From contig JBGCFG010000005.1 of assembly GCA_045106815.1 (NCBI GenBank), positions 30,507 to 94,506 on the forward strand: a stretch of 64,000 bases of DNA. Reading direction: 5' to 3'. The notes under the pieces are model-generated. The model searched no databases, was not told the origin of the DNA, and was given only the letters and a program-made list of their open reading frames with translations. This stretch comes from Burkholderiaceae bacterium (lineage in GTDB: Bacteria; Pseudomonadota; Gammaproteobacteria; Burkholderiales; Burkholderiaceae_E). Shown here in pieces: positions 1 through 64,000 of this stretch. A program made the translations under genes and the position numbers. Numbering within the stretch: position 1 is the stretch's first letter; every line of letters starts with the position of its first letter.

Positions 1-300
1 AATCAGATCCCGCAGGACGTTGATGATGCGGACACCTTTTAATAAAGCGTCTCCGCTTAGCGAGGGGTCAAGCAGGCGCAGTACGTCAGTGCGCTGCAAT
101 TGCGTTACCCAGTCGGCATACACATCAAGTTTGCCTGCGGCATAGATGCCGCCGATGAGTGCGCCGATCGAGCTGCCGGCAACATCATCGACCCCATAGC
201 CTTTTTCTTCGAGGCATCGGATAACCCCGATGTGGGTGAGTCCACGCGCACCGCCGCTACCGAGCACGAGCGATGTTGAGATTTTGTCGGTGTGAGTCAT
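1..300 (-). CDS. Patatin-like phospholipase (RssA-type); N-terminal part only, as the gene runs off the left edge
   Basis: Reverse translation from the ATG at 300..298 gives [56 protein letters not shown]... It carries the GGxRG oxyanion motif and the GxSxG lipase serine (GSSIG). The frame stays open to position 1. The ORF is absent from the supplied track because it is truncated. Confidence 0.8.
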
Positions 301-659
301 GGGTGCCTATGCGCCAAAGCGTTGAACTCAAACTTGAGGAGGCTTTCAATAGTAAACCTCAAGGCCATATTCCGTTGTCACGGCAGTCTGATCTACCGAT
401 GCTTTTTAGCAAGCGCTTGCAGTAAAAGAGCCAACAGAATTTGGCCGATCGCAGCCGCAATGTGGTTCAATGATTAAAAGAGATTTGAGATTTCAATTGA
501 GGTCTTACAACAGGGGTCTTTGATGACAATCAGGACGAATCCGATGACAACGGTTTCCTGTGGTTCATTTGATTGCACCGGCCACGCCCATCGCGTCAGC
601 CGGATGCATGGGTTGCAACGACGCGGGGTGAAGCGCCCTGCCACCATGCAGGATCATCG

Positions 660-1619
660 ATGAGCGGCCTGGTATTTGGCATTGTCTCGGCCATCCATTC
701 CCCCGCAACAGTCACACAACTGTGCGAGTCGCTGGCGCCCCACCGTGTCGTCATTCATCATGACCCGAGTCAGCAGCCCGAGTTCGCAATTGATTTACCC
801 CATGTGAGCTTCGTGCCAAATCCAAAGCAAACGGGCTGGAACAGCTTTCATTTCACTGAAGGGCTGTTTCACTTGTTGGATCATTGTCTTCAGCAACCGG
901 AGATGGCGTACTTCCAACTGCTGACGCCAACCTGTCTACCTATCAAACCACTGTCCGAGTTTGAGTTCGCCCTCAACCAAAGCCCTGCCGATGCCCATTG
1001 CGAAGGGATCGATTTATTCGACGACAAGCAGGCTTTAGTCAATTTTGGGTATCGCACATTTGTGCCTGACCAATCAATCGCAATGCGGGCTTTGTACAAA
1101 GCGTCAGCGCACTACTTTGGTCAGTCCGGTCGTGAGCGAATGCAGGCCGGCCTGAGCGTCCGAACGGGCGCGTCTCCGTCAAGCCTTAACCATCTGATCG
1201 AGAACCTGAACCACCTGGCTAAACGCGGCTGGTTCTGTCGCCACCCGTTCACCGATGACTTCCGGCCATATATGGGCAGCACATGGTTTGGTGCGCACCG
1301 CGATGCTGCGCAGTGGCTGCTCACGCAGTTTCGAGAGGATCCGCGTGTTGATTACTTCAGAAATATCTCGTTCCCCGAAGAATTGCTTATCAGCACACTT
1401 TTGCACAACTCCCCGTTTGAGCTGGCGCCGGCCCATCATGAAATTCTCGCGTTCGACCATGCCAGACCGCTTGATTTGACCGTACAAGACCTTGACGACC
1501 TAAAGAAAAGCTGCAGATTTTTCGGCCGAAAGTTTGCAGACGACCCGGGTGATCCGGCTCGCCGTGAAGTCTTGAAGCTAATCAAAGAATCTGAGGTGTG
1601 CTTAACCGTGGCTGGCTAG
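660..1619 (+). CDS. Glycosyltransferase family 14-like (core-2/I-branching enzyme fold) protein
   Basis: The track ORF is 573..1619 with a TTG start; the first ATG is at 660 (MSGLVFGIV). The motif order VVIHHD / GWNSFHFTEG / YFQLLTPTCLP / GSTWFGAHRDAAQWL / PEELLISTLLHNSPF matches my memory of bacterial PF02485 members. This is recall-based only. Confidence 0.5.
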   Translation: MSGLVFGIVSAIHSPATVTQLCESLAPHRVVIHHDPSQQPEFAIDLPHVSFVPNPKQTGWNSFHFTEGLFHLLDHCLQQPEMAYFQLLTPTCLPIKPLSEFEFALNQSPADAHCEGIDLFDDKQALVNFGYRTFVPDQSIAMRALYKASAHYFGQSGRERMQAGLSVRTGASPSSLNHLIENLNHLAKRGWFCRHPFTDDFRPYMGSTWFGAHRDAAQWLLTQFREDPRVDYFRNISFPEELLISTLLHNSPFELAPAHHEILAFDHARPLDLTVQDLDDLKKSCRFFGRKFADDPGDPARREVLKLIKESEVCLTVAG

Positions 1620-1629
1620 CTGAGCCAGG

Positions 1630-2058
1630 CTAGCGTCGCGCGTTGGGACATTTTGGCTTGGTGCAATTGCCATAAAGCGATAGCGCATGATCGGCCAACT
1701 CAAATCCGTGGGCTTTGGCAATCTTTTTTTGGCTTTGCTCAATGGCGGCGTCAAAAAACTCCTCGACCTTGCCGCACTGAAGACACACCAAGTGATCGTG
1801 ATGCTCACCTTCATCCAACTCAAAGATCGCTTTGCCGCCCTCAAACATATTGCGTTTGAGCAGTCCGGCCTGCTCAAATTGTGTGAGCACTCGATATACC
1901 GTTGCCAGGCCGATGTCTTCGCCCTTATCCAGGAGGAGTTTGAAGACATCTTCGGCTGTCAGGTGTCGATCTTTGCTCTTTTCAAAGACCTCTAAAACCT
2001 TCAATCTCGGCAGAGTCGCTTTTAGGCCTGCATTCTTTAAATCGCCGGAGGTTGGCAT
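1630..2058 (-). CDS. fur: Ferric uptake regulator Fur
   Basis: MPTSGDLKNAGLKATLPRLKVLEVFEKS..HLTAEDVFKLLL..GLATVYRVLTQFEQAGLL...HHDHLVCLQCGKVEEF is a typical Fur winged helix plus HHDH and CxxC metal sites. The track ORF extends to 2148, but the ATG at 2058 gives the canonical N-terminus. Confidence 0.9.
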   Translation of the reverse strand: MPTSGDLKNAGLKATLPRLKVLEVFEKSKDRHLTAEDVFKLLLDKGEDIGLATVYRVLTQFEQAGLLKRNMFEGGKAIFELDEGEHHDHLVCLQCGKVEEFFDAAIEQSQKKIAKAHGFELADHALSLYGNCTKPKCPNARR

Positions 2059-2244
2059 CGGTGAAATCTCGCTGATCGGATTAGCCAGCAGTTTACCCGC
2101 AAAGCATTGCCCCAAGCATTTGCAACAAACATTTCGAAGCATCGACAAGAATGGCTAGCCGTGCAGCAGGTACGTGATGTTCAGCCACTGCACGGCTCAG
2201 ACCTGACACATCCGAGGTTTATCCGCCTATAGCTGCTCTTATTT

Positions 2245-2275
2245 TTGAATACGAATCATTGTTATTACGCATTTT
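2245..2275. promoter_or_regulatory. Candidate Fur-type box in the fur/fbpA divergent region
   Basis: The sequence is TTGAATACGAATCATTGTTATTACGCATTTT. ACGAATCATTGTTAT resembles the ATAATCATTATC core of the classical Fur box. ATTACGCATT resembles the ATTCGCATTA element shared by the boxes at 6617 and 55093. Confidence 0.4.
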
Positions 2276-2365
2276 ATTATGGTACGCTCCTTGGCAGTGG
2301 TGCTGACGAGCATCCCGAGGCCGGCGAGCCACGCGGCATTAGTGTTACGGTGGTGCTGTCGGGTA

Positions 2366-2388
2366 TGATGATGAGACTTATTTCTATC
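2366..2388 (+). promoter_or_regulatory. Second degenerate Fur-type box upstream of fbpA
   Basis: In GATGATGAGACTTATTTCTATC, the segment ATGAGACTTATTTCTAT matches ATGAGACTCATTCGCAT (the spacer of the promoter at 55086..55114, read on the minus strand) at about 13 of 17 positions. Confidence 0.3.
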
Positions 2389-2559
2389 TAGTTTCTTGTT
2401 TAGCAATTTCGCCTACCTGAACGGTTTAGGCGCCTCACCGACAGCGAATTGCTCATTCTCTGTCAATTTTTCCGACAGTTTGCTTAGTCAACCTTGATTG
2501 GAACTTCCGAGGCGGTGCAACCGAGAGCGCAGATGGCAACAACTCAGGTAATTCAAATC

Positions 2560-3609
2560 ATGAAACTGTTCCCCAAATCCATTCTGAAAACGGCTGCCGT
2601 CGCCTTTGCGGCTGGTGCTTTCAATCTGCCCGCCGTTGCTGCCGATGAACTAAACCTCTATTCCTATCGACAACCGTTCCTAATCAAACCGCTGATTGAA
2701 GCCTTCACCGAGCAAACCGGAACCAAGGTCAATATTGTGTTTGCCAAAAAAGGGATGCTCGAGCGAATCAAGTCTGAGGGTGCGAATTCGCCGGCCGATC
2801 TGGTTCTGACTGCTGATATTGGCAGGCTCAAAGACATGGTTGACGCGGGTGTTCTGGCCCAAACAAACTCCGAGCAGCTCAATGAACGCGTCCCGGCTAA
2901 TCTGCGAGATCCACAAGGGCAGTGGTATGGCCTGACAACCCGCGCCCGGGTGTTGTTCGTCTCCAAAGACCGGATCGATGCCGACACTGGCTTTACTTAC
3001 GAGTCACTCGCTGACCCTGCCTATAAGGGCAAGATTTGCTCTCGGTCCGGCAAACACGTCTACAACGTTTCTTTAGTTGCATCCGTCATCGCCCATGCCG
3101 GCGAGGCAAAAGCACAAGAGTGGCTTGCAGGCCTCAAAGCTAACCTGGCTCGCAAACCTCAAGGCAATGATCGCGCGCAAGCAAAAGCGATCTACACCGG
3201 AGAGTGCGACATTGGTATTGGTAACACCTACTACTACGGCAAGATGGCGACCAATGACAAGAAGCCGGAGCAAAAACAGTGGGCCAATGCTATCCGTGTT
3301 GTCTTTCCCAACCAGGCTGATCGCGGCACACACGTGAACATCAGCGGCGCTGGCGTTTTAAAGGGTTCAGACAATAAGGCAGCGGCACTAAAACTGATTG
3401 AGTTTTTGAGCAGCGACAAAGCGCAAGAGATTTATGCGCAGCAAAATTTCGAGTACCCCGTCGTGGCGAACGTCAAAGCCGATGCGATTACCGCGAAGCT
3501 AGGCAGCTTTAAGGCAGACGAAATCAGTCTGGCAGAAGTAGCCAAGTATCGAGTTGCGGCATCGAAACTTGTCGACAAGGTCGGATTCGATCTTGGTCCC
3601 GATGATTAA
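2560..3609 (+). CDS. fbpA: Fe(3+) ABC transporter periplasmic substrate-binding protein (FbpA/AfuA family)
   Basis: The ATG at 2560 gives a signal peptide, MKLFPKSILKTAAVAFAAGAFNLPAVAA, followed by DELNLYSYRQP... The gene is followed by a double-domain permease and an ATPase, and it sits in a fur/bfd/bfr neighbourhood. Confidence 0.8.
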   Translation: MKLFPKSILKTAAVAFAAGAFNLPAVAADELNLYSYRQPFLIKPLIEAFTEQTGTKVNIVFAKKGMLERIKSEGANSPADLVLTADIGRLKDMVDAGVLAQTNSEQLNERVPANLRDPQGQWYGLTTRARVLFVSKDRIDADTGFTYESLADPAYKGKICSRSGKHVYNVSLVASVIAHAGEAKAQEWLAGLKANLARKPQGNDRAQAKAIYTGECDIGIGNTYYYGKMATNDKKPEQKQWANAIRVVFPNQADRGTHVNISGAGVLKGSDNKAAALKLIEFLSSDKAQEIYAQQNFEYPVVANVKADAITAKLGSFKADEISLAEVAKYRVAASKLVDKVGFDLGPDD

Positions 3610-3639
3610 GCCACAAGCCATTTTTTGCTTTTGAAGTCT

Positions 3640-3668
3640 GGCCGGCACCACCCGCCGGCCGTTTTCTA
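3640..3668 (+). terminator. Intra-operon hairpin/attenuator between fbpA and fbpB
   Basis: GGCCGGC-ACCACCC-GCCGGCC forms a 7-bp GC stem followed by GTTTTCTATT. It lies 31 nt after the fbpA stop. This arrangement is typical for expressing the binding protein in excess over the permease. Confidence 0.6.
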
Positions 3669-3680
3669 TTCCAGCCCATT

Positions 3681-5462
3681 TTGTCAGCGAACCTTTCTTC
3701 CAGCAGCCTGGTCAGTGATTTGTCACAGTCGACCGTCCGTTTGCCCAGTCGCGGCAAAGGATCGACGACGCGTCACGAGAAGGTAGTCGGGCAATCATTC
3801 TGGTCGAGCCAAAAGATCTGGTCCATTGGCACCCTTGTGATCTGCGCGATGGTCGCCTTGCCAGTGCTGACCGTACTGACCCTGACAGTTGGCAACAATG
3901 AAAACATCTGGTCGCACCTTGCCTCAACGGTGCTACCGCACTACCTGAAAACAACCGCGTTACTGATGCTGGGCGTGGGAGTAGGGACGTTTGTCATTGG
4001 CGTCAGTACCGCCTGGCTCACGGCCATGTGTCAATTCCCAGGCAAGCGGATCTTCGAATGGGCGCTGCTACTGCCGTTGGCCATGCCGGCTTATATCGTG
4101 GCCTTCGTCTATACCGATCTGCTGGAGTTTGCCGGGCCTGTTCAGTCGGGACTGCGCAGCCTGTTTGGCTGGCAAACAGGCGCCGATTACTGGTTTCCTG
4201 AGATTAGGTCACTTGGCGGCGCGATCGCCATGATGACTTTGACTCTGTATCCGTATGTCTACCTGCTCACCCGCGCGTCGTTTCTTGAGCAAAGCGTTTG
4301 CGTCATTGAAGTCAGCCGGACACTGGGCTGCACGCCGCTGCAGAGTTTTCGTCGTGTCGCTTTACCACTTGCGCGCCCCGCCATCGTCATCGGACTTGCG
4401 CTGGTGCTGATGGAGGCGCTTAACGATTTTGGTACGGTCGATTTCTTTGGTGTTCAAACCTTTACCGCCGGCATTTACGACGTGTGGCTCAACATGAACT
4501 CCGTGGCAGGCGCAGCGCAGTTGGCCACCGTGCTGCTGGCGTTTGTGATCGGCCTGATTGTCCTTGAGCGCTGGGCACGCGGTAAGCGGCAATACCAACA
4601 TACAACCAATCACATTCGGCGTCTGCCAAGTTACAAACTGAAGGGCGCCCGTGCACGCGGCGCCTTTATTGCGTGTCTTACCCCAATTGCATTGGGATTT
4701 GTTGTGCCAGCCTGGGTACTCCTGAACTACGCGTTGACACACTACGAAGCAACCCTTGAAGCTGACTACCTTGCCTACCTTGGCAATAGTTTGCTGCTGT
4801 CCGGCACTGCCGCGGTCATTGCGCTCGGTATCGGCCTGTTTTTGGCTTACAGCGTCCGGGTGGCAGGTTCGCCGTTCATTGCAGCCGCCAGCCGCTTCGC
4901 AGCCATTGGGTATGCAGTGCCAGGGGCGGTACTGGCTGTGGGGATTATGGTGCCGCTCGGCGCATTTGATAACAGCACCGATGCATTCTTTCGTAGCGCT
5001 TTCGGTATCTCAACAGGCCTGCTGCTCAGCGGTACATTGGTGGCAGTAACCTTTGGCTATGTCGTGCGTTTCGTGGCCTTAAGCTTTGGTGCAGCCGAGG
5101 CGAGCCTATCCAAAATCAGCCACTCCATGGACGGTGCTGCCCGCACACTGGGTGCCGGTCCGATGGGCACACTGCGTCGCCTCCACTTTCCCATCATTCG
5201 GGCAAGCCTCCTGGCGGGCACCATGCTTGTGTTTGTGGATGGCATGAAAGAGTTGCCCATGACGGTCATTTTGCGACCATTCAACTTCGAGACACTGGCG
5301 ACGTTTGTGCATCAGTACGCCTCGGATGAGTTGCTGGAAGAAGCCGCTCTGGGGGCCATTTCGATTGTGGGCGTGGGCATCATTCCCGTTATTCTGTTGA
5401 GTATTGGCATGCGCCTGTCCCGCCCCGGGCTTGGCAAGCATCGGGATATGGCGCGTTGCTAA
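3681..5462 (+). CDS. fbpB: Iron(III) ABC transporter permease, fused two-domain type (FbpB/AfuB family)
   Basis: This 593-aa polytopic protein has two MetI-like halves, each with an EAA-like loop (EVSRTLGCTPLQSFRRVALPLARP and MDGAARTLGAGPMGTLRRLHFPIIR). The start is uncertain: TTG at 3681, with another TTG at 3740. Confidence 0.8.
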   Translation: MSANLSSSSLVSDLSQSTVRLPSRGKGSTTRHEKVVGQSFWSSQKIWSIGTLVICAMVALPVLTVLTLTVGNNENIWSHLASTVLPHYLKTTALLMLGVGVGTFVIGVSTAWLTAMCQFPGKRIFEWALLLPLAMPAYIVAFVYTDLLEFAGPVQSGLRSLFGWQTGADYWFPEIRSLGGAIAMMTLTLYPYVYLLTRASFLEQSVCVIEVSRTLGCTPLQSFRRVALPLARPAIVIGLALVLMEALNDFGTVDFFGVQTFTAGIYDVWLNMNSVAGAAQLATVLLAFVIGLIVLERWARGKRQYQHTTNHIRRLPSYKLKGARARGAFIACLTPIALGFVVPAWVLLNYALTHYEATLEADYLAYLGNSLLLSGTAAVIALGIGLFLAYSVRVAGSPFIAAASRFAAIGYAVPGAVLAVGIMVPLGAFDNSTDAFFRSAFGISTGLLLSGTLVAVTFGYVVRFVALSFGAAEASLSKISHSMDGAARTLGAGPMGTLRRLHFPIIRASLLAGTMLVFVDGMKELPMTVILRPFNFETLATFVHQYASDELLEEAALGAISIVGVGIIPVILLSIGMRLSRPGLGKHRDMARC

Positions 5463-6496
5463 GCATTGAACACCTGAGTCACCATTATGGCGACCTGCAT
5501 GTCCTGCGCGACGTTTCTCTCTCGCTCGCCGAAGGAGAGCTCGTGTGTCTGCTGGGCCCGTCAGGTTGTGGCAAAACGACCCTGCTCCGAATCGCCGCCG
5601 GCATTGAGAATTGCCAATCAGGCGAAATACGCTTGGGCGGTGAAGTGGTGGCGGCGGGTCACCAAGCAGATGCCCCACCGGAGGCGCGCCATGTGGGCAT
5701 GATGTTTCAGGATTTCGCTCTGTTCCCGCATCTGACCAATCGCCAGAATATGATGTTTGGCGCCCGTACCGAAATCGCCGCACGCGCCCAATGGGTGGAA
5801 GCGACTGCTGCGCGGATGGGCGTGGGTGAGTACCTTGATCAATACCCGGGCACGCTGTCGGGCGGGCAACAGCAACGGGTTGCACTGATTCGAGCGCTCG
5901 CCCCGAACCCAAATGCATTGTTGCTTGATGAGCCCTTTTCCGGACTGGACACAGTGCGCCGCGCTGACGTTCGAGAACAGACTCGAACATTGATACAGGA
6001 GACTGGCATTGCCGCCCTGATGGTGACGCACGACCCAGAAGAGGCCATGTTTATGGCTGACCGGCTGGCCATCATGCATGAAGGGCAGATCATTCAGATT
6101 GGGTCGCCGGATGAGGTCTACTTTCGTCCCCACAACGCGTTTGTGGCGAGCCTGTTTGGCCCGCTAAACCGAATTCCCAAAGCACACCCCCTCGCACAGG
6201 GGCTGCCAGAATCCAGGCCCGGTTCGAGGGGAGCCCCGGGTGATCACGAGCCCGCGCCTGAGCTCCTGTTCAGACCAGACAATTTGATGGAAGTAGCAGC
6301 AGGCACCGTAGGCAGTTGCGCCGTTCACATCCATCAGGCCCGCCGGCTAGGCAGCGAAGTTCAGCTTCAACTCACCGCTGGCGAGAATGCTGATGCGCAT
6401 CGTATTCAAGCGCGCTGGCCTGCTATTGAGTTGCCACGGATGGGCACAACGATCCATGTCGCCATCCGACATCCGGAACAGGTGTTCATCTTCTGA
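5456..6496 (+). CDS. fbpC: Iron(III) ABC transporter ATP-binding protein
   Basis: It has Walker A GPSGCGKTT, signature LSGGQQQRV and Walker B LLLDEPFSGLD. The TTG start overlaps the fbpB stop. Confidence 0.85.
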   Translation: MLSIEHLSHHYGDLHVLRDVSLSLAEGELVCLLGPSGCGKTTLLRIAAGIENCQSGEIRLGGEVVAAGHQADAPPEARHVGMMFQDFALFPHLTNRQNMMFGARTEIAARAQWVEATAARMGVGEYLDQYPGTLSGGQQQRVALIRALAPNPNALLLDEPFSGLDTVRRADVREQTRTLIQETGIAALMVTHDPEEAMFMADRLAIMHEGQIIQIGSPDEVYFRPHNAFVASLFGPLNRIPKAHPLAQGLPESRPGSRGAPGDHEPAPELLFRPDNLMEVAAGTVGSCAVHIHQARRLGSEVQLQLTAGENADAHRIQARWPAIELPRMGTTIHVAIRHPEQVFIF

Positions 6497-6615
6497 TTGG
6501 CGAAAACAGCCACGTCTTCGCGCGACCCGCCTACTGCCTCTTCTGTGCCTGGGCATGAGGCATTTGACGCTGATCAATTTTGTGCGAAGTCGCACAGTGA
6601 TGAGCCCAAAGGTTC

Positions 6616-6644
6616 TTGCAAATAGGAATGATTCGCATTATTCT
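6616..6644 (+). promoter_or_regulatory. bfd promoter (TTGCAA-17 nt-TATTCT) with an embedded Fur-type operator TGCAAAT-N7-ATTCGCA
   Basis: The -35 TTGCAA is at 6616..6621, followed by the 17-nt spacer ATAGGAATGATTCGCAT and the -10 TATTCT at 6639..6644. AATGAT-TCG-CATTAT aligns with the classical Fur box AATGAT-AAT-CATTAT. The promoter lies 50 nt upstream of the bfd ATG. Confidence 0.6.
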
Positions 6645-6693
6645 AAAGCCTTGGTACAGCAATGAGCACTCGCTCTCTTCAAGGTAAACAAGC

Positions 6694-6885
6694 ATGATCG
6701 TTTGTGTCTGCAACGCAATATCTGACAGTGAAATAAAAGAGTGGGTAGCGCTGGGCGGCGACTCTCTCGAGCAACTGGAATCAGACCTGGGTTTGGGCAC
6801 CTGCTGCGGTCAGTGCCGTGATTGCGCGCAAGACCTCGTGTCATCCGAGGTAGCCATGAACACAATTCAGGTGTCTCGCTCCTAA
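6694..6885 (+). CDS. bfd: Bacterioferritin-associated ferredoxin (2Fe-2S)
   Basis: MIVCVCNAISDSEIKEW...LGTCCGQCRDC shows the CxC...CxxC BFD-like [2Fe-2S] motif. The gene lies directly upstream of bfr. Confidence 0.85.
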   Translation: MIVCVCNAISDSEIKEWVALGGDSLEQLESDLGLGTCCGQCRDCAQDLVSSEVAMNTIQVSRS

Positions 6886-7057
6886 CCTACAGCGGCACTG
6901 GCGTTCCAAAACAGTCAAGCCCTTGTGAGTCACTCGTTATGTCGCCACTAAGCTCGACGCCACCCGGTCCCCGGCTGCGCACTTACCGAGAATAAACACA
7001 AAACGCTCGTTAGCACGGCATACAATGCTGACTGCCTTTGACTGATCAGGAACCGAC

Positions 7058-7570
7058 ATGCCAGCCCGAAATGCCAAATCAAAAAGCGCCTTAAAAGGTG
7101 ACAAGAAAGTCCTCGACGCGCTCAATGCGCAACTGGCAAACGAACTAACCGCGATCAATCAATACTTCCTGCACGCCCGCATGTATCGCAACTGGGGGCT
7201 GGAGAAGCTCAACCAAAAAGAATATGAGGAGTCCATTGGCGAGATGAAGCATGCCGATTTGCTCATCGAGCGCATTCTCATGCTTGAAGGCCTGCCAAAC
7301 TTACAGCATCTGCACAAGCTGCTCATTGGCGAGAACACCGAAGAGATTCTAGGGTGCGACCTCAAAGTAGAAACCGCTGCACGCGAACACATTCGCAATG
7401 CCATCACGATCTGCGAAACGGCTAAAGACTTTGTCTCACGCGACTTGTTTCTAACAATTCTGGAAGATACTGAGGAACACATCGACTGGCTTGAAACGCA
7501 GATCGATCTGGTTGACCGAATCGGTATCCAGAACTACGAGCAGTCTATGATGGGTGAGCCAGAGGCATAA
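7058..7570 (+). CDS. bfr: Bacterioferritin
   Basis: The sequence reads [36 protein letters not shown]...[15 protein letters not shown] (heme-ligand Met)...[11 protein letters not shown] 12-residue basic extension, [12 protein letters not shown], precedes the canonical start, and there is no in-frame start codon closer. AGGAA lies 7-11 nt upstream of the ATG. Confidence 0.9.
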
Positions 7571-7722
7571 GCGGGGTTCAGAACCCCAAGCAAGTCGTTA
7601 GTGCACGCCGTGAGTGCATCGGCCCTCGCCGCCGAACTACTTTGGTGCAAAGCGGTGATGTGACCTGAGAAGTGCTAGAGTCAGCTAAGTTTAATCAATT
7701 CGTTCACTTGGCTGACCTCATC

Positions 7723-7881
7723 ATGGCGCGATTCAAAACACCGTTGCTGACTGCAGCGCTAAGTTTTCTCTTTGCTTTTTCAACCGCATCGCTAACGCCA
7801 GCTGCGTTGGCGCATGATGACGGCGGCGGTGCTCAAGGCTGCCACAGCCATGAATCATCAGGCGAGCATCACTGCCACTAA
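7723..7881 (+). CDS. Small secreted His/Cys-rich peptide (52-aa precursor)
   Basis: MARFKTPLLTAALSFLFAFSTASLTPAALA | HDDGGGAQGCHSHESSGEHHCH. It has a classical Sec signal peptide with an A-L-A cleavage site. The 22-aa mature part has 6 His, 2 Cys and 4 acidic residues. There is no clear Shine-Dalgarno sequence. Confidence 0.5.
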   Translation: MARFKTPLLTAALSFLFAFSTASLTPAALAHDDGGGAQGCHSHESSGEHHCH

Positions 7882-7890
7882 GTGCCGGTT

Positions 7891-8481
7891 TTATCGGCTT
7901 GCGTGTTCTTCTACCGCAGCCTGATAGACTGAGCGAACAGGTTTGGCCATTACCCGGCGAACCATGGGTTCAAATGTCTCGATTGGTTCAGCCTTCAGGT
8001 TTGGATCGAATGCAGCGTTGTCGTACAGCTCTATGAATTCTGCCGTTCGATCGTAGTGCTCATGGCCGGCAAATTGATCGCGCATATTGCGATCAAGCCC
8101 GATGTAGTGAAAGAAGTTATAACCTTGAAAGATGCCGTGATTCTCAATCATCCAGAGATTGGCTTCACTAATGAACGGCTTCAAAATCGCCGCCGCAACG
8201 TCTGGGTGGTTGTATGACCCAAGCGTATCGCCGATGTCATGCAACAGCGCACAAACAACATATTCTTCATCTTTGCCATCTCTAAGCGCCAGTGTTGCCG
8301 TTTGCAGGCTGTGCGTGTAACGGTCAACCGCAAAACCACCAAAGTCACCGTCGAGCAGTTTCAAGTGCGCTAGGACTCTGTCGGGCAAGGCGGCAGCCAT
8401 TTTCATGGCCTCGGGCATGATGATGTTCCAGTCTTGCTGAGTCCCCTCATCCATGCGCGTGAACGCGGCGCGATCATTCAT
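7891..8481 (-). CDS. HD-domain protein of the PhnZ/MIOX-like (diiron oxygenase-type) family
   Basis: The HD signature is ...YTHSLQTA...CALLHDIGD...NHPDVAAA...ENHG...YDNAAFD. The size (196 aa) and the His/Asp spacing resemble PhnZ-like HD oxygenases. The substrate is unknown. Confidence 0.55.
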   Translation of the reverse strand: MNDRAAFTRMDEGTQQDWNIIMPEAMKMAAALPDRVLAHLKLLDGDFGGFAVDRYTHSLQTATLALRDGKDEEYVVCALLHDIGDTLGSYNHPDVAAAILKPFISEANLWMIENHGIFQGYNFFHYIGLDRNMRDQFAGHEHYDRTAEFIELYDNAAFDPNLKAEPIETFEPMVRRVMAKPVRSVYQAAVEEHASR

Positions 8482-8510
8482 GTTGTCTCTCCCTGTTCGT
8501 TAAGCGATTG

Positions 8511-11500
8511 CTAGCCAAGTGAACTCATAAGAGCACGACGCAATTCGGCTTCTTCAAGATCAGCACGCTCGGCATAGTCGGCCAATTGGTCTTCACCAAT
8601 CCGGCCGACATTAAAGTAGTCTGCCTGCTCATGCGAGAAGTAAAAGCCAGACACGCTCGCACCCGGATTCATCGCAAACGATTCGGTCAACTCCATACCA
8701 ATCTTGTCGCATGCGAGCACGTCGAACATCGCCCGCTTGACCGTATGCTCGGGGCATGCCGGGTAGCCAGGGGCTGGTCGAATACCGCGGTACTTCTCGG
8801 CAATCAACTCGGCGTTGTCGAGTTGCTCATCTGGTTGATAGCCCCACAAATCAGTCCGCACACGCTGATGCAGGCATTCGGCAAAGGCCTCGGCCAGGCG
8901 ATCAGCAATTGCTTTGAGCATGATGCTTGAGTAGTCGTCGAGCAGTTTTTCAAACTCGGCTTCTTTCTCGCTTGCGCCAATACCTGAGGTCACCGCAAAC
9001 ATCCCGATGTAATCCTTGATGCCGCTTGGCTTGCCATCAAGCTCTTTGGGCGCAATAAAGTCGGACAAACACTTGTTGTTAACACCCGGTTTCTTTGCCG
9101 TTTGCTGGCGGACACCGCGCCAAACAAAGGCGACCTCTTCGCGAGAGTCATCTGTGTAGATCTCAATGTCGTCATCATTGATGCTGTTCGCGGGCAAAAA
9201 GCCGACCACGGCATTGGCCTGCAACCAGCGCCCGTTAATCGCACGCTCAAGCATGGCTTTGCCATCCGAAAACACGCGGCGGGCGGATTCTCCCACCACG
9301 TCGTCTTCCAAAATCTTGGGGAACGGGCCGTGCAGATCCCAGGTTTGGAAAAATGGTTGCCAGTCGATATAGCGTGCAATCTCGGCCAAGTCGTAGTTGC
9401 GGAACTCCCGTCGGCCTAGGAACTTTGGTTTGACAGGTGATGGCGCCTTCCCAGCGGCCACAGCTGACCAATCGAAATCAGGTTTGTTCTCGCGAGCCTG
9501 CTCAATCGTGACGAGCTTCGGCCCTTTCTTGGCAGCGTGTTGAGTACGAACCTTCTCGTATTCGTCAACAATGCCCTGCAAATAGGCTGGCCGGCTTTCT
9601 GGTGAAATCAACTGCTGAGCCACCGGCACAGAGCGGGACGCATCGGTGACGTGAATCACTGGGCCGGAATAGTGCGGTGCAATCTTGACGGCAGTATGGA
9701 CCCGCGAGGTAGTCGCACCGCCAATCAGAAGCGGCATGTGACGAGTGCGAATAGACTCGTCTCGCTCCATCTCGCTCGCGACATAAGCCATCTCTTCAAG
9801 TGACGGCGTAATCAGGCCAGACAAACCGATGATGTCGCAGCCTTCCTCCTTGGCGGTTTTCAGAATCTCCGCGCAAGGCACCATGACGCCCATGTTCACA
9901 ACATCAAAGTTATTGCACTGAAGCACCACGCTCACAATGTTCTTGCCAATATCGTGAACATCGCCTTTAACGGTTGCCATCAGGATCTTGCCCTTGCTGG
10001 ACACATCACCGCCAGCCGCTTTGATCTCTTCTTTCTCGGCTTCAATGTAGGGAATCAGGTGAGCAACCGCCTGCTTCATCACACGCGCACTCTTCACCAC
10101 CTGCGGCAGGAACATCTTGCCCTCGCCAAACAAGTCGCCCACCACGTTCATGCCGTCCATCAAGGGGCCTTCGATGACCTCAATTGGTCGGCCACTACGC
10201 GCAGAAATCTCCTGCCAAGCTTCTTCGGTGTCATCGACGATGAACTTGGTAATGCCATGAATCAGCGAATGCGTCAGACGCTCTTGCACAGTCTTGGGCT
10301 CGTCCGGTGTGCCACGCCAATCGAGGTTTTCTTCCCGCTTGGTGCCGCCGCCCGTAAGCGTGCCTGCAAACTCAATCATGCGCTCCGTGGCGGTCTTTTC
10401 GCGCTCGGGCGAATCGGCCGGCAGATCTGCTGGAAAGGTTGGCCCGCGATTAAGGATGATGTCTTCAACCATCGTGCGCAAGGTCGGCTCGATCTGGTCG
10501 TAGACGCCGATCATCCCCGCGTTCACGATGCCCATCGTCAAGCCATTCTTGATGGCGTGATAGAGAAACACCGTATGGATGGCTTCGCGTGCCGGCTCAT
10601 TGCCGCGAAAGCTGAAACTCACATTTGACACGCCGCCTGACAGCTTGGCGTGCGGTAGATTGTCGCGAATCCACTTACACGACTGAATAAAGTCAACCGC
10701 GTAGTTGTCGTGTTCCTCGATACCAGTGGCAATCGCAAAGATGTTGGGATCGAAGATAATGTCTTCCGCCGGGAAGCCAACTTTCTCCACGAGCAGCTTG
10801 TAAGCGCGCTCACAAATTTCAATTTTGCGCGCAAACGTGTCGGCCTGACCTTGCTCATCAAAGGCCATCACAATCGCAGCGGCACCATAGCGGCGGCACA
10901 GCGTTGCCTGCTCGATGAAGGCTTCCTCGCCTTCTTTCATGGAGATCGAGTTCACAACCGCCTTGCCCTGCACACACTTCAGGCCCGCCTCAATGACTTC
11001 CCATTTTGAACTGTCAATCATGATGGGCACACGCGATATATCCGGCTCTGAACCAATCAAGTTCAAAAACCGGGACATGGCCGCTTTCGAATCAAGCATG
11101 GCCTCATCCATGTTGATATCGATGATCTGCGCGCCGTTTTCAACTTGCTGGCGAGCGACAGCCAGAGCCTCATCAAACTGCTCGTTCAGGATAAGCCGGG
11201 CAAATGCGCGCGAGCCTGTGACATTGGTACGCTCACCCACGTTGACGAACAGCGAGTCAGCTTCAACATTGAAAGCTTCCAAACCACTCAGGCGCAAAAC
11301 GCCTTCTTTGGTCGTGGGGATCTGCCGTGGCGGGTGCTGGCTAACCGCCTTGGCGATGGCAGCAATATGCTCTGGCGTCGTGCCACAACAACCGCCGGCC
11401 ACATTGACGAAACCGGCTTTGGCAAACTCGTCGAGCAGGTTACCCGTAATGTCGGGCGTTTCATCAAACCCGGTTTCTGACATCGGATTCGGCAGACCAG

Positions 11501-12380
11501 CATTGGGATAGACACACACGAAGGTATCGCAAAGCTTCGACAGCTCTTCGATATATGGGCGCATAAGCGCGGCACCCAGTGCGCAGTTCAGGCCAATGGT
11601 CAACGGCCTGGCATGTCGCACCGAATTCCAGAACGCTTCAACCGTCTGGCCAGACAAAATGCGCCCAGAGGCGTCGGTGACCGTGCCTGAAATCATGAGC
11701 GGCAGACGCTCGTAACCCTGCGCTTCACGCTCGGTCTGCAACTCATCCAGTGCAAACAAGGCAGCCTTTGCGTTGAGGGTGTCGAACACGGTCTCGACCA
11801 GGAACACGTCAATGCCCCCTTCAAGCAAACCTTTGGCCTGTTCGTAGTAGGCCGCACGCAACTCATCAAAGGTGACGTTGCGCGCGCCTGGATCATTCAC
11901 GTCGGGCGAAATCGAAGCGGTTTTGGGTTGCGGCCCCAGGGCGCCCGCTACAAAGCGCGGCCGCTCTTGTGTTGAATACTTATCGCAGGCCGCACGCGCA
12001 AGTCGCGCAGACGCTGCATTCATCTCGTAAGCCAGCTCGGGCATGTCGTAGTCAGCCTGAGCGATTGACGTGGCCCCGAATGTGTTGGTCTCAATCAGGT
12101 CTGCACCAGCGGCAAGGTATTGCTCGTGAATCTGTTGAATCACATCAGGCCGCGTCAGAGACAACAGCTCGTTATTACCTTTGACATCCTGGCCGTGGCT
12201 GGCAAAGCGCTCGCCGCGATAGTCTGATTCGGCAAGCTTGTAGCGCTGAATCATGGTGCCCATGGCCCCGTCCAGCACGAGAATGTGATCTTTTAGTAGC
12301 GCAGTGAGTCGCTGTTCGGTTGTTTCAACGGCTGCAGTGGCATCGTTTTGGGCGGGTGAGGATGTGTTTTTTGCGTTCAT
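8511..12380 (-). CDS. metH: Cobalamin-dependent methionine synthase
   Basis: This 1289-aa protein has the full five-module order. The modules are Hcy-binding ([10 protein letters not shown]), pterin-binding, the B12 cap and B12-binding domain ([11 protein letters not shown]), and the AdoMet activation domain ([12 protein letters not shown]). Confidence 0.95.
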
Positions 12381-12509
12381 GCCTTATGTTACCGGGCGGG
12401 CGGCACTTGAAGCGCCGAAAACCGTCGCTTTAGGTGTTTATCCGGCTAAGTCCAAGCGCCCGCATAATCAGGAACAAGCTCGACACTCAATTTAACCTCA
12501 GGAGACATC

Positions 12510-13217
12510 ATGGCTGCCGGATCAGACCTGGTAATCGAAGCCCCTCAACCTACTGTGCTGCCAGTCGCTGGCAAGGGCGGCGGATTTCCCGTACGGCGGG
12601 TGTATTGCGTGGGTCGTAACTACGTCGAACATGCGAAAGAAATGGGCTTTACCGGACGCGAGCCGCCATTTTTCTTTATGAAACCCGCTGATGCGATGCT
12701 TTACGTCGCCCCGGGTGCAACCGGTGAGATGCCCTACCCACCCGGCACAAGCAATTTGCATCATGAGATGGAGTTGATCGTCGCGATTGGCACGGCAGCC
12801 CAGAATGTGAAGGCCGCCAATGCCCGCGAGCATATTTACGGCTATGCGGTCGGACTGGACATGACCCGGCGAGACCTGCAGGGCGAGGCAAAGAAAACCG
12901 GGCGTCCATGGGAAATTGGCAAGGCCTTTGACCATTCAGGGCCAATCAGTCAGATCATCCCGGCTGCTGATGTTGGCGATATCGACAATGCCACCCTGAC
13001 GCTCGAGGTCAACGGGGAGACACGCCAGTCGGCAAGCATTGCCGAATTGATCTGGAACATCGACGAAATCATTGAGCACCTGACCACTTTTTGGAAGCTC
13101 ATGCCAGGTGACTTGATCTTTACCGGTACGCCTGCTGGTGTTGCCGCTGTTGAAAAAGGTGACACGCTCAAAGGCGGTGTGACGGGTGTCACCGACATCA
13201 CGGTCAAACTTGTCTGA
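12510..13217 (+). CDS. Fumarylacetoacetate hydrolase (FAH) family protein
   Basis: VYCVGRNYVEHAKEMG...HHEMELIVAIG...GYAVGLDMTRRDLQ...PGDLIFTGTPAGV is a typical FAH-fold signature. Confidence 0.85.
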   Translation: MAAGSDLVIEAPQPTVLPVAGKGGGFPVRRVYCVGRNYVEHAKEMGFTGREPPFFFMKPADAMLYVAPGATGEMPYPPGTSNLHHEMELIVAIGTAAQNVKAANAREHIYGYAVGLDMTRRDLQGEAKKTGRPWEIGKAFDHSGPISQIIPAADVGDIDNATLTLEVNGETRQSASIAELIWNIDEIIEHLTTFWKLMPGDLIFTGTPAGVAAVEKGDTLKGGVTGVTDITVKLV

Positions 13218-13218
13218 T

Positions 13219-14316
13219 ATGAAAGAGCACCTTGTTGGCACCGATGCGCTTCATGCCTGGACTATCGAGATCTGGGAGAAAGCCGGCTCATCGTCTGAAG
13301 AGGCCAGACTAACCGCTGACCACCTGGTTGGCGCGAACCTGGCTGGTCATGACTCGCACGGCGTGGGTATGGTGCCGCGCTACGTTAAGTCATGGCGCGG
13401 ACAATCCCTGCAGTTGAACCGTCAGATTGAAATTGCCGTCGACACCGGGGCGATGGTGGTTGCCGATGGCGGCATGGGTATGGGCCAGTCCGTTGCCTAC
13501 CAGGCAATGAGCGTTGGCATTGAACGCGCAAAGGAGCACGGGGTCGCCTTATTGGGGCTGAAGCATTCACACCACCTTGGCCGGGTTGGACACTGGGCCG
13601 AGATGGCGGTCGAGCAAGGCCTGGTCTCGATTCACTTCACGAATGCGTTGAATGATGCGCCCATGGTCGCACCCCATGGTGGTTCGCAACCCCGTTTTCT
13701 GACGAATCCGTTCACGGTGGGAATTCCCCGTGCCGATGCTGAGCCGGTGATTCTGGATTTCGCCACGAGCGCGATTGCCCATGGCAAAGCGCGGGTGGCA
13801 ATGAACAAAGGCGTGCCCGTGCCGGTCGGTTCAACCATTGATGCCGATGGCCAGCCAACAACCGATGCGCGGGTGCTGTTTCACGAGCCACTCGGTGCCA
13901 TCAAAACCTTTGGAGCGCACAAGGGCCACGCACTGGCCATGGTGGTGGAGATGCTTGGCGCCGCGATGGTTGGGGGCAAGACCACTCACCCCGCGAATTA
14001 TCCCAAGGGCATGGGCATCATGAATAACATGATGACCATTGTTTTTGATCCAGCCAGGCTCGAAACCGACGCCGCATTTCAAAGCGAAACGAAGAGCTTC
14101 GTTGATTGGGTTCAGTCTACCCGGCTCGATAGCGTGGGCGAAGAGTTGGGCGGCGTGCTGCTTCCCGGCGATCCGGAACGCCGTATGCGAATTGCTCGTG
14201 CAAAACAGATACCGATCGACGAAGGCACGATGGGCGAACTGGTTCAGGCAGCAGAAACGGTCTCTGAAGCTCGCGGTAAGGAAGTGACAGACCCGACGAC
14301 TCTGATTGTCGGTTAG
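13219..14316 (+). CDS. Ldh_2 family (malate/L-lactate/sulfolactate-type) NAD(P)H oxidoreductase
   Basis: ...ANLAGHDSHGVGMVPRYV...HSHHLGRVGHWAE...NPFTVGIP..DFATSAIAHGK is an Ldh_2 family pattern. The ATG at 13219 lies 1 nt after the FAH stop. Confidence 0.8.
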   Translation: MKEHLVGTDALHAWTIEIWEKAGSSSEEARLTADHLVGANLAGHDSHGVGMVPRYVKSWRGQSLQLNRQIEIAVDTGAMVVADGGMGMGQSVAYQAMSVGIERAKEHGVALLGLKHSHHLGRVGHWAEMAVEQGLVSIHFTNALNDAPMVAPHGGSQPRFLTNPFTVGIPRADAEPVILDFATSAIAHGKARVAMNKGVPVPVGSTIDADGQPTTDARVLFHEPLGAIKTFGAHKGHALAMVVEMLGAAMVGGKTTHPANYPKGMGIMNNMMTIVFDPARLETDAAFQSETKSFVDWVQSTRLDSVGEELGGVLLPGDPERRMRIARAKQIPIDEGTMGELVQAAETVSEARGKEVTDPTTLIVG

Positions 14317-14401
14317 TGACCTTCTGGCTTGTATCGCTTGTCTATGAACAGCCGAATGCACTAGATTAGAGATGCTGGCAAGATCAAATTGAGAGAAACC
14401 C

Positions 14402-15133
14402 ATGCCCGTCCCACCGATTCTTAAAACAGCCTTGCAAGGCGCACTAACCGCCATCGTGGTGGGTTTGCTGGCAGTCGGCGTGACCCAGGCTGCTCTGCCA
14501 GAATCACCGAGCGAGATTGACTGGCAGCAACTGGTGCCGGCACAAAGTCCGGCGCTGATAAAAGACATTGAAACGCTGCAACAAGCGCTCGACGATCTTG
14601 ATGAGGAGCGCCAGGAACTCTACTTTCAGATTGATGACCAGATGGCTCTCAAGCGGCGGATTGAACGCGGTTTCATTGATGAAACGCTTCTGAACGATGC
14701 CTCGCGCAAGCAACTCAATAAAGACTTAAAGAGCGAGCAGCCAGAACTGTTCACCTTGTGGGAGCGCGTAAACAAAACCCGGCAGCGCCACAAGAAGGAA
14801 TCCGCGAGAGTCAATGAGTCTCTGGATGGCAAGACTGTGCGGATGCCGGGCTACGTGCTGCCCCTGGAATCTGAAGGCACAGCCGTGCGGGAATTTCTCC
14901 TGGTGCCTTTCGTTGGCGCTTGTATTCACGTGCCGCCACCGCCACCCAACCAAATGGTGTTTGTTGAATCAGCCCAACCTTACGAAAGCGATGCCTTGTT
15001 TGAGCCCGTGTGGGTTGAGGGCGTTTTAACAGTTTCTGCAGGCACCCATTCCTTGTCGTTGGTAGATGGCGAATCTGATGTCAACACCGGTTACTCGATG
15101 AAGGCCATCAAGATCATCAAGCATCAGCAGTGA
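14402..15133 (+). CDS. DUF3299-family periplasmic protein
   Basis: It has a signal/anchor segment. The C-terminal motif VRMPGYVLPLE...FLLVPFVGACIHVPPPPPNQMVFV is the DUF3299 hallmark as I recall it. The gene is translationally coupled (GTGA) to the next gene. Confidence 0.7.
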   Translation: MPVPPILKTALQGALTAIVVGLLAVGVTQAALPESPSEIDWQQLVPAQSPALIKDIETLQQALDDLDEERQELYFQIDDQMALKRRIERGFIDETLLNDASRKQLNKDLKSEQPELFTLWERVNKTRQRHKKESARVNESLDGKTVRMPGYVLPLESEGTAVREFLLVPFVGACIHVPPPPPNQMVFVESAQPYESDALFEPVWVEGVLTVSAGTHSLSLVDGESDVNTGYSMKAIKIIKHQQ

Positions 15134-15843
15134 CTTCAAAAGATGCGCCCTTGTTGAGCCTTAATGAGGTGCGGTTTGGCTGGAAGGCCGGCGATCCTGA
15201 CCTGATTCGCCTTGATCACTTTACGCTCGCAGCGGGCGAGAAAGTTTTTGTCAGCGGTCCTAGTGGCTGCGGCAAGAGCACTCTACTCAGCCTGATCGGT
15301 GGTGTCGCGCAGCCTCGGAGCGGTTCGGTTGAAGTGCTCGGAGAGAACATCACCACCATGAGCACGGCGCAAAGGGATCGATTCAGAGCCGACCACCTGG
15401 GCATCATCTTTCAATTGTTTAACCTGGTGCCCTACCTGACGATTCTTGAAAACGTCCTGTTGCCCTGCCGTTTTTCCCCTCGGCGCCGAAGGTTTGCTAT
15501 CGCAAATAGTCATAGCCTTGAGCAAGAGGCTGGACGCCTGCTTGAACATCTGGAACTGGATTTGGCGGAACTTGGTCGCCGGCCGGTTGTTGAACTGAGT
15601 ATCGGGCAGCAACAACGGGTGGCTGTTGCTCGTGCCCTGATTGGATCGCCCGATTTGATCATTGCTGATGAACCCACTTCTGCGCTCGATGAAGGCAGCA
15701 GCGAACGGTTCATTGAGCTCCTGATTGAGCAAAGCGATGTCAATGGCAGCGGCATCATCTTTGTGAGTCATGACCAGCGCGTGGCTGAGCTATTTGAAAG
15801 GCAAATACCGTTTGAATCGCTACAAGCGACGGTAAAGACGTGA
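15130..15843 (+). CDS. ABC transporter ATP-binding protein (MacB/LolD/FtsE-like)
   Basis: It has Walker A GPSGCGKST, signature LSIGQQQRV and Walker B LIIADEPTSALD. Confidence 0.9.
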   Translation: MTSKDAPLLSLNEVRFGWKAGDPDLIRLDHFTLAAGEKVFVSGPSGCGKSTLLSLIGGVAQPRSGSVEVLGENITTMSTAQRDRFRADHLGIIFQLFNLVPYLTILENVLLPCRFSPRRRRFAIANSHSLEQEAGRLLEHLELDLAELGRRPVVELSIGQQQRVAVARALIGSPDLIIADEPTSALDEGSSERFIELLIEQSDVNGSGIIFVSHDQRVAELFERQIPFESLQATVKT

Positions 15844-17102
15844 CGACCATTATTCGCCTTGCGTGGGCCAGCCTGCTTAACCGCCGCGGTGCAGCACTGC
15901 TCACCATCATCTCAATTGCCTTGAGCGTTGCGATGCTGCTTGGCGTTGAAAAACTCCGGCGGGATGCCAAAGCCGGTTTCACGAACACGATCTCCGGCAC
16001 TGATCTGATTGTCGGGGCTCGCAGCGGCTCAGTTCAGTTGCTGCTGTATTCCGTTTTCAGAATTGGCAATGCCACCAACAACATCTCCTGGCAAAGCTAC
16101 CAAAAAATTGCCGCCACCCGGGGAGTAGCGTGGACGGTACCGATCTCGCTTGGTGACTCGCATCGCGGCTATCGCGTGATGGGGACTAGTCAAAGCTACT
16201 TTGAGCACTATCGCTATGGTCAAAAGCAAAACCTGCAATTTGCCGACGGCGGGATGTTCGAAGACCCATTCGATGTTGTCATTGGCGCCGAAGTCGCCAA
16301 TAAGCTTGGTTACAGTCTTGGCCAATCAATCGTGCTGAGCCACGGCACCGGAGATTTGCAGCTACAAGAACATGATGACAAACCATTTAACGTCGTAGGC
16401 ATCCTCTCTCCGACGGGCACCCCCGTCGACCGAACCCTGCATGTCAGTTTAGCGGGCATCGAAGCGATCCACGTCGATTGGCAAGACGGTCGCCGTCAAA
16501 GCACTGGCCTCCTGGGTAAGCGCCCAGTAGCACCCGAAGACCTGGTGCCCAAGAACATTACGGCGTTTCTGATTAGTGTTGAAAGGAAAACTCAGATTTT
16601 TTCGCTTCAACGCACCATCAACACCATGCGAACAGAGCCCCTGCTCGCGATCATTCCAGGCGCTGCGCTGCAGGAGTTGTGGGACTTGATGCGAGTGGCC
16701 GAGCAAACGCTACAAGTGATTTCCATCTTCATAGTTGCCACCAGCTTGCTCGGGATGCTCACCGTGATTCTGGCGACGCTGGAAGCGCGGCGTCGCGAGA
16801 TGGCTGTACTGCGAGCTGTCGGGGCGAGACTCAGTCATTTAGCCGGATTGTTTGTTGCAGAGGCACTGGTGCTTGCCGTGATGGGGATCGCGGCCGGCTT
16901 TGCTGTGCTGGCGATTGCCACTGCCGTCGCCAAACCCATCGTCTTTAGCCAGTTTGGCATCTTTATGCCGTATGCCAGCCTAAGCACATGGGACTGGAGT
17001 TTGCTCGCACTTGTTCTGGGAAGCGCGCTGGTGATTAGTATCTGGCCTGCCTGGCGCGCCTATAGCTTGTCACTGAGTGACGGTTTGTCTATCAGGATCT
17101 AG
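15840..17102 (+). CDS. ABC transporter permease, FtsX/MacB-type
   Basis: This 420-aa protein has an N-terminal TM helix, a large periplasmic domain and three C-terminal TM helices (FtsX-like). Its GTG start overlaps the ATPase stop. Confidence 0.8.
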   Translation: MTTIIRLAWASLLNRRGAALLTIISIALSVAMLLGVEKLRRDAKAGFTNTISGTDLIVGARSGSVQLLLYSVFRIGNATNNISWQSYQKIAATRGVAWTVPISLGDSHRGYRVMGTSQSYFEHYRYGQKQNLQFADGGMFEDPFDVVIGAEVANKLGYSLGQSIVLSHGTGDLQLQEHDDKPFNVVGILSPTGTPVDRTLHVSLAGIEAIHVDWQDGRRQSTGLLGKRPVAPEDLVPKNITAFLISVERKTQIFSLQRTINTMRTEPLLAIIPGAALQELWDLMRVAEQTLQVISIFIVATSLLGMLTVILATLEARRREMAVLRAVGARLSHLAGLFVAEALVLAVMGIAAGFAVLAIATAVAKPIVFSQFGIFMPYASLSTWDWSLLALVLGSALVISIWPAWRAYSLSLSDGLSIRI

Positions 17103-17545
17103 GCAGCGCCATTCTCTGACTCACTGATGGTCCAGAATCGCTCCATGGAGATAAAAGTATAAGAAGCTGACCAGCCAATCAAGAGCAAGCCGTTCAAGGT
17201 TTCAATACCAGCGAGCAATCTGATTGGCCCTACTGGCAGCACATCTCCGAGACCCAAGGACGTGTAGGTTTCCGCAGAAAAATAGAAACAAGCAATAAGC
17301 GAGAACTCGTCAAGGCCAGACAAAGACCCGACCGACGCAAACTCAATCAGGGCATACAAGCCAACGGCGTAGACTGCAATCTCCGCCAGATGCGTGATGG
17401 TTGCAACGAACATCACCAACAGTAGCTTCGCCCGCGCTTTCAGTTTTAGCGAAGGCAACGCTTGGTTAAGCAGGCGCAGGACTTCATAATGGATGACTGT
17501 TGCCAGCCCGACAAGCACAACGCTCCATGCGACAGTCACCAGCAT
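17099..17545 (-). CDS. Small two-TM pore-loop ion channel (K+ channel-like, Ion_trans_2)
   Basis: This 148-aa protein has hydrophobic helices flanking a pore-loop, FSAETYTSLGLGDVLP. The filter reads TSLGLGD rather than the canonical TxGYGD. Confidence 0.55.
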   Translation of the reverse strand: MLVTVAWSVVLVGLATVIHYEVLRLLNQALPSLKLKARAKLLLVMFVATITHLAEIAVYAVGLYALIEFASVGSLSGLDEFSLIACFYFSAETYTSLGLGDVLPVGPIRLLAGIETLNGLLLIGWSASYTFISMERFWTISESENGAA

Positions 17546-17630
17546 TTGATCCTCTCTTTATTGTTGGCTTTTTCCATTTGCTTCTTTGGGCGTAGCCCGG
17601 CTACCCGCATCCACCTTGTTGTTGAATTCA

Positions 17631-18548
17631 ATGATGCAATCGAAACAAGCCGCAATCAACACCTGGTCGTTCTCCATGTTCAGCTTGCTTATGACGCTGG
17701 GCACTCTCGCGGCTGCGAAAACAACCAGCGAGGAATCAGCCGCCTTCCTTTCAGGCCAGAGCACCGCGCTCGGCCAGGCCCGTGCAAATCGGTTGGCAGC
17801 GGGTGCTGGTCTGAACGGCGGCGAGCGGCGGTTAAGCCTCGGCATCAAGCGTTGCATCAGACCACACCATTGCCGCTCCCTTGCTGTGGACTATCAATAC
17901 ACGCGATACGAGTTTGTCGGTATTGACAGCCGGGATCGAGATTTGCACCGTCTGCAACTACCGGTGACTTGGACGCGCGCCTCGGAGCGTAGGCGACTGA
18001 TTATCAACATTACGCCGGGCATTGCCACTTCTTCTAATGTGATGAAAGACCTTTTAAACCGCGGCGGCTCGGGCGACCTGTTTCTGAACGGTCAACTCGA
18101 ATCCCAGCCAATGGCTAACCGGTGGGGGCCAGTGCTGGGCATTCGCTATGACCAGCGGTTTGGGAAGTCTCAGTTGACACCCGTCCTTGGACTGGAGCTT
18201 CGTCGCGATCCGGACACGAGACTTCGACTAGCGTTTCCCGAGTCGGCCATCGACATTCGCATCAATGATCGTCATCAGGTCAGCTGGCAGCTATTTCCGT
18301 CTGGTTATGTCTGGCATGTTGTCACTGATGACTTTCGAAATGAGTTTGACTATCGAGTCGAGGGCTATCGCTCTGAGATAGAGTGGCGGGTGCGGCTTGC
18401 CAGATGGGTGTCACTGGGCATCAGGGGCGGCGTAGAGTTTGACCGTCGGCATCAATTTAAAGACGATGCACTGACTGCTATCGATACAAAGCTTGATAAA
18501 ACATGGAGCTTTGGTGTCGAACTCAGAATGACCGCCTCCCGGCCATAG
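17631..18548 (+). CDS. Hypothetical protein, possibly an outer-membrane beta-barrel
   Basis: It has a short hydrophobic N-terminus (MFSLLMTLGTLAAA) and alternating-polarity beta-like segments. The C-terminal region (TWSFGVELRMTASRP) is not a canonical terminal-Phe signal. I recognise no family. The start could be at 17586, 17631 or 17676. Confidence 0.3.
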   Translation: MMQSKQAAINTWSFSMFSLLMTLGTLAAAKTTSEESAAFLSGQSTALGQARANRLAAGAGLNGGERRLSLGIKRCIRPHHCRSLAVDYQYTRYEFVGIDSRDRDLHRLQLPVTWTRASERRRLIINITPGIATSSNVMKDLLNRGGSGDLFLNGQLESQPMANRWGPVLGIRYDQRFGKSQLTPVLGLELRRDPDTRLRLAFPESAIDIRINDRHQVSWQLFPSGYVWHVVTDDFRNEFDYRVEGYRSEIEWRVRLARWVSLGIRGGVEFDRRHQFKDDALTAIDTKLDKTWSFGVELRMTASRP

Positions 18549-18552
18549 CGCT

Positions 18553-19506
18553 CTATCCCGCCCTGAGCGTATGAACCGTGATTTCTGGCGGACAATTAAA
18601 GCGCGCCGCAACCACTGAAGCTCCCGAGCCTCGCGATGTATACCCCTGCAAGGCGCCATGATGCCAGGCACCGCCCGCCATCGCCCGTGGCGCGCGCGCA
18701 TTAACGAACAGCGGGTATTGTCCGGGTAAGCAGATTTGCCCACCGTGCGTATGACCACACAGGTACAAGTCTATGGCGGCTTCGGCTGCCTCGCGCCAAA
18801 TCTCAGGAGAATGAACAAGCAAGATCTTCGCTACGTCCGCGGGCACATTCCTCGTCGCCCAGCTTAGATTATCGGTACGAAAGTAGTGCGGATCATCCAC
18901 CCCTATCAGTGCCAGCGATGCAGACTCACGCTTTAGCATGACAGTCTCATTCATCAACACGCTCATATCCATCGCTTCAATTGAAGGCAGCATACGAAGC
19001 GAATCGTGATTACCCAGGACACAGTAAATATCTGAATCGAGCGCGGCACGCACCTGTTGCAAGGCCTGCAGGCAAGGCTCGATCGGACCAAAAGTTCTTG
19101 CCCGAAAATCACCGGTGATCACGCAGATGTCATAGGGCACGCCTTTGAGTAGATCAATCAGCACGTCAGCAAGTTGCGGATGCATATCCAAATGCAAATC
19201 GCTTAAATGCAGCACCCGAAAGCCGTTGAATGCAGGAGGCAATTTGTCGATCACAACCTCACGCTCGTTGACGGTGCCCTGAAGCAAATTTGACTGGCCA
19301 CGTGCACGCATCAGCGTCGCCTTCAACACGGTGCCGATCACATTGCGGCCTAGATCTCGCTTTTGCTGACGCCATAGCTGGCGCAAGGGCCCCGGTGGGC
19401 GAGACTCTTTGCGTTGCTCCGCCCGAAGGCGTTTGGTCAGATGATCCGGCTGGAGGCGGCCGGACAATCGATCAGCAACAATTTTGAGCACGTCAGGTTC
19501 AGGCAT
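18553..19506 (-). CDS. Calcineurin-like metallophosphoesterase (YaeI-like)
   Basis: The motifs are VLHLSDLHLD, ITGDF, LGNHD and GHTHGGQI. The ATG at 19506..19504 overlaps the upstream TGA by 1 nt (TGATG). The track start at 19521 is a TTG. Confidence 0.8.
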   Translation of the reverse strand: MPEPDVLKIVADRLSGRLQPDHLTKRLRAEQRKESRPPGPLRQLWRQQKRDLGRNVIGTVLKATLMRARGQSNLLQGTVNEREVVIDKLPPAFNGFRVLHLSDLHLDMHPQLADVLIDLLKGVPYDICVITGDFRARTFGPIEPCLQALQQVRAALDSDIYCVLGNHDSLRMLPSIEAMDMSVLMNETVMLKRESASLALIGVDDPHYFRTDNLSWATRNVPADVAKILLVHSPEIWREAAEAAIDLYLCGHTHGGQICLPGQYPLFVNARAPRAMAGGAWHHGALQGYTSRGSGASVVAARFNCPPEITVHTLRAG

Positions 19507-20408
19507 CAACGTACATGCCAAGCATCGGTCATTGGTTTTGCGCCGACTAGTTCGCCGTAGCCAGCACCCGTCGTGCCACTCGGATTAGGTCCGAAATACC
19601 GAGGGTCCTGAGGGGCTGCGGCCGGTTGATATCTAACATCACAGCTCAGCCGACATTTCCCGTCCGGGTCGGTATTATCAAAGGTGCCATGCAGCGTGTG
19701 CATGCCAAACACGACGATGTCGCCGGCGGCAAAGTCGGTCGTGAGTAACTGCGTGCTGTGTTTAGACGCGTAGTCTCGCGGCGTCTGGACTAGCGCGGCT
19801 TGTCGGTTCGTGTCACGGGCGACATCAAAGTCTTTGTAGTGAGCTTGTACAGAGGGATCTTGATGACTCCCCGCGACGATAAACAGCGGACCAAGAGAAA
19901 CTGGCACATCACTCAGCGCGATCCACACCGTGACAACATCGGTTGTTTCACGCGTAAAGAATGGCGCATCACAGTGCAAGTGGGTGAACTTGCCCGGATT
20001 CGTCGGCCGCAAAAAGACATAGTCCTGAGCCCGCGCCGACTCTCCCAATATACGACCGGCAAGATTATGCAGATCAGTCCCGTGACTGATCCGGCGCAAT
20101 GACCACTGCTCGCTAACCGAGCGCCAAAACACGCCAAGATCCTTGGCCTTTTCTCGGCGTTCGCTCTTGCCGCTAAAAATTCCGTGAGCCGGCTCACCGA
20201 CAATTTCCCCGACCGCTGCGAGCGAACTAAAAACATCCGTCCGAGTCCTCTTGACTTCTTCCGGATCAAAGAAGCGGCGAAAGAACAGATAACCCTCAGC
20301 GGCAATTCTCTTGTTAAGCGTTTCCGCGCTACCGATATCCGCCAAGCTGTCTCGCAGGGGAGCAATGAGATCTTTGCTAACGCACTGGCCTTGGGCGATT
20401 GGGGTCAT
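19506..20408 (-). CDS. Phytanoyl-CoA dioxygenase (PhyH) family Fe(II)/2-oxoglutarate oxygenase
   Basis: The N-terminus is MTPIAQGQ...EGYLFFRRFFDPEEV. A HxD...H facial triad is plausible (HLHCDAPF ... HTLHGTFDN). The ATG at 20408 was chosen over the longer track ORF. Confidence 0.6.
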   Translation of the reverse strand: MTPIAQGQCVSKDLIAPLRDSLADIGSAETLNKRIAAEGYLFFRRFFDPEEVKRTRTDVFSSLAAVGEIVGEPAHGIFSGKSERREKAKDLGVFWRSVSEQWSLRRISHGTDLHNLAGRILGESARAQDYVFLRPTNPGKFTHLHCDAPFFTRETTDVVTVWIALSDVPVSLGPLFIVAGSHQDPSVQAHYKDFDVARDTNRQAALVQTPRDYASKHSTQLLTTDFAAGDIVVFGMHTLHGTFDNTDPDGKCRLSCDVRYQPAAAPQDPRYFGPNPSGTTGAGYGELVGAKPMTDAWHVR

Positions 20409-20652
20409 TGAGGACAAACAAACGATTGGTAGGAATTGAGTGTAACGCCTGGGCTCAATCAAGCACTGCCCCGGTTGGACTGGCATGCAGGCTTTGATGC
20501 ACCGGAAATATTCATGTGAACATTGTCATGTCTACCCTCTCAACTCAAGTCTTGCCCGGTACGAAACTGCTGGCCGGCGTGGATTTTCTGATAATCGTTG
20601 GGGCGGGTACACTGTTCGCGAGGAGACATCACATCGCGGGCAGTTAGTTCAA

Positions 20653-21435
20653 ATGAACAACCAAATGACATCGCGGCAGGCCCGGATTCACGAGCTGTTG
20701 CAACGCAACAGTTTTCTCGCCGTGGACGCCCTGGCCGACCAATTCGAAGTGACGACGCAGACCATTCGGCGAGATCTCAATGGTTTGTGCGATTTGGGCC
20801 TGGCTCGGCGGCGTCATGGCGGCATTGAGAAACAAGTCACCGGCGGTAATCTGGCCTATACCGCCCGCCAGGCGATGAGCCAACCTGCCAAGCAAGCGAT
20901 CGCTCGCGCCGTTGCCGGGCATGTCACCAATGGTGCGTCACTGTCGTTCGGTATTGGCACAACGCCCGCCACAGTCGCACAAGCACTGGTGGACCACGCA
21001 AAGTTACGGATCTACACCAACAATCTCACGATTGCTCTGGCCGCAACTACCAACGACAGCTTTGAAGTCCATGTCGCTGGCGGGCGGGTTCGTAACAGCG
21101 ACCAGGACATCATCGGCGCAGATGTTGAAGCCTTCTTCGCCTCCTTCAAGACTGATTTTGGGGTATTCGGTGTGGCCGGCGTCGATGAAGAAGGATGCTT
21201 GTTGGACTTTTCGGTTGAGGAAGTGCGTACACGCGAAGCCATCCGGCGCAATTGCCGTCGATCATTGTTGGTTCTGGATAGCAGTAAATTTGGCCGGGCA
21301 GCACCGGTGCGGGGCGGCTGGATCTATGACGCCGACATGGTGTTCTGTGATTCTCACCCACCCGAGACGCTGGCCCGCACCCTAACAAACAATGGCTGCG
21401 CGCTCATCGTGGCCGACGAACAGGCGGACAGATGA
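20653..21435 (+). CDS. DeoR/GlpR family transcriptional regulator
   Basis: MNNQMTSRQARIHELLQRNSFLAVDALADQFEVTTQTIRRDLNGLCDLGLARRRHGG is a DeoR HTH, followed by a C-terminal sugar-phosphate sensor domain. The ATG at 20653 gives the canonical N-terminus. Confidence 0.85.
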   Translation: MNNQMTSRQARIHELLQRNSFLAVDALADQFEVTTQTIRRDLNGLCDLGLARRRHGGIEKQVTGGNLAYTARQAMSQPAKQAIARAVAGHVTNGASLSFGIGTTPATVAQALVDHAKLRIYTNNLTIALAATTNDSFEVHVAGGRVRNSDQDIIGADVEAFFASFKTDFGVFGVAGVDEEGCLLDFSVEEVRTREAIRRNCRRSLLVLDSSKFGRAAPVRGGWIYDADMVFCDSHPPETLARTLTNNGCALIVADEQADR

Positions 21436-22481
21436 GCCGGGTTGAGATCAGCCGGGTTGAGAAGTCATGGGGCGACTTTAAGGCGCTCAATGATGTGTCC
21501 TTTGACGTGGCCGAGCAGTCACTAACCGTTTTGCTTGGTCCCTCGGGTTGCGGCAAGTCAACCTTGCTCCGCCTGATTGCCGGGCTGGATACCGCAACCG
21601 GGGGCCAAATCATGATCGGGCCTAGAGATGTCACTCATCTTGATGCGTCCAAGCGTGGTGTCTCGATGGTGTTTCAGTCTTATGCCTTGTTTCCACACTT
21701 GACTGTTCGCGAGAACATCTTGTTTGGTCTAAAAGTGCGACGAGTCAGTCGCAAAGACCGCGATAAGCGACTGTTAGAGGCCGCCGAAACTGTTGGTCTC
21801 GATGCATTGCTGGACCGAAAACCCGCCAATCTGTCAGGCGGTCAGCGCCAGCGGGTCGCACTGGCCAGAACCATTGTGTCTCAGCAACCGGTTTGCCTGA
21901 TGGACGAGCCGCTATCAAACCTGGACGCCAAGCTACGCGCCGAGATGCGCGACGAGATTCGTGACCTACAGCGTCAACTGGGCCTGACCATGATCTATGT
22001 CACCCATGATCAAGTTGAGGCTATGTCCATGGCTGATCAGATTGTCTTGCTCAAGGATGGCTCCATCGAACAAATCGGCACACCGCATGAACTCTATGAA
22101 ACGCCGCAATCAGTCTTTGTCGCGCGATTTATTGGCGTGCCTCCTATGAACGTCGTCGCCCTGGATGACAAACTCAAGGCGCAGCTTAGTATTTCGCAGT
22201 CTAGCGACGTGAGCTTTATCGGTGTTCGCCCCGAGCAACTACAAATGCGTCCACAGGGGCTTGAGCTCAGTGTTCGCTCGATTGACTATCTTGGCGGCGA
22301 AACAGTGATTAGAGCTGTGATTGATGCTGCAGGGAAAAAACAGGACGTGTTTGTCAAAGTTGCAGGGCGAACCAATATGAAAGCCGGGGAACAATTTTTT
22401 GTTGGTGGCGCCAATGACGATTTGCACTTCTTTAATCACGACGGTCAGGCAACGACTGCCTCAGTCACGTCCACAAGTTAA
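21432..22481 (+). CDS. Carbohydrate/glycerol-phosphate-type ABC transporter ATP-binding protein (UgpC/MalK family)
   Basis: It has Walker A GPSGCGKST, signature LSGGQRQRV, Walker B LMDEPLSNLD and a C-terminal TOBE-like regulatory domain. An ATGA overlap joins it to the DeoR gene. Confidence 0.9.
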   Translation: MSRVEISRVEKSWGDFKALNDVSFDVAEQSLTVLLGPSGCGKSTLLRLIAGLDTATGGQIMIGPRDVTHLDASKRGVSMVFQSYALFPHLTVRENILFGLKVRRVSRKDRDKRLLEAAETVGLDALLDRKPANLSGGQRQRVALARTIVSQQPVCLMDEPLSNLDAKLRAEMRDEIRDLQRQLGLTMIYVTHDQVEAMSMADQIVLLKDGSIEQIGTPHELYETPQSVFVARFIGVPPMNVVALDDKLKAQLSISQSSDVSFIGVRPEQLQMRPQGLELSVRSIDYLGGETVIRAVIDAAGKKQDVFVKVAGRTNMKAGEQFFVGGANDDLHFFNHDGQATTASVTSTS

Positions 22482-22535
22482 TCAATCGACCTGTTTCCGA
22501 AAAGCAGGCAATACAACCCGTAAGGAGAAGACAAT

Positions 22536-23816
22536 ATGATCCGCAACTTGAGAAAGGCATTTGCCGGTGCCTTGACGGCCGCATCGCTTGGCATCTTTGC
22601 CAACTCGGCCACCGCAGCAACCGAACTCACGATGTACTACCCCGTTGCGGTAGGTGGGCCATTGACGAGCATCGTAGATGGCCTGGTTGATGGCTTCATG
22701 AAAGAAAACCCTGACATTAAAGTTAACGCGATCTATGCGGGCAACTACAACGATGCCCGAATCAAAGCACTGGCAGCGCTCAAGGCGGGTGAGCCGGCGC
22801 AATTATCTGTGTTGTTTTCCATCGACCTGTATGAGTTGATTGAGCAGGATGCGATTGTCCCATTTGACGATCTGGTCAAGACCGATGAAGAAAAGGCCTG
22901 GCTCAAGTCCTTCTACCCCACCCTAATGGAAAACGGACGGACAGCCGACAAGACCTGGGGTGTCCCGTTCCAGCGCTCAACCATCGTGATGTATTACAAC
23001 AAAGACATGTTCAAAGCCGCCGGCCTTGATCCTGAGAAAGCGCCCGCGACATGGGACGACCTCATCGCGGCGGGTAAAAAACTCACGAAAGATGACGGCT
23101 CGCAATGGGGCTTGATGATTCCATCAACTGGCTACCCCTACTGGATGTTTGGTGCGCTCGCTATGCAAAGCGGTCAAACACTGATGGCCTCATCCGGAGA
23201 TAAAACCAATTTTGATGCACCCGGCACGATCAAGGCATTGGAATTCTGGCGCTCGCTTGGCAGCGAACATAAAGTGATGCCTGAAGGTGTCATTGAATGG
23301 GGCACATTGCGCAAGAACTTCCTGGAAGGTAAGACAGCGATGATGTGGCACTCAACCGGTAACCTAACGGCGGTTAAGAAGAATGCGAAGTTTGATTTTG
23401 GTGTCGCCATGCTGCCAGCGGGCGAGCGACGCGGTACCCCAACGGGTGGCGGTAACTTCTACATCTTCAAAGATACCTCTGCTGAAGAGAAGGCAGCTTC
23501 GCTCAAATTGATCCGCTACATGACCGACCCTGCACGCTCGGCCGAATGGTCCGTTAAAACCGGCTACATGGGTATCAGTGCCGATGCCTACAAAACAGAG
23601 CAACTACAAAAGTACGTGGTCGACTTTCCGCCGGCAGCCGTGGCGCGCGACCAATTAGAGTTTGCCACCGCCGAGCTAGCGACGTTTCAGGCTGGTCGAA
23701 TTCGCAAAGCACTAGACGATGCGATTCAGGCAACCCTGACCGGTAGCAAACCTGCCAAAGATGCGCTCACCTCTGCTCAAGCCGAGGCAGATCGTCTACT
23801 CAAAGCGTATCGCTAA
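22536..23816 (+). CDS. ABC transporter extracellular solute-binding protein (family 1, UgpB-like)
   Basis: It has the signal peptide MIRNLRKAFAGALTAASLGIFANSATAA. It is a 426-aa family-1 SBP-type sequence in an operon with MalFG-type permeases. Confidence 0.8.
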   Translation: MIRNLRKAFAGALTAASLGIFANSATAATELTMYYPVAVGGPLTSIVDGLVDGFMKENPDIKVNAIYAGNYNDARIKALAALKAGEPAQLSVLFSIDLYELIEQDAIVPFDDLVKTDEEKAWLKSFYPTLMENGRTADKTWGVPFQRSTIVMYYNKDMFKAAGLDPEKAPATWDDLIAAGKKLTKDDGSQWGLMIPSTGYPYWMFGALAMQSGQTLMASSGDKTNFDAPGTIKALEFWRSLGSEHKVMPEGVIEWGTLRKNFLEGKTAMMWHSTGNLTAVKKNAKFDFGVAMLPAGERRGTPTGGGNFYIFKDTSAEEKAASLKLIRYMTDPARSAEWSVKTGYMGISADAYKTEQLQKYVVDFPPAAVARDQLEFATAELATFQAGRIRKALDDAIQATLTGSKPAKDALTSAQAEADRLLKAYR

Positions 23817-23832
23817 GCACTGAGCTCGCGAC

Positions 23833-24708
23833 ATGCATCACCCCATGAGGCATGTTTACGGATGGCTGCTGCTAACCCCAGCAGCCATCCTGCTCATCGC
23901 GTTCACGCATTACCCGACTGTTCTCACGCTAGTTAATAGCTTCTACAGCAAGGGCTCGGTCATACGACCATCAAAATTCATTGGGCCGGCGAACTATGAG
24001 TCAATGATCGCCGACCCGGTGTTTTGGAAGGTCCTTGTTAACAACCTGTGGTTTGCAGTTGGTACGATTCCCACCTCGATTGCGCTGGCCATCGTCATGG
24101 CCTTACTTGTCAACCGAGCCCTCCCCGGCCGCGCGCTCATTCGGATGGCTTACTTCACGCCAACCGTGTTACCCATGATTGCCGTTGCCAACATCTGGCT
24201 GTTCTTTTACAGCCCTGACATTGGTTTGATTGACCAGATTCTGACTGGTCTTGGCTTTTCAGGGCACAACTGGCTGGGCGATCCAGACACCGTGCTGGGC
24301 GCAATTATCGTCATGACTGTCTGGAAAGAAGCCGGCTTTTTCATGATCTTTTATTTGGCAGGCCTGCAAACGATTTCTCCTGAGTTGGCCGAGGCCGCCC
24401 GACTCGAGGGCGCCTCACGCTGGTACTACTTCAGGCGGGTCTTGTTCCCATTGTTGCTGCCGACAACTCTGTTCGTGTTTATCAACGCAACGCTTAACTC
24501 ATTCAAACTGGTTGATCACCTGTTCGTGCTCACAAAAGGCGGGCCCGACAACGCGAGTAATTTGCTGCTTTACTACATCTATGAGAATGCCTTTTCTTAC
24601 TTCGACACCAACTACGCGGCGGCCTTAACAGTGGTGATGCTTGCCGCCCTGGCCATTGCTGCGCTGATACAGTTTTTTGTACTGGATAAACGGATTCACT
24701 ACCGATGA
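23833..24708 (+). CDS. Sugar-type ABC transporter permease (UgpA/MalF-like)
   Basis: It has six TM segments and the EAA loop PELAEAARLEGASRWYYFRRVLFPLL. Confidence 0.85.
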   Translation: MHHPMRHVYGWLLLTPAAILLIAFTHYPTVLTLVNSFYSKGSVIRPSKFIGPANYESMIADPVFWKVLVNNLWFAVGTIPTSIALAIVMALLVNRALPGRALIRMAYFTPTVLPMIAVANIWLFFYSPDIGLIDQILTGLGFSGHNWLGDPDTVLGAIIVMTVWKEAGFFMIFYLAGLQTISPELAEAARLEGASRWYYFRRVLFPLLLPTTLFVFINATLNSFKLVDHLFVLTKGGPDNASNLLLYYIYENAFSYFDTNYAAALTVVMLAALAIAALIQFFVLDKRIHYR

Positions 24709-25553
24709 GCCGGCATTCAGACAGTCACTCCACAATGCCTGGCGCATCCCATTGGACAACGGCGATTGAAACTCTGGCTGCTTGGCTAATCGCCTTGCTC
24801 TGGGTCTCACCATTGCTATACGCGTTCTGGGCCGCCTTTCACGCGCCTGAGTTTGCGATTCATTTTGATCTCTTTGCGCCACTTACACTTGAGAACTTTC
24901 GTAGCGCGCTGGCGCAGGCACCCTTCTGGCAATACGGTCTCAATACCTTTACGTTGATCGCCATCCTGCTGCCTGCTCAGTTAGTGTTAGCCACACTGGC
25001 TGCCTACGCGTTTGCGCGCTATGAGTTTTGGGGGTCAAACGTCGCGTTCGTGTTGGTTTTGGCACAACTGATGATCACACCGGAAATTCTCATCGTTGAG
25101 AACTACACGTCACTGGCCAAACTCGGCCTGGTCGATACGATTACCGGTATCGCGCTGCCATACATGGCCAGTGCATTTGGCATTTTCTTGTTGCGCCAGA
25201 CATTCAAATCAACCCCCAAAGAGCTGGAGGAAGCGGCGCGGCTTGAGGGGTGTTCGTCGCTGGGCGTGCTCTGGCGGGTTTATGTTCCTTTGGCAAGACC
25301 CACTTATCTGGCGTTTGCACTCGTGTCTGTTAGCCACCATTGGAATAACTTTCTCTGGCCGCTGGTCGTGACCAATTCAGTAGACACCCGACCACTCACC
25401 GTCGGCCTCGGCGTTTTCGGTGCGCCGGAATCGGGCGTCGATTGGTCAGTTGTGTCAGCCGCTACTTTGTTGTCTGTTGCACCCTTGTTGGTTGCGTTCA
25501 TCTTGTTTCAACGACAGTTCGTTCAGTCTTTCATGCAAGCAGGTATCAAATGA
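24705..25553 (+). CDS. Sugar-type ABC transporter permease (UgpE/MalG-like)
   Basis: It has the EAA loop ELEEAARLEGCSSLGVLWRVYVPLARP. Its start overlaps the previous stop. Confidence 0.85.
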   Translation: MSRHSDSHSTMPGASHWTTAIETLAAWLIALLWVSPLLYAFWAAFHAPEFAIHFDLFAPLTLENFRSALAQAPFWQYGLNTFTLIAILLPAQLVLATLAAYAFARYEFWGSNVAFVLVLAQLMITPEILIVENYTSLAKLGLVDTITGIALPYMASAFGIFLLRQTFKSTPKELEEAARLEGCSSLGVLWRVYVPLARPTYLAFALVSVSHHWNNFLWPLVVTNSVDTRPLTVGLGVFGAPESGVDWSVVSAATLLSVAPLLVAFILFQRQFVQSFMQAGIK

Positions 25554-26404
25554 CTTCGGTGCTAACTTGGAACATTCAAAACGGCTTGGGGGTTAACGGC
25601 GACCGCTCGCTGGAGAGAATCGCCCAGGTCATTCACAGTCACGGCGACCCCGATGTTTTGTGCCTTCAGGAAGTTTCTCGGCACCTCGTGCTCGATCACG
25701 GGGTTGCAGCACCTGATCAGGTTTCTGAACTTGCTCAATTGTTTCCTGAGTATGAACCGGTGTTTGGGGCCGCTTATGACATCGTCCAGCGAGACAACGG
25801 ACAGCGCGCACAATACGGCAATCTGATTCTCAGTCGCTTACCCGTTCTGTCGCGCTTTTCGCATCCCTTGCCGCAACCGCCTTGCGGCGGAGAAATGCAG
25901 ATGCCCCGGCAAGCGATGGAAGTAAGCGTCATGGCTCATGACGGGCCGCTGCGAGTGATGACGACACATCTTGCGTTTCATTCGGCAACTGAGCGCCTCG
26001 CCCAGATTAAGGCCTTCAAGAGCATCCATGAAGCGATTGTGCAAGTCGCGGAGCATCCACCCAAGCAACTATCAAGTGGCCCGTATCAGGCGTTCGATCG
26101 AGCCAGTCGCGCTGTCTTGTGTGGTGACTTCAACTGTCTGCCTGAGTCCGACGAGTGGACAGAGTTGTTTGAGACTGCGCCAACTTCCAAAGCGCGCTTA
26201 CAAGATGCCTGGCGAGTTCTCTCAGGAGAGACTCCGCATAAACCCACTTGTGGCATTTTTGATCAAACTCAATGGCCTCAAGGTGGGCACTGCCGTGACT
26301 ACTTTGCCGTTGGTGGCGAACTGGCTAGCCAGATAATAGGCATGGTGACTGACACAAACACTGACGCTTCTGATCACCAACCCATTCGCCTTACGCTGAG
26401 CTAG
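25550..26404 (+). CDS. Endonuclease/exonuclease/phosphatase (EEP) family protein
   Basis: MTSVLTWNIQNGLG...DVLCLQEV...GDFNCLPESDEW...NTDASDHQPIRL shows the EEP catalytic motifs (N..E, D.N, SDH). An ATGA overlap joins it to the permease gene. Confidence 0.7.
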   Translation: MTSVLTWNIQNGLGVNGDRSLERIAQVIHSHGDPDVLCLQEVSRHLVLDHGVAAPDQVSELAQLFPEYEPVFGAAYDIVQRDNGQRAQYGNLILSRLPVLSRFSHPLPQPPCGGEMQMPRQAMEVSVMAHDGPLRVMTTHLAFHSATERLAQIKAFKSIHEAIVQVAEHPPKQLSSGPYQAFDRASRAVLCGDFNCLPESDEWTELFETAPTSKARLQDAWRVLSGETPHKPTCGIFDQTQWPQGGHCRDYFAVGGELASQIIGMVTDTNTDASDHQPIRLTLS

Positions 26405-27794
26405 CTGATCTGATGAACTGCTGAAGCTTGTTCATTGCAGGCACTGAATTGTCCCGCAGTTTGCTCAAGATTCTCTGTTTGACTTCGTCGTCTTTGGGCA
26501 CCCCAGACATCAACACCGTAAAGCCATCAAGCCGGTTCGTCTTGAGCCACGGCTTTATATCGTCAGCTTGTGACCACAAGTATTGGTTCATCATGCCGGC
26601 GGCCGTAAAGCGAACAAAATCAATGTCCTTGTCAGGCGGAGGCAACACACCACAAAGCTGATTTTTTTCGGCGTCTGTGCGCTCACTCGCTTCAATGAAG
26701 GCGATGAACGACGCGCTGAATACAGGCTGATAGGCACGGACCAACTGTGGCGTTATGCGTCTGCTCTCAAAGATTGGTTTAGGCGGGCGTAGCGTAATGG
26801 CACTTGCGGTGCAATCAATATGCACCTGATCAACACTTGTTGGGATACTCCCATCGGCAAGCTCGATCTTTGTTGCGGTCAGATGTTTGACGCGTCCTAA
26901 CCTGACAACCTGCTTTATCTTTCGAATTTCCGACAGTTCGGCCTGACTGATTGTGGCTGCATGAAACATGCTGGGCCGCACGCTTGGGTCTAGTCGCAGG
27001 AAGTAACCTCCTGCTTCAAGCCGATCAAACATGTCGTCAATTGATTCAGCCTCAGCGATCGCCTGCATTTGCGTGGCGATATTGCCAATACTGTATTCGA
27101 AGAACTCCTTGTCTGGCTGCGCATTGCGCCGATCTAAGAGCCAGGCGTCGCGAGGCATGATCCATCGAATGCTGTCTGGAGTGACACCGTTTTGCAGCAG
27201 CCACAAACAAGTATCAATACCTGTCTTGCCCCCGCCGATGACGACATAGCCACCGGCAGGTTTCGTCAGCCGGGGCAGTTCGTTTGGCGGCACGAAATGA
27301 ACATCATCATCAATCTGAAAGTTCGGCGTATGAGTACTGGGAATAGAGGGCATGTGATAGGCAGCATCAACGACTCTCTTTTTCACCTCAACAGTGTATT
27401 GCTCACCCGATAGAAGCGCTGTAAATCGCCCCTCTTCGTTGACATTGCACATGGGAAAGTACTGCACACGACCACTCGGCAAAAAGCGATGCTGCATCAA
27501 TTGCTCGTAGTAGCCGCACACCTGCGCACCAGTTGCCAGATCGAACAAGCCCTTGTTAAGCCCAACCTCATCTTTTTGCCCTGTGCCCAATTCAAGCGAC
27601 TGCACGCCATAAAACTGCGATGGCTGATGCAGCGTGACGAATGGGTAAGCCATGTTCCAGTGACCCCCTGGTTTGTGCTGGCGGTCCACCATAATCACCG
27701 TGGCATCTGACTCGGCAAGCAAAGTGTCAGTAAACGCCATGCCAACCGCACCCGCGCCAATGACGAGATAATCAGCTTTGAGGGTATTGGCCAT
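26391..27794 (-). CDS. FAD/NAD(P)-binding flavoprotein, class-B monooxygenase-like
   Basis: It has two dinucleotide-binding motifs: DYLVIGAGAVGMAF near the N-terminus and YVVIGGGKTGIDT in the middle. The ATG is at 27794 (MANTLKADY). Confidence 0.6.
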   Translation of the reverse strand: MANTLKADYLVIGAGAVGMAFTDTLLAESDATVIMVDRQHKPGGHWNMAYPFVTLHQPSQFYGVQSLELGTGQKDEVGLNKGLFDLATGAQVCGYYEQLMQHRFLPSGRVQYFPMCNVNEEGRFTALLSGEQYTVEVKKRVVDAAYHMPSIPSTHTPNFQIDDDVHFVPPNELPRLTKPAGGYVVIGGGKTGIDTCLWLLQNGVTPDSIRWIMPRDAWLLDRRNAQPDKEFFEYSIGNIATQMQAIAEAESIDDMFDRLEAGGYFLRLDPSVRPSMFHAATISQAELSEIRKIKQVVRLGRVKHLTATKIELADGSIPTSVDQVHIDCTASAITLRPPKPIFESRRITPQLVRAYQPVFSASFIAFIEASERTDAEKNQLCGVLPPPDKDIDFVRFTAAGMMNQYLWSQADDIKPWLKTNRLDGFTVLMSGVPKDDEVKQRILSKLRDNSVPAMNKLQQFIRSASSA

Positions 27795-27863
27795 AAGGTG
27801 CACGCTCCTGAAGTCGATGAGGTCTGACAGGCAAGCCCTGCCAAGCGCTGCATCTTAAGGGAT

Positions 27864-29255
27864 TCACGACATCCATACCGGCTCATGTGTGCCGAGTTGG
27901 CTTGCGCCTGTCTCCCAATGCATTGGCACCTTGCTCACGTCTATTGCCGGCTTGAGTCGCTTTGCCGGCCCCCAGGTGGTTTGTTCAGTTGCGGGTGAGT
28001 AGTCATCCGATGAAAACGCCTTAATGGTTTCACTGCCATCATCCGCGTTTTCTTGTAAGTGGCCAAATAGCAATGCCGCCGTTCTGGCTAGCGACAGCCG
28101 GGCAGTCAAACCGTGGCCCGATTCGCGCCTTCTCGTGAGTCCTTCAATCGCGCTGGCAGCCATAAGAAAACCAGTGGCATAGTCAAGCGCCTGGACGGGC
28201 AAAGGCACAGGCGAATCAACACCGCGCCAGCGCATACCCAGTTCGGCAATGCCGCTACTCATTTGCACCAGGCTGTCAAAGCCGCGCCTGTGTGCCCAGG
28301 GTCCTTGCCACCCGTATGCATTGAGACAAACATCCACCAGGCCCGGACGAATAGCGCGACGCGTTGCGCCATCCAGGCCGAGCCGCTCCAGGGCGTCGGC
28401 TCGATAACCATGGACCAGCACGTCAGCTTGGCTCAGTAAGCTTTGAAATTGCGCCTGTCCTGCTTCGGTGCGCAGATTCAGCCGCGCGCAGCGCTTGCCC
28501 AGCGTGACGTCGGGTACGACCGCTGGCTCATCCCAGTCCAGCGGGTCGAGCCGCAAGACTTGTGCGCCATAGCCCGCCAGTAGGCGCGTGGCGACCGGCC
28601 CGGCCAGGACTCGAGTCAGGTCAAGGACCTTCACGCCATGCAGCGGTCTACTGACAGGCGCCGGATCAGGCTTGCTCTGGTGCGTACTAAGCTCATCTGT
28701 CTGAAGGTCAATGAGTGGCTCATGATTGACGACCGAACCCTGTGGATGCAATTGCCATTGGGATGCCGCCAGCATGCGCGCCGCGCAGCCACCCGCTTGG
28801 ACAATGCTTGTTTCCAATTCTTCTCCTTGCCATTGGGCAACTGCGCTGGCCATCGCCGCTTTGTCATCGTGCGCGCCGAGTACGCGCTGAGCGGCCGCAC
28901 GATGCAAAGGCGCATTCGTGTGCAGGCGTATCCAGCCATCACGGCATCGATAGTCCCCGGCGATTGAATCCCACGGACCGGGTATTTCCCAGCCGAGTGG
29001 TCTGATCGTTGGCTGAAACCAGCCCGAAGCAAGCCGCCGATCGATCGTGACCGAAGGGGCCGATTGGTGAGTCGCTTCGATCAATCGCCTTAACACCAGC
29101 GCGACGGTAGCCTGACTGGCCGCTGCGAGTTCAGTGACAGGAAAGCGTGATTCGAGCGCCCCGTCTCCGGTAAAGCGCAAAACGTCAGCAGGGGGCGGTT
29201 GCAAGCCCAGCGCCGCTAGACATTCCGTTGTTATTTCGATCGCTAACTGTGTCAT
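27864..29255 (-). CDS. Family III CoA-transferase (CaiB/BaiF-type) with atypical domain order
   Basis: The hallmark N-terminal motif VKVLDLTRVLAGPVATRLLAGYGAQVLRLD starts only at about residue 208. The catalytic-Asp region is VQALDYATGFLMAASAIEGL. Residues 1-200 (DYRCRDGWIRLHTN...) resemble the small domain that is normally internal. Confidence 0.75.
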   Translation of the reverse strand: MTQLAIEITTECLAALGLQPPPADVLRFTGDGALESRFPVTELAAASQATVALVLRRLIEATHQSAPSVTIDRRLASGWFQPTIRPLGWEIPGPWDSIAGDYRCRDGWIRLHTNAPLHRAAAQRVLGAHDDKAAMASAVAQWQGEELETSIVQAGGCAARMLAASQWQLHPQGSVVNHEPLIDLQTDELSTHQSKPDPAPVSRPLHGVKVLDLTRVLAGPVATRLLAGYGAQVLRLDPLDWDEPAVVPDVTLGKRCARLNLRTEAGQAQFQSLLSQADVLVHGYRADALERLGLDGATRRAIRPGLVDVCLNAYGWQGPWAHRRGFDSLVQMSSGIAELGMRWRGVDSPVPLPVQALDYATGFLMAASAIEGLTRRRESGHGLTARLSLARTAALLFGHLQENADDGSETIKAFSSDDYSPATEQTTWGPAKRLKPAIDVSKVPMHWETGASQLGTHEPVWMS

Positions 29256-29304
29256 CGCGAGCTCCTAAAAGTTTTTTGCAAGATCAAGTTTTAAGGTGGA
29301 GCAT

Positions 29305-29335
29305 ATTGATGTCAATATTGATTAAATTGATCAAT
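29305..29335. promoter_or_regulatory. Cluster of ATTGA/TCAAT inverted repeats (putative operator) in the divergent intergenic region
   Basis: ATTGA-tg-TCAAT lies at 29305..29316, a third ATTGA at 29317, and the perfect 10-bp palindrome ATTGATCAAT at 29326..29335. The cluster sits in the 111-bp gap between the genes starting at 29255 (minus) and 29367 (plus). Confidence 0.5.
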
Positions 29336-29366
29336 GTAAAGTCAACACAATGGACGGAGTACCGGG

Positions 29367-30548
29367 ATGAATACCTGGATAACGGCGAAACAAGCATTGG
29401 CCAAACTCGGTATCAAGCCGCAATCGCTGTATGCCAATGTCAGCCGGGGCCGCATTCGCGCAAAACCTGACGCAAGGGACTCACGACGATCGCTCTACCA
29501 CCGCCAAGATGTCGAGCAGGTAGCAAAACGCAGAGCTGGGCGACAGTCGCAAAATACCGTGGCCGCGGAAACCATTCGCTGGGGTGCGCCCCTGCTGTCT
29601 TCAAGCATTACCGCCGTGATTGACGGCCAGTTGTTCTATCGCGGCCAAAATGTCGTGGCCCTTGCCGAACACGCAGCATTCGAACAAGTTTGCGAGTGCT
29701 TATGGATGACCAAGAATGTTCGCTTTGAACTAAGCAAGCGCGCGCAAACATCAAAGGGCTTTGAGTTGGATAGCCCTGTCGTTGATAGCTCACTAGTCGT
29801 CCTGGCTCGGCTGGCCAGCCAAACAAACCCGTGCCTCGGTCGGTCAAATCGCGTGCTGATTGAAGAAGCGACCATGATCATCCACCAGGTCATCAATGCC
29901 ATTATTGGCGAGCACGACACTAGCGACACGCCGGTTCATCTACGCCTGGCCAACGCCTGGTCGGCGCCGCAAGCAGCAAACGCTATTCGATGTGCGCTTG
30001 TTCTGCTGGCCGATCACGAACTCAATGCGTCCACGTTTGCCACTCGCGTGGCCATCTCAACTGGTGCGCCCCTGGCTGCGGGTTTGCTGGCGGGGCTAAG
30101 CACGCTCCTGGGACCCCGCCACGGGGGCGCAGCACACGCCATGCAGCAACTCGTTCAGCTGTCGTTGGCAACAAGTGCCCAAAGCGCTCTGCAGGCGACG
30201 CTTAATTCGGGCCTGCCGCTATCGGCGTTTGGTCATCCCTTGTACCCCGAGGGCGATCCGCGAGCCCGAGCTTTGATCCAGACATTCGATTTGCCGCTGG
30301 TCTTTGCTGAGCTGGAAGCGCTGGCAACCGACCTCACGGGTGAACGCGCCAACATCGATTTTGCGCTAACTGCCGTCGCCTACGCTCACGGTCTGCCGCC
30401 AGACGCTCCGTTTAAGATCTTCGCCACGGCGAGGCTTGCCGGTTGGGTCGCCCATGCGCTTGAACAGAATCACACCGGCAAGCTCATTCGGCCACGCGCT
30501 CAATATGTTGGACTTGCTCCGCCGGCCGAGCCGATCGCAAGTCTATGA
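29367..30548 (+). CDS. Citrate synthase-family protein with N-terminal excisionase/MerR-type helix-turn-helix
   Basis: The N-terminus, MNTWITAKQALAKLGIKPQSLYANVSRGRIRAK..., is an HTH. The C-terminal 330 aa are citrate-synthase-like. They carry GPRHGGA, AFGHPLYPEGDPRA and ANIDFAL, which correspond to the GPxHGGA, GFGHRVY..DPRA and NVDF catalytic His/His/Asp motifs of GltA. Confidence 0.7.
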   Translation: MNTWITAKQALAKLGIKPQSLYANVSRGRIRAKPDARDSRRSLYHRQDVEQVAKRRAGRQSQNTVAAETIRWGAPLLSSSITAVIDGQLFYRGQNVVALAEHAAFEQVCECLWMTKNVRFELSKRAQTSKGFELDSPVVDSSLVVLARLASQTNPCLGRSNRVLIEEATMIIHQVINAIIGEHDTSDTPVHLRLANAWSAPQAANAIRCALVLLADHELNASTFATRVAISTGAPLAAGLLAGLSTLLGPRHGGAAHAMQQLVQLSLATSAQSALQATLNSGLPLSAFGHPLYPEGDPRARALIQTFDLPLVFAELEALATDLTGERANIDFALTAVAYAHGLPPDAPFKIFATARLAGWVAHALEQNHTGKLIRPRAQYVGLAPPAEPIASL

Positions 30549-30599
30549 CTTAGCCCTTAACCTTGATTAACAGGGCAGCGTCCATTGCTCAGCCCAAAA

Positions 30600-30637
30600 G
30601 CACGGAAATGCACGGAAATCGACGCAATTACGCAATT
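30600..30637. repeat. Short tandem direct repeats upstream of the BMP lipoprotein gene
   Basis: GCACGGAAAT occurs twice (30600..30619), followed by CGACGCAATT and ACGCAATT (30620..30637). The repeats lie about 100 nt upstream of the ATG at 30739. Confidence 0.5.
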
Positions 30638-30738
30638 CACACGGCACAATATGCCGCTTTAAAGCCTGAGGCGATCTACGCTCACGAGAAGCAAAGCGTC
30701 GATCTCACTCAACCCCAACCTTGCCTGGAGAAACCCGG

Positions 30739-32199
30739 ATGACAGATCGATTCATGGATCGCTTTGCAAAGACCCCTGCCGTATTGCGCGCGCTCGTACT
30801 TGGCGCCCTCGTCACACTGGCCGCCTGTAGCCAGGAAGATCAGGACAAGGCAGCGGAGCAGGTCATGACGACCGCCGAAAAAACGAAGCAAGCCGCCGAG
30901 CAAGCCGTGGATTCAGCTAAAGAAACCGTAAACACAGCGACTGAAGCTGTGAAGGAATCTGCGGCCGGCATGGGCGATAAAGCAAAAGACATGGCCGATA
31001 AGGCGGCCGACACGGTGACAGAAACCGCCGAGAGTGCGGCTGAGCGCGCCAAAGAGTCAACCGCCGCGGTAACCGAGAAAGCCAAAGAAATGGCTGATAC
31101 CGCAACGCAGAAAGCTGGCGCTGCCGCCACCGCGGTTGCCGCTGCGGCCGCCGGTGCGACGGGCACTGGCACGAGCGCAGCCGGTAGTGCTGATGCAATT
31201 AAAGCTGCCTGGGTCTACATCGGCCCGGTTGGCGACGGTGGCTGGACATTTGCGCATGACAATGGCCGAAAAGCCGCCCAGGAAGCGATGGGCGACAAAA
31301 TGGTCTCCAGCTTTGTTGAAAGCGTGCCTGAATCTGCAGATGCAGAGCGGGTACTTCGAGACCTCGCTGTGCAGGGGAACCAGGTTATCTTTGGGACCAC
31401 GTTCGGCTACATGGAGTCAATGCGCAAACTAGCGAAAGAGTTTCCGGATGTCCGTTGGGAGCATGCCACCGGCTATAAGACAGCCGAGAATATGCGTACC
31501 TTTGACTCTCGTACCTATCAAGGCGCCTACATGGCCGGCGTGATTGCGGGCGCTATGACCAAGTCCAACACGCTGGGGGTGGTTGGCTCAATCCCCATTC
31601 CAGAAGTCATTCGCAACATCAACTCGTTTACGATGGGTGCGCAGTCTATGAACCCGGACATTTCAACCAAGGTTGTCTGGGTAAACAAGTGGTTTGATCC
31701 ACCGCGTGAAGCCGAAGCGGCTCAGTCACTGCTTGATCAAGGCGCCGACGTTTTGTTCCAGAACACCGATTCATCTGCCGTTTTGCAAACCGCGCAGAAG
31801 GCAGGAAAGTTTGCGTTTGGCTGGGATAGCGATATGACAGCCTACGGCCCGGAGGCCCATCTGGCGTCGGCGATCATTAACTGGGGTCCGTACTACACCC
31901 AGGCCATGACACAGGTTGCTGAAGGAACCTGGGAAACCGGCAGCTCATGGTGGGGGGTCGCCGAGGGGGCAATTGACATCGTGTCGATCTCAGACAAGGT
32001 CCCCGCTGAGGTCAAAACAAAAGTCGATGGCATTCGCGCTGGCCTCAAAGGAGGCATCTTCAAGATTTGGAAAGGCCCATTAATGGATTCCACCGGCAAA
32101 GAAGTTCTCGCTGATGGCGTGGTGGCCGATGATAAGTTCTTAAGTGGTGTGAACTTCTATGTCAAAGGCGTAGAGGGGCAGGTTCCAACCGGCGGCTAG
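30739..32199 (+). CDS. BMP-family (Med/PnrA-like) ABC substrate-binding lipoprotein with a long N-terminal Ala/Lys/Glu repeat linker
   Basis: It has the lipobox LVTLAAC. About 130 aa of amphipathic repeats follow (AEKTKQAAEQAVDSAKETVNTATEAVKESAAG..DKAKDMADKAADTV..). The BMP core then reads AAWVYIGPVGDGGWTFAHDNGRK...FGTTFGYM... Confidence 0.75.
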   Translation: MTDRFMDRFAKTPAVLRALVLGALVTLAACSQEDQDKAAEQVMTTAEKTKQAAEQAVDSAKETVNTATEAVKESAAGMGDKAKDMADKAADTVTETAESAAERAKESTAAVTEKAKEMADTATQKAGAAATAVAAAAAGATGTGTSAAGSADAIKAAWVYIGPVGDGGWTFAHDNGRKAAQEAMGDKMVSSFVESVPESADAERVLRDLAVQGNQVIFGTTFGYMESMRKLAKEFPDVRWEHATGYKTAENMRTFDSRTYQGAYMAGVIAGAMTKSNTLGVVGSIPIPEVIRNINSFTMGAQSMNPDISTKVVWVNKWFDPPREAEAAQSLLDQGADVLFQNTDSSAVLQTAQKAGKFAFGWDSDMTAYGPEAHLASAIINWGPYYTQAMTQVAEGTWETGSSWWGVAEGAIDIVSISDKVPAEVKTKVDGIRAGLKGGIFKIWKGPLMDSTGKEVLADGVVADDKFLSGVNFYVKGVEGQVPTGG

Positions 32200-32240
32200 T
32201 GGGTCGTACGCGTTTCAGCGGGGCATAGCGCCCATACAGC

Positions 32241-32272
32241 ATGGCCAGTCTGCGAATTCACAGACTGGCCAT
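32241..32272. terminator. Perfect 12-bp hairpin between convergent genes
   Basis: ATGGCCAGTCTG-cgaattca-CAGACTGGCCAT lies immediately after both convergent stops (32199 and 32275). It has no strong U-tract. Confidence 0.5.
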
Positions 32273-32274
32273 GT

Positions 32275-33330
32275 TCATTTGGTCTGCTGCTTAATGAGAG
32301 TGCGCGCACCATCAAGCAAGGTTTGGCCGTCATAGCCCAGTTCTTTAAGTTCTTCGAGCCAGACCTGATCCACTTTCAGTGAAGCTTTGCGAAAAGCCTG
32401 CGCAGCCTCCTCATCAATGACGGTGAGCGCGCCTGGTTCAGTACCGCCGAGCAGCCGATTGCGTTGGGCACTGGCATGTTCCTGCTCAACAGTCCCGAAC
32501 TCGGCCGACAGTTCCGACCCGGTGTTGGCATCAACAATTGCCTTTAGGTCATCGGGCAATGAGTCGTACCGAGTGGGATTCATCGCCAGCAAAAAGGTCC
32601 GGGTGAACAAGGCGCCGGTCTTCGCACCAAATACGGTATGGCGTTGAATGAACCGCTCAGCCCTAAGCGGACCGGCTGAATCCCAGGTATCGATAAGTCC
32701 GTCAATCGCCCCTTCACTTAGGGCCTGGGCCGTGTCCGTCTCAGTTGAATCCACCACTTGTGAACCGAGCAGTTCTGCATAAACTCCCATGAGTCTTGGT
32801 GTTGATTGCAGTCTTAGTCCCTTGAAGTCATCCACTCCCTGAATCGATTTACGTCGGGTGTGAACAACCCCCTCGCCCTGAACGCTCAGTCCGAGCAACT
32901 GAACGTCTTTGAATTCATCAGCAGCGTAGGTTTCAACATATTCCCACAACGCCCGCGATACCGCAGACGGTGTTGTCATCATAAACGGCAGTTCAAACAC
33001 CTCTATGCGATTGAACTGATTTTTTACTAAGTCCGTTCTGGCCCAAACAACGTCAACAGCACCGTTGCTGACTTGTTCATAAAGCTCGTCAGGCTCGCCT
33101 CCAAAACCCATCGCGGCGAAACGCTCGAACCGCAGGCGACCATTTGACTGGGTCTCGATTCGATCCATCCAAGGCTTGAGCATCATTTGCCATTGCATGG
33201 ATGATTCGGCAACATGAGTATGAAACTTGAGAACAACGGGCGGCTCCGGCGCAGGCGGTTGCTGCGCCAGGGCGCAAGCGGTCCACGCCGCGGCAAACAC
33301 TGCCGCCACTAGTTTTTCTTTTAAGCCCAT
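32275..33330 (-). CDS. TRAP transporter substrate-binding protein (DctP family), orphan
   Basis: It has a signal peptide (AAVFAAAWTACALA). The pattern is DctP-like: LKFHTHVAESSMQWQMMLKPWMDRIETQSNGRLRFE...ELPFMMT. No DctQ or DctM genes are present in the window. Confidence 0.7.
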   Translation of the reverse strand: MGLKEKLVAAVFAAAWTACALAQQPPAPEPPVVLKFHTHVAESSMQWQMMLKPWMDRIETQSNGRLRFERFAAMGFGGEPDELYEQVSNGAVDVVWARTDLVKNQFNRIEVFELPFMMTTPSAVSRALWEYVETYAADEFKDVQLLGLSVQGEGVVHTRRKSIQGVDDFKGLRLQSTPRLMGVYAELLGSQVVDSTETDTAQALSEGAIDGLIDTWDSAGPLRAERFIQRHTVFGAKTGALFTRTFLLAMNPTRYDSLPDDLKAIVDANTGSELSAEFGTVEQEHASAQRNRLLGGTEPGALTVIDEEAAQAFRKASLKVDQVWLEELKELGYDGQTLLDGARTLIKQQTK

Positions 33331-33474
33331 TGGCTTTTCTCACCTTCAATCCGCACGGCAGCCAGCCTCCCACCTCACGGCGAAGGCATGCCCCTGTCCG
33401 ACAGATTTTTTGTTTTATTCCAGACCCTACAACTACTTCAACACCCTAACGGTTTACGGCAAAGGGTGGAAAAC

Positions 33475-33798
33475 TCAGGATTGCGTTTCCGGCATGCGTA
33501 CTGTCAATCCAGCCAGCGCCTCAGTCATTTCGATCTGACAAGACAAGCGGCTGTTGGCTTTTCGTTCGGAGGATGTTTGATCGAGCATCGTCACCTCATC
33601 TTCCGTGGCAGGCGGCAGTTTGTCGACCCACTCAGGCTCAACATAGACATGACAAGAGGCACATGACAAACACCCGCCGCACATCCCTTCAATACCATCC
33701 AAACCATCAAAAACAGCGGCCATCATGACCGAGTTACCAGGTTCGACTTCCAGAGTCGTGGAAGTGCCATCGTGAGCGATATAAATTACGTCTGCCAT
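33475..33798 (-). CDS. [2Fe-2S] ferredoxin, adrenodoxin/putidaredoxin type
   Basis: It has the MCGGCLSCASCHV motif (Cx5CxxC) plus the distal SRLSCQI cysteine. It is 107 aa long. Confidence 0.85.
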   Translation of the reverse strand: MADVIYIAHDGTSTTLEVEPGNSVMMAAVFDGLDGIEGMCGGCLSCASCHVYVEPEWVDKLPPATEDEVTMLDQTSSERKANSRLSCQIEMTEALAGLTVRMPETQS

Positions 33799-33822
33799 TG
33801 CTTTCGTTAGACCATTGCCAAA

Positions 33823-35274
33823 TCAGAAAAGATCAAAGTACTCCCGCTGCTCCCACTCAGTAACTTCTAGATGGAACCGCGCAAGCTCAAACTGCTTCAA
33901 TTGCGAATAGTAGTCGATAAATTCCTGACCAAACGCTTTTGAATAAAAGGGATCATCTGCCAGGGCGGCCAATGCCTGGTCCAGTGTTCTGGGTAGCAGC
34001 GGGTATTCGGACGCATAAGGCTCATCAGCACTCGCGCCCGGGTCCGCCTGCTGCGCGATTCCCTCAAGGCCTGCCGCCAGCTGTGAAGCAAGATAAAGGT
34101 ATGGGTTCGCCGCCGGCTCCCCTACTCTGTTTTCAATACGAGTGGCTGGATCTTCGCCGCCCCCAACCACGCGCAGCATTGCGCCGCGATTGTCTCGGCC
34201 CCAGTTGATCCGTTCAGGCGCCAGCGCATTCGGTCTATAGCGGCGATAACCATTGATTGTTGGCGTCGCAAAGACCGTCCCCGCCGCCGCATGGCGAACA
34301 AGCCCCCCCAGGTAATGGTGCCCGCTGGCAGCCAGGCCAGAAGCCAATGGCTTCGGATCACAAAACACATTACGACCTGAATCGAGCGAAATCAGTGACT
34401 GATGCAGGTGCCAACCGCTTGACATCGCATGCGGCAGAGCCGGCCGGCACATAAAGCTGATGTGATAACCGTGACGCTGCATGATTTGTTTGGCAGCATG
34501 CCTGAACTGCAGCATCGTGTCTGCGCCAGCTAACGCATCCTGCGGCCCGAAAACAAACTCAAGCTGGCTTGGACCAAGCTCAACCTCAACAGACTCGAGC
34601 GGCAAGCCCATGGCTATCAGGGGCTCTGTTAGCAGATCGACAACGGGCTCAAGCTTGTCGTAGCGTTGCTCTGACAACAGGCGATACCCCATTGACAGCG
34701 GGTTCACAGCGGGCGCGGCACCCGGCCAGCCAAGATCAGTCACATCAATCGCTTGCCCGGCCAGTCTGAACAAATGGCATTCAACCTCAAGCCCAACCCG
34801 CATTTGATAAGACTGCCGATGTGCCGACTCAAGACACCGTTGCAACACGCCGCGTGTATCAAACGGCACCAACTGACCCCTTCGCTCGCCCCGGTAGAAG
34901 TAGGGCTGACACTGTACCCAGCCTGAGCCCGGTGACCAGGGCAATTCAACGAAACTCAAGGGATCGGCAACGAGTAAAACGTCGGCTGCCCCTTCAAAGT
35001 CTTCGCTGCCAAAGCCGGCGCCCCGGGTAAACACAGCCTGTGTAGTTCGATCCGAACTATCTTTAAGCAGATTCGTCCCGACAAAACCCACTCCATTCTC
35101 TAGCGCAGCTTCTGCTCGCTGGGCGAACAATGCTTTACCGCGAACCAGTCCGTGCTGATCTGCCCAGCCAAAGCGAAGCCTCTTTAGTTCGCCATTGCGA
35201 AGGCGAGCTGACAGTCGCTTAGCCGCATCCTGCGCCTCGTCGGTCCATAACTGGTGACTCTGGACAAAACTCAT
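33823..35274 (-). CDS. Glutamine synthetase-family ligase (gamma-glutamyl-amine synthetase-like)
   Basis: This 483-aa protein has a GS beta-grasp plus catalytic domain pattern (FGWADQHG..., EVELGPSQLEF, SFMCRP...SSGWHLHQSL, NRGAMLRV, RIENRVGEPAANPY). It lies in an operon with an oxygenase, not with nitrogen-regulation genes. Confidence 0.8.
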   Translation of the reverse strand: MSFVQSHQLWTDEAQDAAKRLSARLRNGELKRLRFGWADQHGLVRGKALFAQRAEAALENGVGFVGTNLLKDSSDRTTQAVFTRGAGFGSEDFEGAADVLLVADPLSFVELPWSPGSGWVQCQPYFYRGERRGQLVPFDTRGVLQRCLESAHRQSYQMRVGLEVECHLFRLAGQAIDVTDLGWPGAAPAVNPLSMGYRLLSEQRYDKLEPVVDLLTEPLIAMGLPLESVEVELGPSQLEFVFGPQDALAGADTMLQFRHAAKQIMQRHGYHISFMCRPALPHAMSSGWHLHQSLISLDSGRNVFCDPKPLASGLAASGHHYLGGLVRHAAAGTVFATPTINGYRRYRPNALAPERINWGRDNRGAMLRVVGGGEDPATRIENRVGEPAANPYLYLASQLAAGLEGIAQQADPGASADEPYASEYPLLPRTLDQALAALADDPFYSKAFGQEFIDYYSQLKQFELARFHLEVTEWEQREYFDLF

Positions 35275-35285
35275 TGACTAACGGC

Positions 35286-36647
35286 TCATTGACTTAGGGT
35301 CTTGGTCTTGCTGGTCGTATCGAGGGCCCAGGGTGCGTTCATCCGGCGACGCTCATCAACGGCTTGCCACTGAGTCCTTAACTCAGCGGCGCCGCCGGTG
35401 CACACACCATCCATGGTCGCCGGACCGGTGACATTAGGCAGACTCTCTGTGCCCATAAAGCCCGGTGGCAAGGCCTTATCTTCCACGGCTTGCATGGCCT
35501 TAAGCAATTGACGACGGTTGGCCATGATGGCTTTGTCGGTTGTGCCTAGATGCTCTCTCGTGCGATCAGCGATGGGTCCTGGCGACTCTACAGCCCACTG
35601 GTCGTGCACATTGATATCTTCGCCCATACCGGTGTATGTCCGACTGTCTTGCTCTGCCGCAGAAAAGCCGTACCGGTTGTGTGCGCCGGTGATTGGTGCG
35701 TAATCAGGCAGGCGATGCATGGCAAGTCTTTGCGCGAGCATCGTGGCTTTGTCTACAGGCTCTGCGAAACTCGTGAACAGGGTAAACCAGTAGGTATGAG
35801 TGTCATCGACGGGCACATGCCACTGCGTGATCGTCATCGTCTCTGAGAGCGGCAAGACGATCGCATTAGGAAACAGGCCATTGGTCACGCGCACATGGGT
35901 TTTGCCCTCACCCAAATTTCGAAGCGTCGTAAGGCGCAAGCCAAAGTCGGTTGGCTCTACCTGAATCTCGGGTCGGTCAAACTGCCTGAGCACTTCAATC
36001 ATGGTGAGTTCTGAGTTGGCAGACTCACTGCGAAATTGTTTGCCATAGGCCTCTTCTTGCTCACCGTCCTCAAAGAAGCGATGCAAAAATGAGGCATGCG
36101 CCGGATCTATGCCTACTTCATGCGCCTGCAGCCAGTTGCAATGCCACAGGCCCTTGAACGCAAAAACATGCGAGTCTGGCGCTACAAAGCAATCAAGCGC
36201 AGGCAAAGGCGCCGGCGTTTGGTCACCCAACCAGGCGAAGATGGCGCCGTTTCGCTCGGTGACCGGATACGCTGTCTGTTGGATCCGCTCGCACAGCTTG
36301 CTTCCGAAAGGCTCTGCCGGTGTTTCAAGACACTTACCGGTGCTGTCAAACAACCAACCATGAAACGGACACCGCAACCCACCCGCTTCAAGCCGCCCGT
36401 AAGACAGGTCAGCACCCCGATGTGGGCACGCCCGATCCAGCAAAGCCGGCTCACCCTGCTCATCGCGGAACAAAACAAGGTTTTGGCCAAGCAAGCGCAC
36501 GGGGATGACAGGACGTTTGACGCCGTTTTGTAGTGCGTCCAACTCGCTACTGAGCGCAACGGGATGCCAATAGTGCCGAAGTAGATGACCTCCGGGCGTA
36601 CCTAGGCCAACTTCAGTCAGTCGCTGGTTTTGTGAAGCCGAAATCAT
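35286..36647 (-). CDS. Rieske [2Fe-2S] non-heme iron oxygenase, alpha-subunit only (phthalate-family-like)
   Basis: The Rieske motif is CPHRGADLSYG...CPFHGWLF. A catalytic domain with a His-rich region follows (QAHEVGIDPAHASFLH). There is no beta subunit gene. Confidence 0.8.
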   Translation of the reverse strand: MISASQNQRLTEVGLGTPGGHLLRHYWHPVALSSELDALQNGVKRPVIPVRLLGQNLVLFRDEQGEPALLDRACPHRGADLSYGRLEAGGLRCPFHGWLFDSTGKCLETPAEPFGSKLCERIQQTAYPVTERNGAIFAWLGDQTPAPLPALDCFVAPDSHVFAFKGLWHCNWLQAHEVGIDPAHASFLHRFFEDGEQEEAYGKQFRSESANSELTMIEVLRQFDRPEIQVEPTDFGLRLTTLRNLGEGKTHVRVTNGLFPNAIVLPLSETMTITQWHVPVDDTHTYWFTLFTSFAEPVDKATMLAQRLAMHRLPDYAPITGAHNRYGFSAAEQDSRTYTGMGEDINVHDQWAVESPGPIADRTREHLGTTDKAIMANRRQLLKAMQAVEDKALPPGFMGTESLPNVTGPATMDGVCTGGAAELRTQWQAVDERRRMNAPWALDTTSKTKTLSQ

Positions 36648-36760
36648 GTAAGCGTTGCAGCGCCCATTGCTTGGGCCGTTCTTAACTTAGGGGCTCACAG
36701 GTTAGCACCGGCAGCCGGCCCTTCCCAGATCACGTCTGCAGCGATACCCGCAGCCTATGG

Positions 36761-37015
36761 CTAGTGCAACAACAATGGCTGCTGCATCAGTGACTCAAAA
36801 GTACTGAGGTAGTCATCAATTTCTTCTATCGAGGGCTCACCCTCGGTTAGCTGAGCAACATCTTCACGAAACCGTTCAGCCAATGCGCCACCAATGAAAA
36901 TTTCACGACGGGCGGCCTTGTCCATGATCTCAAACCCGACCTGGGCGGGGTTGGCATCGTCCATCAATTCAAACTCAACCACACAATAGATTGGACTGTT
37001 GTAGATCATGTTCAT
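36761..37015 (-). CDS. DUF3567-family small protein
   Basis: MNMIYNSPIYCVVEFEL... matches the N-terminus I recall for Burkholderiales DUF3567 proteins. The ATG at 37015 was chosen. Confidence 0.55.
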   Translation of the reverse strand: MNMIYNSPIYCVVEFELMDDANPAQVGFEIMDKAARREIFIGGALAERFREDVAQLTEGEPSIEEIDDYLSTFESLMQQPLLLH

Positions 37016-37432
37016 TAACTTCTCCAAATGGTGAGCCACAAAACTGTCGGCTACCGTCTAGTTCAGGCCTCGAACTGAGAAAACAAGCGCAGCGCCCGCA
37101 AATGCTTTTTTTGCGGGGATGTGACAGTAACGCTGAGCGCTTGATGCCGGTGCACATTTGTTCACGCTTAGGCGTGATTCGTTCAATCTCACCGCGCTAG
37201 CGGCTAGGGGGCGGCATAGATGACGGCACAATTCCGGCGCATTTCCGGCGAATTTGCCCTGAAACCCTAGGCGATAACCCGAAACAAAATGTAAACTCGA
37301 AGCAACTGTCTTCTGTAAGACAGGGCGACTTAAACAAGCGAGTGAGGAGCCATCTGGTGCCTCAGCGTATGCCCGCCGCGCCGATAGTGCGCGCCAATTT
37401 CGCCAGTTATTCACCTTTCCCAAGGACTAGCC

Positions 37433-39628
37433 ATGGCTTTAGCTCTCGAAATCACCCAACCCGATCAAAGTATTGTCAGCAAACCGCTGGCGTCAGGTGC
37501 AGCTAAGTACGTTGCCCAGGCTGGCGAGAAATTTCGGATCGTGGATGAGAACGGGCAGCCAATAGATGGCATCACGGCCATTCGAGAGGGCCAAAACCTA
37601 GTTCTTCATGGACTGCCGGAAACCGACAAACTAGAGCTAACCGATTTTTTTGAGCATTGTGAAAACGATGATCAAACCTGTGTGCTGACGATGCCAGATG
37701 GACAAGTCATCAACGCGTCTCATGATGCGCCCCTGCTCATCGCGCAAAGCAGCTCTGCAACCAAAACCGATGCCACAGCAACAACACCGTCAGTGACGGT
37801 CGAAGAAGCAGCGGGTAACCCGGCGATGGAGACAAGCACCATTGCCCTGGGCGCGATAGGTGGCTTGCTGGTAGCGGGCGGCTTGAGCAGCGGCGGCAGC
37901 GATGACCCTGCGCCGATAGACAACACACCCCCAGCGACCACTGCGCCTGCCGCTTCGCTTGAGGGCAGTGATCTCACCCTCACCGCTGCTGAAGCCGCGA
38001 ATGGCGTCACGGTTAACGGTACCGCCGAACCCAACAGCGTGATCGTAGTGATGATTGGTGATGTCTCGGTTGAAACGGTCGCTGATGGAAACGGTCAATA
38101 CACGGCGACGGTTGATGGTGCCTCCCTGCCTGCGGACGGGACCTATCCTGTCACGGTGACGTCCAGCGGACCAGGCGGCAACAGCGCGCCGGAGACCACA
38201 TCCATTGGCGAAGTCACGATAGATACCGCGTCAGGCGGCAACCTTGCAGTCACCGATGCAGCGGCAACCACCTTGAGTGGCTTTGCTGGCGATGATGTGC
38301 TCGTTGGTGGTAACTCGGTCAGCGTCGCTAACGGTGACTTCAATACATGGGATCTCACAGGTTACAACTCGGACGGCAACCTCAACAGCACAGCCTCTGG
38401 GCTTGTCTATGACCCAACGACAGCTGTGACGCCAGACAGCTCCATTCAAATCGATACTGTGCCGGGTAACCCTGGACAACCTAATATTGGCTGGTCGATA
38501 TTGGCTGACCAAGACCCCGGCGGCAACGCACCCCTCACGGGGCTGGGCGATGTCGGGCGCAATGGATTTGAAGACGGTACCTCGGGTAACTCGCGCAACT
38601 TCGCAAGAATTGAACTCATCACCGATGATGTGAATCCAGGAAGCTACCTGTGGGAAACCGTGACCTCGAATGAAAGCGGTGGCGGTGGCCTGACCCAAAC
38701 CCTGGACACCATCGCCGGTCAGGACTACACGCTGAGCATGGATGTTGTGTCACCCACCAGCACGGGTCGACCGAGCGACAGCCATCAAACAGCGGGCACA
38801 TCTATCGAAGTGCGCTGGGGCAATGAAACGATCGCCTTTTTTGATGCGACCGCTAATAGTGATGTCGGCGCCTGGGTGACCACAGGCGGGCTGGTTGCGC
38901 CTACTGTTGAAGGCGGCACCTGGACGTTTTCCAATTTGACTGCTGATGCAACTCAGACCGAGTTAAGCCTCATTGCCTATGAACGCTATGGCGACAGGAG
39001 CAACGCGTTTAACGATGGTGTTGGACTTCGAATCGGTAATGTTTCGGTGACCGGGGCCGCCGGGGCGGCTGACCAGATCATTAGCGGTGGGGCCGGTAGC
39101 GATTTGATCTACGGACAAGACGGTAACGACGTACTCTATGGCGGAACGGCTAGTACCCCCGACACTGCAACCGATGTCTTCGTGTTCAGCATGCAAATGG
39201 ACAATGGCACCAACACGATCGCCGACTTCGATGTCAACGCTGACCGCATCACACTGGTTGATGTCCGGGATGTTGATTCGACCGGCACCCTGTTGCCCGG
39301 CGATACCCGCAGCTTTACCGATGACGTGGGTGGCACGGAGGGCGCAGACGGTACTGCGACGGGCGAGTCCCTTACCAACACCAACAACATCAACGTGAAC
39401 GACTTACTCGCAAGCGGCGAGCAATCGATTTCTGTGGCTGAAAGTGGTGGCAACACCGTGTTGACCATGACAGGGGAAGGCGGCGCAGACCTGGGCAGTG
39501 TGACCCTCACGGGTGTGACAGGTCAGGTCGGTGCAGACGACTCAGCCTCATTGAATAATCTGATCAATGCCGGCTTACTCACATTCACGTCAGACCCATT
39601 CAGCAACCAGTTGCAGGCGACCGTTTAA
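37433..39628 (+). CDS. Secreted RTX/T1SS-type repeat protein with Ig-like and lectin-like beta-sandwich regions
   Basis: There is no Sec signal. The N-terminal region resembles an adhesin prefix (AKYVAQAGEKFRIVDENGQPIDGITAIREGQNLVL) and is followed by Ig-like T/V/G-rich segments. Two GGxGxD nonapeptides are present (GGAGSDLIYGQDGNDVLYGG). The C-terminal TIADFDVNADRITLVD segment resembles the type I secretion target domain. Confidence 0.65.
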   Translation: MALALEITQPDQSIVSKPLASGAAKYVAQAGEKFRIVDENGQPIDGITAIREGQNLVLHGLPETDKLELTDFFEHCENDDQTCVLTMPDGQVINASHDAPLLIAQSSSATKTDATATTPSVTVEEAAGNPAMETSTIALGAIGGLLVAGGLSSGGSDDPAPIDNTPPATTAPAASLEGSDLTLTAAEAANGVTVNGTAEPNSVIVVMIGDVSVETVADGNGQYTATVDGASLPADGTYPVTVTSSGPGGNSAPETTSIGEVTIDTASGGNLAVTDAAATTLSGFAGDDVLVGGNSVSVANGDFNTWDLTGYNSDGNLNSTASGLVYDPTTAVTPDSSIQIDTVPGNPGQPNIGWSILADQDPGGNAPLTGLGDVGRNGFEDGTSGNSRNFARIELITDDVNPGSYLWETVTSNESGGGGLTQTLDTIAGQDYTLSMDVVSPTSTGRPSDSHQTAGTSIEVRWGNETIAFFDATANSDVGAWVTTGGLVAPTVEGGTWTFSNLTADATQTELSLIAYERYGDRSNAFNDGVGLRIGNVSVTGAAGAADQIISGGAGSDLIYGQDGNDVLYGGTASTPDTATDVFVFSMQMDNGTNTIADFDVNADRITLVDVRDVDSTGTLLPGDTRSFTDDVGGTEGADGTATGESLTNTNNINVNDLLASGEQSISVAESGGNTVLTMTGEGGADLGSVTLTGVTGQVGADDSASLNNLINAGLLTFTSDPFSNQLQATV

Positions 39629-39663
39629 CCTAACTGACGGGTCAGCAGCCATTGGCAAAAAAA

Positions 39664-39692
39664 ATGCTCGCATCCCTGCGAGCATTTTTTTC
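39664..39692. terminator. Bidirectional rho-independent terminator
   Basis: AAAAAAA-ATGCTCGCA-tccc-TGCGAGCAT-TTTTTTT lies between the convergent RTX gene and ntrX. Confidence 0.85.
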
Positions 39693-39718
39693 GTCTGATT
39701 CGCGTTTGGCTAACGCAA

Positions 39719-40531
39719 CTAACCGCCGCGATTGCGATAGGCGCCGCGCGCTAAATCAATCCCCAGCTGCTTAAGCTTTCGGTATAGGTGAGTTCGCTCA
39801 AGCCCTGTTTTTTCTGCCACCCGGGTCATCGAGCCATGTTCACGCGTGAGGTGATGCTCAAAATAAACCCGTTCAAAAGCATCTCGCGCTTCGCGTAGCG
39901 GTATATCCAGCGGCAAATCAAATGCCGCCACAAACCCTGGCCGGCTGTGCGGCAGGTTGGGGTTACCGTAACCATGTTCAACACCTTGCGGATGATAGGT
40001 CTGAACATTCATGTTGCCCCCCGCTGGCGCTGATGCCACTGGCGCAGCCTGAACCGGCCGGGCGGGTGCAGCATTGGCATTGGCGGCAGCCGCCGCCGCG
40101 GCTGGGTTGGCCTGCGGATACGGCCGGGTATACATGCCGTTGGCGATCGCAGCAGGGTTGGGTGCCCGGTTCCGCTGCAGCCCCGACTCCACAGCAGACA
40201 AGAGCTTCTGCAGCGTAATGGGCTTCTCAAGAAAATCGAGTGCGCCAATACGGGTGGCCTCAACCGCGGTGTCGATCGTGGCATGCCCCGACATCATGAT
40301 CACCGGCATTGTGAGCTGGCCAGAGGTTGCCCATTCTTTGAGCAGTGTCACGCCATCAGTGTCGGGCATCCAGATGTCTAGAAGTACGAGATCTACCTGG
40401 CTCTTTTCGCGGATTTCGCGTGCCTGGGTAGCACTGTCCGCCAACAGCACCACATGACCTTCATCTCCGAGTATTTCAGAGAGCAGCTCACGGATACCGA
40501 TTTCGTCGTCGACTACGAGTATCTCCGCCAT
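39719..40531 (-). CDS. ntrX: NtrX-like response regulator lacking the AAA+ sigma54-activation domain
   Basis: A REC domain (ILVVDDE...DLVLLDIWMPDTDG...FLEKP) and a Fis-type HTH (GSMTRVAEKTGLERTHLYRKLKQLGI) are joined by about 95 aa of Pro/Ala/Asn-rich low-complexity sequence. The total length is only 270 aa. Confidence 0.8.
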   Translation of the reverse strand: MAEILVVDDEIGIRELLSEILGDEGHVVLLADSATQAREIREKSQVDLVLLDIWMPDTDGVTLLKEWATSGQLTMPVIMMSGHATIDTAVEATRIGALDFLEKPITLQKLLSAVESGLQRNRAPNPAAIANGMYTRPYPQANPAAAAAAANANAAPARPVQAAPVASAPAGGNMNVQTYHPQGVEHGYGNPNLPHSRPGFVAAFDLPLDIPLREARDAFERVYFEHHLTREHGSMTRVAEKTGLERTHLYRKLKQLGIDLARGAYRNRGG

Positions 40532-40536
40532 GAATC

Positions 40537-42909
40537 CTATGCGTTTGTTTCTCGCGATTGCAGTGGTACGGGATTGTCCACGCTTTTAGCGAGTTTGGAA
40601 AATACGATGGCAACCTGGGCCCCTTGGCCGGTCGTGCCGGTGTCCTTGTCTGCTGCCGAAACCATTACAGGATCGCCGCCAGCATCTTGTGGATTATTTA
40701 AATTAGCTACTTCGATTCTAGCCCCATGTTCGTCTGCAATTTTTTTGACAATTGCAAGACCCAATCCGGTTCCCCTGGCCTTGCCGGTCACATACGGTTC
40801 GAACAAACGACCCAGCAGGGCTTTGGGGAAGCCCGGACCATTGTCGCGCACGGTCAATCGGATGGCTGCCTGCCCGCCGCCAGTGGTCATTGGTTCGGTT
40901 GTCACGATCACGCTTGCGTGCTCCGATTGCTCAGTCGCTTCCAGTGCATTCTTTATCAGATTGTGTATCAATTGTCGCAACTGCGTACGATCACCCATAA
41001 CGGCGGCCAAATCCTGGCCTAGCCGGCTCTTGGGTTTGGCTCGGCCCTGAGCCTCGGTTTGATAAAGCGTCAAGACATCTTCGATCAGGCTGTTGAGATC
41101 AAGAGGCTCCAGATTGGCGGCTGGCAGACGAGCATAGTCCCTGAATTCATCCACCATTTCTTTAAGCGCGCCCACCTGATTGACGATGGTGGTGGCGCTG
41201 CGCTCAAGCAGGCTACCGTCGGCCTCATCAGCTAGCTTGGGCTTCAGTTTAAGCAGCATGCGCTCGGCGGACAGCTGGATCGGCGTGAGTGGATTCTTGA
41301 TTTCGTGGGCCATTCGCCTGGCCACCTCAGCCCACGTATTGGCGCGTTGAGCGGATATCAGTTCGGTAATCTCATCAAAAACGATGACATACCCCACCCG
41401 CCTCTCAGGCAATATTGAGCCCCGAGCGACGATCGTGGTGTCGGCTTTAAGATTGACACCAGGCACATCTCCCTGGCCAATGATCGGCTCTGGCGGACGT
41501 GAGTGGAGGGTGAACTGTCGCTGCCAGCTCGCATCTCCGGCCTCGGCCTGATCGCTAAACGCCTGGCGAATGTCATCGGCAATCTCAGCCAGTGGCTCAA
41601 TCAGCGCGATAGGTTCATCCAGATGCTCAAACGTGCTGATGCCCAGCACGCGCTCAGCCCCTTGATTGGCGAGGGTCAGGCGAAACTCTGAATCCAGCAC
41701 CAGCACTCCCGCAGTCAGGTTCGACAGCACGCTTTCCAATCGGGCGTTCACTTGTTCAAGTTCATGCTGGTTGCGATCAACCATCATGCGAGCTTCTTCG
41801 AGTTGGCGGGTCATGGCATTAAATGACTGCGTTAAAACGCCAAGCTCACTGCGGCCGGAATAGTCTTTAACCGGTCGAAAGTCACCCTCGGCAACAGCGC
41901 GCGTGCCTGCCGCCAACATCGAGAGTGGGCCCGTTAACCAGCCTGACAGCAAAAACGCCGAGGCGATTGCCGCGAATGCGGTGAGGATGAAGATCAGCGT
42001 TAATGTCACGCGAAACAACTGCTTCAGCGCTGAGCGCGATTCCAGCAATTGCAAATAGCCTGCTCGGCCCTGCGCAATCGCATCGGCACTTTCAGCAAGA
42101 GCACTTGGTACCGGTTGCAATAGTTGCAGAAAATGCGAGCCGTCCGCGCGTCCGCTCACCCGGCCTATGGGCACGATCACCCGTAGCTTGAGAGAAGCAT
42201 CTCCGCGGTTGGGGTCTCCCGTTTCATACTCGCCGTAGACACCCGTCATGCGGGCACGCGTGAGCTGCACCTCTTCAGGCAGATCAGGCACCAGTGGATC
42301 AAAGCGACTCCCCTCTGAAACCACGATCCGACCACGCGAGGTCACGATGGCGGCGGAGGGCACCGCGTTCTGCGCTCGCAACCGTGACAGCCGGGAAGGC
42401 CAGAGCTGCGGATTGGAGAAGTCGAGCTCTGCCGCCATAGCACGCGCTTTTGCCTGGGTATCATCGCGAATATTGTCCATCGCCGCGCGCCCCATCGTCA
42501 GGCCAGACTCAAGCGCTCTGCCCAAAGGCACATCAAACCAGGACTCAATAGAGCGCCCGACAAATGCAACAGCAACCAGGTAAATAAGTAACACGGGCAG
42601 CAGGGTCATCAGGCTGAAAGACAGTGCCATACGCGCCATCAGACGAGTGCCAAACAAGCCCCTACGATAACGCTGCACCAGTCGGCGGAGCAATTCAAGG
42701 ACGAGCACAAACAGCCCTGCTGCCACTCCCACAGTGAGCCAGAACAGCAGCGAATACGCTTGCTGAAAATACTGCGTGTTGGCAGTCGCCGTCGCGAGGA
42801 GCGCGAGCAGCACCATAGCCAGCGCTGCAGCGCCGATCAGGGCAACTCGCAGTAAGCGGCCTACGGCAGCTTTGTCGGTGTCCCTGGGGTCACCTTGAAG
42901 CGCATCCAT
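40537..42909 (-). CDS. ntrY: NtrY-like sensor histidine kinase
   Basis: The order is TM segments, HAMP, PAS, HisKA (AHEIKNPLTPIQLSAERM) and HATPase (DNGPGF...GTGLGLAIVKKI). The gene lies immediately upstream of ntrX. The ATG at 42909 overlaps the preceding gene by 49 nt. Confidence 0.85.
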   Translation of the reverse strand: MDALQGDPRDTDKAAVGRLLRVALIGAAALAMVLLALLATATANTQYFQQAYSLLFWLTVGVAAGLFVLVLELLRRLVQRYRRGLFGTRLMARMALSFSLMTLLPVLLIYLVAVAFVGRSIESWFDVPLGRALESGLTMGRAAMDNIRDDTQAKARAMAAELDFSNPQLWPSRLSRLRAQNAVPSAAIVTSRGRIVVSEGSRFDPLVPDLPEEVQLTRARMTGVYGEYETGDPNRGDASLKLRVIVPIGRVSGRADGSHFLQLLQPVPSALAESADAIAQGRAGYLQLLESRSALKQLFRVTLTLIFILTAFAAIASAFLLSGWLTGPLSMLAAGTRAVAEGDFRPVKDYSGRSELGVLTQSFNAMTRQLEEARMMVDRNQHELEQVNARLESVLSNLTAGVLVLDSEFRLTLANQGAERVLGISTFEHLDEPIALIEPLAEIADDIRQAFSDQAEAGDASWQRQFTLHSRPPEPIIGQGDVPGVNLKADTTIVARGSILPERRVGYVIVFDEITELISAQRANTWAEVARRMAHEIKNPLTPIQLSAERMLLKLKPKLADEADGSLLERSATTIVNQVGALKEMVDEFRDYARLPAANLEPLDLNSLIEDVLTLYQTEAQGRAKPKSRLGQDLAAVMGDRTQLRQLIHNLIKNALEATEQSEHASVIVTTEPMTTGGGQAAIRLTVRDNGPGFPKALLGRLFEPYVTGKARGTGLGLAIVKKIADEHGARIEVANLNNPQDAGGDPVMVSAADKDTGTTGQGAQVAIVFSKLAKSVDNPVPLQSRETNA

Positions 42910-43445
42910 GGTGCGTCTAGATTCCAGTCTTGGTTAGTCAATACGTCGATTTGTAGTGGCCCGGGTAGCCGGCTCGAATCGAGCCTCATCCTGAGCGCAG
43001 CGTCATAGGTCTGATCCGGGTCGAGCGGAACACCTTGCAGGACCGACCAGCCTCTGATTCGGGAAAGCGATGCAATCGCATCTTCGACTGCAACAAACTC
43101 CTGCGGATAACCAGAGCGGGTCAATCGGTACCGGCGTGTGATGGGATGATAGGCCAGCCGATAATTCTGCGATTGCGCTGTCATCTGCTTGTCCGTCCAA
43201 TACCAGCGGGATTCGCTTAGTTCGAACTCAACAACGAAATAGATCGGCACACCCACATCGAGCACGTCTTTGATGCGTGCTGAAAGGGGCAAATAGAAGT
43301 CGGCCGAAAGCTGCCAACCCACGCCATCGGCCGCCGGCTGCATTTGCACGGTCGTGACTTCGATGCTGTTCGCTGCACGGGCGTCGCGCTCCGCTGTTGC
43401 CAGCGCGACGGTTACCGCCAGCGCCAGGAAGAGACGGGCGATCAC
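42861..43445 (-). CDS. DUF4390-family periplasmic protein
   Basis: It has a signal peptide (MIARLFLALAVTVALATA). Its conserved position between rsmB and ntrY is what I recall for Burkholderiales. Confidence 0.55.
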   Translation of the reverse strand: MIARLFLALAVTVALATAERDARAANSIEVTTVQMQPAADGVGWQLSADFYLPLSARIKDVLDVGVPIYFVVEFELSESRWYWTDKQMTAQSQNYRLAYHPITRRYRLTRSGYPQEFVAVEDAIASLSRIRGWSVLQGVPLDPDQTYDAALRMRLDSSRLPGPLQIDVLTNQDWNLDAPWMRFKVTPGTPTKLP

Positions 43446-44815
43446 ACCAACTTTTCAATAAGCGCGTAGAAGAAGCCATCGTGATCGAGCCGCGGCCCTT
43501 GATGCGGCAGCAGCTGATCGATTGGCGAGACGTCGCCCGAAAGGCCAAGACACCCCATTAGGGGGACCCGACGCGCTGTTGGTTCTGCATTCAAGAAGTG
43601 GTTAGCTACTCCCTCCCCCTCTGCACAGAACACCGAGCACGTGACATAAAGCAATTTACCACCGGGCTTGAGCGTGGGCCAAAGTCCAGCGAGGATTTTG
43701 GTTTGTATCGCTCCAAGTGTCTCGATATCGCGACGCTGACGCAGCCAGCGGATCTCCGGATGCCGTCTGACGATCCCAGAAGCTGTGCAAGGGGCATCCA
43801 CCAGAATCCGGTCGAATGGCTGCCCGTCCCACCAGTCAGCGGGCCTGGCGGCATCACCAACGCGGCAAACAGCATGGTCACTCAAACCCAAGCGATCGAG
43901 ATTCTGGGCAACCCGATCAAGTCGTGATGCATCACTATCCAATGCCAGCAAAGGCGCCGAGGCGGGATCTGCCTCATTTGGGTTATGCGCAGCAATGCGT
44001 TGCTCAAGTATGTGAGCCGTCTTGCCACCGGGCGCTGCGCACGCGTCGAGCACCCGATCGCCTGCCTGCACATTTAGGAGGGGAGCCGCCAACTGAGCGC
44101 CAGCATCCTGAACCGACACCATGCCGCTTTCAAATCCGGGCAGACGTTGAACATCTACCGCCTGCTCTAGCCGCACGGCCAGGGGGCCGATTGCTTGCCC
44201 ACTAAGACCGACACTCTCAAGCTGGGCCAGATACTTCTCGACACTGGTTTGCAGCGCATTAACGCGCAAGGTCAGTGGACCTGGCTGGTCAGATATCTCG
44301 AGCACCTGCTGCCAGCGCGTTGGGTACTGCTTTTGTAGTTGCTCAATCCACCAGCGCGGAAAATTCCAACGCGCCTCGGGTATCTTGCCAGTGCTGTTAA
44401 TAAGCACCGCCTGCTCACGCAGAAAACGCCGCAGCACGGCATTGATCAAACCGCCGGCGGGCCGGGTAGCAGACATCAGCCGCGCAGCAGACACCGCCTG
44501 ATCTACAACAACATGCACTTCGCGCATTGGCCAGACTATTTGCTCCAGAGCAACCAGTTGCAAAGCCAGTACAGAAGGCTGAGGCGTTTTACGATTCAAC
44601 TTGCCAAGGATTTCGCGTAGCCGGCCCAAACGTCTAATCGTTTGATAGGCCATATCGCGAATCGCAGCGCGCGACTTGCCGGGCACTGCCGCTCTGCGCT
44701 GACTATCAAGGGCAAGCGGCTCCTCAGGCAGTGTGTGACCAAGCAATACTTGCTCAACAGAACGGGCTGCGTGAGCTATTTCATGCGCAAGCGCCAGTCG
44801 GTTTTGATCAGTCAA
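43442..44815 (-). CDS. rsmB: 16S rRNA (cytosine967-C5)-methyltransferase
   Basis: An N-terminal NusB-like domain is followed by a SAM methyltransferase core (VLDACAAPGGKT, DRILVDAPCTASG, LLYVTCS). The gene lies downstream of fmt/def, as in many proteobacteria. Confidence 0.85.
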   Translation of the reverse strand: MTDQNRLALAHEIAHAARSVEQVLLGHTLPEEPLALDSQRRAAVPGKSRAAIRDMAYQTIRRLGRLREILGKLNRKTPQPSVLALQLVALEQIVWPMREVHVVVDQAVSAARLMSATRPAGGLINAVLRRFLREQAVLINSTGKIPEARWNFPRWWIEQLQKQYPTRWQQVLEISDQPGPLTLRVNALQTSVEKYLAQLESVGLSGQAIGPLAVRLEQAVDVQRLPGFESGMVSVQDAGAQLAAPLLNVQAGDRVLDACAAPGGKTAHILEQRIAAHNPNEADPASAPLLALDSDASRLDRVAQNLDRLGLSDHAVCRVGDAARPADWWDGQPFDRILVDAPCTASGIVRRHPEIRWLRQRRDIETLGAIQTKILAGLWPTLKPGGKLLYVTCSVFCAEGEGVANHFLNAEPTARRVPLMGCLGLSGDVSPIDQLLPHQGPRLDHDGFFYALIEKLV

Positions 44816-44821
44816 TTCGCA

Positions 44822-45667
44822 CTACCGCCCAACCATCGCCAGTAAGCGACGAATGCGTTCCTCGGTTGCCGGATGGGTTGAAAACAATCCCCGTAAACCA
44901 CCGCCTGATAGCGGGTTCATGATCATCATCTGGGCCGTTTCCGGATGCCGCTCGGCTGCTTCCAGCGGAATCCCTTTCGCATATCGATCGATTTTTTCAA
45001 GCGCGGTGGCGAGCGCTTGAGGATCACCACTGATCTCTCCGCCCATGCGATCAGCTTCATATTCGCGCGAGCGCGAGATCGCCATTTGAATCACCATCGC
45101 GGCCATCGGGGCGAGCAGTGCGATCAAGATCGACACAATGGGATTTGCCGATCGACCGTCGCCACCGCGCCCGCCAAAGAACATCGCAAAGTTAGCCAGC
45201 GCAGAAATGGCGCCGGCCATCGTGGCTGAAATAGTGGAGGTCAGGATATCGCGGTTTTTCACGTGCGCTAGTTCATGCGCCATAACGCCTCGCAACTCTC
45301 GCTCGGTCAGGATTTCGAGAATGCCAGTGGTCGCCGCGACAGCTGCGTTATCTGGGTTCCGGCCCGTTGCAAACGCGTTGGGCGCGTTCTCCTGAATGAG
45401 ATAGACCTTGGGCATTGGCAGGTTTGCCCGCTGTGCCAAATCCTGGACCATGCGATAAAACTGCGGCGCTGAGCTCTCGTCAACCGCTTGCGCGTTGTAC
45501 ATCCGCAAGACCATCTTGTCCGAGTTCCAGTAAGCCCAAATATTGCCAATACCGGCAAATGCCAGCGCTAGCAGCATGCCCTGCTGGCCACCAATCATGG
45601 CGCCAAGCACACCAAACAGGCCCACAATGCCTGCCATTAACAGCCCGGTTTTAAACCAATTGAACAT
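44822..45667 (-). CDS. htpX: Zinc metalloprotease HtpX
   Basis: [13 protein letters not shown]... has the HELAHV zinc motif, four TM segments and a C-terminal EYEADR motif. The ATG at 45667 was preferred over the longer track ORF. Confidence 0.9.
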
Positions 45668-45772
45668 TCTTAAACTCCTCAGACAAGACCGGCGCAGCCA
45701 CATAGAGAATTGCTGCACCCCACTGTAGATGGGGGCTTGCACCAATCAGGCAAGTGGCCAGAGACGGCAAGC

Positions 45773-46747
45773 TCACTGACCTGCAATACCAAACTGCTGA
45801 CCCGTCACAATTGGGGCTTGTGCCTGCTGAAACGCCTCAATAGGGATTCTCTTGCCGCCCGGCCGTTGCACCTCGAGCAGTTGTAACCCTGCGTCATCGC
45901 CGCAGGCAACGATTAGTTGGCTTCGGTCGCCGAGCAAGACGCGACCGGGTGATCCTGTCAGATGCCTGCTTCGCAACTCATCCGCTGGTATCAATGCCGA
46001 TCGCCAGACTTTTATTGGCGCGGCGTCTGGCGTCGCCAAACTGACTGTGGTGCCAGGGCTGGGATCAAATGCTCTTATCCGATCATGCAGAACCTTCGCT
46101 GGCTTCGTGAAATCAAGCGCCCGTTCTGCAGGCGTGATCTTGTGCGCATAGCTAACACCGGCTTCTGGTTGAGCCGTAGCTATTAGAGCGTCCGACTCAA
46201 GTCCATCGAGTGCTTCGATAATCGCCAACGCCCCGAGTTTAGTCAGTGTTTCCAAAAGCTGACCGCCTGAGTCATCAGGACCAATTCGACAAGTCTTTTC
46301 TAACCAGACCGGCCCAGTGTCGAGGCCCGCTTCCATCTGCATAATGCAAACACCACTCGCGGTATCCCCGGCCTCAATGGCCCGCTGAATCGGCGCGGCG
46401 CCACGCCACCGTGGCAACAGAGACGCATGAATATTCAGGCATCCGTACGCGGGCAGCCCTAACAAGCCCTCTGGCAAAATTAGCCCGTAGGCCGCGACAA
46501 TCATGGCATCGAGGCCACTCTGGCGAATTGGTTCCCAAGTGTTCGGGTCTTTCAGGCTGGTGGGCTGAAAGACGGGCAGCCCATGGTGCAGGGCGACGGT
46601 CTTGACAGCACTGGCGCGCATCCTTTTGCCTCTGCCCGCCGGTCGGTCAGGTTGGGTCAGGACCAACTCGACCTGATGCCGCGATGCAATGAGCGCTTCC
46701 AGCGCGCGAGCCGCGAATGCCGGCGTCCCAGCAAATGCAAGCCGCAT
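45773..46747 (-). CDS. fmt: Methionyl-tRNA formyltransferase
   Basis: MRLAFAGTPAFAARAL...NIHASLLPRWRGAAPIQRAI is followed by a C-terminal tRNA-binding domain. The gene is adjacent to def. Confidence 0.92.
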   Translation of the reverse strand: MRLAFAGTPAFAARALEALIASRHQVELVLTQPDRPAGRGKRMRASAVKTVALHHGLPVFQPTSLKDPNTWEPIRQSGLDAMIVAAYGLILPEGLLGLPAYGCLNIHASLLPRWRGAAPIQRAIEAGDTASGVCIMQMEAGLDTGPVWLEKTCRIGPDDSGGQLLETLTKLGALAIIEALDGLESDALIATAQPEAGVSYAHKITPAERALDFTKPAKVLHDRIRAFDPSPGTTVSLATPDAAPIKVWRSALIPADELRSRHLTGSPGRVLLGDRSQLIVACGDDAGLQLLEVQRPGGKRIPIEAFQQAQAPIVTGQQFGIAGQ

Positions 46748-46762
46748 CAGTAGCGCCGCTGA

Positions 46763-47269
46763 CTAGGCGCCTTGGCGCTCAAGCTTGACCATTTTGGATT
46801 TAATGCGGCTCTGTTTCAGCCGCGACAAATACTGAACAAACACCTTGCCTTCCAGATGATCCATTTCGTGCTGGATACAAACGGCCAAAATGCCTGTACA
46901 AAGCTTTTCGTAGGGTTCCCCTTCACGATTAAGGGCTCGAATCGTGACTGAATCCGGACGTTCGACGGTTTCATATATGCCCGGTACTGACAGACAGCCT
47001 TCCTCGTGGTCTGTTACCTCGGCGGAAGACGTCACGATCTCCGGGTTGATGAACACCTCTAAATCAGATTTATCGTCTGAAACATCAATCACAATGACGC
47101 GTTCGTGCACATTTACCTGGGTTGCTGCCAATCCGATGCCGGGCGCTTCGTACATCGTTTGAGCCATGTCATCGACCAATTGACGAATGCGATCGTCCAC
47201 ATTGGCGACCGGTTGTGCCACCAGGTGCAATCGGGGATCGGGGTATTTGAGGATCTCTAGTACGGCCAT
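46763..47269 (-). CDS. def: Peptide deformylase
   Basis: All three PDF motifs are present: [17 protein letters not shown] and HEMDHLEG. Confidence 0.95.
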
Positions 47270-47616
47270 CGGTGCAGAGCGACCGTCTGGCGGGCCGCTG
47301 TATCAGATAAATCGTTAAAAAACAATAGCTTACGCGGGTTTTACTGGGCTCGGCCGGGTGCTGTTAGCAACGTGAGGGGGTCCAAACCGGGCAATTTCGG
47401 TTGACAATTGAACCTGTTGAATGAAGGCAGAACTTGACCCGAACCCGATTCTAAATGCCTGTCAGCGCGTCATTGAATAAGCATTGGTGCCAAGACCAAG
47501 TTTTTCAACCGGCGCAGTGACCAGGTCAGGACACAACAGAAACCGGAGCAAGGTGACCAAGCGCCAGACACGACATTTTTGCCTGTCTGATGCAGGCGCC
47601 GAAGTGACTATCCGCT

Positions 47617-48738
47617 ATGGACTCAGCTATGAAAAAGTGTATCACTAAGCTTGCCGCCGCCGCGCTTGGGCTTGCCCTGAGCCAGCCGCTGCTGGCTCAA
47701 AACCTCGAACTGTCACCCAATGCGCCCGACAGCTACACCGTCGTCAAAGGCGACACGCTCTGGGACATCTCAGGCCGCTTCCTGTCCAAGCCCTGGCGCT
47801 GGCCAGAGATCTGGCAGCTCAACCGCGAAGCCATTGAGGACCCGCACTGGATCTACCCGGGTGACGTGGTCTACCTTGATATGAGCGGGCCGCAGCCCCG
47901 GTTGCGCCTGGGTAAGTCAGTCGGTGGTTCCAGAGAAGGGTACAACCGAGACCTGGCAGCCAATGGCGCCGGCTCGGCTAACGGTATCAATGGCGCCAAC
48001 GGCTCGAGCCGGCTGCAACCCATGATCCGTTCACAGCCGCTTGATGACGATGCAATCCCAACCGTCAACATGGCAGCTATTGAAGCCTTTCTGACCCGAC
48101 CGCTTATTGTTGGCCCGGAAGAGCTGCAGTCCAATCCGCGGATCGTTGCCACCCAGGAAGGCCGGGTCTATCTCGGCACTGGCGACAAGGCATATGTCCG
48201 TGGGATTACCGACGAGACCGTCAGCGAATATCACGTCTATCGTCGAGCCAAGCCCTTGCTGGATCCCGATACGCGCAAGCCCATTGCCTATGAAGCGCAA
48301 TTCATTGGTTCGGCCAAAGTTGAGAAGAAAGGTGATCCTGCCACCCTCAAAGTAGCCAGCATGAATGCTGAGGTTGGTGTCGGTGATCGCTTAATGCCCG
48401 CGCTGGAATCTCGCATCATGAACGTCGTGCCGAGAGCACCTCAGGCTGAGATCAATGGCCGAATCGTTTCGGTTCACCGGGGTGTGTCCCAGATCGGCAA
48501 GAACTCTATCGTGGCAATCAATCGCGGCAAAGGTCAGGGGCTCGATGTTGGCCATGTCCTGTCTGTCAAGCAACGCGGCCGCTGGATTAAAGATCCAGAA
48601 ACCCGTGAAGCCATAGCGCTTCCGGATGAGGCGGTTGGCCACATGATGATCTTCAGGGTCTTCGATCAAATCGCGTATGGTTTGATTATGGAAGCTTCTG
48701 AGTTGATTGCAGTTGGTGACGTCGTTACGCAACCCTGA
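47617..48738 (+). CDS. LysM domain-containing periplasmic protein
   Basis: It has a signal peptide (MKKCITKLAAAALGLALSQPLLAQ; alternative ATG at 47629) and the LysM motif YTVVKGDTLWDISGRFLSKPWRWPEIWQLN. It lies upstream of dprA. Confidence 0.8.
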   Translation: MDSAMKKCITKLAAAALGLALSQPLLAQNLELSPNAPDSYTVVKGDTLWDISGRFLSKPWRWPEIWQLNREAIEDPHWIYPGDVVYLDMSGPQPRLRLGKSVGGSREGYNRDLAANGAGSANGINGANGSSRLQPMIRSQPLDDDAIPTVNMAAIEAFLTRPLIVGPEELQSNPRIVATQEGRVYLGTGDKAYVRGITDETVSEYHVYRRAKPLLDPDTRKPIAYEAQFIGSAKVEKKGDPATLKVASMNAEVGVGDRLMPALESRIMNVVPRAPQAEINGRIVSVHRGVSQIGKNSIVAINRGKGQGLDVGHVLSVKQRGRWIKDPETREAIALPDEAVGHMMIFRVFDQIAYGLIMEASELIAVGDVVTQP

Positions 48739-49903
48739 TCTAGCCACACTCCCCCCGCCAGGCCGCGATGAACTCGCGGCCTGGTTGCGTCTGAGTCTTA
48801 CGGATGGCGTGGGTGCCGCTACCGCCGTAATGCTCTTGAGCGTGTTTGGCAGTCCAGAGCGGGTTTTGGGTGCCAGCCATCGAGCCGTCAGCGAAGTTGT
48901 GGGCGCGGCAATTGCCACGCGCCTTGTCCGCCTAGATCCTGAGGTCGATGCCCGGGTTGAGTCCAGCCTGGCTTGGGCAGATCACCCAGATCAGCACATT
49001 CTTACGCTGGGCGAGCCCCACTATCCCAGGTCGCTGCTGGATATTCCTGACCCACCCGTTTTGCTGTTTGTGCGCGGTGACGTTAACTGCCTGAACCAGC
49101 CAATGCTCGCTATTGTCGGCAGCCGCCACGCCAGCCGTGGAGGCCTGGAAAACGCACAGGCATTTGCCCATGAGCTCGCAGCTCGGGGCATCTGCATTGC
49201 CAGCGGACTCGCACTGGGTATAGACGGCGCTGCCCATCAAGGCGCGATAGCCGCCAACGGCCTGACGGTTGGCGTGCTGGGTACCGGCCTGGCTAATATA
49301 TACCCAGCTCGACACCGCGCATTGGCTGACAAGGTCTGCCTGAACGGGGCACTCGTTTCAGAGTTTGATCTCGCATCCGGGCCCCGGCGTGGTCACTTCC
49401 CGCGAAGAAATCGAATCATTGCCGGTCTGAGCGCTGGTGTTTTGGTGATCGAAGCAGCCAGTCAGAGTGGGTCTCTAATTACTGCTCGACTGGCTGGCGA
49501 ATATGGACGGGATGTATTTGCTGTCCCTGGGTCCATCCACTCGCCTCATTCAAAAGGCTGCCACCGCCTCATTCGCGATGGCGCCCGCCTGGTCGAATCC
49601 ACCGAGGATGTCTTGTCCGAATGCCGGCCCGACTTCCTGTCAGCCGCCAATGCCTGTCGGGAGTTGATCAGTCCATCCGCGTCGGCTATCAGGGTTGTAA
49701 AACAATCCGAATCTAATCTGGATAAGGACAGCCGAGCAGTTTTGAAATCGATGGGTTGGGATAGTGTAAGTTATGACTCACTTTCATCAAAAGTCAATCT
49801 GGATAACTCCCAACTTGACCATACATTGCTTCAACTAGAGCTTGACGGTTGGCTTGAGCGCTCACCGGATGGGCGACTCACCAGGCTCAGTGGTCCGGCG
49901 TGA
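48707..49903 (+). CDS. dprA: DNA-processing protein DprA (Smf)
   Basis: LAIVGSRHASRGG...GLALGIDGAAHQGA...YPARHRAL...EFDLASGPRRGHFPRRNRIIAGLS..VLVIEAASQSGSLITA is followed by a C-terminal winged helix. The start is uncertain: TTG at 48707, TTG at 48713 or GTG at 48716. Confidence 0.9.
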   Translation: MQLVTSLRNPDLATLPPPGRDELAAWLRLSLTDGVGAATAVMLLSVFGSPERVLGASHRAVSEVVGAAIATRLVRLDPEVDARVESSLAWADHPDQHILTLGEPHYPRSLLDIPDPPVLLFVRGDVNCLNQPMLAIVGSRHASRGGLENAQAFAHELAARGICIASGLALGIDGAAHQGAIAANGLTVGVLGTGLANIYPARHRALADKVCLNGALVSEFDLASGPRRGHFPRRNRIIAGLSAGVLVIEAASQSGSLITARLAGEYGRDVFAVPGSIHSPHSKGCHRLIRDGARLVESTEDVLSECRPDFLSAANACRELISPSASAIRVVKQSESNLDKDSRAVLKSMGWDSVSYDSLSSKVNLDNSQLDHTLLQLELDGWLERSPDGRLTRLSGPA

Positions 49904-50138
49904 TGCAGGGTTTCAACTTGCCTGAGCGGGTTGCGATCCTTATGATCACTGTGCATGTCGCCTTTCCGGAGCGCTAATAAGCGTTATTGAGTCCGGGCCG
50001 CTAGCTTGTATCAATAGGTGGATTTGAGGTGATTTTGGGCGAAGTTAAGCCTCGCTCAGGTTCTTTTGAGCGGCTTTAGGCCGCTTTCTAATTTCTAACC
50101 ATGGTTGTCATAGGAGTTTGCCCCTGACGGGGTTGCTG

Positions 50139-52865
50139 ATGAGTAAATCGCTGATAATCGCCGAGAAACCTTCTGTCGCCGGTGACATCGCCCGCTCCCT
50201 GGGTGGTCTCAAGCGCGAGAAGGACTTTTTCGAAGGTGACGAGTACGTCGTCACGTCGGCTGTGGGCCACCTGCTTGAAATCAAGGCACCCGAGGGTGTA
50301 GAGGTCAAGAGAGGCAAGTGGTCGTTCGCGAATTTGCCGGTTATTCCTGGCCACTTCGATCTGAACCCGATTGCGCGCACCGAAGATCGCCTAAAGCTGC
50401 TCGCCAAACTTATCAAGCGTAAAGATATCGATACCATCATCAACGCTTGTGACGCGGGACGCGAAGGCGAGCTGATTTTCAGGTTGATCGTTCAGCACAC
50501 CAAAGCAAAGCAGCCCATCCAGCGGCTGTGGTTGCAATCCATGACACCAAAAGCGATCCGCGAAGCCTTCGAAAAGCTTCGTGATGATGAGCAAATGCGG
50601 CCGCTTGCTGACGCTGCGCGCTGTCGCTCAGAGGCTGACTGGCTGGTTGGTATCAATGGGACACGCGCAATGACCGCGTTCAACTCCCAGGACGGTGGGT
50701 TCTACCTTACGACCGTTGGGCGAGTGCAAACGCCTACCCTGACCATCGTGGTTGAGCGCGAAGAAGCTATTAAGAGATTTATTTCGCGACCGTACTACGA
50801 GATTCACGGTGAGTTCGAGGTTGCTGCCGGGCAATATCTAGGCCGCTGGTTCGATCCGAGTTTCAAGAAAAGTGAGGACGACCCCGAGGCACGAGCTGAG
50901 CGGCTATGGGATCGGGAAAGCGCCGAAGCCATCGAGCGTGCCTGCAAGGGCCAGCAAGCTGAGGTTTCTGAAGAAACCAAACCCTCAACTCAAAGCGCAC
51001 CGATGCTCTTCGACCTAACCAGTTTGCAGCGCGAAAGCAATGCACGGTTTGGATTCAGCGCGAAGGCGACGCTTTCTTTGGCACAGGCGCTCTATGAGCG
51101 GCATAAGGTGCTGACCTACCCGCGTACTGATTCGCGTGCCCTACCGGAAGATTATCTACCGACCGTGCGCGATACGCTGGGCATTCTAAGAGACGAATCC
51201 AGCCAGCGCTTGTCTGAAATTACTGGCGGCAGTGGAGGCAATCCGATTGGACCTCATGCCGGCAAAATTCTCTCCAATGAATGGGTCAAGCCAAACAAAA
51301 GAATTTTCAATGACGCCAAGATCTCCGATCACTTTGCGATCATTCCGACTTTGCAGGCACCCAAGAACTTAAGCGAAGCAGAAGCCAAGGTATACGACCT
51401 GGTTGTCAGACGGTTCATGGCCGTGTTTTTTCCGCCTGCAGAATTCAGAAACACCACCCGCATTTCCAAGATTGGCGAGCACCATTTTAAGACTGAGGGC
51501 AAGGTCATGGTCAAACCGGGTTGGCTTGCGATCTATGGTCGCGAGGCGATTGCCGGCGAAGGCACCTTGGTGGCAGTAGAAGACAATGAGAAGTCAACGG
51601 CCGAGCATGTCGAAGTACGCGACCTCGCCACTCGGCCACCGGCGCGCTACACCGAGGCAACCTTGTTGTCAGCGATGGAAGGCGCCGGCAAGCTGGTTGA
51701 TGATGATGATCTGCGCGAGGCTATGGCCGGCAAGGGGCTCGGTACACCGGCGACCCGTGCGGCCATTATTGAAGGCCTGATCAGCGAGAACTATCTGATT
51801 CGCGAAGACAAGTCGCTCATGCCGACAACCAAAGCATTTCAATTGCTGACCTTGCTGCGTGGTCTTGGTGTTACAGAACTCACCATGCCTGAGTTAACCG
51901 GCGAGTGGGAAAGCAAGCTGTCGCAAATTGAGCGCGGACAGCTCGAGCGCGAAGCTTTCATGCAGGAGATCAGCAAGATGGCGGAGCAAATTGTTGCTCG
52001 CGCTAAAAACTACGGTGCTACGACAGTGCCGGGTGACTATTCAGACTTATCTTCGCCCTGCCCTAATTGCGGTGGCCAGGTTAAAGAAAACTACAAGCGT
52101 TTTGCCTGTACGCAATGCGATTTTTCCATCACCAAAATCCCCGGCAGTCGGCAACTTGAGGTTCCTGAAGCAGAAACCTTGATTACTGAAAAAACGATTG
52201 GGCCTTTGCAAGGGTTTCGAAGTCGCATGGGCAGACCATTTGCTGCCATTTTAAAGCTCACGTCTGAACACAAGCTCGAGTTTGACTTTGGTCAAGATGA
52301 TGACGAAAACAGCGAGCCAGTCGATTTTTCTGGCCAACAAAGCCTGGGTGTCTGCCCGAAGTGTCAGTCCAGCGTTTATGAGCATGGGATGAATTACATC
52401 TGCGAGAAAGCAGTTGGCCCAAATAAGAGCTGCGACTTCCGCTCCGGTAAAGTCATCTTGCAACAGGAAATCGAACCTGAGCAAGTTCGCAAGCTATTGA
52501 CTGAGGGGCGCACTGACCTGCTCACAGGGTTTGTCTCGTCAAGGACTCGCCGGAAATTCAAGGCATACCTAAAGCGTGGTGACGACGGCAAGGTTGGCTT
52601 TGAGTTTGAAGCCCGCAAACCTAAGGCTGGCGAAGATGGCACAGCTACCAGCAAAAAGGCGGCCAAGAAACCTGCTGCCAAGAAAGCGGCCACTAAAAAG
52701 GCTGCAAGCAAGAAGCCCGCTGCCAAGAAAGCTGCAGCTAAAAAGTCCTCAGCGAAAAAGCCTGCTGCTAAAAAAGCAGCGAGCAAAAAACCTGCTGTCA
52801 AAAATGATAAGGCGGAGGCATCGGCTGACAGCGATGGTTCTGCCGCAACACAAGGCGCTGACTAA
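50139..52865 (+). CDS. topB: DNA topoisomerase III with C-terminal zinc ribbons and a Lys/Ala-rich tail
   Basis: MSKSLIIAEKPSVAGDIARSLG...SAVGHLLE...CDAGREGELIF...RSEADWLVGINGTRA is the TopB-type TOPRIM/core, not the TopA IVESPAKA type. CPNCGG and CPKCQ zinc ribbons are present. The tail is made of AAKKPAAKKAATKKAASKKPAAKK repeats. Confidence 0.88.
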   Translation: MSKSLIIAEKPSVAGDIARSLGGLKREKDFFEGDEYVVTSAVGHLLEIKAPEGVEVKRGKWSFANLPVIPGHFDLNPIARTEDRLKLLAKLIKRKDIDTIINACDAGREGELIFRLIVQHTKAKQPIQRLWLQSMTPKAIREAFEKLRDDEQMRPLADAARCRSEADWLVGINGTRAMTAFNSQDGGFYLTTVGRVQTPTLTIVVEREEAIKRFISRPYYEIHGEFEVAAGQYLGRWFDPSFKKSEDDPEARAERLWDRESAEAIERACKGQQAEVSEETKPSTQSAPMLFDLTSLQRESNARFGFSAKATLSLAQALYERHKVLTYPRTDSRALPEDYLPTVRDTLGILRDESSQRLSEITGGSGGNPIGPHAGKILSNEWVKPNKRIFNDAKISDHFAIIPTLQAPKNLSEAEAKVYDLVVRRFMAVFFPPAEFRNTTRISKIGEHHFKTEGKVMVKPGWLAIYGREAIAGEGTLVAVEDNEKSTAEHVEVRDLATRPPARYTEATLLSAMEGAGKLVDDDDLREAMAGKGLGTPATRAAIIEGLISENYLIREDKSLMPTTKAFQLLTLLRGLGVTELTMPELTGEWESKLSQIERGQLEREAFMQEISKMAEQIVARAKNYGATTVPGDYSDLSSPCPNCGGQVKENYKRFACTQCDFSITKIPGSRQLEVPEAETLITEKTIGPLQGFRSRMGRPFAAILKLTSEHKLEFDFGQDDDENSEPVDFSGQQSLGVCPKCQSSVYEHGMNYICEKAVGPNKSCDFRSGKVILQQEIEPEQVRKLLTEGRTDLLTGFVSSRTRRKFKAYLKRGDDGKVGFEFEARKPKAGEDGTATSKKAAKKPAAKKAATKKAASKKPAAKKAAAKKSSAKKPAAKKAASKKPAVKNDKAEASADSDGSAATQGAD

Positions 52866-52872
52866 GCGGGGG

Positions 52873-53103
52873 TCAGGCGGCCTTGGGTGCGCTATCTACA
52901 ACCCAACGTGCCAGCGCCTTCTGGTGATCCAGCGTAACTGAGTCTGCTTTGAATGCTCTGTGCCCGCGAAAGATCAACTCGCCGTACAGATCAGCGAGCA
53001 GGCTGACATCTGACGACAAGGCCGCTTCGTGGCCTACGGAAGGTTCTGTCTGCCTCGCCCGGTTAATGGCAAGCTCTAGATCAGTAATTGAAATGATGTC
53101 CAT
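52873..53103 (-). CDS. Small hypothetical protein (DUF3717-like)
   Basis: This 76-aa ORF, MDIISITDLELAINRARQTEP..., resembles DUF3717 N-termini (ITDIEAAIN) from memory. It is compact with normal composition. Confidence 0.4.
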   Translation of the reverse strand: MDIISITDLELAINRARQTEPSVGHEAALSSDVSLLADLYGELIFRGHRAFKADSVTLDHQKALARWVVDSAPKAA

Positions 53104-53139
53104 AACACTCAGATTATCAGATTACGGCCTTCCCCAATT

Positions 53140-53814
53140 ATGAGTCTTTCTCGCGAACATCTTGTTAATGGCATGTTCAACAAAATGGCTGCCGAGCATG
53201 CTGGTGACGATGGCCCGCAGCCATTGACCGAACAAGAGCTATCGGACTCCATGCAATCGCTCCTCAAAGACTCCCCCGCAAAAAACCACGTCTGGGTGTT
53301 TGGATACGGCTCCTTGATCTGGAATCCGATTTTTCATCATGATCAGCAGCACCGGGCGACTTTGTACGGATATCGGAGAAAATTCTGCCTGAAGACAAAG
53401 CTCAGCCGCGGCACACCCGATCAGCCGGGTTTACTCCTGGGCCTCGAACCTGGTGGCTCTTGCTCTGGCATTGCTTATCGATTGTGCGGCGAACAGTTGC
53501 ACGAAGATCTGACCCTTTTGTGGCGACGGGAAATGGTTACCGGCGCGTATCGCCCACGTTGGGTCTCACTGAAAACAGATGATGCGCCGATTACTGGCCT
53601 CGCGTTTGTGATGAATCGCCAATATGTCCACTATGCCTGTGGCTTGAGCGATGAAGAGACAGCCAAGGTCCTGGCTGTCGCCAAAGGGCCCCTCGGTACT
53701 TGCGCTGAATACCTGTTCAACACATACGATGGTTTGCACCAACATGGCATTAAGGACAATCACATGCTAGAACTCGTTGAGCGGGTCAAACGACTTCACA
53801 CGAGTACCGAATGA
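53140..53814 (+). CDS. chaC: ChaC-family gamma-glutamylcyclotransferase
   Basis: It has the VWVFGYGSLIWNP motif and a C-terminal ChaC pattern (GPLGTCAEYL). Confidence 0.8.
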   Translation: MSLSREHLVNGMFNKMAAEHAGDDGPQPLTEQELSDSMQSLLKDSPAKNHVWVFGYGSLIWNPIFHHDQQHRATLYGYRRKFCLKTKLSRGTPDQPGLLLGLEPGGSCSGIAYRLCGEQLHEDLTLLWRREMVTGAYRPRWVSLKTDDAPITGLAFVMNRQYVHYACGLSDEETAKVLAVAKGPLGTCAEYLFNTYDGLHQHGIKDNHMLELVERVKRLHTSTE

Positions 53815-54791
53815 ATCAATCAGATCTCGCCCCTTCGTTTGAAGATGTACAAGCTGCCGCTCGCCGTTTGAAAGGTGCAGCGCACCGCACACCTGTTATG
53901 CAGTCGTCAACGGCCAATCAAATGACCGGTGCTGCTTTGTTCTTTAAATGCGAGAACCTGCAAAGAATTGGCGCCTTCAAATTCAGAGGGGCTTACAACG
54001 CAATTGCAAAGCTTGATGCCAAGCAGCGCCAGCGGGGCGTGATCGCCTACTCTTCCGGCAACCATGCTCAGGCCATAGCAAAGGCAGGTGACATGCTGGG
54101 TTGTCCAGCCACTATTGTGATGCCTGAAGATGCACCGCCTCTCAAACTCGCGGCAACCCGTGGCTACGGCGCGAATGTCGTGACCTATGACCGCTACACT
54201 CAGAATCGCGAGACTATCGCTAACGACATTGCACTTGAAAATGGATTAACCATCATTCCGCCGTATAACCACCAGGATGTTTTGGCTGGTCAGGGGACAG
54301 CGGCGCTGGAACTGTTTGAAGAAGTGGGCGAGCTGGATGTATTGCTCGTATGCGTCGGTGGCGGTGGCTTGATTGCTGGTTGTTCACTGGCAGCGGGTGA
54401 ATTGTCTAAAGACTGTGAAGTAATTGGCGTTGAGCCGTTGGCCGGTAATGATGTTCAACAATCCCTTGAAACCGGCTCGCCAGTTTCGATTGATGTTCCC
54501 AAAACGATCGCCGATGGCGCGCAAACGCAGTGTGTTGGCTCGCTAACGTTTCCCGTTATTCAGAAGCATGTTTCATCTATCCTGACCGTGACGGACGAAT
54601 CGTTAGTTAGAACGATGAAATGGTTTGGCGAGCGAATGAAGATGGTAGTTGAACCGACTGGCTGCCTTGCAGCAGCTGTGGCTCTCGAGAATCATTTGCC
54701 AATCAAAGGCAAGCGTGTTGGTGTGCTGATTAGCGGCGGTAACGTCGACATGAACCGATACGCCTCACTCATTGCGTCGTTGTCAGTGTAG
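53811..54791 (+). CDS. PLP-dependent threonine/serine dehydratase (serine racemase / threo-3-hydroxyaspartate ammonia-lyase-like)
   Basis: It has FFKCENLQRIGAFKFRGAYNAI (the PLP lysine), SSGNHAQA and GGGGLIAG. An ATGA overlap joins it to chaC. Confidence 0.85.
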   Translation: MNQSDLAPSFEDVQAAARRLKGAAHRTPVMQSSTANQMTGAALFFKCENLQRIGAFKFRGAYNAIAKLDAKQRQRGVIAYSSGNHAQAIAKAGDMLGCPATIVMPEDAPPLKLAATRGYGANVVTYDRYTQNRETIANDIALENGLTIIPPYNHQDVLAGQGTAALELFEEVGELDVLLVCVGGGGLIAGCSLAAGELSKDCEVIGVEPLAGNDVQQSLETGSPVSIDVPKTIADGAQTQCVGSLTFPVIQKHVSSILTVTDESLVRTMKWFGERMKMVVEPTGCLAAAVALENHLPIKGKRVGVLISGGNVDMNRYASLIASLSV

Positions 54792-55049
54792 TGACTGCAC
54801 TTGCATTGACGACCATCTTTTTCGCAAGCGCTCACAGACGAGTTTGAAGTTCTCAGAGGTGTTTGGATGCGAAACAAGTGACTCCAAGTTAAGAGTTATC
54901 TTGGTGGCAACTGCATTATCCTGAGAAGTAATCCAATGAGTCATCAGGCACATCGTTGCGCCGAGTAATGGCTCAAGACAAACTCGATCGTGTGACGAAT
55001 AAGTGTCCGTCAAACCGACAATTTTGGGGGGGCGCTTGAAAGTGCTCAT
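54783..55049 (-). CDS. Hypothetical 88-aa protein behind an iron-box promoter
   Basis: AGGA lies 7 nt upstream of the ATG, and a near-consensus promoter with an embedded operator lies 37-65 nt upstream. I recognise no family. The 3' end overlaps the convergent dehydratase gene by 9 nt. Confidence 0.45.
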   Translation of the reverse strand: MSTFKRPPKIVGLTDTYSSHDRVCLEPLLGATMCLMTHWITSQDNAVATKITLNLESLVSHPNTSENFKLVCERLRKRWSSMQVQSLH

Positions 55050-55085
55050 TGCAAGATCCTGTTTTAACAGCCTTGAAGAAGAACC

Positions 55086-55114
55086 ATATTAATGCGAATG
55101 AGTCTCATTTGCAA
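55086..55114 (-). promoter_or_regulatory. Promoter TTGCAA-17 nt-TAATAT with embedded operator TGCAAAT-N7-ATTCGCA (Fur-type)
   Basis: Read on the minus strand, it is TTGCAA ATGAGACTCATTCGCAT TAATAT. On the plus strand, 55093..55113 (TGCGAATGAG-T-CTCATTTGCA) is a 21-bp palindrome with one mismatch. The architecture is identical to the bfd promoter at 6616..6644. Confidence 0.6.
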
Positions 55115-55198
55115 ATGAGATCTATGACTACGCCTTTGGACGATGGCAGATAGATAGCTACCCGTCGACTCGATAGCTCGTCGTGCCACAATATAAGC

Positions 55199-56035
55199 AT
55201 GCTACTTACGCCACCAAACTTTGAAAACGCCCACGCCATAACGCTCAGCAGTGATGCGATTGCGCATGTCTTTATTCGAGATGCCCTGGTGCAATCTATC
55301 GAGCAGCCCTGCGCCCTCCCCTGGCGCTTCTATGAGCAAATGGGGCTTGCACCTATGACGGTTCATGGTCTTGGCAAGTTGAACGGCGAAGATCATGTTG
55401 CCGTTGCCCTGCATCCAGAGCAATCGGAGTCACTACTGCCTGACGGTTTCAAAGCCGCTGGGCTCAGATCCTGGTTTGGTGTGCTTGATGAAGCGACGTT
55501 GGGCATTGCGTTGCGCGCCGTACAAGTCTTGTCGTGGGATAGAACACACCGGTTCTGTGGCGCCTGTGGCACGCAAACAGAGTTGGGTACCCATGAACGG
55601 GTCCGCCGTTGCCCGGCGTGCGAACTCACGGTTTATCCGAGAATTTCGCCTGCGATGATGGTGTTAATTACTCATGGCCGCTCAGTATTGCTTGGGCGAG
55701 GCGTAAATTTTCCATCCGGCTTTTATAGTGCGCTTGCCGGGTTTGTCGAAGCGGGCGAATCAGTGGAAGAAACGGTTCATCGCGAGGTGTTGGAAGAAGT
55801 AAACGTCAAGGTTAAGAACCTTAAGTACTTTAGTAGCCAGAGCTGGCCCTTCCCCAATTCCCTGATGATCGCTTTCACGGCCGAGTATGACAGCGGTGAT
55901 CTAAAGCCAGATCCGGCAGAACTAATTGATGCCCAGTGGTTTGATATTGATGAAATGCCACGTATCCCGCCAAGATTCAGTATTGCCAGGGCGCTAATTG
56001 ACCATACCGTCAACGATTTACGAAGTTCAACTTAG
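55199..56035 (+). CDS. nudC: NAD(+)/NADH diphosphatase
   Basis: It has the zinc ribbon CGACGTQT...CPACELTVYPR and the Nudix box GFVEAGESVEETVHREVLEEVNV, followed by the NudC SQSWPFPNSLM motif. Confidence 0.85.
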   Translation: MLLTPPNFENAHAITLSSDAIAHVFIRDALVQSIEQPCALPWRFYEQMGLAPMTVHGLGKLNGEDHVAVALHPEQSESLLPDGFKAAGLRSWFGVLDEATLGIALRAVQVLSWDRTHRFCGACGTQTELGTHERVRRCPACELTVYPRISPAMMVLITHGRSVLLGRGVNFPSGFYSALAGFVEAGESVEETVHREVLEEVNVKVKNLKYFSSQSWPFPNSLMIAFTAEYDSGDLKPDPAELIDAQWFDIDEMPRIPPRFSIARALIDHTVNDLRSST

Positions 56036-56093
56036 CGCAGTGTTGGATTCCTACGCTTAGTTACCTGGAAATTCGTCAGGCAGCGCTAGACTA

Positions 56094-56735
56094 ATGACCA
56101 CTCCGACCCTCACCTTGCAAACCATGACCTCTCCTCGCCGGCTCTGGCTAAGTCTCGGATCTATTGTGTTGGCCCTACTCGTCGCTGCCTGCGCCACGCA
56201 AGGGCAGTACTCGAGTGGCCGCCTTGCACGCGTCACACCAGCAGACTTTATCTCCCTGAAACCTGAAGTCGTTGCCGTTGGTCTAGACATCGACTCGCGG
56301 ATTCCCGCATCTCTCAATCGGTCACCTGACTTGTTGGTAGGCGTTTTGCCAGTTGAGCATAACGCCTGGGAGCCAATTGGAGCCCGTTTAAAGACTCGAC
56401 AGATAAAACTGGGTGGTGAAGCGCCTGATCCGGCGGCCGGAAAATCACTGCGCTCATGGATGGATGCCCCAGGTGGGCGAATTCGGCTTGGCTATGTTTT
56501 GACAGAAGAAAGCAAAGCTGAAATGGCCAGGCTGCAGCAGAAATTTGATGAGTTACTCAAAAAATACCCGCCTAACAGCGGCAAACGAGGCAGTTTGAGA
56601 ATCAGGGTTGATAGCTTATCAATGATCAATCCTGACAGTCAGTCAGCTAACCTGAGATTGAGCAACTACTTGCAGTTGTCAGTTGCCGAAGGTTTGTTTT
56701 CGATCTGGAAAGGAACACCCGCGACGATGCGTTAG
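56094..56735 (+). CDS. Hypothetical lipoprotein
   Basis: It has the lipobox LLVAACATQ after a hydrophobic segment. An alternative ATG lies at 56124. I recognise no family. Confidence 0.5.
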   Translation: MTTPTLTLQTMTSPRRLWLSLGSIVLALLVAACATQGQYSSGRLARVTPADFISLKPEVVAVGLDIDSRIPASLNRSPDLLVGVLPVEHNAWEPIGARLKTRQIKLGGEAPDPAAGKSLRSWMDAPGGRIRLGYVLTEESKAEMARLQQKFDELLKKYPPNSGKRGSLRIRVDSLSMINPDSQSANLRLSNYLQLSVAEGLFSIWKGTPATMR

Positions 56736-56757
56736 ACACTCTGTCGAGAAGCCAACG

Positions 56758-57648
56758 CTAAGCGGCATCCGCATCAGAGATTGCCTGTCCATTGATACTG
56801 ATTTGGCCATTGTTATAAGCACGCAAGCGTTCATGCGTTTGCTCAGCAACCATCAAATCACAAAACAGCGTTCGTTCTTGAGCGAATCCGGCTTCATGAT
56901 CGGTGTTGTGAGCCTGACGAACCAAGCGCTTGATGCTTGCCCTGGACTTCGCAGGTTTTGAAGCGATTACCCTGGCAAGCTGAGTCGCTACTGGCAAGAC
57001 TGGCTCATCGACGACATCGTTAATCAAGCCGTATGATTTTGCTTCGCGTGGCTTCAAAGTGTCACCCATCAGCATGAGTTCAAGTGCTTTTGCCTGTCCA
57101 ATCAAACGCGTCAGTCTTTGAGTACCACCCGCGCCAGGCAGCAAGCCCAAATTCACTTCTGGCAAGCCGATCGAATACTCCCCTGACTGGGCGATTCGCA
57201 AATCACAAGCGAGCGCCAATTCAAAACCGCCGCCCATTGCAATACCGTTAATCGCTGCGAGATAGGTACACCGGCTCTGCTCGATCTGCCGTAAAACTCG
57301 GTGAATCCCAGCCTCTGGTACAGGTCTTGTGACATCAAACCTCAGCCCCTTTGCAGCCATTTGCCTGGCCCTTGTTTCAAGAACGAGTGTGTCGTAATGT
57401 CTGATAAACACACCTTCCTGACCACCTGTCAAGATGACGACCGATACTTGTGCATCTTCTTCAATGCGATCAAGAGCTGCCACCAGTTCTTTTTCAGTGG
57501 TGTCATCCATGAACCCGAGAGGCGGATTGGATATCGTTAAGATCGCGATACCCGCATCGATCTTCTCTACCGAAACTTGAGTGGCTTGAAACATAAAAAT
57601 TCTGAGCGCGTCCTCGGAGGCCCTCTGCAAATCGTGCAGCGGCTTCAT
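56758..57648 (-). CDS. Enoyl-CoA hydratase/isomerase (crotonase) family protein
   Basis: ILTISNPPLGFM...VVILTGG...AAINGIAMGGGFELALACDLRIA...GLPEVNLGLLPGAGGTQRL is a crotonase pattern. An alternative start lies at 57594. Confidence 0.85.
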   Translation of the reverse strand: MKPLHDLQRASEDALRIFMFQATQVSVEKIDAGIAILTISNPPLGFMDDTTEKELVAALDRIEEDAQVSVVILTGGQEGVFIRHYDTLVLETRARQMAAKGLRFDVTRPVPEAGIHRVLRQIEQSRCTYLAAINGIAMGGGFELALACDLRIAQSGEYSIGLPEVNLGLLPGAGGTQRLTRLIGQAKALELMLMGDTLKPREAKSYGLINDVVDEPVLPVATQLARVIASKPAKSRASIKRLVRQAHNTDHEAGFAQERTLFCDLMVAEQTHERLRAYNNGQISINGQAISDADAA

Positions 57649-57666
57649 TTATTGGAATTAGTGGTT

Positions 57667-57840
57667 ATGAATAGATCAACCAGTCGTGTCTTTCTAACGC
57701 TTGCAACGGCAGCACTCCTCTCAAGCTGCGTATTGCCTCCCCCTCTTCCGCCGCCGCCGCCCATCGTCATCGTCCCTGATGATGGGAAGGGCAAACAACA
57801 AGGTGACCGGTATGAAAAACGACGAGAACACAGAACTTAG
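57667..57840 (+). CDS. Putative 57-aa proline-rich mini-lipoprotein
   Basis: MNRSTSRVFLTLATAALLSSC VLPPPLPPPPPIVIVPDDGKGKQQGDRYEKRREHRT has the lipobox LLSSC, an 11-residue Pro-rich run and a basic tail. The ribosome-binding site is weak. Confidence 0.4.
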   Translation: MNRSTSRVFLTLATAALLSSCVLPPPLPPPPPIVIVPDDGKGKQQGDRYEKRREHRT

Positions 57841-57882
57841 TGGTCTTTGTTGTCGCACAAATGGTCAGGTAAGCACTGTGAC

Positions 57883-58200
57883 TTACCCGGTTAGCTTATC
57901 CATGGTCCCGGTAGCTTCGGCGAGCAAATAGTAGAAGGTGACGCGATGCTTCCTTTTCTCACCTTTCATTTTGTCGACAACTTGAGAAATGCCAGCCGAT
58001 GCAGCAGCCTCATCGAGTTCTAGTTTTTTCTTGGCAAAGCCGTCTCTAACCCGATTCAGTTCAGATTTATCAGAACTGGAAACCAAGGATGAATCCTTTC
58101 CGCGCAAAGCAATTCCGCAATACTTCACGATGCTGTTAACGGCATCTTCGTTGACGCTGCTTGTGTACTTTTGAATGTCTGCACTGTAGTCGCTACTCAT
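57883..58200 (-). CDS. DUF2853-family protein
   Basis: MSSDYSADIQKYTSSVNEDAVNSIVKYCGIALRGKDSSLVSSSDKSELNRVRDGFAKKKL matches the DUF2853 pattern as I recall it. Confidence 0.55.
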   Translation of the reverse strand: MSSDYSADIQKYTSSVNEDAVNSIVKYCGIALRGKDSSLVSSSDKSELNRVRDGFAKKKLELDEAAASAGISQVVDKMKGEKRKHRVTFYYLLAEATGTMDKLTG

Positions 58201-58267
58201 GTCATCATCTCCCATGAAAAGGCTGTCAATATCCGTAATGTACCCAAGAACACCGCTTTGACATGTT

Positions 58268-58774
58268 TCAAAAGATCAAAGCAAAGATAAACAAACCAAT
58301 AGTAGTGAACGCAAGCACCAGTTTCATGACGGCGCCGATAAGCATGCCCAACCAGGTTGCTATGCCCACATTTCCAGCACGGCGGACATCACTGATCGCG
58401 ATGTACTCTCCCGCAAATGCGCCAAGCAAGGGGAAAAAAAGCAAACCAACGAAGCCACTCAAGACACCAGCGACTGTTCCAATGAGTGCGCCAATGATGG
58501 CTTCCTTTGACGCGCCTGCACGTTTGGCCCCCAAAATTCCCGCGATGTAATCGAGGACCTGCGCAACCACACAGATCACGCCGGCAATGATGACTGTTGA
58601 TGTCTCAATGACCTGAAAATTGTCAATCCAGGCACCCAGCAAAAACGCTAAAAAGATGAACAAGGTCCCTGGCAAAGCCGGCAAAACCGTGCCCGCAATT
58701 CCCGCCACAAACAAAATGACGACGAGCGTCCACTTCGCAACCAGAATAATCGTTGCACTCAAGACGGGATCCAC
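58268..58774 (-). CDS. DUF456-like small integral membrane protein
   Basis: This 168-aa protein has four hydrophobic helices and Gly-rich loops (LPALPGTLFIF...). It starts 9 nt after the gyrB stop, so it is probably co-transcribed with gyrB. Confidence 0.5.
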   Translation of the reverse strand: MDPVLSATIILVAKWTLVVILFVAGIAGTVLPALPGTLFIFLAFLLGAWIDNFQVIETSTVIIAGVICVVAQVLDYIAGILGAKRAGASKEAIIGALIGTVAGVLSGFVGLLFFPLLGAFAGEYIAISDVRRAGNVGIATWLGMLIGAVMKLVLAFTTIGLFIFALIF

Positions 58775-58783
58775 TAGTCGCGC

Positions 58784-61249
<2,466 letters not shown>

Positions 61250-61262
61250 TTAAGGCAGGATC

Positions 61263-62378
61263 TCAGATTCTCATGGGCATAACAACGTAGCTAAAGCCAG
61301 GCTCATCTTTAACTGTCAGCAGCGCACTGCTGTTGGAATCCCCAAAACCAATCAGTACTTTATCGGTCTTGAGGTTACTTAAAACGTCTTGCAGGTAAGT
61401 GACGTTGAAGCCGATTTCAATGGGCTCGCCGTAATAGTTGGCGTCCAGTTCTTCATTAGCCTCTTCTTGCTCAGAATTGGTGATCTGAATTCGGACACCA
61501 CTGTCAGCCAGTGACATACGAATCCCTTTGAATTTTTCGGAAGTTAGGATTGAGGCACGGGTCAGCGATCCAGCCAGTGACGAGCGATCAATCTCGAGTT
61601 GATTGGTGTAACCCGTCGGAACCACGCGTTGATAGTCCGGAAACTTACCTTCTACGAGTTTGGAAAGCATGCGCACCTCGCCAAACTCAAAGCGAATCTG
61701 ATTGCTTGCGATATCGATAGAGACGGGCTCATCGTTGTCGGCGAGTAAACGCTGTAGCTCCAGGACTGTCTTGCGCGGAATGATGACATCCTGGCGACTC
61801 AGACTCGCACCTTCAACTTTCGTCTCACACAAGGCCAGTCGGTGCCCATCAGTAGCAACAACTCGCACGACATCACCGTCAGTAATCAGCAGCAAACCGT
61901 TCAGGTAGTAACGGATGTCTTGTTGAGCCATCGCAAAATGCACCATGTGAAACAAATGCTTCAGCGTTTTCTGTTCAACTTTAAGACTGGCGCCCCAGTT
62001 TGTACTGGGCGTAACGGCCGGAAAATCATCAGCAGCAAGTGTCTGCAAAGAAAACCGGCTCTTACCAGCCGCCAATGTCGCCTTTTTGTTGCTCAGCGAC
62101 AAACTGACTTCATTGTCGCCCAGATCAGGCAACGCCCTGAGGATGTCAATCAGCTTTCGAGCTGAAATGGTGGTTTCGACATCATCATTGCCCACGCCAA
62201 TCTGGGCAGTTGTTTCAATCTGAATCTCGACATCAGTCGCAACCAGGCTCAGATCTGACCCTTTCTTTTTCAGTAAGACATTGGCAAGAATGGGGAGTGT
62301 GTGACGTCTTTCGACGATCCCTGCGACCGTTTGTAGAGGTTTGAGGATGGCTTCTCGGGTTGCTTTAACAATAACCAT
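61263..62378 (-). CDS. dnaN: DNA polymerase III beta sliding clamp
   Basis: This 371-aa protein (MVIVKATREAILKPLQTVAGIVERRHTLPILANVLL...) lies between dnaA and gyrB. Confidence 0.95.
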   Translation of the reverse strand: MVIVKATREAILKPLQTVAGIVERRHTLPILANVLLKKKGSDLSLVATDVEIQIETTAQIGVGNDDVETTISARKLIDILRALPDLGDNEVSLSLSNKKATLAAGKSRFSLQTLAADDFPAVTPSTNWGASLKVEQKTLKHLFHMVHFAMAQQDIRYYLNGLLLITDGDVVRVVATDGHRLALCETKVEGASLSRQDVIIPRKTVLELQRLLADNDEPVSIDIASNQIRFEFGEVRMLSKLVEGKFPDYQRVVPTGYTNQLEIDRSSLAGSLTRASILTSEKFKGIRMSLADSGVRIQITNSEQEEANEELDANYYGEPIEIGFNVTYLQDVLSNLKTDKVLIGFGDSNSSALLTVKDEPGFSYVVMPMRI

Positions 62379-62622
62379 TTTTATATATAAACCTGTTGTT
62401 GGTTGTTGTCTGAAAGGTATCTCTGTTGATGAACGCCTGTATGCCCTGTCATCTGGGCGTTTGTAGCAGAAAATGGCCTGTTCATATCATTTGGCAGCTT
62501 GTGATTAACACTGAATAACTTTGCCGTTTGTCTTGCTGTCGCGACCACTAGTCGGTTCAAGGTGGTGATTTGTCCGCAATCTATTAGGCGGTTGTTAACA
62601 GTTTGTTCGATTGGCTCCATGA

Positions 62623-64000
62623 TCAACTGCGAAGCGATTGCTCAATCGCATGGATTTGCCGATTCAATTCGGGGTCTTGCTGTCTTAGTTCAGTAATGCG
62701 CTTGGCGGCATGCATGACGGTTGTGTGATCACGGCCGCCAAACGCATCGCCAATTTCAGGAAAGCTCTTCTGAGTGAGTTCTTTGGCGAGGTACATTGCG
62801 ACCTGTCTTGCTCGGGCAATGTTGGCGGGTCGACGTTTGGAGAACATGTCGCCGATTCTGATCTTAAAAAAATCAGCGACTGTCTTTTGAATGTCTTCTA
62901 TCGATACCATCCGCTGGTTTTGCTTAAGCAGGTCTCTGCTGGCATGTTCAGTGACGGCGACGGTGAGGTCAACTTTGTGGAACCTCGCGTAGGCGAGTGT
63001 TCTGAGCAGTGCACCCTCAAGTTCGCGGACATTGTTTCGCACATTCTGCGCAATGAAATAGGCGACCTCTTCCGGTAGTTCTGGATACGCAGGCTCTTTT
63101 TCTCTGAGTTGCTCAGCTTTGCGCAGCAAAATGGCAACACGAAGTTCCAGTTCGGGTGGCTCAATCTCAACAATCAGTCCGCTGCCAAATCTGGATATCA
63201 AACGTTCTGCAAAATTGCTGAGATGCCTGGGATAGGTATCGCATGTAATGATCATCTGCTTCTTAGCAGCGAACATTGACTCAAAGGTGTAGAAAAACTC
63301 TTCTTGAGTCCTATCTCGATTGCCAAGAAATTGAATGTCATCAATGAGCAAAATATCGAGTGACTGGTATTTGCGTTTGAACTCTTGCGGTGTTTTTCGC
63401 TGAATCGCCAACACCATTTCATCAAAGTATGACTGCGCGTGCAGGTAGGCAATGCGCGCGTGCGGCACCTTGCGGCGAAACGAGTTACCAATGGCATTGA
63501 GTAGGTGAGTCTTACCCAGCCCGACTCCACCGTACATAAAGAGCGGGTTGTAGGTAATGCCTGGTTCTTCAACCACCTGCAACGCGGCGGCAACAGCCAT
63601 TTGGTTTGATTTTCCGTGAACCAGGTTTTCAAAGGTCAGTTCGCGATTCAGGGTGTTCCTGCGAACTTCCCTCCCCGCTTTTTCGAGCTCGGCGGTTTCC
63701 TGTGCGTTTTCATAGCTAGCGCTGGGTTCGAGCGGACGTAATGGCTCAGGAGGATTGATAAGTTGAGAGGTTTCAGCCCGGGTACCTGGTTCGCTGCCTG
63801 CCGGCCTTTGTACGCCGTTGCTTGTTGCTACCGGCGAATTGGCCGGTGGGACATATTCCGGCGTTTGCTGTGCCTTCAATTGAAGAGACACAGATGTCTG
63901 CGGATCAAAGTGCTGGCGGGCTACCTGCTCGATTGTGGCGAGAAAGTTCTCTCTCACAATGTTGAGCTTGAGCGCATTCCCTAGCCCAAGCATAAGTGTG
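62623..64000 (-). CDS. dnaA: Chromosomal replication initiator DnaA, 5' end truncated by the window edge
   Basis: The AAA+ domain has Walker A GGVGLGKTHLLNAIG and Walker B LLIDDIQF. Domain IV reads RARQVAMYLAKELT..SFPEIGDAFGGRDHTTVMHA. The frame stays open beyond 63993 to the window end, and the first visible residues correspond to mid-domain I. Confidence 0.95.
   Translation of the reverse strand, partial: TLMLGLGNALKLNIVRENFLATIEQVARQHFDPQTSVSLQLKAQQTPEYVPPANSPVATSNGVQRPAGSEPGTRAETSQLINPPEPLRPLEPSASYENAQETAELEKAGREVRRNTLNRELTFENLVHGKSNQMAVAAALQVVEEPGITYNPLFMYGGVGLGKTHLLNAIGNSFRRKVPHARIAYLHAQSYFDEMVLAIQRKTPQEFKRKYQSLDILLIDDIQFLGNRDRTQEEFFYTFESMFAAKKQMIITCDTYPRHLSNFAERLISRFGSGLIVEIEPPELELRVAILLRKAEQLREKEPAYPELPEEVAYFIAQNVRNNVRELEGALLRTLAYARFHKVDLTVAVTEHASRDLLKQNQRMVSIEDIQKTVADFFKIRIGDMFSKRRPANIARARQVAMYLAKELTQKSFPEIGDAFGGRDHTTVMHAAKRITELRQQDPELNRQIHAIEQSLRS

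Follow-up and report, generated by a model that had tools for sequence, protein, structure and literature searches.

PutA, BirA and NadR are trigger enzymes: proven enzymes that also carry a fused DNA-binding domain. In other regulators an enzyme fold serves as the sensor, including the aminotransferase fold of MocR/GabR, the sugar-kinase fold of the ROK repressors and the SIS domain of RpiR. The methylcitrate-responsive regulator normally sits divergent from prpB-prpC, and PrpR is sigma-54-dependent. All citrate synthases dimerize, and their small domain closes on ligand binding, going from open to closed with oxaloacetate.

A protein relevant to the locus described here is CitC (CCNA_03758) of Caulobacter crescentus, which was reported together with its divergent neighbor CitB (CCNA_03757) by Berge et al. 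(2020, eLife; PMC7083601). CitC appears in that study as a putative third citrate synthase with no function or regulatory role given. CitB complemented Escherichia coli gltA whereas CitC failed to do so, a helix-turn-helix (HTH) is never mentioned for CitC, and the sole mention of 'DNA-binding' concerns CtrA (PMC7083601).

Here we describe a gene for an HTH-citrate synthase fusion in a 64,000-nucleotide (64-kb) stretch of Burkholderiaceae DNA, referred to below as the window. We conclude that the gene probably encodes an autoregulated one-component transcription factor with a citrate synthase-derived sensor and dimerization domain, as opposed to a housekeeping citrate synthase. No description of an HTH-citrate synthase regulator, or of the citrate synthase fold as such a sensor, was found in the literature searched.

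Domains and distribution of the fusion protein

The fusion gene (29367..30548, forward strand; delimited by its open reading frame, Pfam and AlphaFold2) encodes 393 amino acids and is preceded by a Shine-Dalgarno-like GGAG (29356..29359, forward strand; sequence reading) 7 nt ahead of the ATG. A protein of identical sequence (100%), encoded in a Burkholderiaceae metagenome-assembled genome, is listed at NCBI as citrate/2-methylcitrate synthase. The first-pass annotation had proposed that the protein joins an HTH to a complete citrate synthase domain, and the Pfam matches agree: residues 72-377 (29580..30497, forward strand) matched Citrate_synt (PF00285, E = 7.3e-51) over profile positions 3-357 of 357, and residues 4-56 (29376..29534, forward strand) matched HTH_17 (PF12728, E = 1.5e-3) at 19.2 bits, compared with a gathering score of 27 bits. 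The AlphaFold2 model had a mean pLDDT of 86.4, with values of 52-69 in a basic linker (residues 57-78; 29535..29600, forward strand) and below 50 at residues 68-75.

The N-terminal ~60 amino acids, originally read as an excisionase/MerR-like HTH, were confidently modeled as a winged HTH, with a pLDDT of 87-92 over residues 1-56 in both AlphaFold2 models. The topology is a strand, helix 7-14, helix 18-26, a two-strand wing (32-45) and helix 46-56, in which helix 18-26 (QSLYANVSRGR) is the probable recognition helix. The closest folds were of Xis, SoxR, BldC and MarR type. Based on Foldseek, the best low-rmsd match was Pukovnik Xis (TM 0.65/0.75, rmsd 2.0), SoxR also matched (TM 0.68, rmsd 2.1) and further matches were to BldC, RacA, GlnR and MarR-type proteins, with weak E-values of 0.03-0.3 for the 66-residue domain. 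When an HTH sequence profile was searched against the PDB, no solved structure was retrieved, matches being at chance level (E of 0.3 or worse). Among homologues, HTH_17 was matched in 94 of 120 at E ≤ 0.01 (best, 5e-6), and Y22, S26, R27 and Y44 of the HTH were invariant (158/158 sequences).

Conservation within the fusion protein was highest in the HTH. This argues against an ordinary metabolic citrate synthase whose N-terminal extension is vestigial or has some other use, and whose upstream motif (see below) belongs to a promoter or is bound by another regulator. We regard such an enzyme as very unlikely, although 'citrate synthase' is the name given to fusion-family proteins throughout the databases.

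Genomes of at least 599 bacterial species contain an HTH-citrate synthase fusion, and every match took in the N-terminus. The fusions represent an unrecognized family. A profile of the HTH only matched 319 clusters at E ≤ 1e-10, and Citrate_synt was also present in eight of ten longer matches sampled from this search. Within this sample of ten, the idea that the HTH subtype is fused to other domains as well was rejected: the other two had no second-domain match, one of them being a tandem-HTH protein. In these genomes the gene called 'citrate synthase' is probably a regulator, and metabolic reconstructions probably err where they include it among the citrate synthase isozymes.

Caulobacter CitC appears to belong to the same family, based on cloning primers and on gene adjacency in related Caulobacter genomes. 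The published citC primer encodes MTDWMD, compared with MADWID at the HTH-form N-terminus in a Caulobacter locus (L045), and the citB primer encodes MSDGLEGV (PMC7083601), in agreement with the divergent HTH-less partner. The first-pass annotation knew of no characterized member of this architecture; a named member appears to exist after all, but it is one without an assigned function (PMC7083601).

An operator-like motif in the divergent spacer

The spacer between the fusion gene and the divergent CoA-transferase gene is 111 bp long (29256-29366) and contains the ATTGA/TCAAT palindromes noted on first reading, plus one further half-site. Its half-sites run ATTGA (29305-29309), tg, TCAAT (29312-29316), a, TTGAT (29318-29322), taaattg and ATCAAT (29330-29335). 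The sequence ATTGATCAAT within this spacer is a perfect palindrome. The core operator-like motif, TCAATATTGAT-TAAATTG-ATCAATGT (29312..29337, forward strand), is the sole match in the window, and its family consensus is TCAATCTTGAT-N7-ATCAAYRT (~26 bp). The ATTGA at the upstream end is an extra half-site that forms ATTGA-tg-TCAAT with the core, by sequence reading, and the counterpart of this arrangement in many alphaproteobacteria and Variovorax is ATTGACGTCAAT. The further half-site, GTCAAC (29341..29346), lies about one helical turn past the last TCAA of the core and is retained in a relative (L082). Taken from 29305 to 29346, the half-site array occupies most of the spacer. The 64-kb window contains a single TCAATNTTGAT-N7-ATCAA, against an expectation of 0.19 occurrences even with two mismatches allowed.

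A scan of 29150-29450 detected no sigma-70-like promoter or terminator, and no Rfam RNA element was found in this interval at E ≤ 1. Because no sigma-70-like promoter was found there, the sign and target of regulation are not readable from the spacer.

Across genomes, 77 of 80 homologous loci carry TCAATCTTGA (≤2 mismatches) at 24-108 bp ahead of the start codon, with a fixed orientation and spacing that the window copy shares. These counts were taken over 13-kb loci; the exact pattern was single per locus in 58, and the motif was missing within 260 bp in three (L036, L043 and L077). The motif lies upstream of the fusion family in alpha-, beta- and gammaproteobacteria, a distribution consistent with the earlier suggestion that the palindromes resemble the operator of a dimeric HTH protein. 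In the reverse direction, 62 of 80 metagenome contigs picked by the motif alone had the gene or an HTH N-terminus directly downstream; 60 of these had the fusion gene, at a distance of 3-62 bp, and the other two had a diverged HTH N-terminus interrupted by the contig end. The motif accompanies the fusion gene regardless of the partner gene, as expected of a regulator's own operator.

The motif could also be read in favor of an ordinary citrate synthase, since a -10-like hexamer (TATAAT, GATAAT or TAGAAT) lies inside it in 38 of 78 loci and its conservation could be partly promoter-related. However, its invariant bases are the TCAA/TTGA repeats and not the -10-like spacer, the spacer hexamer in the window is ATTGAT, which is not -10-like, and the motif goes with the HTH gene whatever the partner in all three proteobacterial classes.

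Another explanation is that the locus is a mobile-element remnant, in which an excisionase-type (recombination directionality factor) HTH was fused by accident and the palindromes are attachment or recombination sequences. HTH_17 is an excisionase/AlpA-type family and a phage Xis ranks first among the low-rmsd fold matches, both of which would fit. Nonetheless, we consider this explanation extremely improbable given that the neighborhood contains no integrase or other mobile-element gene, that at least 599 species stably inherit the fusion in a conserved chromosomal context and that the motif is always in the promoter region of the fusion gene.

The citrate synthase pocket and the divergent genes

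Compared with PDB sequences, the citrate synthase domain matched citrate and 2-methylcitrate synthases, and its best Foldseek matches were PrpC and citrate synthase (E = 2e-14). The catalytic signatures first described as GPRHGGA, FGHPLY..DPRA and NIDF are present in the translation as GPRHGGA, FGHPLYPEGDPRA and NIDF. The oxaloacetate/citrate pocket is complete (H217, N220, H252, H290, R299, D331, F352, R356, R375 and R377), with its residues kept in 152-158 of 158 family sequences. H252, R299, R356, R375 and R377 are invariant (158/158), 156 of the 158 sequences have the catalytic Asp and the two catalytic His are retained. Each citrate synthase subunit contributes an arginine to its partner's active site, and this residue is kept as well.

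Such conservation would suit a bifunctional trigger enzyme, either a citrate/2-methylcitrate synthase or a citryl-CoA lyase working with the CoA-transferase, which binds its own operator in the manner of PutA and BirA and whose turnover sets binding. The citrate synthase fold is complete, the triad H252/H290/D331 and the oxaloacetate-binding residues are near-invariant down to 28% identity, and a pure sensor need not keep the catalytic Asp and both His. The neighboring genes (CoA-transferase, CitB and prpBC) also point to acyl-CoA/oxaloacetate chemistry. The CoA side of the active site argues in the other direction: GHRxYK is replaced by GHPLYP, and the basic loop ahead of NIDF is deleted or shortened, without K/R, in the family consensus. 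The position of P294 is P in 119 of 158 sequences; the minority with K or R there (26/158) is more easily squared with an enzyme. We provisionally equate this position with R324 of pig citrate synthase and take R324 and K366/K368 as the presumed CoA-phosphate contacts; a citable list of CoA-contact residues was not found in the literature searched. On this mapping, the CoA-holding loops of canonical citrate synthase should be altered in the fusion family. The fusion protein also fell below the cut-offs of all 20 NCBIfam citrate/methylcitrate synthase models listed, and far below in each case, the best result being that for TIGR01800 (151.9 bits; cut-off, 421.3). Finally, E. coli gltA was rescued by CitB and not by Caulobacter CitC (PMC7083601), a failure for which a regulator offers an explanation. 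Weighing both sides, we consider a bifunctional trigger enzyme unlikely.

In the window, the divergent gene (27864..29255, reverse strand) encodes a family III CoA-transferase of 463 amino acids, with a CoA_transf_3 match at residues 205-397 (E = 3.6e-46), a PDB match to formyl-CoA transferase (E = 8e-24) and the catalytic-Asp motif GFD. Its N-terminal ~200 amino acids matched no Pfam family, and the idea that they are a displaced C-terminal half (circular permutation) was not supported, with no CoA_transf_3 match to this region even at E ≤ 10. Downstream of it, also on the reverse strand (26391..27803), lies the gene for a putative flavoprotein of 470 amino acids, whose N-terminus weakly matched a Rossmann/FAD-type family (NAD_binding_8, 21.9 bits, equal to the cut-off) and which had no significant PDB match. 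The first-pass annotation described the two genes as an acyl-CoA-handling operon faced by the fusion gene. The CoA-transferase is indeed recurrent, with the window type standing opposite the fusion gene in 26 of 172 loci, but the flavoprotein was found solely in the two closest relatives (L081 and L082), so it is not part of a conserved module and probably belongs to the CoA-transferase operon in this lineage only.

Family-wide, the commonest divergent partner is a CitB-type, HTH-less citrate synthase (114/172 loci), and in at least seven loci it is prpB-prpC, with scores of 525 bits for PrpB and 692 bits for PrpC, each exceeding its cut-off. No second CitB-like gene was found within the 64-kb window. 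Partner type follows the regulator phylogeny, and synteny and motif are both retained in close relatives that share 85% and 64% identity. Linkage to a divergent gene is conserved, with the partner varying; neither a lack of such linkage nor a failure of the N-terminus to model as an HTH, which the first-pass annotation had named as refuting its reading, was observed. The divergent partners (CitB-type citrate synthase, CoA-transferase and prpB-prpC) are metabolically coherent, and the CoA-transferase is the probable regulated target of the fusion protein in the window. In Pseudomonas and a Steroidobacteraceae genome, however, homologues of the CoA-transferase with 57-58% identity lack an HTH-citrate synthase neighbor. 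This counts against the proposed regulatory link, and the idea that the CoA-transferase depends on the regulator in return was rejected.

Proposed mechanism and comparison with described regulators

Computation shows the domain architecture and fold of the fusion protein, the conservation of the motif in both directions, the partner counts and the residue conservation; for its role as a transcription factor, we infer DNA binding, the identity of the ligand, the regulatory sign and the allosteric route. The citrate synthase-fold domain would dimerize and display two N-terminal MerR/excisionase-type winged HTHs, and this pair would bind the TCAA/TTGA half-site array, TCAATCTTGAT-N7-ATCAAYRT, located here at 29305-29346. 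The pocket may act as a sensor of oxaloacetate, citrate, 2-methylcitrate or a close analogue, as suggested by the retention of all oxaloacetate/citrate-binding residues together with the loss of basic residues expected for the CoA phosphates. Ligand-induced closure of the small domain would then shift the HTH pair and alter DNA occupancy. In this way the regulator would govern its own expression as well as that of its divergent neighbor: in the window the CoA-transferase, together with the flavoprotein, in the majority of species a CitB-type citrate synthase and in some prpBC.

A more far-reaching version is a true trigger enzyme, in which a transcription factor uses the closure of citrate synthase on oxaloacetate as its allosteric switch and perhaps still turns over substrate. 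We hold this version to be tentative, possible though on the improbable side. If true, occupancy of a citrate synthase active site would set the expression of an alternative citrate synthase, a methylcitrate operon or a CoA-transferase, and would do so in hundreds of proteobacterial species.

If the fusion protein is a transcription factor as we propose, the citrate synthase fold joins the enzyme folds recruited as sensor domains. The finding points to control of alternative citrate synthases and, in some bacteria, of the methylcitrate cycle. A protein-operator pair responding to oxaloacetate, citrate or methylcitrate could become a biosensor, and the well-defined operator makes Caulobacter citB-citC a ready test case in a model organism.

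Compared with described systems, the fusion protein resembles PutA, BirA and NadR in combining an enzyme fold with an N-terminal DNA-binding domain, in having its putative operator in its own divergent promoter and in that DNA binding would be expected to depend on metabolite or substrate occupancy. It differs in that its enzymatic activity is doubtful and in that those proteins use a ribbon-helix-helix or classical HTH and lack the citrate synthase fold. With MocR/GabR, ROK and RpiR it would share the pairing of an HTH with a repurposed enzyme fold that retains its ligand pocket, as well as the regulation of genes of the related pathway, but its type of HTH is another. SoxR, BldC and Xis share their fold topology with the N-terminal domain, at marginal sequence similarity; as for BldC and Xis, the DNA opposite this domain appears to be an array of several short repeats and not one dyad. 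Unlike in the MerR family, the HTH is followed by a citrate synthase fold without a C-terminal coiled coil or effector domain, and no promoter with a 19-20-bp spacer was detected around the site (29150-29450). In the at least seven prpB-prpC loci the fusion protein occupies the divergent position typical of PrpR, to which it has no sequence or domain relationship. In Caulobacter citB-citC the locus layout appears to be alike and Caulobacter loci carry the same operator motif, with the difference that the partner there is a citrate synthase and in the window a CoA-transferase.

Domain architecture and fold of the HTH-CS protein

The first-pass annotation had described a helix-turn-helix (HTH) fused to a complete citrate synthase (CS) domain, and both parts were recovered from the 393-aa product of the HTH-CS gene (29367..30548, + strand): Pfam placed a full-length Citrate_synt domain at residues 72-377 (E 7.3e-51) and a weak HTH_17 match at residues 4-56 (E 1.5e-3, 19.2 bits versus a 27-bit cut-off). 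The three catalytic signatures it had listed, GPRHGGA, FGHPLYPEGDPRA and NIDF, were all found in the translation. A Burkholderiaceae metagenome-assembled genome encodes a protein with 100% identity to it, which NCBI names 'citrate/2-methylcitrate synthase'. The window protein scored far under the cut-off of every curated citrate/methylcitrate synthase model. By domain content it is a member of the citrate synthase superfamily with an excisionase/MerR-like winged HTH, and it classes neither as a curated citrate synthase nor as a MerR regulator proper.

Using AlphaFold2 with an input of 120 sequences, the protein was modelled at a mean pLDDT of 86.4. As the annotation had anticipated, the N-terminus modelled as an HTH: residues 4-56 (pLDDT 87-92) form a strand, helices 7-14 and 18-26, a two-stranded wing (32-34 and 42-45) and helix 46-56, followed by a basic, low-confidence linker (57-78) and the CS fold. 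Foldseek matched the whole model to citrate and 2-methylcitrate synthases of the short dimeric type, with 22-27% identity and E 2e-14, while residues 1-66 modelled separately (pLDDT 84.5) matched DNA-binding winged-helix proteins only. Mycobacteriophage Pukovnik Xis (TM 0.65/0.75, rmsd 2.0) and SoxR (TM 0.68, rmsd 2.1) were the best low-rmsd matches, with further matches to BldC, RacA, GlnR and many MarR-type proteins; E-values were weak (0.03-0.3), which is expected for a domain of only 66 residues. Sequence profile search found no solved relative of the HTH.

The 120 best homologues, publicly named 'citrate synthase', align over 95-100% of the query with the N-terminus included, and HTH_17 was matched in 94 of them. 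Their best-conserved stretch is the N-terminal 60 residues, with the HTH consensus W-L-T-A-x-Q-A-L-x-x-L-G-x-x-P-Q-T-L-Y-A-N-V-S-R-G-R-I-R-A-K-P-D-P-x-D-x-R-R-S-L-Y. Scanning one genome per species confirmed the fusion at no fewer than 599 loci, and the taxa listed among them are Alpha-, Beta- and Gammaproteobacteria plus one Sorangium. A profile restricted to the HTH retrieved 1955 representative clusters at E<=1e-3 (319 at E<=1e-10). Among ten longer matches sampled, eight also contained Citrate_synt, which suggests that this HTH subtype is confined for the most part to the fusion; the other two had no second domain match, one being a tandem-HTH protein. The same profile also retrieved a 270-aa protein (P0251) made up of five HTH_17/MerR-like repeats in tandem (HTH_17 E 4e-41, five stretches).

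A conserved operator-like motif upstream of HTH-CS genes

The cluster of ATTGA/TCAAT palindromes previously noted in the 111-bp spacer between the divergent genes (29256-29366) is present at 29305-29337 (ATTGA-tg-TCAAT-a-TTGAT-taaattg-ATCAAT-gt), with a further half-site, GTCAAC, at 29341-29346 and a GGAG 7 nt 5' of the HTH-CS ATG. No known RNA family matched the spacer. Sequence comparison indicates that these palindromes are one instance of a conserved, putative operator. When the region upstream of the HTH-CS gene was taken from all 80 genome loci, TCAATCTTGA was found with up to two mismatches in 77 (64 exact), beginning 24-108 bp 5' of the start codon, in every case on the strand of the HTH-CS gene and with T-N7-ATCAA-Y-R-T after it at fixed spacing and without indels. 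At 15 positions the information content approaches 2 bits. The proteins of these loci are just 36-53% identical to the query, which makes the DNA site more conserved than the protein. Exact TCAATNTTGAT-N7-ATCAA occurs once in each of 58 loci of ~13 kb, always at the motif position, and once in the 64-kb window (29312-29334), where the chance expectation for the motif is 0.19 even allowing two mismatches.

The motif is an array of TCAA/TTGA half-sites, TCAA-tc-TTGA plus TTGAT-N7-ATCAA, and the central dinucleotide of the former is inverted in loci L025 and L037. Extra flanking half-sites are lineage-dependent: many alphaproteobacteria and Variovorax have ATTGACG upstream, Paraburkholderia has ATATATTGAT downstream, and the window has ATTGA upstream with GTCAAC downstream. 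The canonical TCAATCTTGAT-N7-ATCAATAT is retained in both of the closest relatives, at 85% and 64% identity. Several Paraburkholderia loci (L051, L056-L060, L070, L074, L076, L079) have the operator about 60-108 bp upstream of the start codon, farther than elsewhere, followed by an extra conserved half-site, ATATATTGATTT. They also have a larger neighbourhood of conserved genes in common, to either side. No recognisable motif was found within 260 bp upstream in L036, L043 and L077, which retain the HTH signature as YAYVSRGL or YAYASRGV; the divergent genes of L036 and L043 have His-rich or membrane-like starts.

In a reverse test, metagenome contigs were scanned with the 17 specified motif bases alone. 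Among 80 contigs examined, an HTH-CS gene starts 3-62 bp downstream in the same orientation in 60, a diverged HTH N-terminus is cut by the contig end in two, three represent a LysR-type box, and the rest are low-GC or intragenic, chance-like matches. An exact match to the operator pattern, AAAATAAAATATTCAATCTTGATACTTTGAATCAATCAT, lies beside a LysR-type regulator gene at L106:1289-1312, L115:4304-4327 and L148:925-948, in L106 and L148 between that gene and a distant CoA-transferase homologue (30% identity); the regulator there is of a different type, and the match may be fortuitous or reflect a site in common.

Divergent partners and gene neighbourhood

In the window the regulator candidate faces a family III CoA-transferase (27864..29255, - strand, 463 aa), followed by a 470-aa putative flavoprotein (26391..27803, - strand) with a marginal FAD/NAD-binding N-terminus. 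The CoA-transferase matched its profile on residues 205-397 only, spanning just the first 203 of 366 CoA_transf_3 positions, with the catalytic-Asp motif kept as GFD; residues 1-204 had no Pfam family match. This 448-465-aa form is a widespread subfamily, with many members in Pseudomonas and 'CoA transferase' as its sole name. Across 172 loci with a recognisable HTH-CS start, the divergent partner is an HTH-less CS ('CitB-like') in 114, a homologue of the window CoA-transferase in 26 and something else in 26, with too little sequence to tell in 6. The CitB-like partner scores above the cut-off of the NCBIfam citrate synthase subfamily (450.7 versus 332 bits). At least 7 of the 26 other loci carry prpB-prpC (in L075, methylisocitrate lyase 525.7 versus 353 bits and 2-methylcitrate synthase 692.6 versus 550 bits), and the others include small cupin-like or DinB-like genes.

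Partner type agrees with regulator phylogeny, the nearest neighbour having the same type for 98 of 102 CitB-type, 24 of 26 CoA-transferase-type and 8 of 10 prpBC-type loci. CoA-transferase-type loci are scattered over several clusters, suggesting that recruitment took place more than once. Members of this CoA-transferase subfamily are also present without the regulator in Pseudomonas and a Steroidobacteraceae genome. Of the acyl-CoA operon proposed earlier, only the CoA-transferase is a recurrent partner; the flavoprotein, like the downstream Bmp lipoprotein, is common to the window and its two closest relatives only. From this census and distribution, the conserved unit consists of the regulator gene, the putative operator and a single divergent gene from citrate, methylcitrate or acyl-CoA metabolism.

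All 29 CitB-like synthases examined (L005:4816-5964(-), L010, L024, L033 and others) read N-V-E-F, with Glu in place of the canonical catalytic Asp; nevertheless, complementation of E. coli gltA is reported for Caulobacter CitB. Downstream in the window, a Bmp/PnrA-type ABC substrate-binding protein (30721-32199, + strand) has an N-terminal extension of ~140 residues, rich in Ala/Lys/Thr/Glu, weakly matching an apolipoprotein repeat profile and conserved in L082. A cluster at 33475-36647 (- strand), syntenic in both closest relatives (L081, L082), encodes a 2Fe-2S ferredoxin, a glutamine-synthetase-like protein and a Rieske/LigXa-type oxygenase and resembles a pathway for gamma-glutamyl-dependent demethylation of amines or aromatics.

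Pocket conservation and a candidate regulatory mechanism

Among 158 full-length members (28-100% identity to the query), H252, R299 and R356 (pig CS H274, R329 and R401) and R375 and R377 (R421 of the partner subunit) are invariant. N220 (N242) and F352 (F397) are conserved in 157, D331 (D375) in 156, H217 (H238) in 155 and H290 (H320) in 152. Strong selection therefore acts on the oxaloacetate/citrate pocket and the dimer-dependent arginine. On the CoA side, GFGHRIYRVRDPRA of the CitB-like partners becomes aFGHPLYPxGDPRA in the HTH-CS family, the P294 position being Pro in 119 of 158 members and Lys or Arg in just 26, and the basic six-residue loop (KPdRpL) before N-I/V-D-F is absent. We take the altered positions to be those of pig R324 and K366/K368, which hold the CoA phosphates.

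The interpretation of the first-pass annotation, an enzyme-derived sensor-regulator or a moonlighting enzyme, is supported as far as computation goes, by the HTH model, the conserved motif and the divergent linkage. The protein probably works as a dimer, as a one-component regulator that controls its own gene. Computation shows its architecture and fold, the conservation of the motif and of key residues, and the partner statistics, from which we infer DNA binding, a ligand, allosteric control and a sign of regulation. Through its CS-fold domain the protein would dimerise and offer a pocket to oxaloacetate, citrate, 2-methylcitrate or a closely similar compound, two winged HTHs would read the TCAA/TTGA array between the divergent genes, and closing of the CS small domain upon ligand would be a natural candidate for the switch. 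The array of half-sites suggests binding by more than one dimer, as is seen with BldC or Xis. Autorepression through promoter occlusion is plausible, since the motif lies 24-108 bp from the start codon and holds a -10-like hexamer in 38 of 78 loci. No promoter was located in the window spacer, so the CoA-transferase may be regulated in either direction.

The annotation knew of no characterised member, and a named one appears to exist, although functionally unassigned: CitC of Caulobacter crescentus (CCNA_03758). Its gene is adjacent to citB (CCNA_03757), and E. coli gltA is complemented by CitB but not by CitC (PMC7083601). In the primer table of that paper, citC starts ATG ACC GAC TGG ATG GAC (MTDWMD), which is the N-terminus of the HTH form (Caulobacter sp. 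Root655 has MADWID), and citB starts ATG TCT GAT GGT CTT GAG GGC GTG (MSDGLEGV), which corresponds to the divergent partner as read from the reverse complement upstream of L023. The paper nowhere mentions a helix-turn-helix, and our literature search found no other paper treating the fusion as a regulator.

The family is widespread, is annotated throughout as an enzyme and lends itself to direct tests in Caulobacter. Functionally, it resembles both trigger enzymes fused to a DNA-binding domain (PutA, BirA) and regulators with enzyme-derived sensor domains (MocR/GabR, ROK, RpiR).

Follow-up and report, generated by a model that had tools for sequence, protein, structure and literature searches.

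We identified, in a 64-kb stretch of DNA (hereafter the window), an operon that is an ordinary member of a known and very widespread arylamine glutamylation-dioxygenase system (SadABD-like). Sequence comparisons suggest that its four genes probably form a reduced SadABD/Pab-type module that deaminates an aromatic amine with an anionic substituent, with 4-aminobenzoate as the likeliest natural substrate and 4-aminobenzenesulfonate as a likely side substrate. The finding contributes a further chromosomal copy of an arylamine-deaminating system that was already known, and its importance as a discovery is limited.

Gene content and boundaries of the operon

The operon consists of four minus-strand open reading frames (ORFs) separated by 11, 24 and 144 nt, a layout that an earlier note on this DNA had given exactly and that the ORF list, Pfam and PDB matches confirm. 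The first gene (35286..36647, 453 aa; Pfam Rieske and LigXa_C) encodes a SadA-like terminal oxygenase, an alpha-only Rieske enzyme of the phthalate family. It is followed by a gene for a SadB-like protein related to glutamine synthetase (GS) (33823..35274, 483 aa; Gln-synt_C, 8e-76), a putative ATP-dependent gamma-glutamyl-arylamide ligase. The third gene (33475..33798, 107 aa; Fer2) encodes a putidaredoxin/adrenodoxin-type [2Fe-2S] ferredoxin, the putative electron donor of the oxygenase. The last gene (32275..33330, 351 aa; Pfam DctP, TRAP_S1) encodes a TRAP-type periplasmic solute-binding protein of the DctP family with a signal peptide.

A scan for terminator-like elements, together with the sequence itself, revealed a 15-bp perfect inverted repeat (32238..32275, no strand assigned) where the DctP and Bmp genes converge; it likely serves as a bidirectional terminator closing the unit. 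Upstream, inspection of the sequence delimits an intergenic region of 113 nt (36648..36760, minus strand) after a DUF3567 gene. A promoter scan found no sigma-70-like site in this region, and inspection found nothing convincing there as a sigma-54/NtrC-type GG-N10-GC motif, which was sought as a sign of nitrogen scavenging. The window operon lacks the divergent GntR or IclR regulator that most relatives have. In folding predictions, the 144-nt spacer between the ferredoxin and DctP genes is no more stable than its shuffled versions (z = 0.18). The module sits in a core chromosomal region; dnaA is ~26 kb away, and IS elements are absent from its vicinity. The operon is intact and genuine.

The earlier note had found no beta subunit, reductase or gamma-glutamyl hydrolase/amidotransferase in the window, and this holds. 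Searches of the 64-kb window by tblastn, with seeds from relatives, returned no homologue of a beta subunit, a ferredoxin reductase, a GATase/PuuD-like hydrolase or DctQ/DctM. None of these parts was recovered by a Pfam scan of the gene-like window ORFs of ≥150 aa either (where ORFs overlapped or one enclosed another, on either strand, the scan covered the longer one). Within the scope of that scan, the sole window enzyme acting on gamma-glutamyl compounds is encoded by an unlinked ChaC-like gene (53140-53814). Ring-cleavage and gentisate genes are likewise absent from the window, and no sulfocatechol-pathway genes are visible near the module. The ferredoxin reductase and gamma-glutamyl hydrolase serving the operon are presumably simply encoded elsewhere.

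Catalytic residues and characterized relatives

The oxygenase has a complete phthalate-family set of catalytic residues: a Rieske CxH...CxxH cluster site, a 2-His-1-carboxylate iron site and the bridging Asp. The Rieske motifs CPHRGADL and CPFHGW, which had been recognized before, supply C74/H76 and C93/H96. These four residues, the bridging D181 and the iron ligands H184, H189 and D349 are invariant in 217/217 listed family members, as is R253, which corresponds to a carboxylate anchor. Among solved structures, the oxygenase best matches isophthalate dioxygenase (IPDO; 9INA, 1e-57) and phthalate dioxygenases (PDO; 7FHR and 7FJL). The window oxygenase shares about 35% identity with IPDO and PDO and 51-71% with members of its own family.

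Comparison with the PDO/IPDO enzymes of Comamonas testosteroni KF1 reveals a common fold family, common metal ligands and bridging Asp, and a common carboxylate-anchoring Arg (R234 in IPDO, R244 in PDO, R253 in the window oxygenase). The second carboxylate-binding residue needed for a dicarboxylate is not kept (PDO R207 is replaced by F223 and IPDO H257 by Q275). With only R253 retained, the window oxygenase is thus predicted to be neither a phthalate nor an isophthalate dioxygenase. It also differs in its partners: a putidaredoxin-type ferredoxin takes the place of the fused PDR-type reductase, and pairing with a GS-like ligase is obligatory. No beta-subunit gene occurs in the window or in annotated relatives. 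An oxygenase inside a carnitine or betaine clade, beside an unconserved GS-like gene, would have spoken against the earlier note; the window oxygenase lies outside both clades, and the pair is conserved.

Among characterized relatives, sequence places the ligase nearest to arylamine gamma-glutamyl ligases of the NpaA1 and TdnQ type. Its best PDB match is NpaA1 (8WWU, 3e-113). Identity falls from 49-53% for SadB-like proteins to about 42-44% for the TdnQ type, 38-40% for NpaA1, 31.6% for IpuC and about 29% for GlnT. Bit scores lie below the NCBIfam cut-offs for GlnA (216 vs 429), type III GS (234 vs 470) and PuuA (180 vs 650). The proposal of a glutamylation-dependent amine oxidation akin to aniline dioxygenase systems therefore fits this ligase, whereas the comparison with ipu, GmaS and PuuA proteins is remote, at identities of about 29-32% and scores below family cut-offs.

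The ATP, glutamate and metal motif set is complete in the ligase and common to NpaA1, with E230 and E232 corresponding to NpaA1 E232 and E234. The amine-binding side differs. In place of NpaA1 F75', the window ligase has K71, which is invariant in 217/217 listed members, and a second basic position, R76, is Arg or Lys in 213/217 listed members. In NpaA1, the loop holding both positions forms the hydrophobic tunnel for the amine. The hydrophobic, Phe-containing tunnel of aniline-type ligases is in keeping with uncharged substrates. An invariant Lys with a conserved Arg/Lys in the tunnel may offer a simple signature separating anionic-arylamine ligases from the aniline type, and a target for mutagenesis. 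The substrate, earlier held not to be predictable, can be predicted to class as an aromatic amine with an anionic group.

The gene products have counterparts in several known systems. The sad operon of Hydrogenophaga intermedia PBC encodes a 4-aminobenzenesulfonate 3,4-dioxygenase system comprising an oxygenase (sadA), a GS-like protein (sadB) and a ferredoxin (PMC5632844). This operon deaminates 4-aminobenzenesulfonate to 4-sulfocatechol and is conserved across Hydrogenophaga (PMC5632844). The sad oxygenase belongs to Group I, and a glutamine synthetase gene lies beside its gene (PMC3704786). The system also has a reductase component. The window operon has the same architecture: its oxygenase is alpha-only and of Group I (the phthalate family), and genes for a GS-like protein and a ferredoxin share the operon with it. 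Loci in other Hydrogenophaga, which stand in for the SadA/SadB sequences of strain PBC, share 58-61% identity with the window Rieske protein and 43-53% with the GS-like protein. The putative orthology to SadA and SadB is based on the architecture, the published genus-wide conservation and the 58-61% identity to other Hydrogenophaga. The window differs from the sad system in having an extra TRAP DctP gene, in lacking the GntR regulator of the Hydrogenophaga loci and in lacking a nearby 4-sulfocatechol pathway. Unlike the sulfanilate of the sad system, the natural substrate of the window operon is probably not a xenobiotic.

In the clusters for aniline, chloroaniline and 1-naphthylamine (AtdA1-A5, TdnQTA1A2B, DcaQTA1A2B and NpaA1-A5), a GS-like ligase glutamylates the arylamine and a Rieske dioxygenase then removes the nitrogen (PMC11335346). 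The GS-like synthetases of these clusters are homologous to the window ligase. The clusters also encode a GATase-like hydrolase, alpha and beta oxygenase subunits and an FNR-type reductase (compare Delftia pC1-1), none of which is present in the window.

The ferredoxin matches putidaredoxin (1OQQ, 1e-29) over its full length, and the best PDB match of the DctP protein is 5IM2 (6e-76). A conserved Arg of TRAP binding proteins binds the ligand carboxylate. This Arg is present in 21 operon-linked DctP orthologues and in 5IM2 and is replaced by Gln in the window protein and by Ser in locus L001. The window protein has an Arg two residues before this position.

Conservation and neighborhoods in relatives

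Relatives' loci were collected with three genome scans seeded with proteins and one scan for a clade-specific DNA pattern, and all counts are among the matches listed. ORFs in GC-rich loci were picked by GC3-weighted selection, which is still imperfect; choosing the longest ORF had picked antisense ORFs. The GS-like gene immediately follows the oxygenase gene in 214/220 testable loci from the three genome scans, among the matches listed, so the arrangement is far from chance. The pair occurs in at least hundreds of environmental genomes of Alpha- and Betaproteobacteria, named Hydrogenophaga species included. Such nearly universal linkage favors a common natural substrate, such as 4-aminobenzoate, over a xenobiotic.

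The accessory genes vary. A homologous ferredoxin gene adjoins the pair in 33/56 and 40/57 listed loci of two betaproteobacterial scans. Parts whose absence from the window had been taken as distinguishing occur beside the pair in other genomes, within fuller gene sets. Polaromonas JS666 has a ferredoxin, a ferredoxin reductase, a type 1 GATase and an ABC transporter there, and Burkholderia YI23 a ferredoxin reductase and a C26-type peptidase. In Cupriavidus the pair is joined by a nitroreductase, a hydrolase of the PuuD family and an aromatic acid/H+ symporter. A homologous Rieske-GS-Fdx-FdR-peptidase cluster occurs on replicons of Paraburkholderia, Caballeronia and Burkholderia. The sulfanilate degrader N. 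resinovorum SA1 also has a homologous pair, on plasmid pSA3, with maleylacetate reductase, ferredoxin, reductase and glutaminase genes nearby. These patterns suggest that reductase, hydrolase and transporter are interchangeable accessories, not defining parts.

DctP orthologues are operon-linked in 6/56 and 16/57 listed loci (22 relatives), often as DctQ-DctM-DctP. The description of the window DctP as an orphan stands insofar as the window encodes DctP without the DctQ and DctM of a full TRAP transporter, which relatives do have. Its canonical Arg is also lost, but the gene is not a chance neighbor.

The surroundings of the operon in relatives are aromatic: flanking genes for gentisate 1,2-dioxygenase, maleylacetoacetate/maleylpyruvate isomerase, an FAD hydroxylase, benzoate-CoA ligase and BoxC exceed NCBIfam cut-offs. 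At loci of Polaromonas, Ramlibacter and Hydrogenophaga, genes for an FAD aromatic hydroxylase, gentisate 1,2-dioxygenase, a maleylpyruvate-type isomerase and FAA-hydrolase-family proteins adjoin the operon. In two close relatives (L003 and L006), an FAD hydroxylase gene directly follows DctP. The flanks in Xylophilus (TonB/ExbBD, PhyH, D-Glu cyclase) and Rhodovarius (NitT/TauT ABC transporter) are not obviously aromatic.

Proposed reaction and natural substrate

In the reaction that we propose, DctP would bind the substrate in the periplasm, its membrane partners being encoded elsewhere or shared. The ligase would use ATP and L-glutamate to form an N5-aryl-L-glutamine (gamma-glutamyl-anilide). 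NAD(P)H would supply the electrons, and a reductase encoded elsewhere and the operon ferredoxin would pass them on to the oxygenase, a predicted homotrimer of the phthalate family, which may dihydroxylate the nitrogen-bearing carbon and its neighbor. The unstable product would expel glutamine (or glutamate and ammonia) to give a catechol, which from 4-aminobenzoate would be protocatechuate. The sequence itself shows the gene content, intact catalytic residues, family membership and conserved pairing; reaction order, substrate and leaving group are inferred from these.

4-Aminobenzoate is our best guess and rests partly on the pab operon of Paraburkholderia terrae KU-15, which, according to work by Liu, Okano and Iwaki, reportedly converts 4-aminobenzoate via gamma-glutamyl-4-carboxyanilide to protocatechuate. 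PabA is said to be a GS-like synthetase, PabB1-B3 a multicomponent dioxygenase with the glutamylated intermediate as its substrate and PabC a hydrolase that reverses the ligation. The likeness of the window operon, which lacks the reductase and hydrolase, is to this description rather than to the PabB1 sequence.

Several observations stand against a module of this kind acting on 4-aminobenzoate. Comamonadaceae relatives adjoin gentisate- and not protocatechuate-pathway genes, at odds with a route from 4-aminobenzoate to protocatechuate; the window lacks a reductase, regulator, hydrolase, DctQM and ring-cleavage genes; and its DctP has lost an Arg that orthologues conserve.

The neighboring gentisate-type genes in Polaromonas, Ramlibacter and Hydrogenophaga and the FAD hydroxylase after DctP in L003 and L006 raise an alternative that we consider unlikely, namely that the same mechanism acts on another natural arylamine (3-aminobenzoate, anthranilate or an aminosalicylate) whose product enters a gentisate-type lower pathway. 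However, ipso/ortho dioxygenation yields ortho-diols, not gentisate, and the window has no gentisate genes. Those in relatives carry their own MarR regulator and thus may be a separate operon kept together with this one by descent. Moreover, the one member studied for function has an amine with a para substituent as its substrate (PMC5632844). There is a similarly small chance that a sub-lineage comprising the window and the MAG PBSAbet1 has retargeted Sad/Pab-type machinery so that it acts on another natural amino-aromatic acid. The stripped-down operon, an orphan DctP whose binding-site Arg has shifted and a ligase and oxygenase at 51-71% identity to other members are consistent with such retargeting.

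A module dedicated to sulfanilate (4-aminobenzenesulfonate), of the kind found in Hydrogenophaga PBC and N. resinovorum SA1, is improbable. The sole genetically characterized homologous system does act on 4-aminobenzenesulfonate, and pSA3 carries a homologous pair. Sulfanilate is a xenobiotic, however, and yet the pair is found in at least hundreds of environmental genomes; the window copy occupies an IS-free core chromosomal site, with no sulfocatechol-pathway genes in view. The sad authors themselves expected a natural analogue of 4-aminobenzenesulfonate to be the true substrate (PMC5632844).

We regard as very unlikely a reversed order, in which the Rieske enzyme would act first, hydroxylating the free arylamine, and leave the amino group to be removed or transferred by the GS-like protein. 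That SadB acts after hydroxylation was the original hypothesis of Gan and co-workers, drawn from deletion and transposon data (PMC3704786), and it also counts against our preferred order of glutamylation before dioxygenation. Yet in the NpaA1 system glutamylation was shown to precede dioxygenation, the gamma-glutamylated amine being the oxygenase substrate, and the window ligase keeps the full ATP/glutamate/metal motifs of NpaA1. The gamma-glutamyl hydrolase/GATase and glutaminase genes of related clusters make sense only if a gamma-glutamyl-arylamide and glutamine are intermediates or products.

Least probable of all is the view in the earlier note that the alpha-only oxygenase and missing parts mark a new kind of module acting on an unspecified, possibly aliphatic, amine: the parts list is as it described and the Xylophilus and Rhodovarius flanks are not evidently aromatic, but the same features were published in 2012-2017 for the sadABD operon (PMC5632844, PMC3704786) and are typical of at least hundreds of homologous loci, the missing parts adjoin the pair in relatives, the ligase shares 42-44% identity with aniline-type ligases and only about 30% with IpuC and GlnT, and the nearest solved relatives of the oxygenase are ring-dihydroxylating phthalate/isophthalate dioxygenases. 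Nitrogen scavenging from an aliphatic amine (glutamylation and alpha-hydroxylation, then release of glutamine and an aldehyde) was considered because the first two contexts, Xylophilus and Rhodovarius, looked non-aromatic; it was dropped on the ligase identity ladder and the aromatic contexts of other loci.

Gene content of the operon and its counterpart in Hydrogenophaga

We identified four consecutive minus-strand ORFs that encode a Rieske oxygenase (453 aa, 35286-36647, Pfam Rieske and LigXa_C), a glutamine synthetase (GS)-like ligase (483 aa, 33823-35274, Pfam Gln-synt_C), a ferredoxin (107 aa, 33475-33798, Pfam Fer2), and a DctP protein (351 aa, 32275-33330, Pfam DctP). The ORF list gives spacers of 11, 24, and 144 nt, and an earlier note on this DNA had described these genes and their spacing accurately. 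Putidaredoxin matches the whole length of the ferredoxin (1e-29). A perfect 15-bp inverted repeat (ATGGCCAGTCTG..CAGACTGGCCAT, 32238-32275), which has no T-run, separates the convergent DctP and Bmp-family genes and probably marks the end of the module’s transcription unit. The oxygenase gene is preceded by 113 nt of intergenic DNA in which we could not place a promoter. The surroundings are a core region near the origin that includes def-fmt-rsmB, ntrYX, topA, and dnaA-dnaN-gyrB. Since gyrB, dnaN, and dnaA occupy the window end (58784-63993), the module lies ~26 kb from the region that probably holds the replication origin.

The earlier note had considered this architecture novel, but it is that of the sad operon (sadA, sadB, and a ferredoxin gene) of Hydrogenophaga intermedia PBC, already described in the literature (PMC5632844, PMC3704786). 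The sad operon carries out the first deamination step in the conversion of 4-aminobenzenesulfonate (sulfanilate) to 4-sulfocatechol, was present in every Hydrogenophaga genome then known, and was inferred by its authors to have originally acted on a natural analogue of sulfanilate (PMC5632844). SadA belongs to the Group I oxygenases, and in Novosphingobium, too, its homologues are encoded beside a glutamine synthetase gene (PMC3704786). Putative orthology with the sad genes of strain PBC is based on the shared architecture and on the homologous loci of at least 8 other Hydrogenophaga species. The window module is a further case of this already described kind of system.

Active-site residues and the predicted substrate class

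The closest solved relatives of the oxygenase are the alpha-only isophthalate dioxygenase (IPDO) 9INA (1e-57) and the phthalate dioxygenases (PDO) 7FHR and 7FJL, to which it is ~35% identical. The Rieske cluster positions (C74, H76, C93, and H96), the bridging D181, and the iron-site residues H184, H189, and D349 are all intact. R253 is the counterpart of the carboxylate-anchoring arginine (R234 in IPDO, R244 in PDO), and this residue and the catalytic positions are invariant in 217/217 listed family members. PDO and IPDO have a second carboxylate-binding residue, whereas the window oxygenase does not keep it, and a phthalate is therefore not its substrate.

The ligase does not reach the curated cut-off for GlnA, type III GS, or PuuA. 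By far its best solved relative is NpaA1 (8WWU, 3e-113), which gamma-glutamylates 1-naphthylamine and anilines. Comparison with annotated plasmids gave 49-53% identity for homologues encoded beside phthalate-type Rieske genes; identity is ~42% to aniline/chloroaniline ligases of the TdnQ/DcaQ type, 38.5% to NpaA1, 31.6% to IpuC, and ~29% to GlnT. The catalytic residues E230 and E232 are conserved.

The amine tunnel of NpaA1 is formed by a hydrophobic loop (V68'-M81'), with a bottleneck at F75', F86', and W235. F75' is replaced by K71 in the window ligase, and a lysine occupies this position in 217/217 listed GS-like partners of phthalate-type oxygenases. Five positions further on, S80' is replaced by R76 (arginine or lysine in 213/217 listed members). 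Aniline-type ligases, in contrast, have phenylalanine and serine or alanine at these positions (phenylalanine and alanine in one TdnQ of the aniline type). The invariant lysine and the arginine/lysine that follows could thus be used as a diagnostic signature. Taken with the retained carboxylate-anchoring arginine of the oxygenase, K71 and R76 would fit an arylamine with a carboxylate or sulfonate group, and we infer from the aligned residues that the substrate belongs to this class.

Conservation of the pair and its gene neighbourhoods

We scanned one genome per species three times, with the window oxygenase, a Hydrogenophaga homologue, and the Novosphingobium resinovorum SA1 homologue as seeds; locus counts refer to the matches listed, from 600 candidates per scan. 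A GS-like gene lies at most 500 nt downstream of the oxygenase gene on the same strand in 214 of the 220 listed loci with enough downstream sequence. The hosts include Variovorax, Hydrogenophaga, Limnohabitans, Polaromonas, Ramlibacter, Cupriavidus, Caballeronia, Paraburkholderia, Bradyrhizobium, Reyranella, and Acetobacteraceae, making the pair-bearing family very widespread. Accessory genes differ in frequency between scans 1, 2, and 3: listed loci have a ferredoxin gene nearby in 33/56, 40/57, and 2/64 cases, a ferredoxin reductase gene in 13/56, 0/57, and 5/64, and a DctP gene in 6/56, 16/57, and 0/64. The closest relative among the matches listed is L001, a locus in a Burkholderiaceae MAG (71% Rieske and 70% GS identity), which shares the order DUF3567, oxygenase, ligase, ferredoxin, DctP, and Bmp with the window.

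We found no gene for a regulator, a reductase, a hydrolase, DctQM, or ring cleavage within the 64-kb window. The earlier note was therefore right that a reductase and a hydrolase are absent from this stretch, but such parts adjoin the pair in annotated relatives. Polaromonas JS666 has a GntR gene divergent from oxygenase-ligase-ferredoxin-reductase, followed by five genes for an ABC transporter and one for a type 1 glutamine amidotransferase. The Burkholderia YI23 cluster runs oxygenase-ligase-ferredoxin-reductase-peptidase, and that of Cupriavidus pinatubonensis runs nitroreductase-oxygenase-ligase-ferredoxin-reductase, with genes nearby for a gamma-glutamyl-GABA-hydrolase-family protein and an aromatic acid/H+ symporter. 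In Methylobacterium nodulans, ferredoxin and reductase genes diverge from the pair and a nitroreductase gene is close by. Plasmid pSA3 of the sulfanilate degrader N. resinovorum SA1 carries the pair with maleylacetate reductase, ferredoxin-reductase, glutaminase, and a folP copy. A gamma-glutamyl hydrolase or glutamine amidotransferase gene adjoins only ~5 of the listed loci.

In Comamonadaceae, the operon often runs on into a small ABM-domain gene and in other cases into DctQ-DctM-DctP. Its neighbours there include MarR, an FAD aromatic hydroxylase, gentisate 1,2-dioxygenase, and a maleylacetoacetate/maleylpyruvate isomerase; gentisate-type neighbours recur across loci L088-L166 (for example L126:12430-13524 and L003:13965-15215). 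In Bradyrhizobium and relatives (L167-L245), an IclR regulator gene precedes the pair, and genes for a BoxR-like protein, benzoate-CoA ligase, and BoxC (2,3-epoxybenzoyl-CoA dihydrolase) are near. Each of the relatives' gene neighbourhoods described above indicates aromatic acids. The earlier note had called the substrate unpredictable; these neighbourhoods, K71/R76, and the oxygenase arginine instead fit an acid-bearing arylamine.

We propose that, after substrate uptake, the ligase would gamma-glutamylate the arylamine in an ATP-dependent reaction, the alpha3 oxygenase would dihydroxylate the anilide at the ipso/ortho positions, and glutamine would be lost spontaneously to give a catechol. 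Electrons would pass from an unlinked reductase through the operon’s ferredoxin to the oxygenase. Gan et al. 2012 (Microbiology 158:1933) reportedly found that activity in E. coli requires sadB and that the reductase gene lies outside the sad operon. The ligase-first order is taken over from the NpaA1 system and is supported by the hydrolase and glutaminase genes that some related clusters carry. Work by Liu, Okano, and Iwaki is said to describe a Paraburkholderia terrae KU-15 pab operon in which the GS-like PabA converts 4-aminobenzoate to gamma-glutamyl-4-carboxyanilide, a multicomponent dioxygenase turns this into protocatechuate, and the hydrolase PabC acts on the intermediate. A 4-aminobenzoate-to-protocatechuate route leaves the gentisate-gene linkage in Comamonadaceae unexplained. 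The opposite order, with hydroxylation before the action of a SadB-like ligase, was the original hypothesis for SadB (PMC3704786) and is a minor alternative to the ligase-first order supported by those hydrolase and glutaminase genes. The earlier note’s mechanistic intuition, glutamylation-dependent amine oxidation, was right.

The DctP protein and other genes in the window

The window DctP protein, whose closest structure is PDB 5IM2, has the motif FKGLRLQSTPR, with glutamine where 21 operon-linked orthologues and 5IM2 carry arginine (K[VML]RGPTR). The L001 DctP has serine at this position, and both proteins have an arginine two residues earlier. This change could reflect a shifted ligand-binding mode or a decaying gene.

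An FAA-hydrolase-family (FAAH) gene (12510-13217, plus strand) is YcgM-like, scores just under the NCBIfam cut-off, and overlaps the start of an Ldh_2-family gene (13186-14316, plus strand). Its product is 62-63% identical to the FAAH encoded between ferredoxin and DctP inside the Hydrogenophaga operon and 79% identical to that of L001, where the gene lies ~3 kb from the module (~19 kb in the window). A cluster (17586-27803) located between this gene pair and the module encodes a PhyH dioxygenase, a DeoR regulator, a sugar-type ABC transporter, two phosphoesterases, and an FAD-type protein and is missing from the corresponding L001 stretch. A divergent pair (27864-30548) encodes a family III CoA-transferase that has ~200 additional aa at its N-terminus and a citrate-synthase/citryl-CoA-lyase-like protein far under all citrate synthase cut-offs.

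Just one window gene encodes an enzyme that acts on gamma-glutamyl compounds, namely a ChaC-like gamma-glutamylcyclotransferase gene (53140-53814, plus strand), which is followed by a PLP-dependent enzyme gene and lies 17 kb from the module, without linkage to it. The Bmp/PnrA-family binding protein (30721-32199, plus strand) has a ~150-aa N-terminal extension that is rich in Ala, Lys, Glu, and Thr and gives a sub-threshold Apolipoprotein match. Finally, a 731-aa Gly/Thr/Asp-rich protein (37433-39628, plus strand) has one RTX nonapeptide match and a syntenic homologue in L001 (6659-8875).
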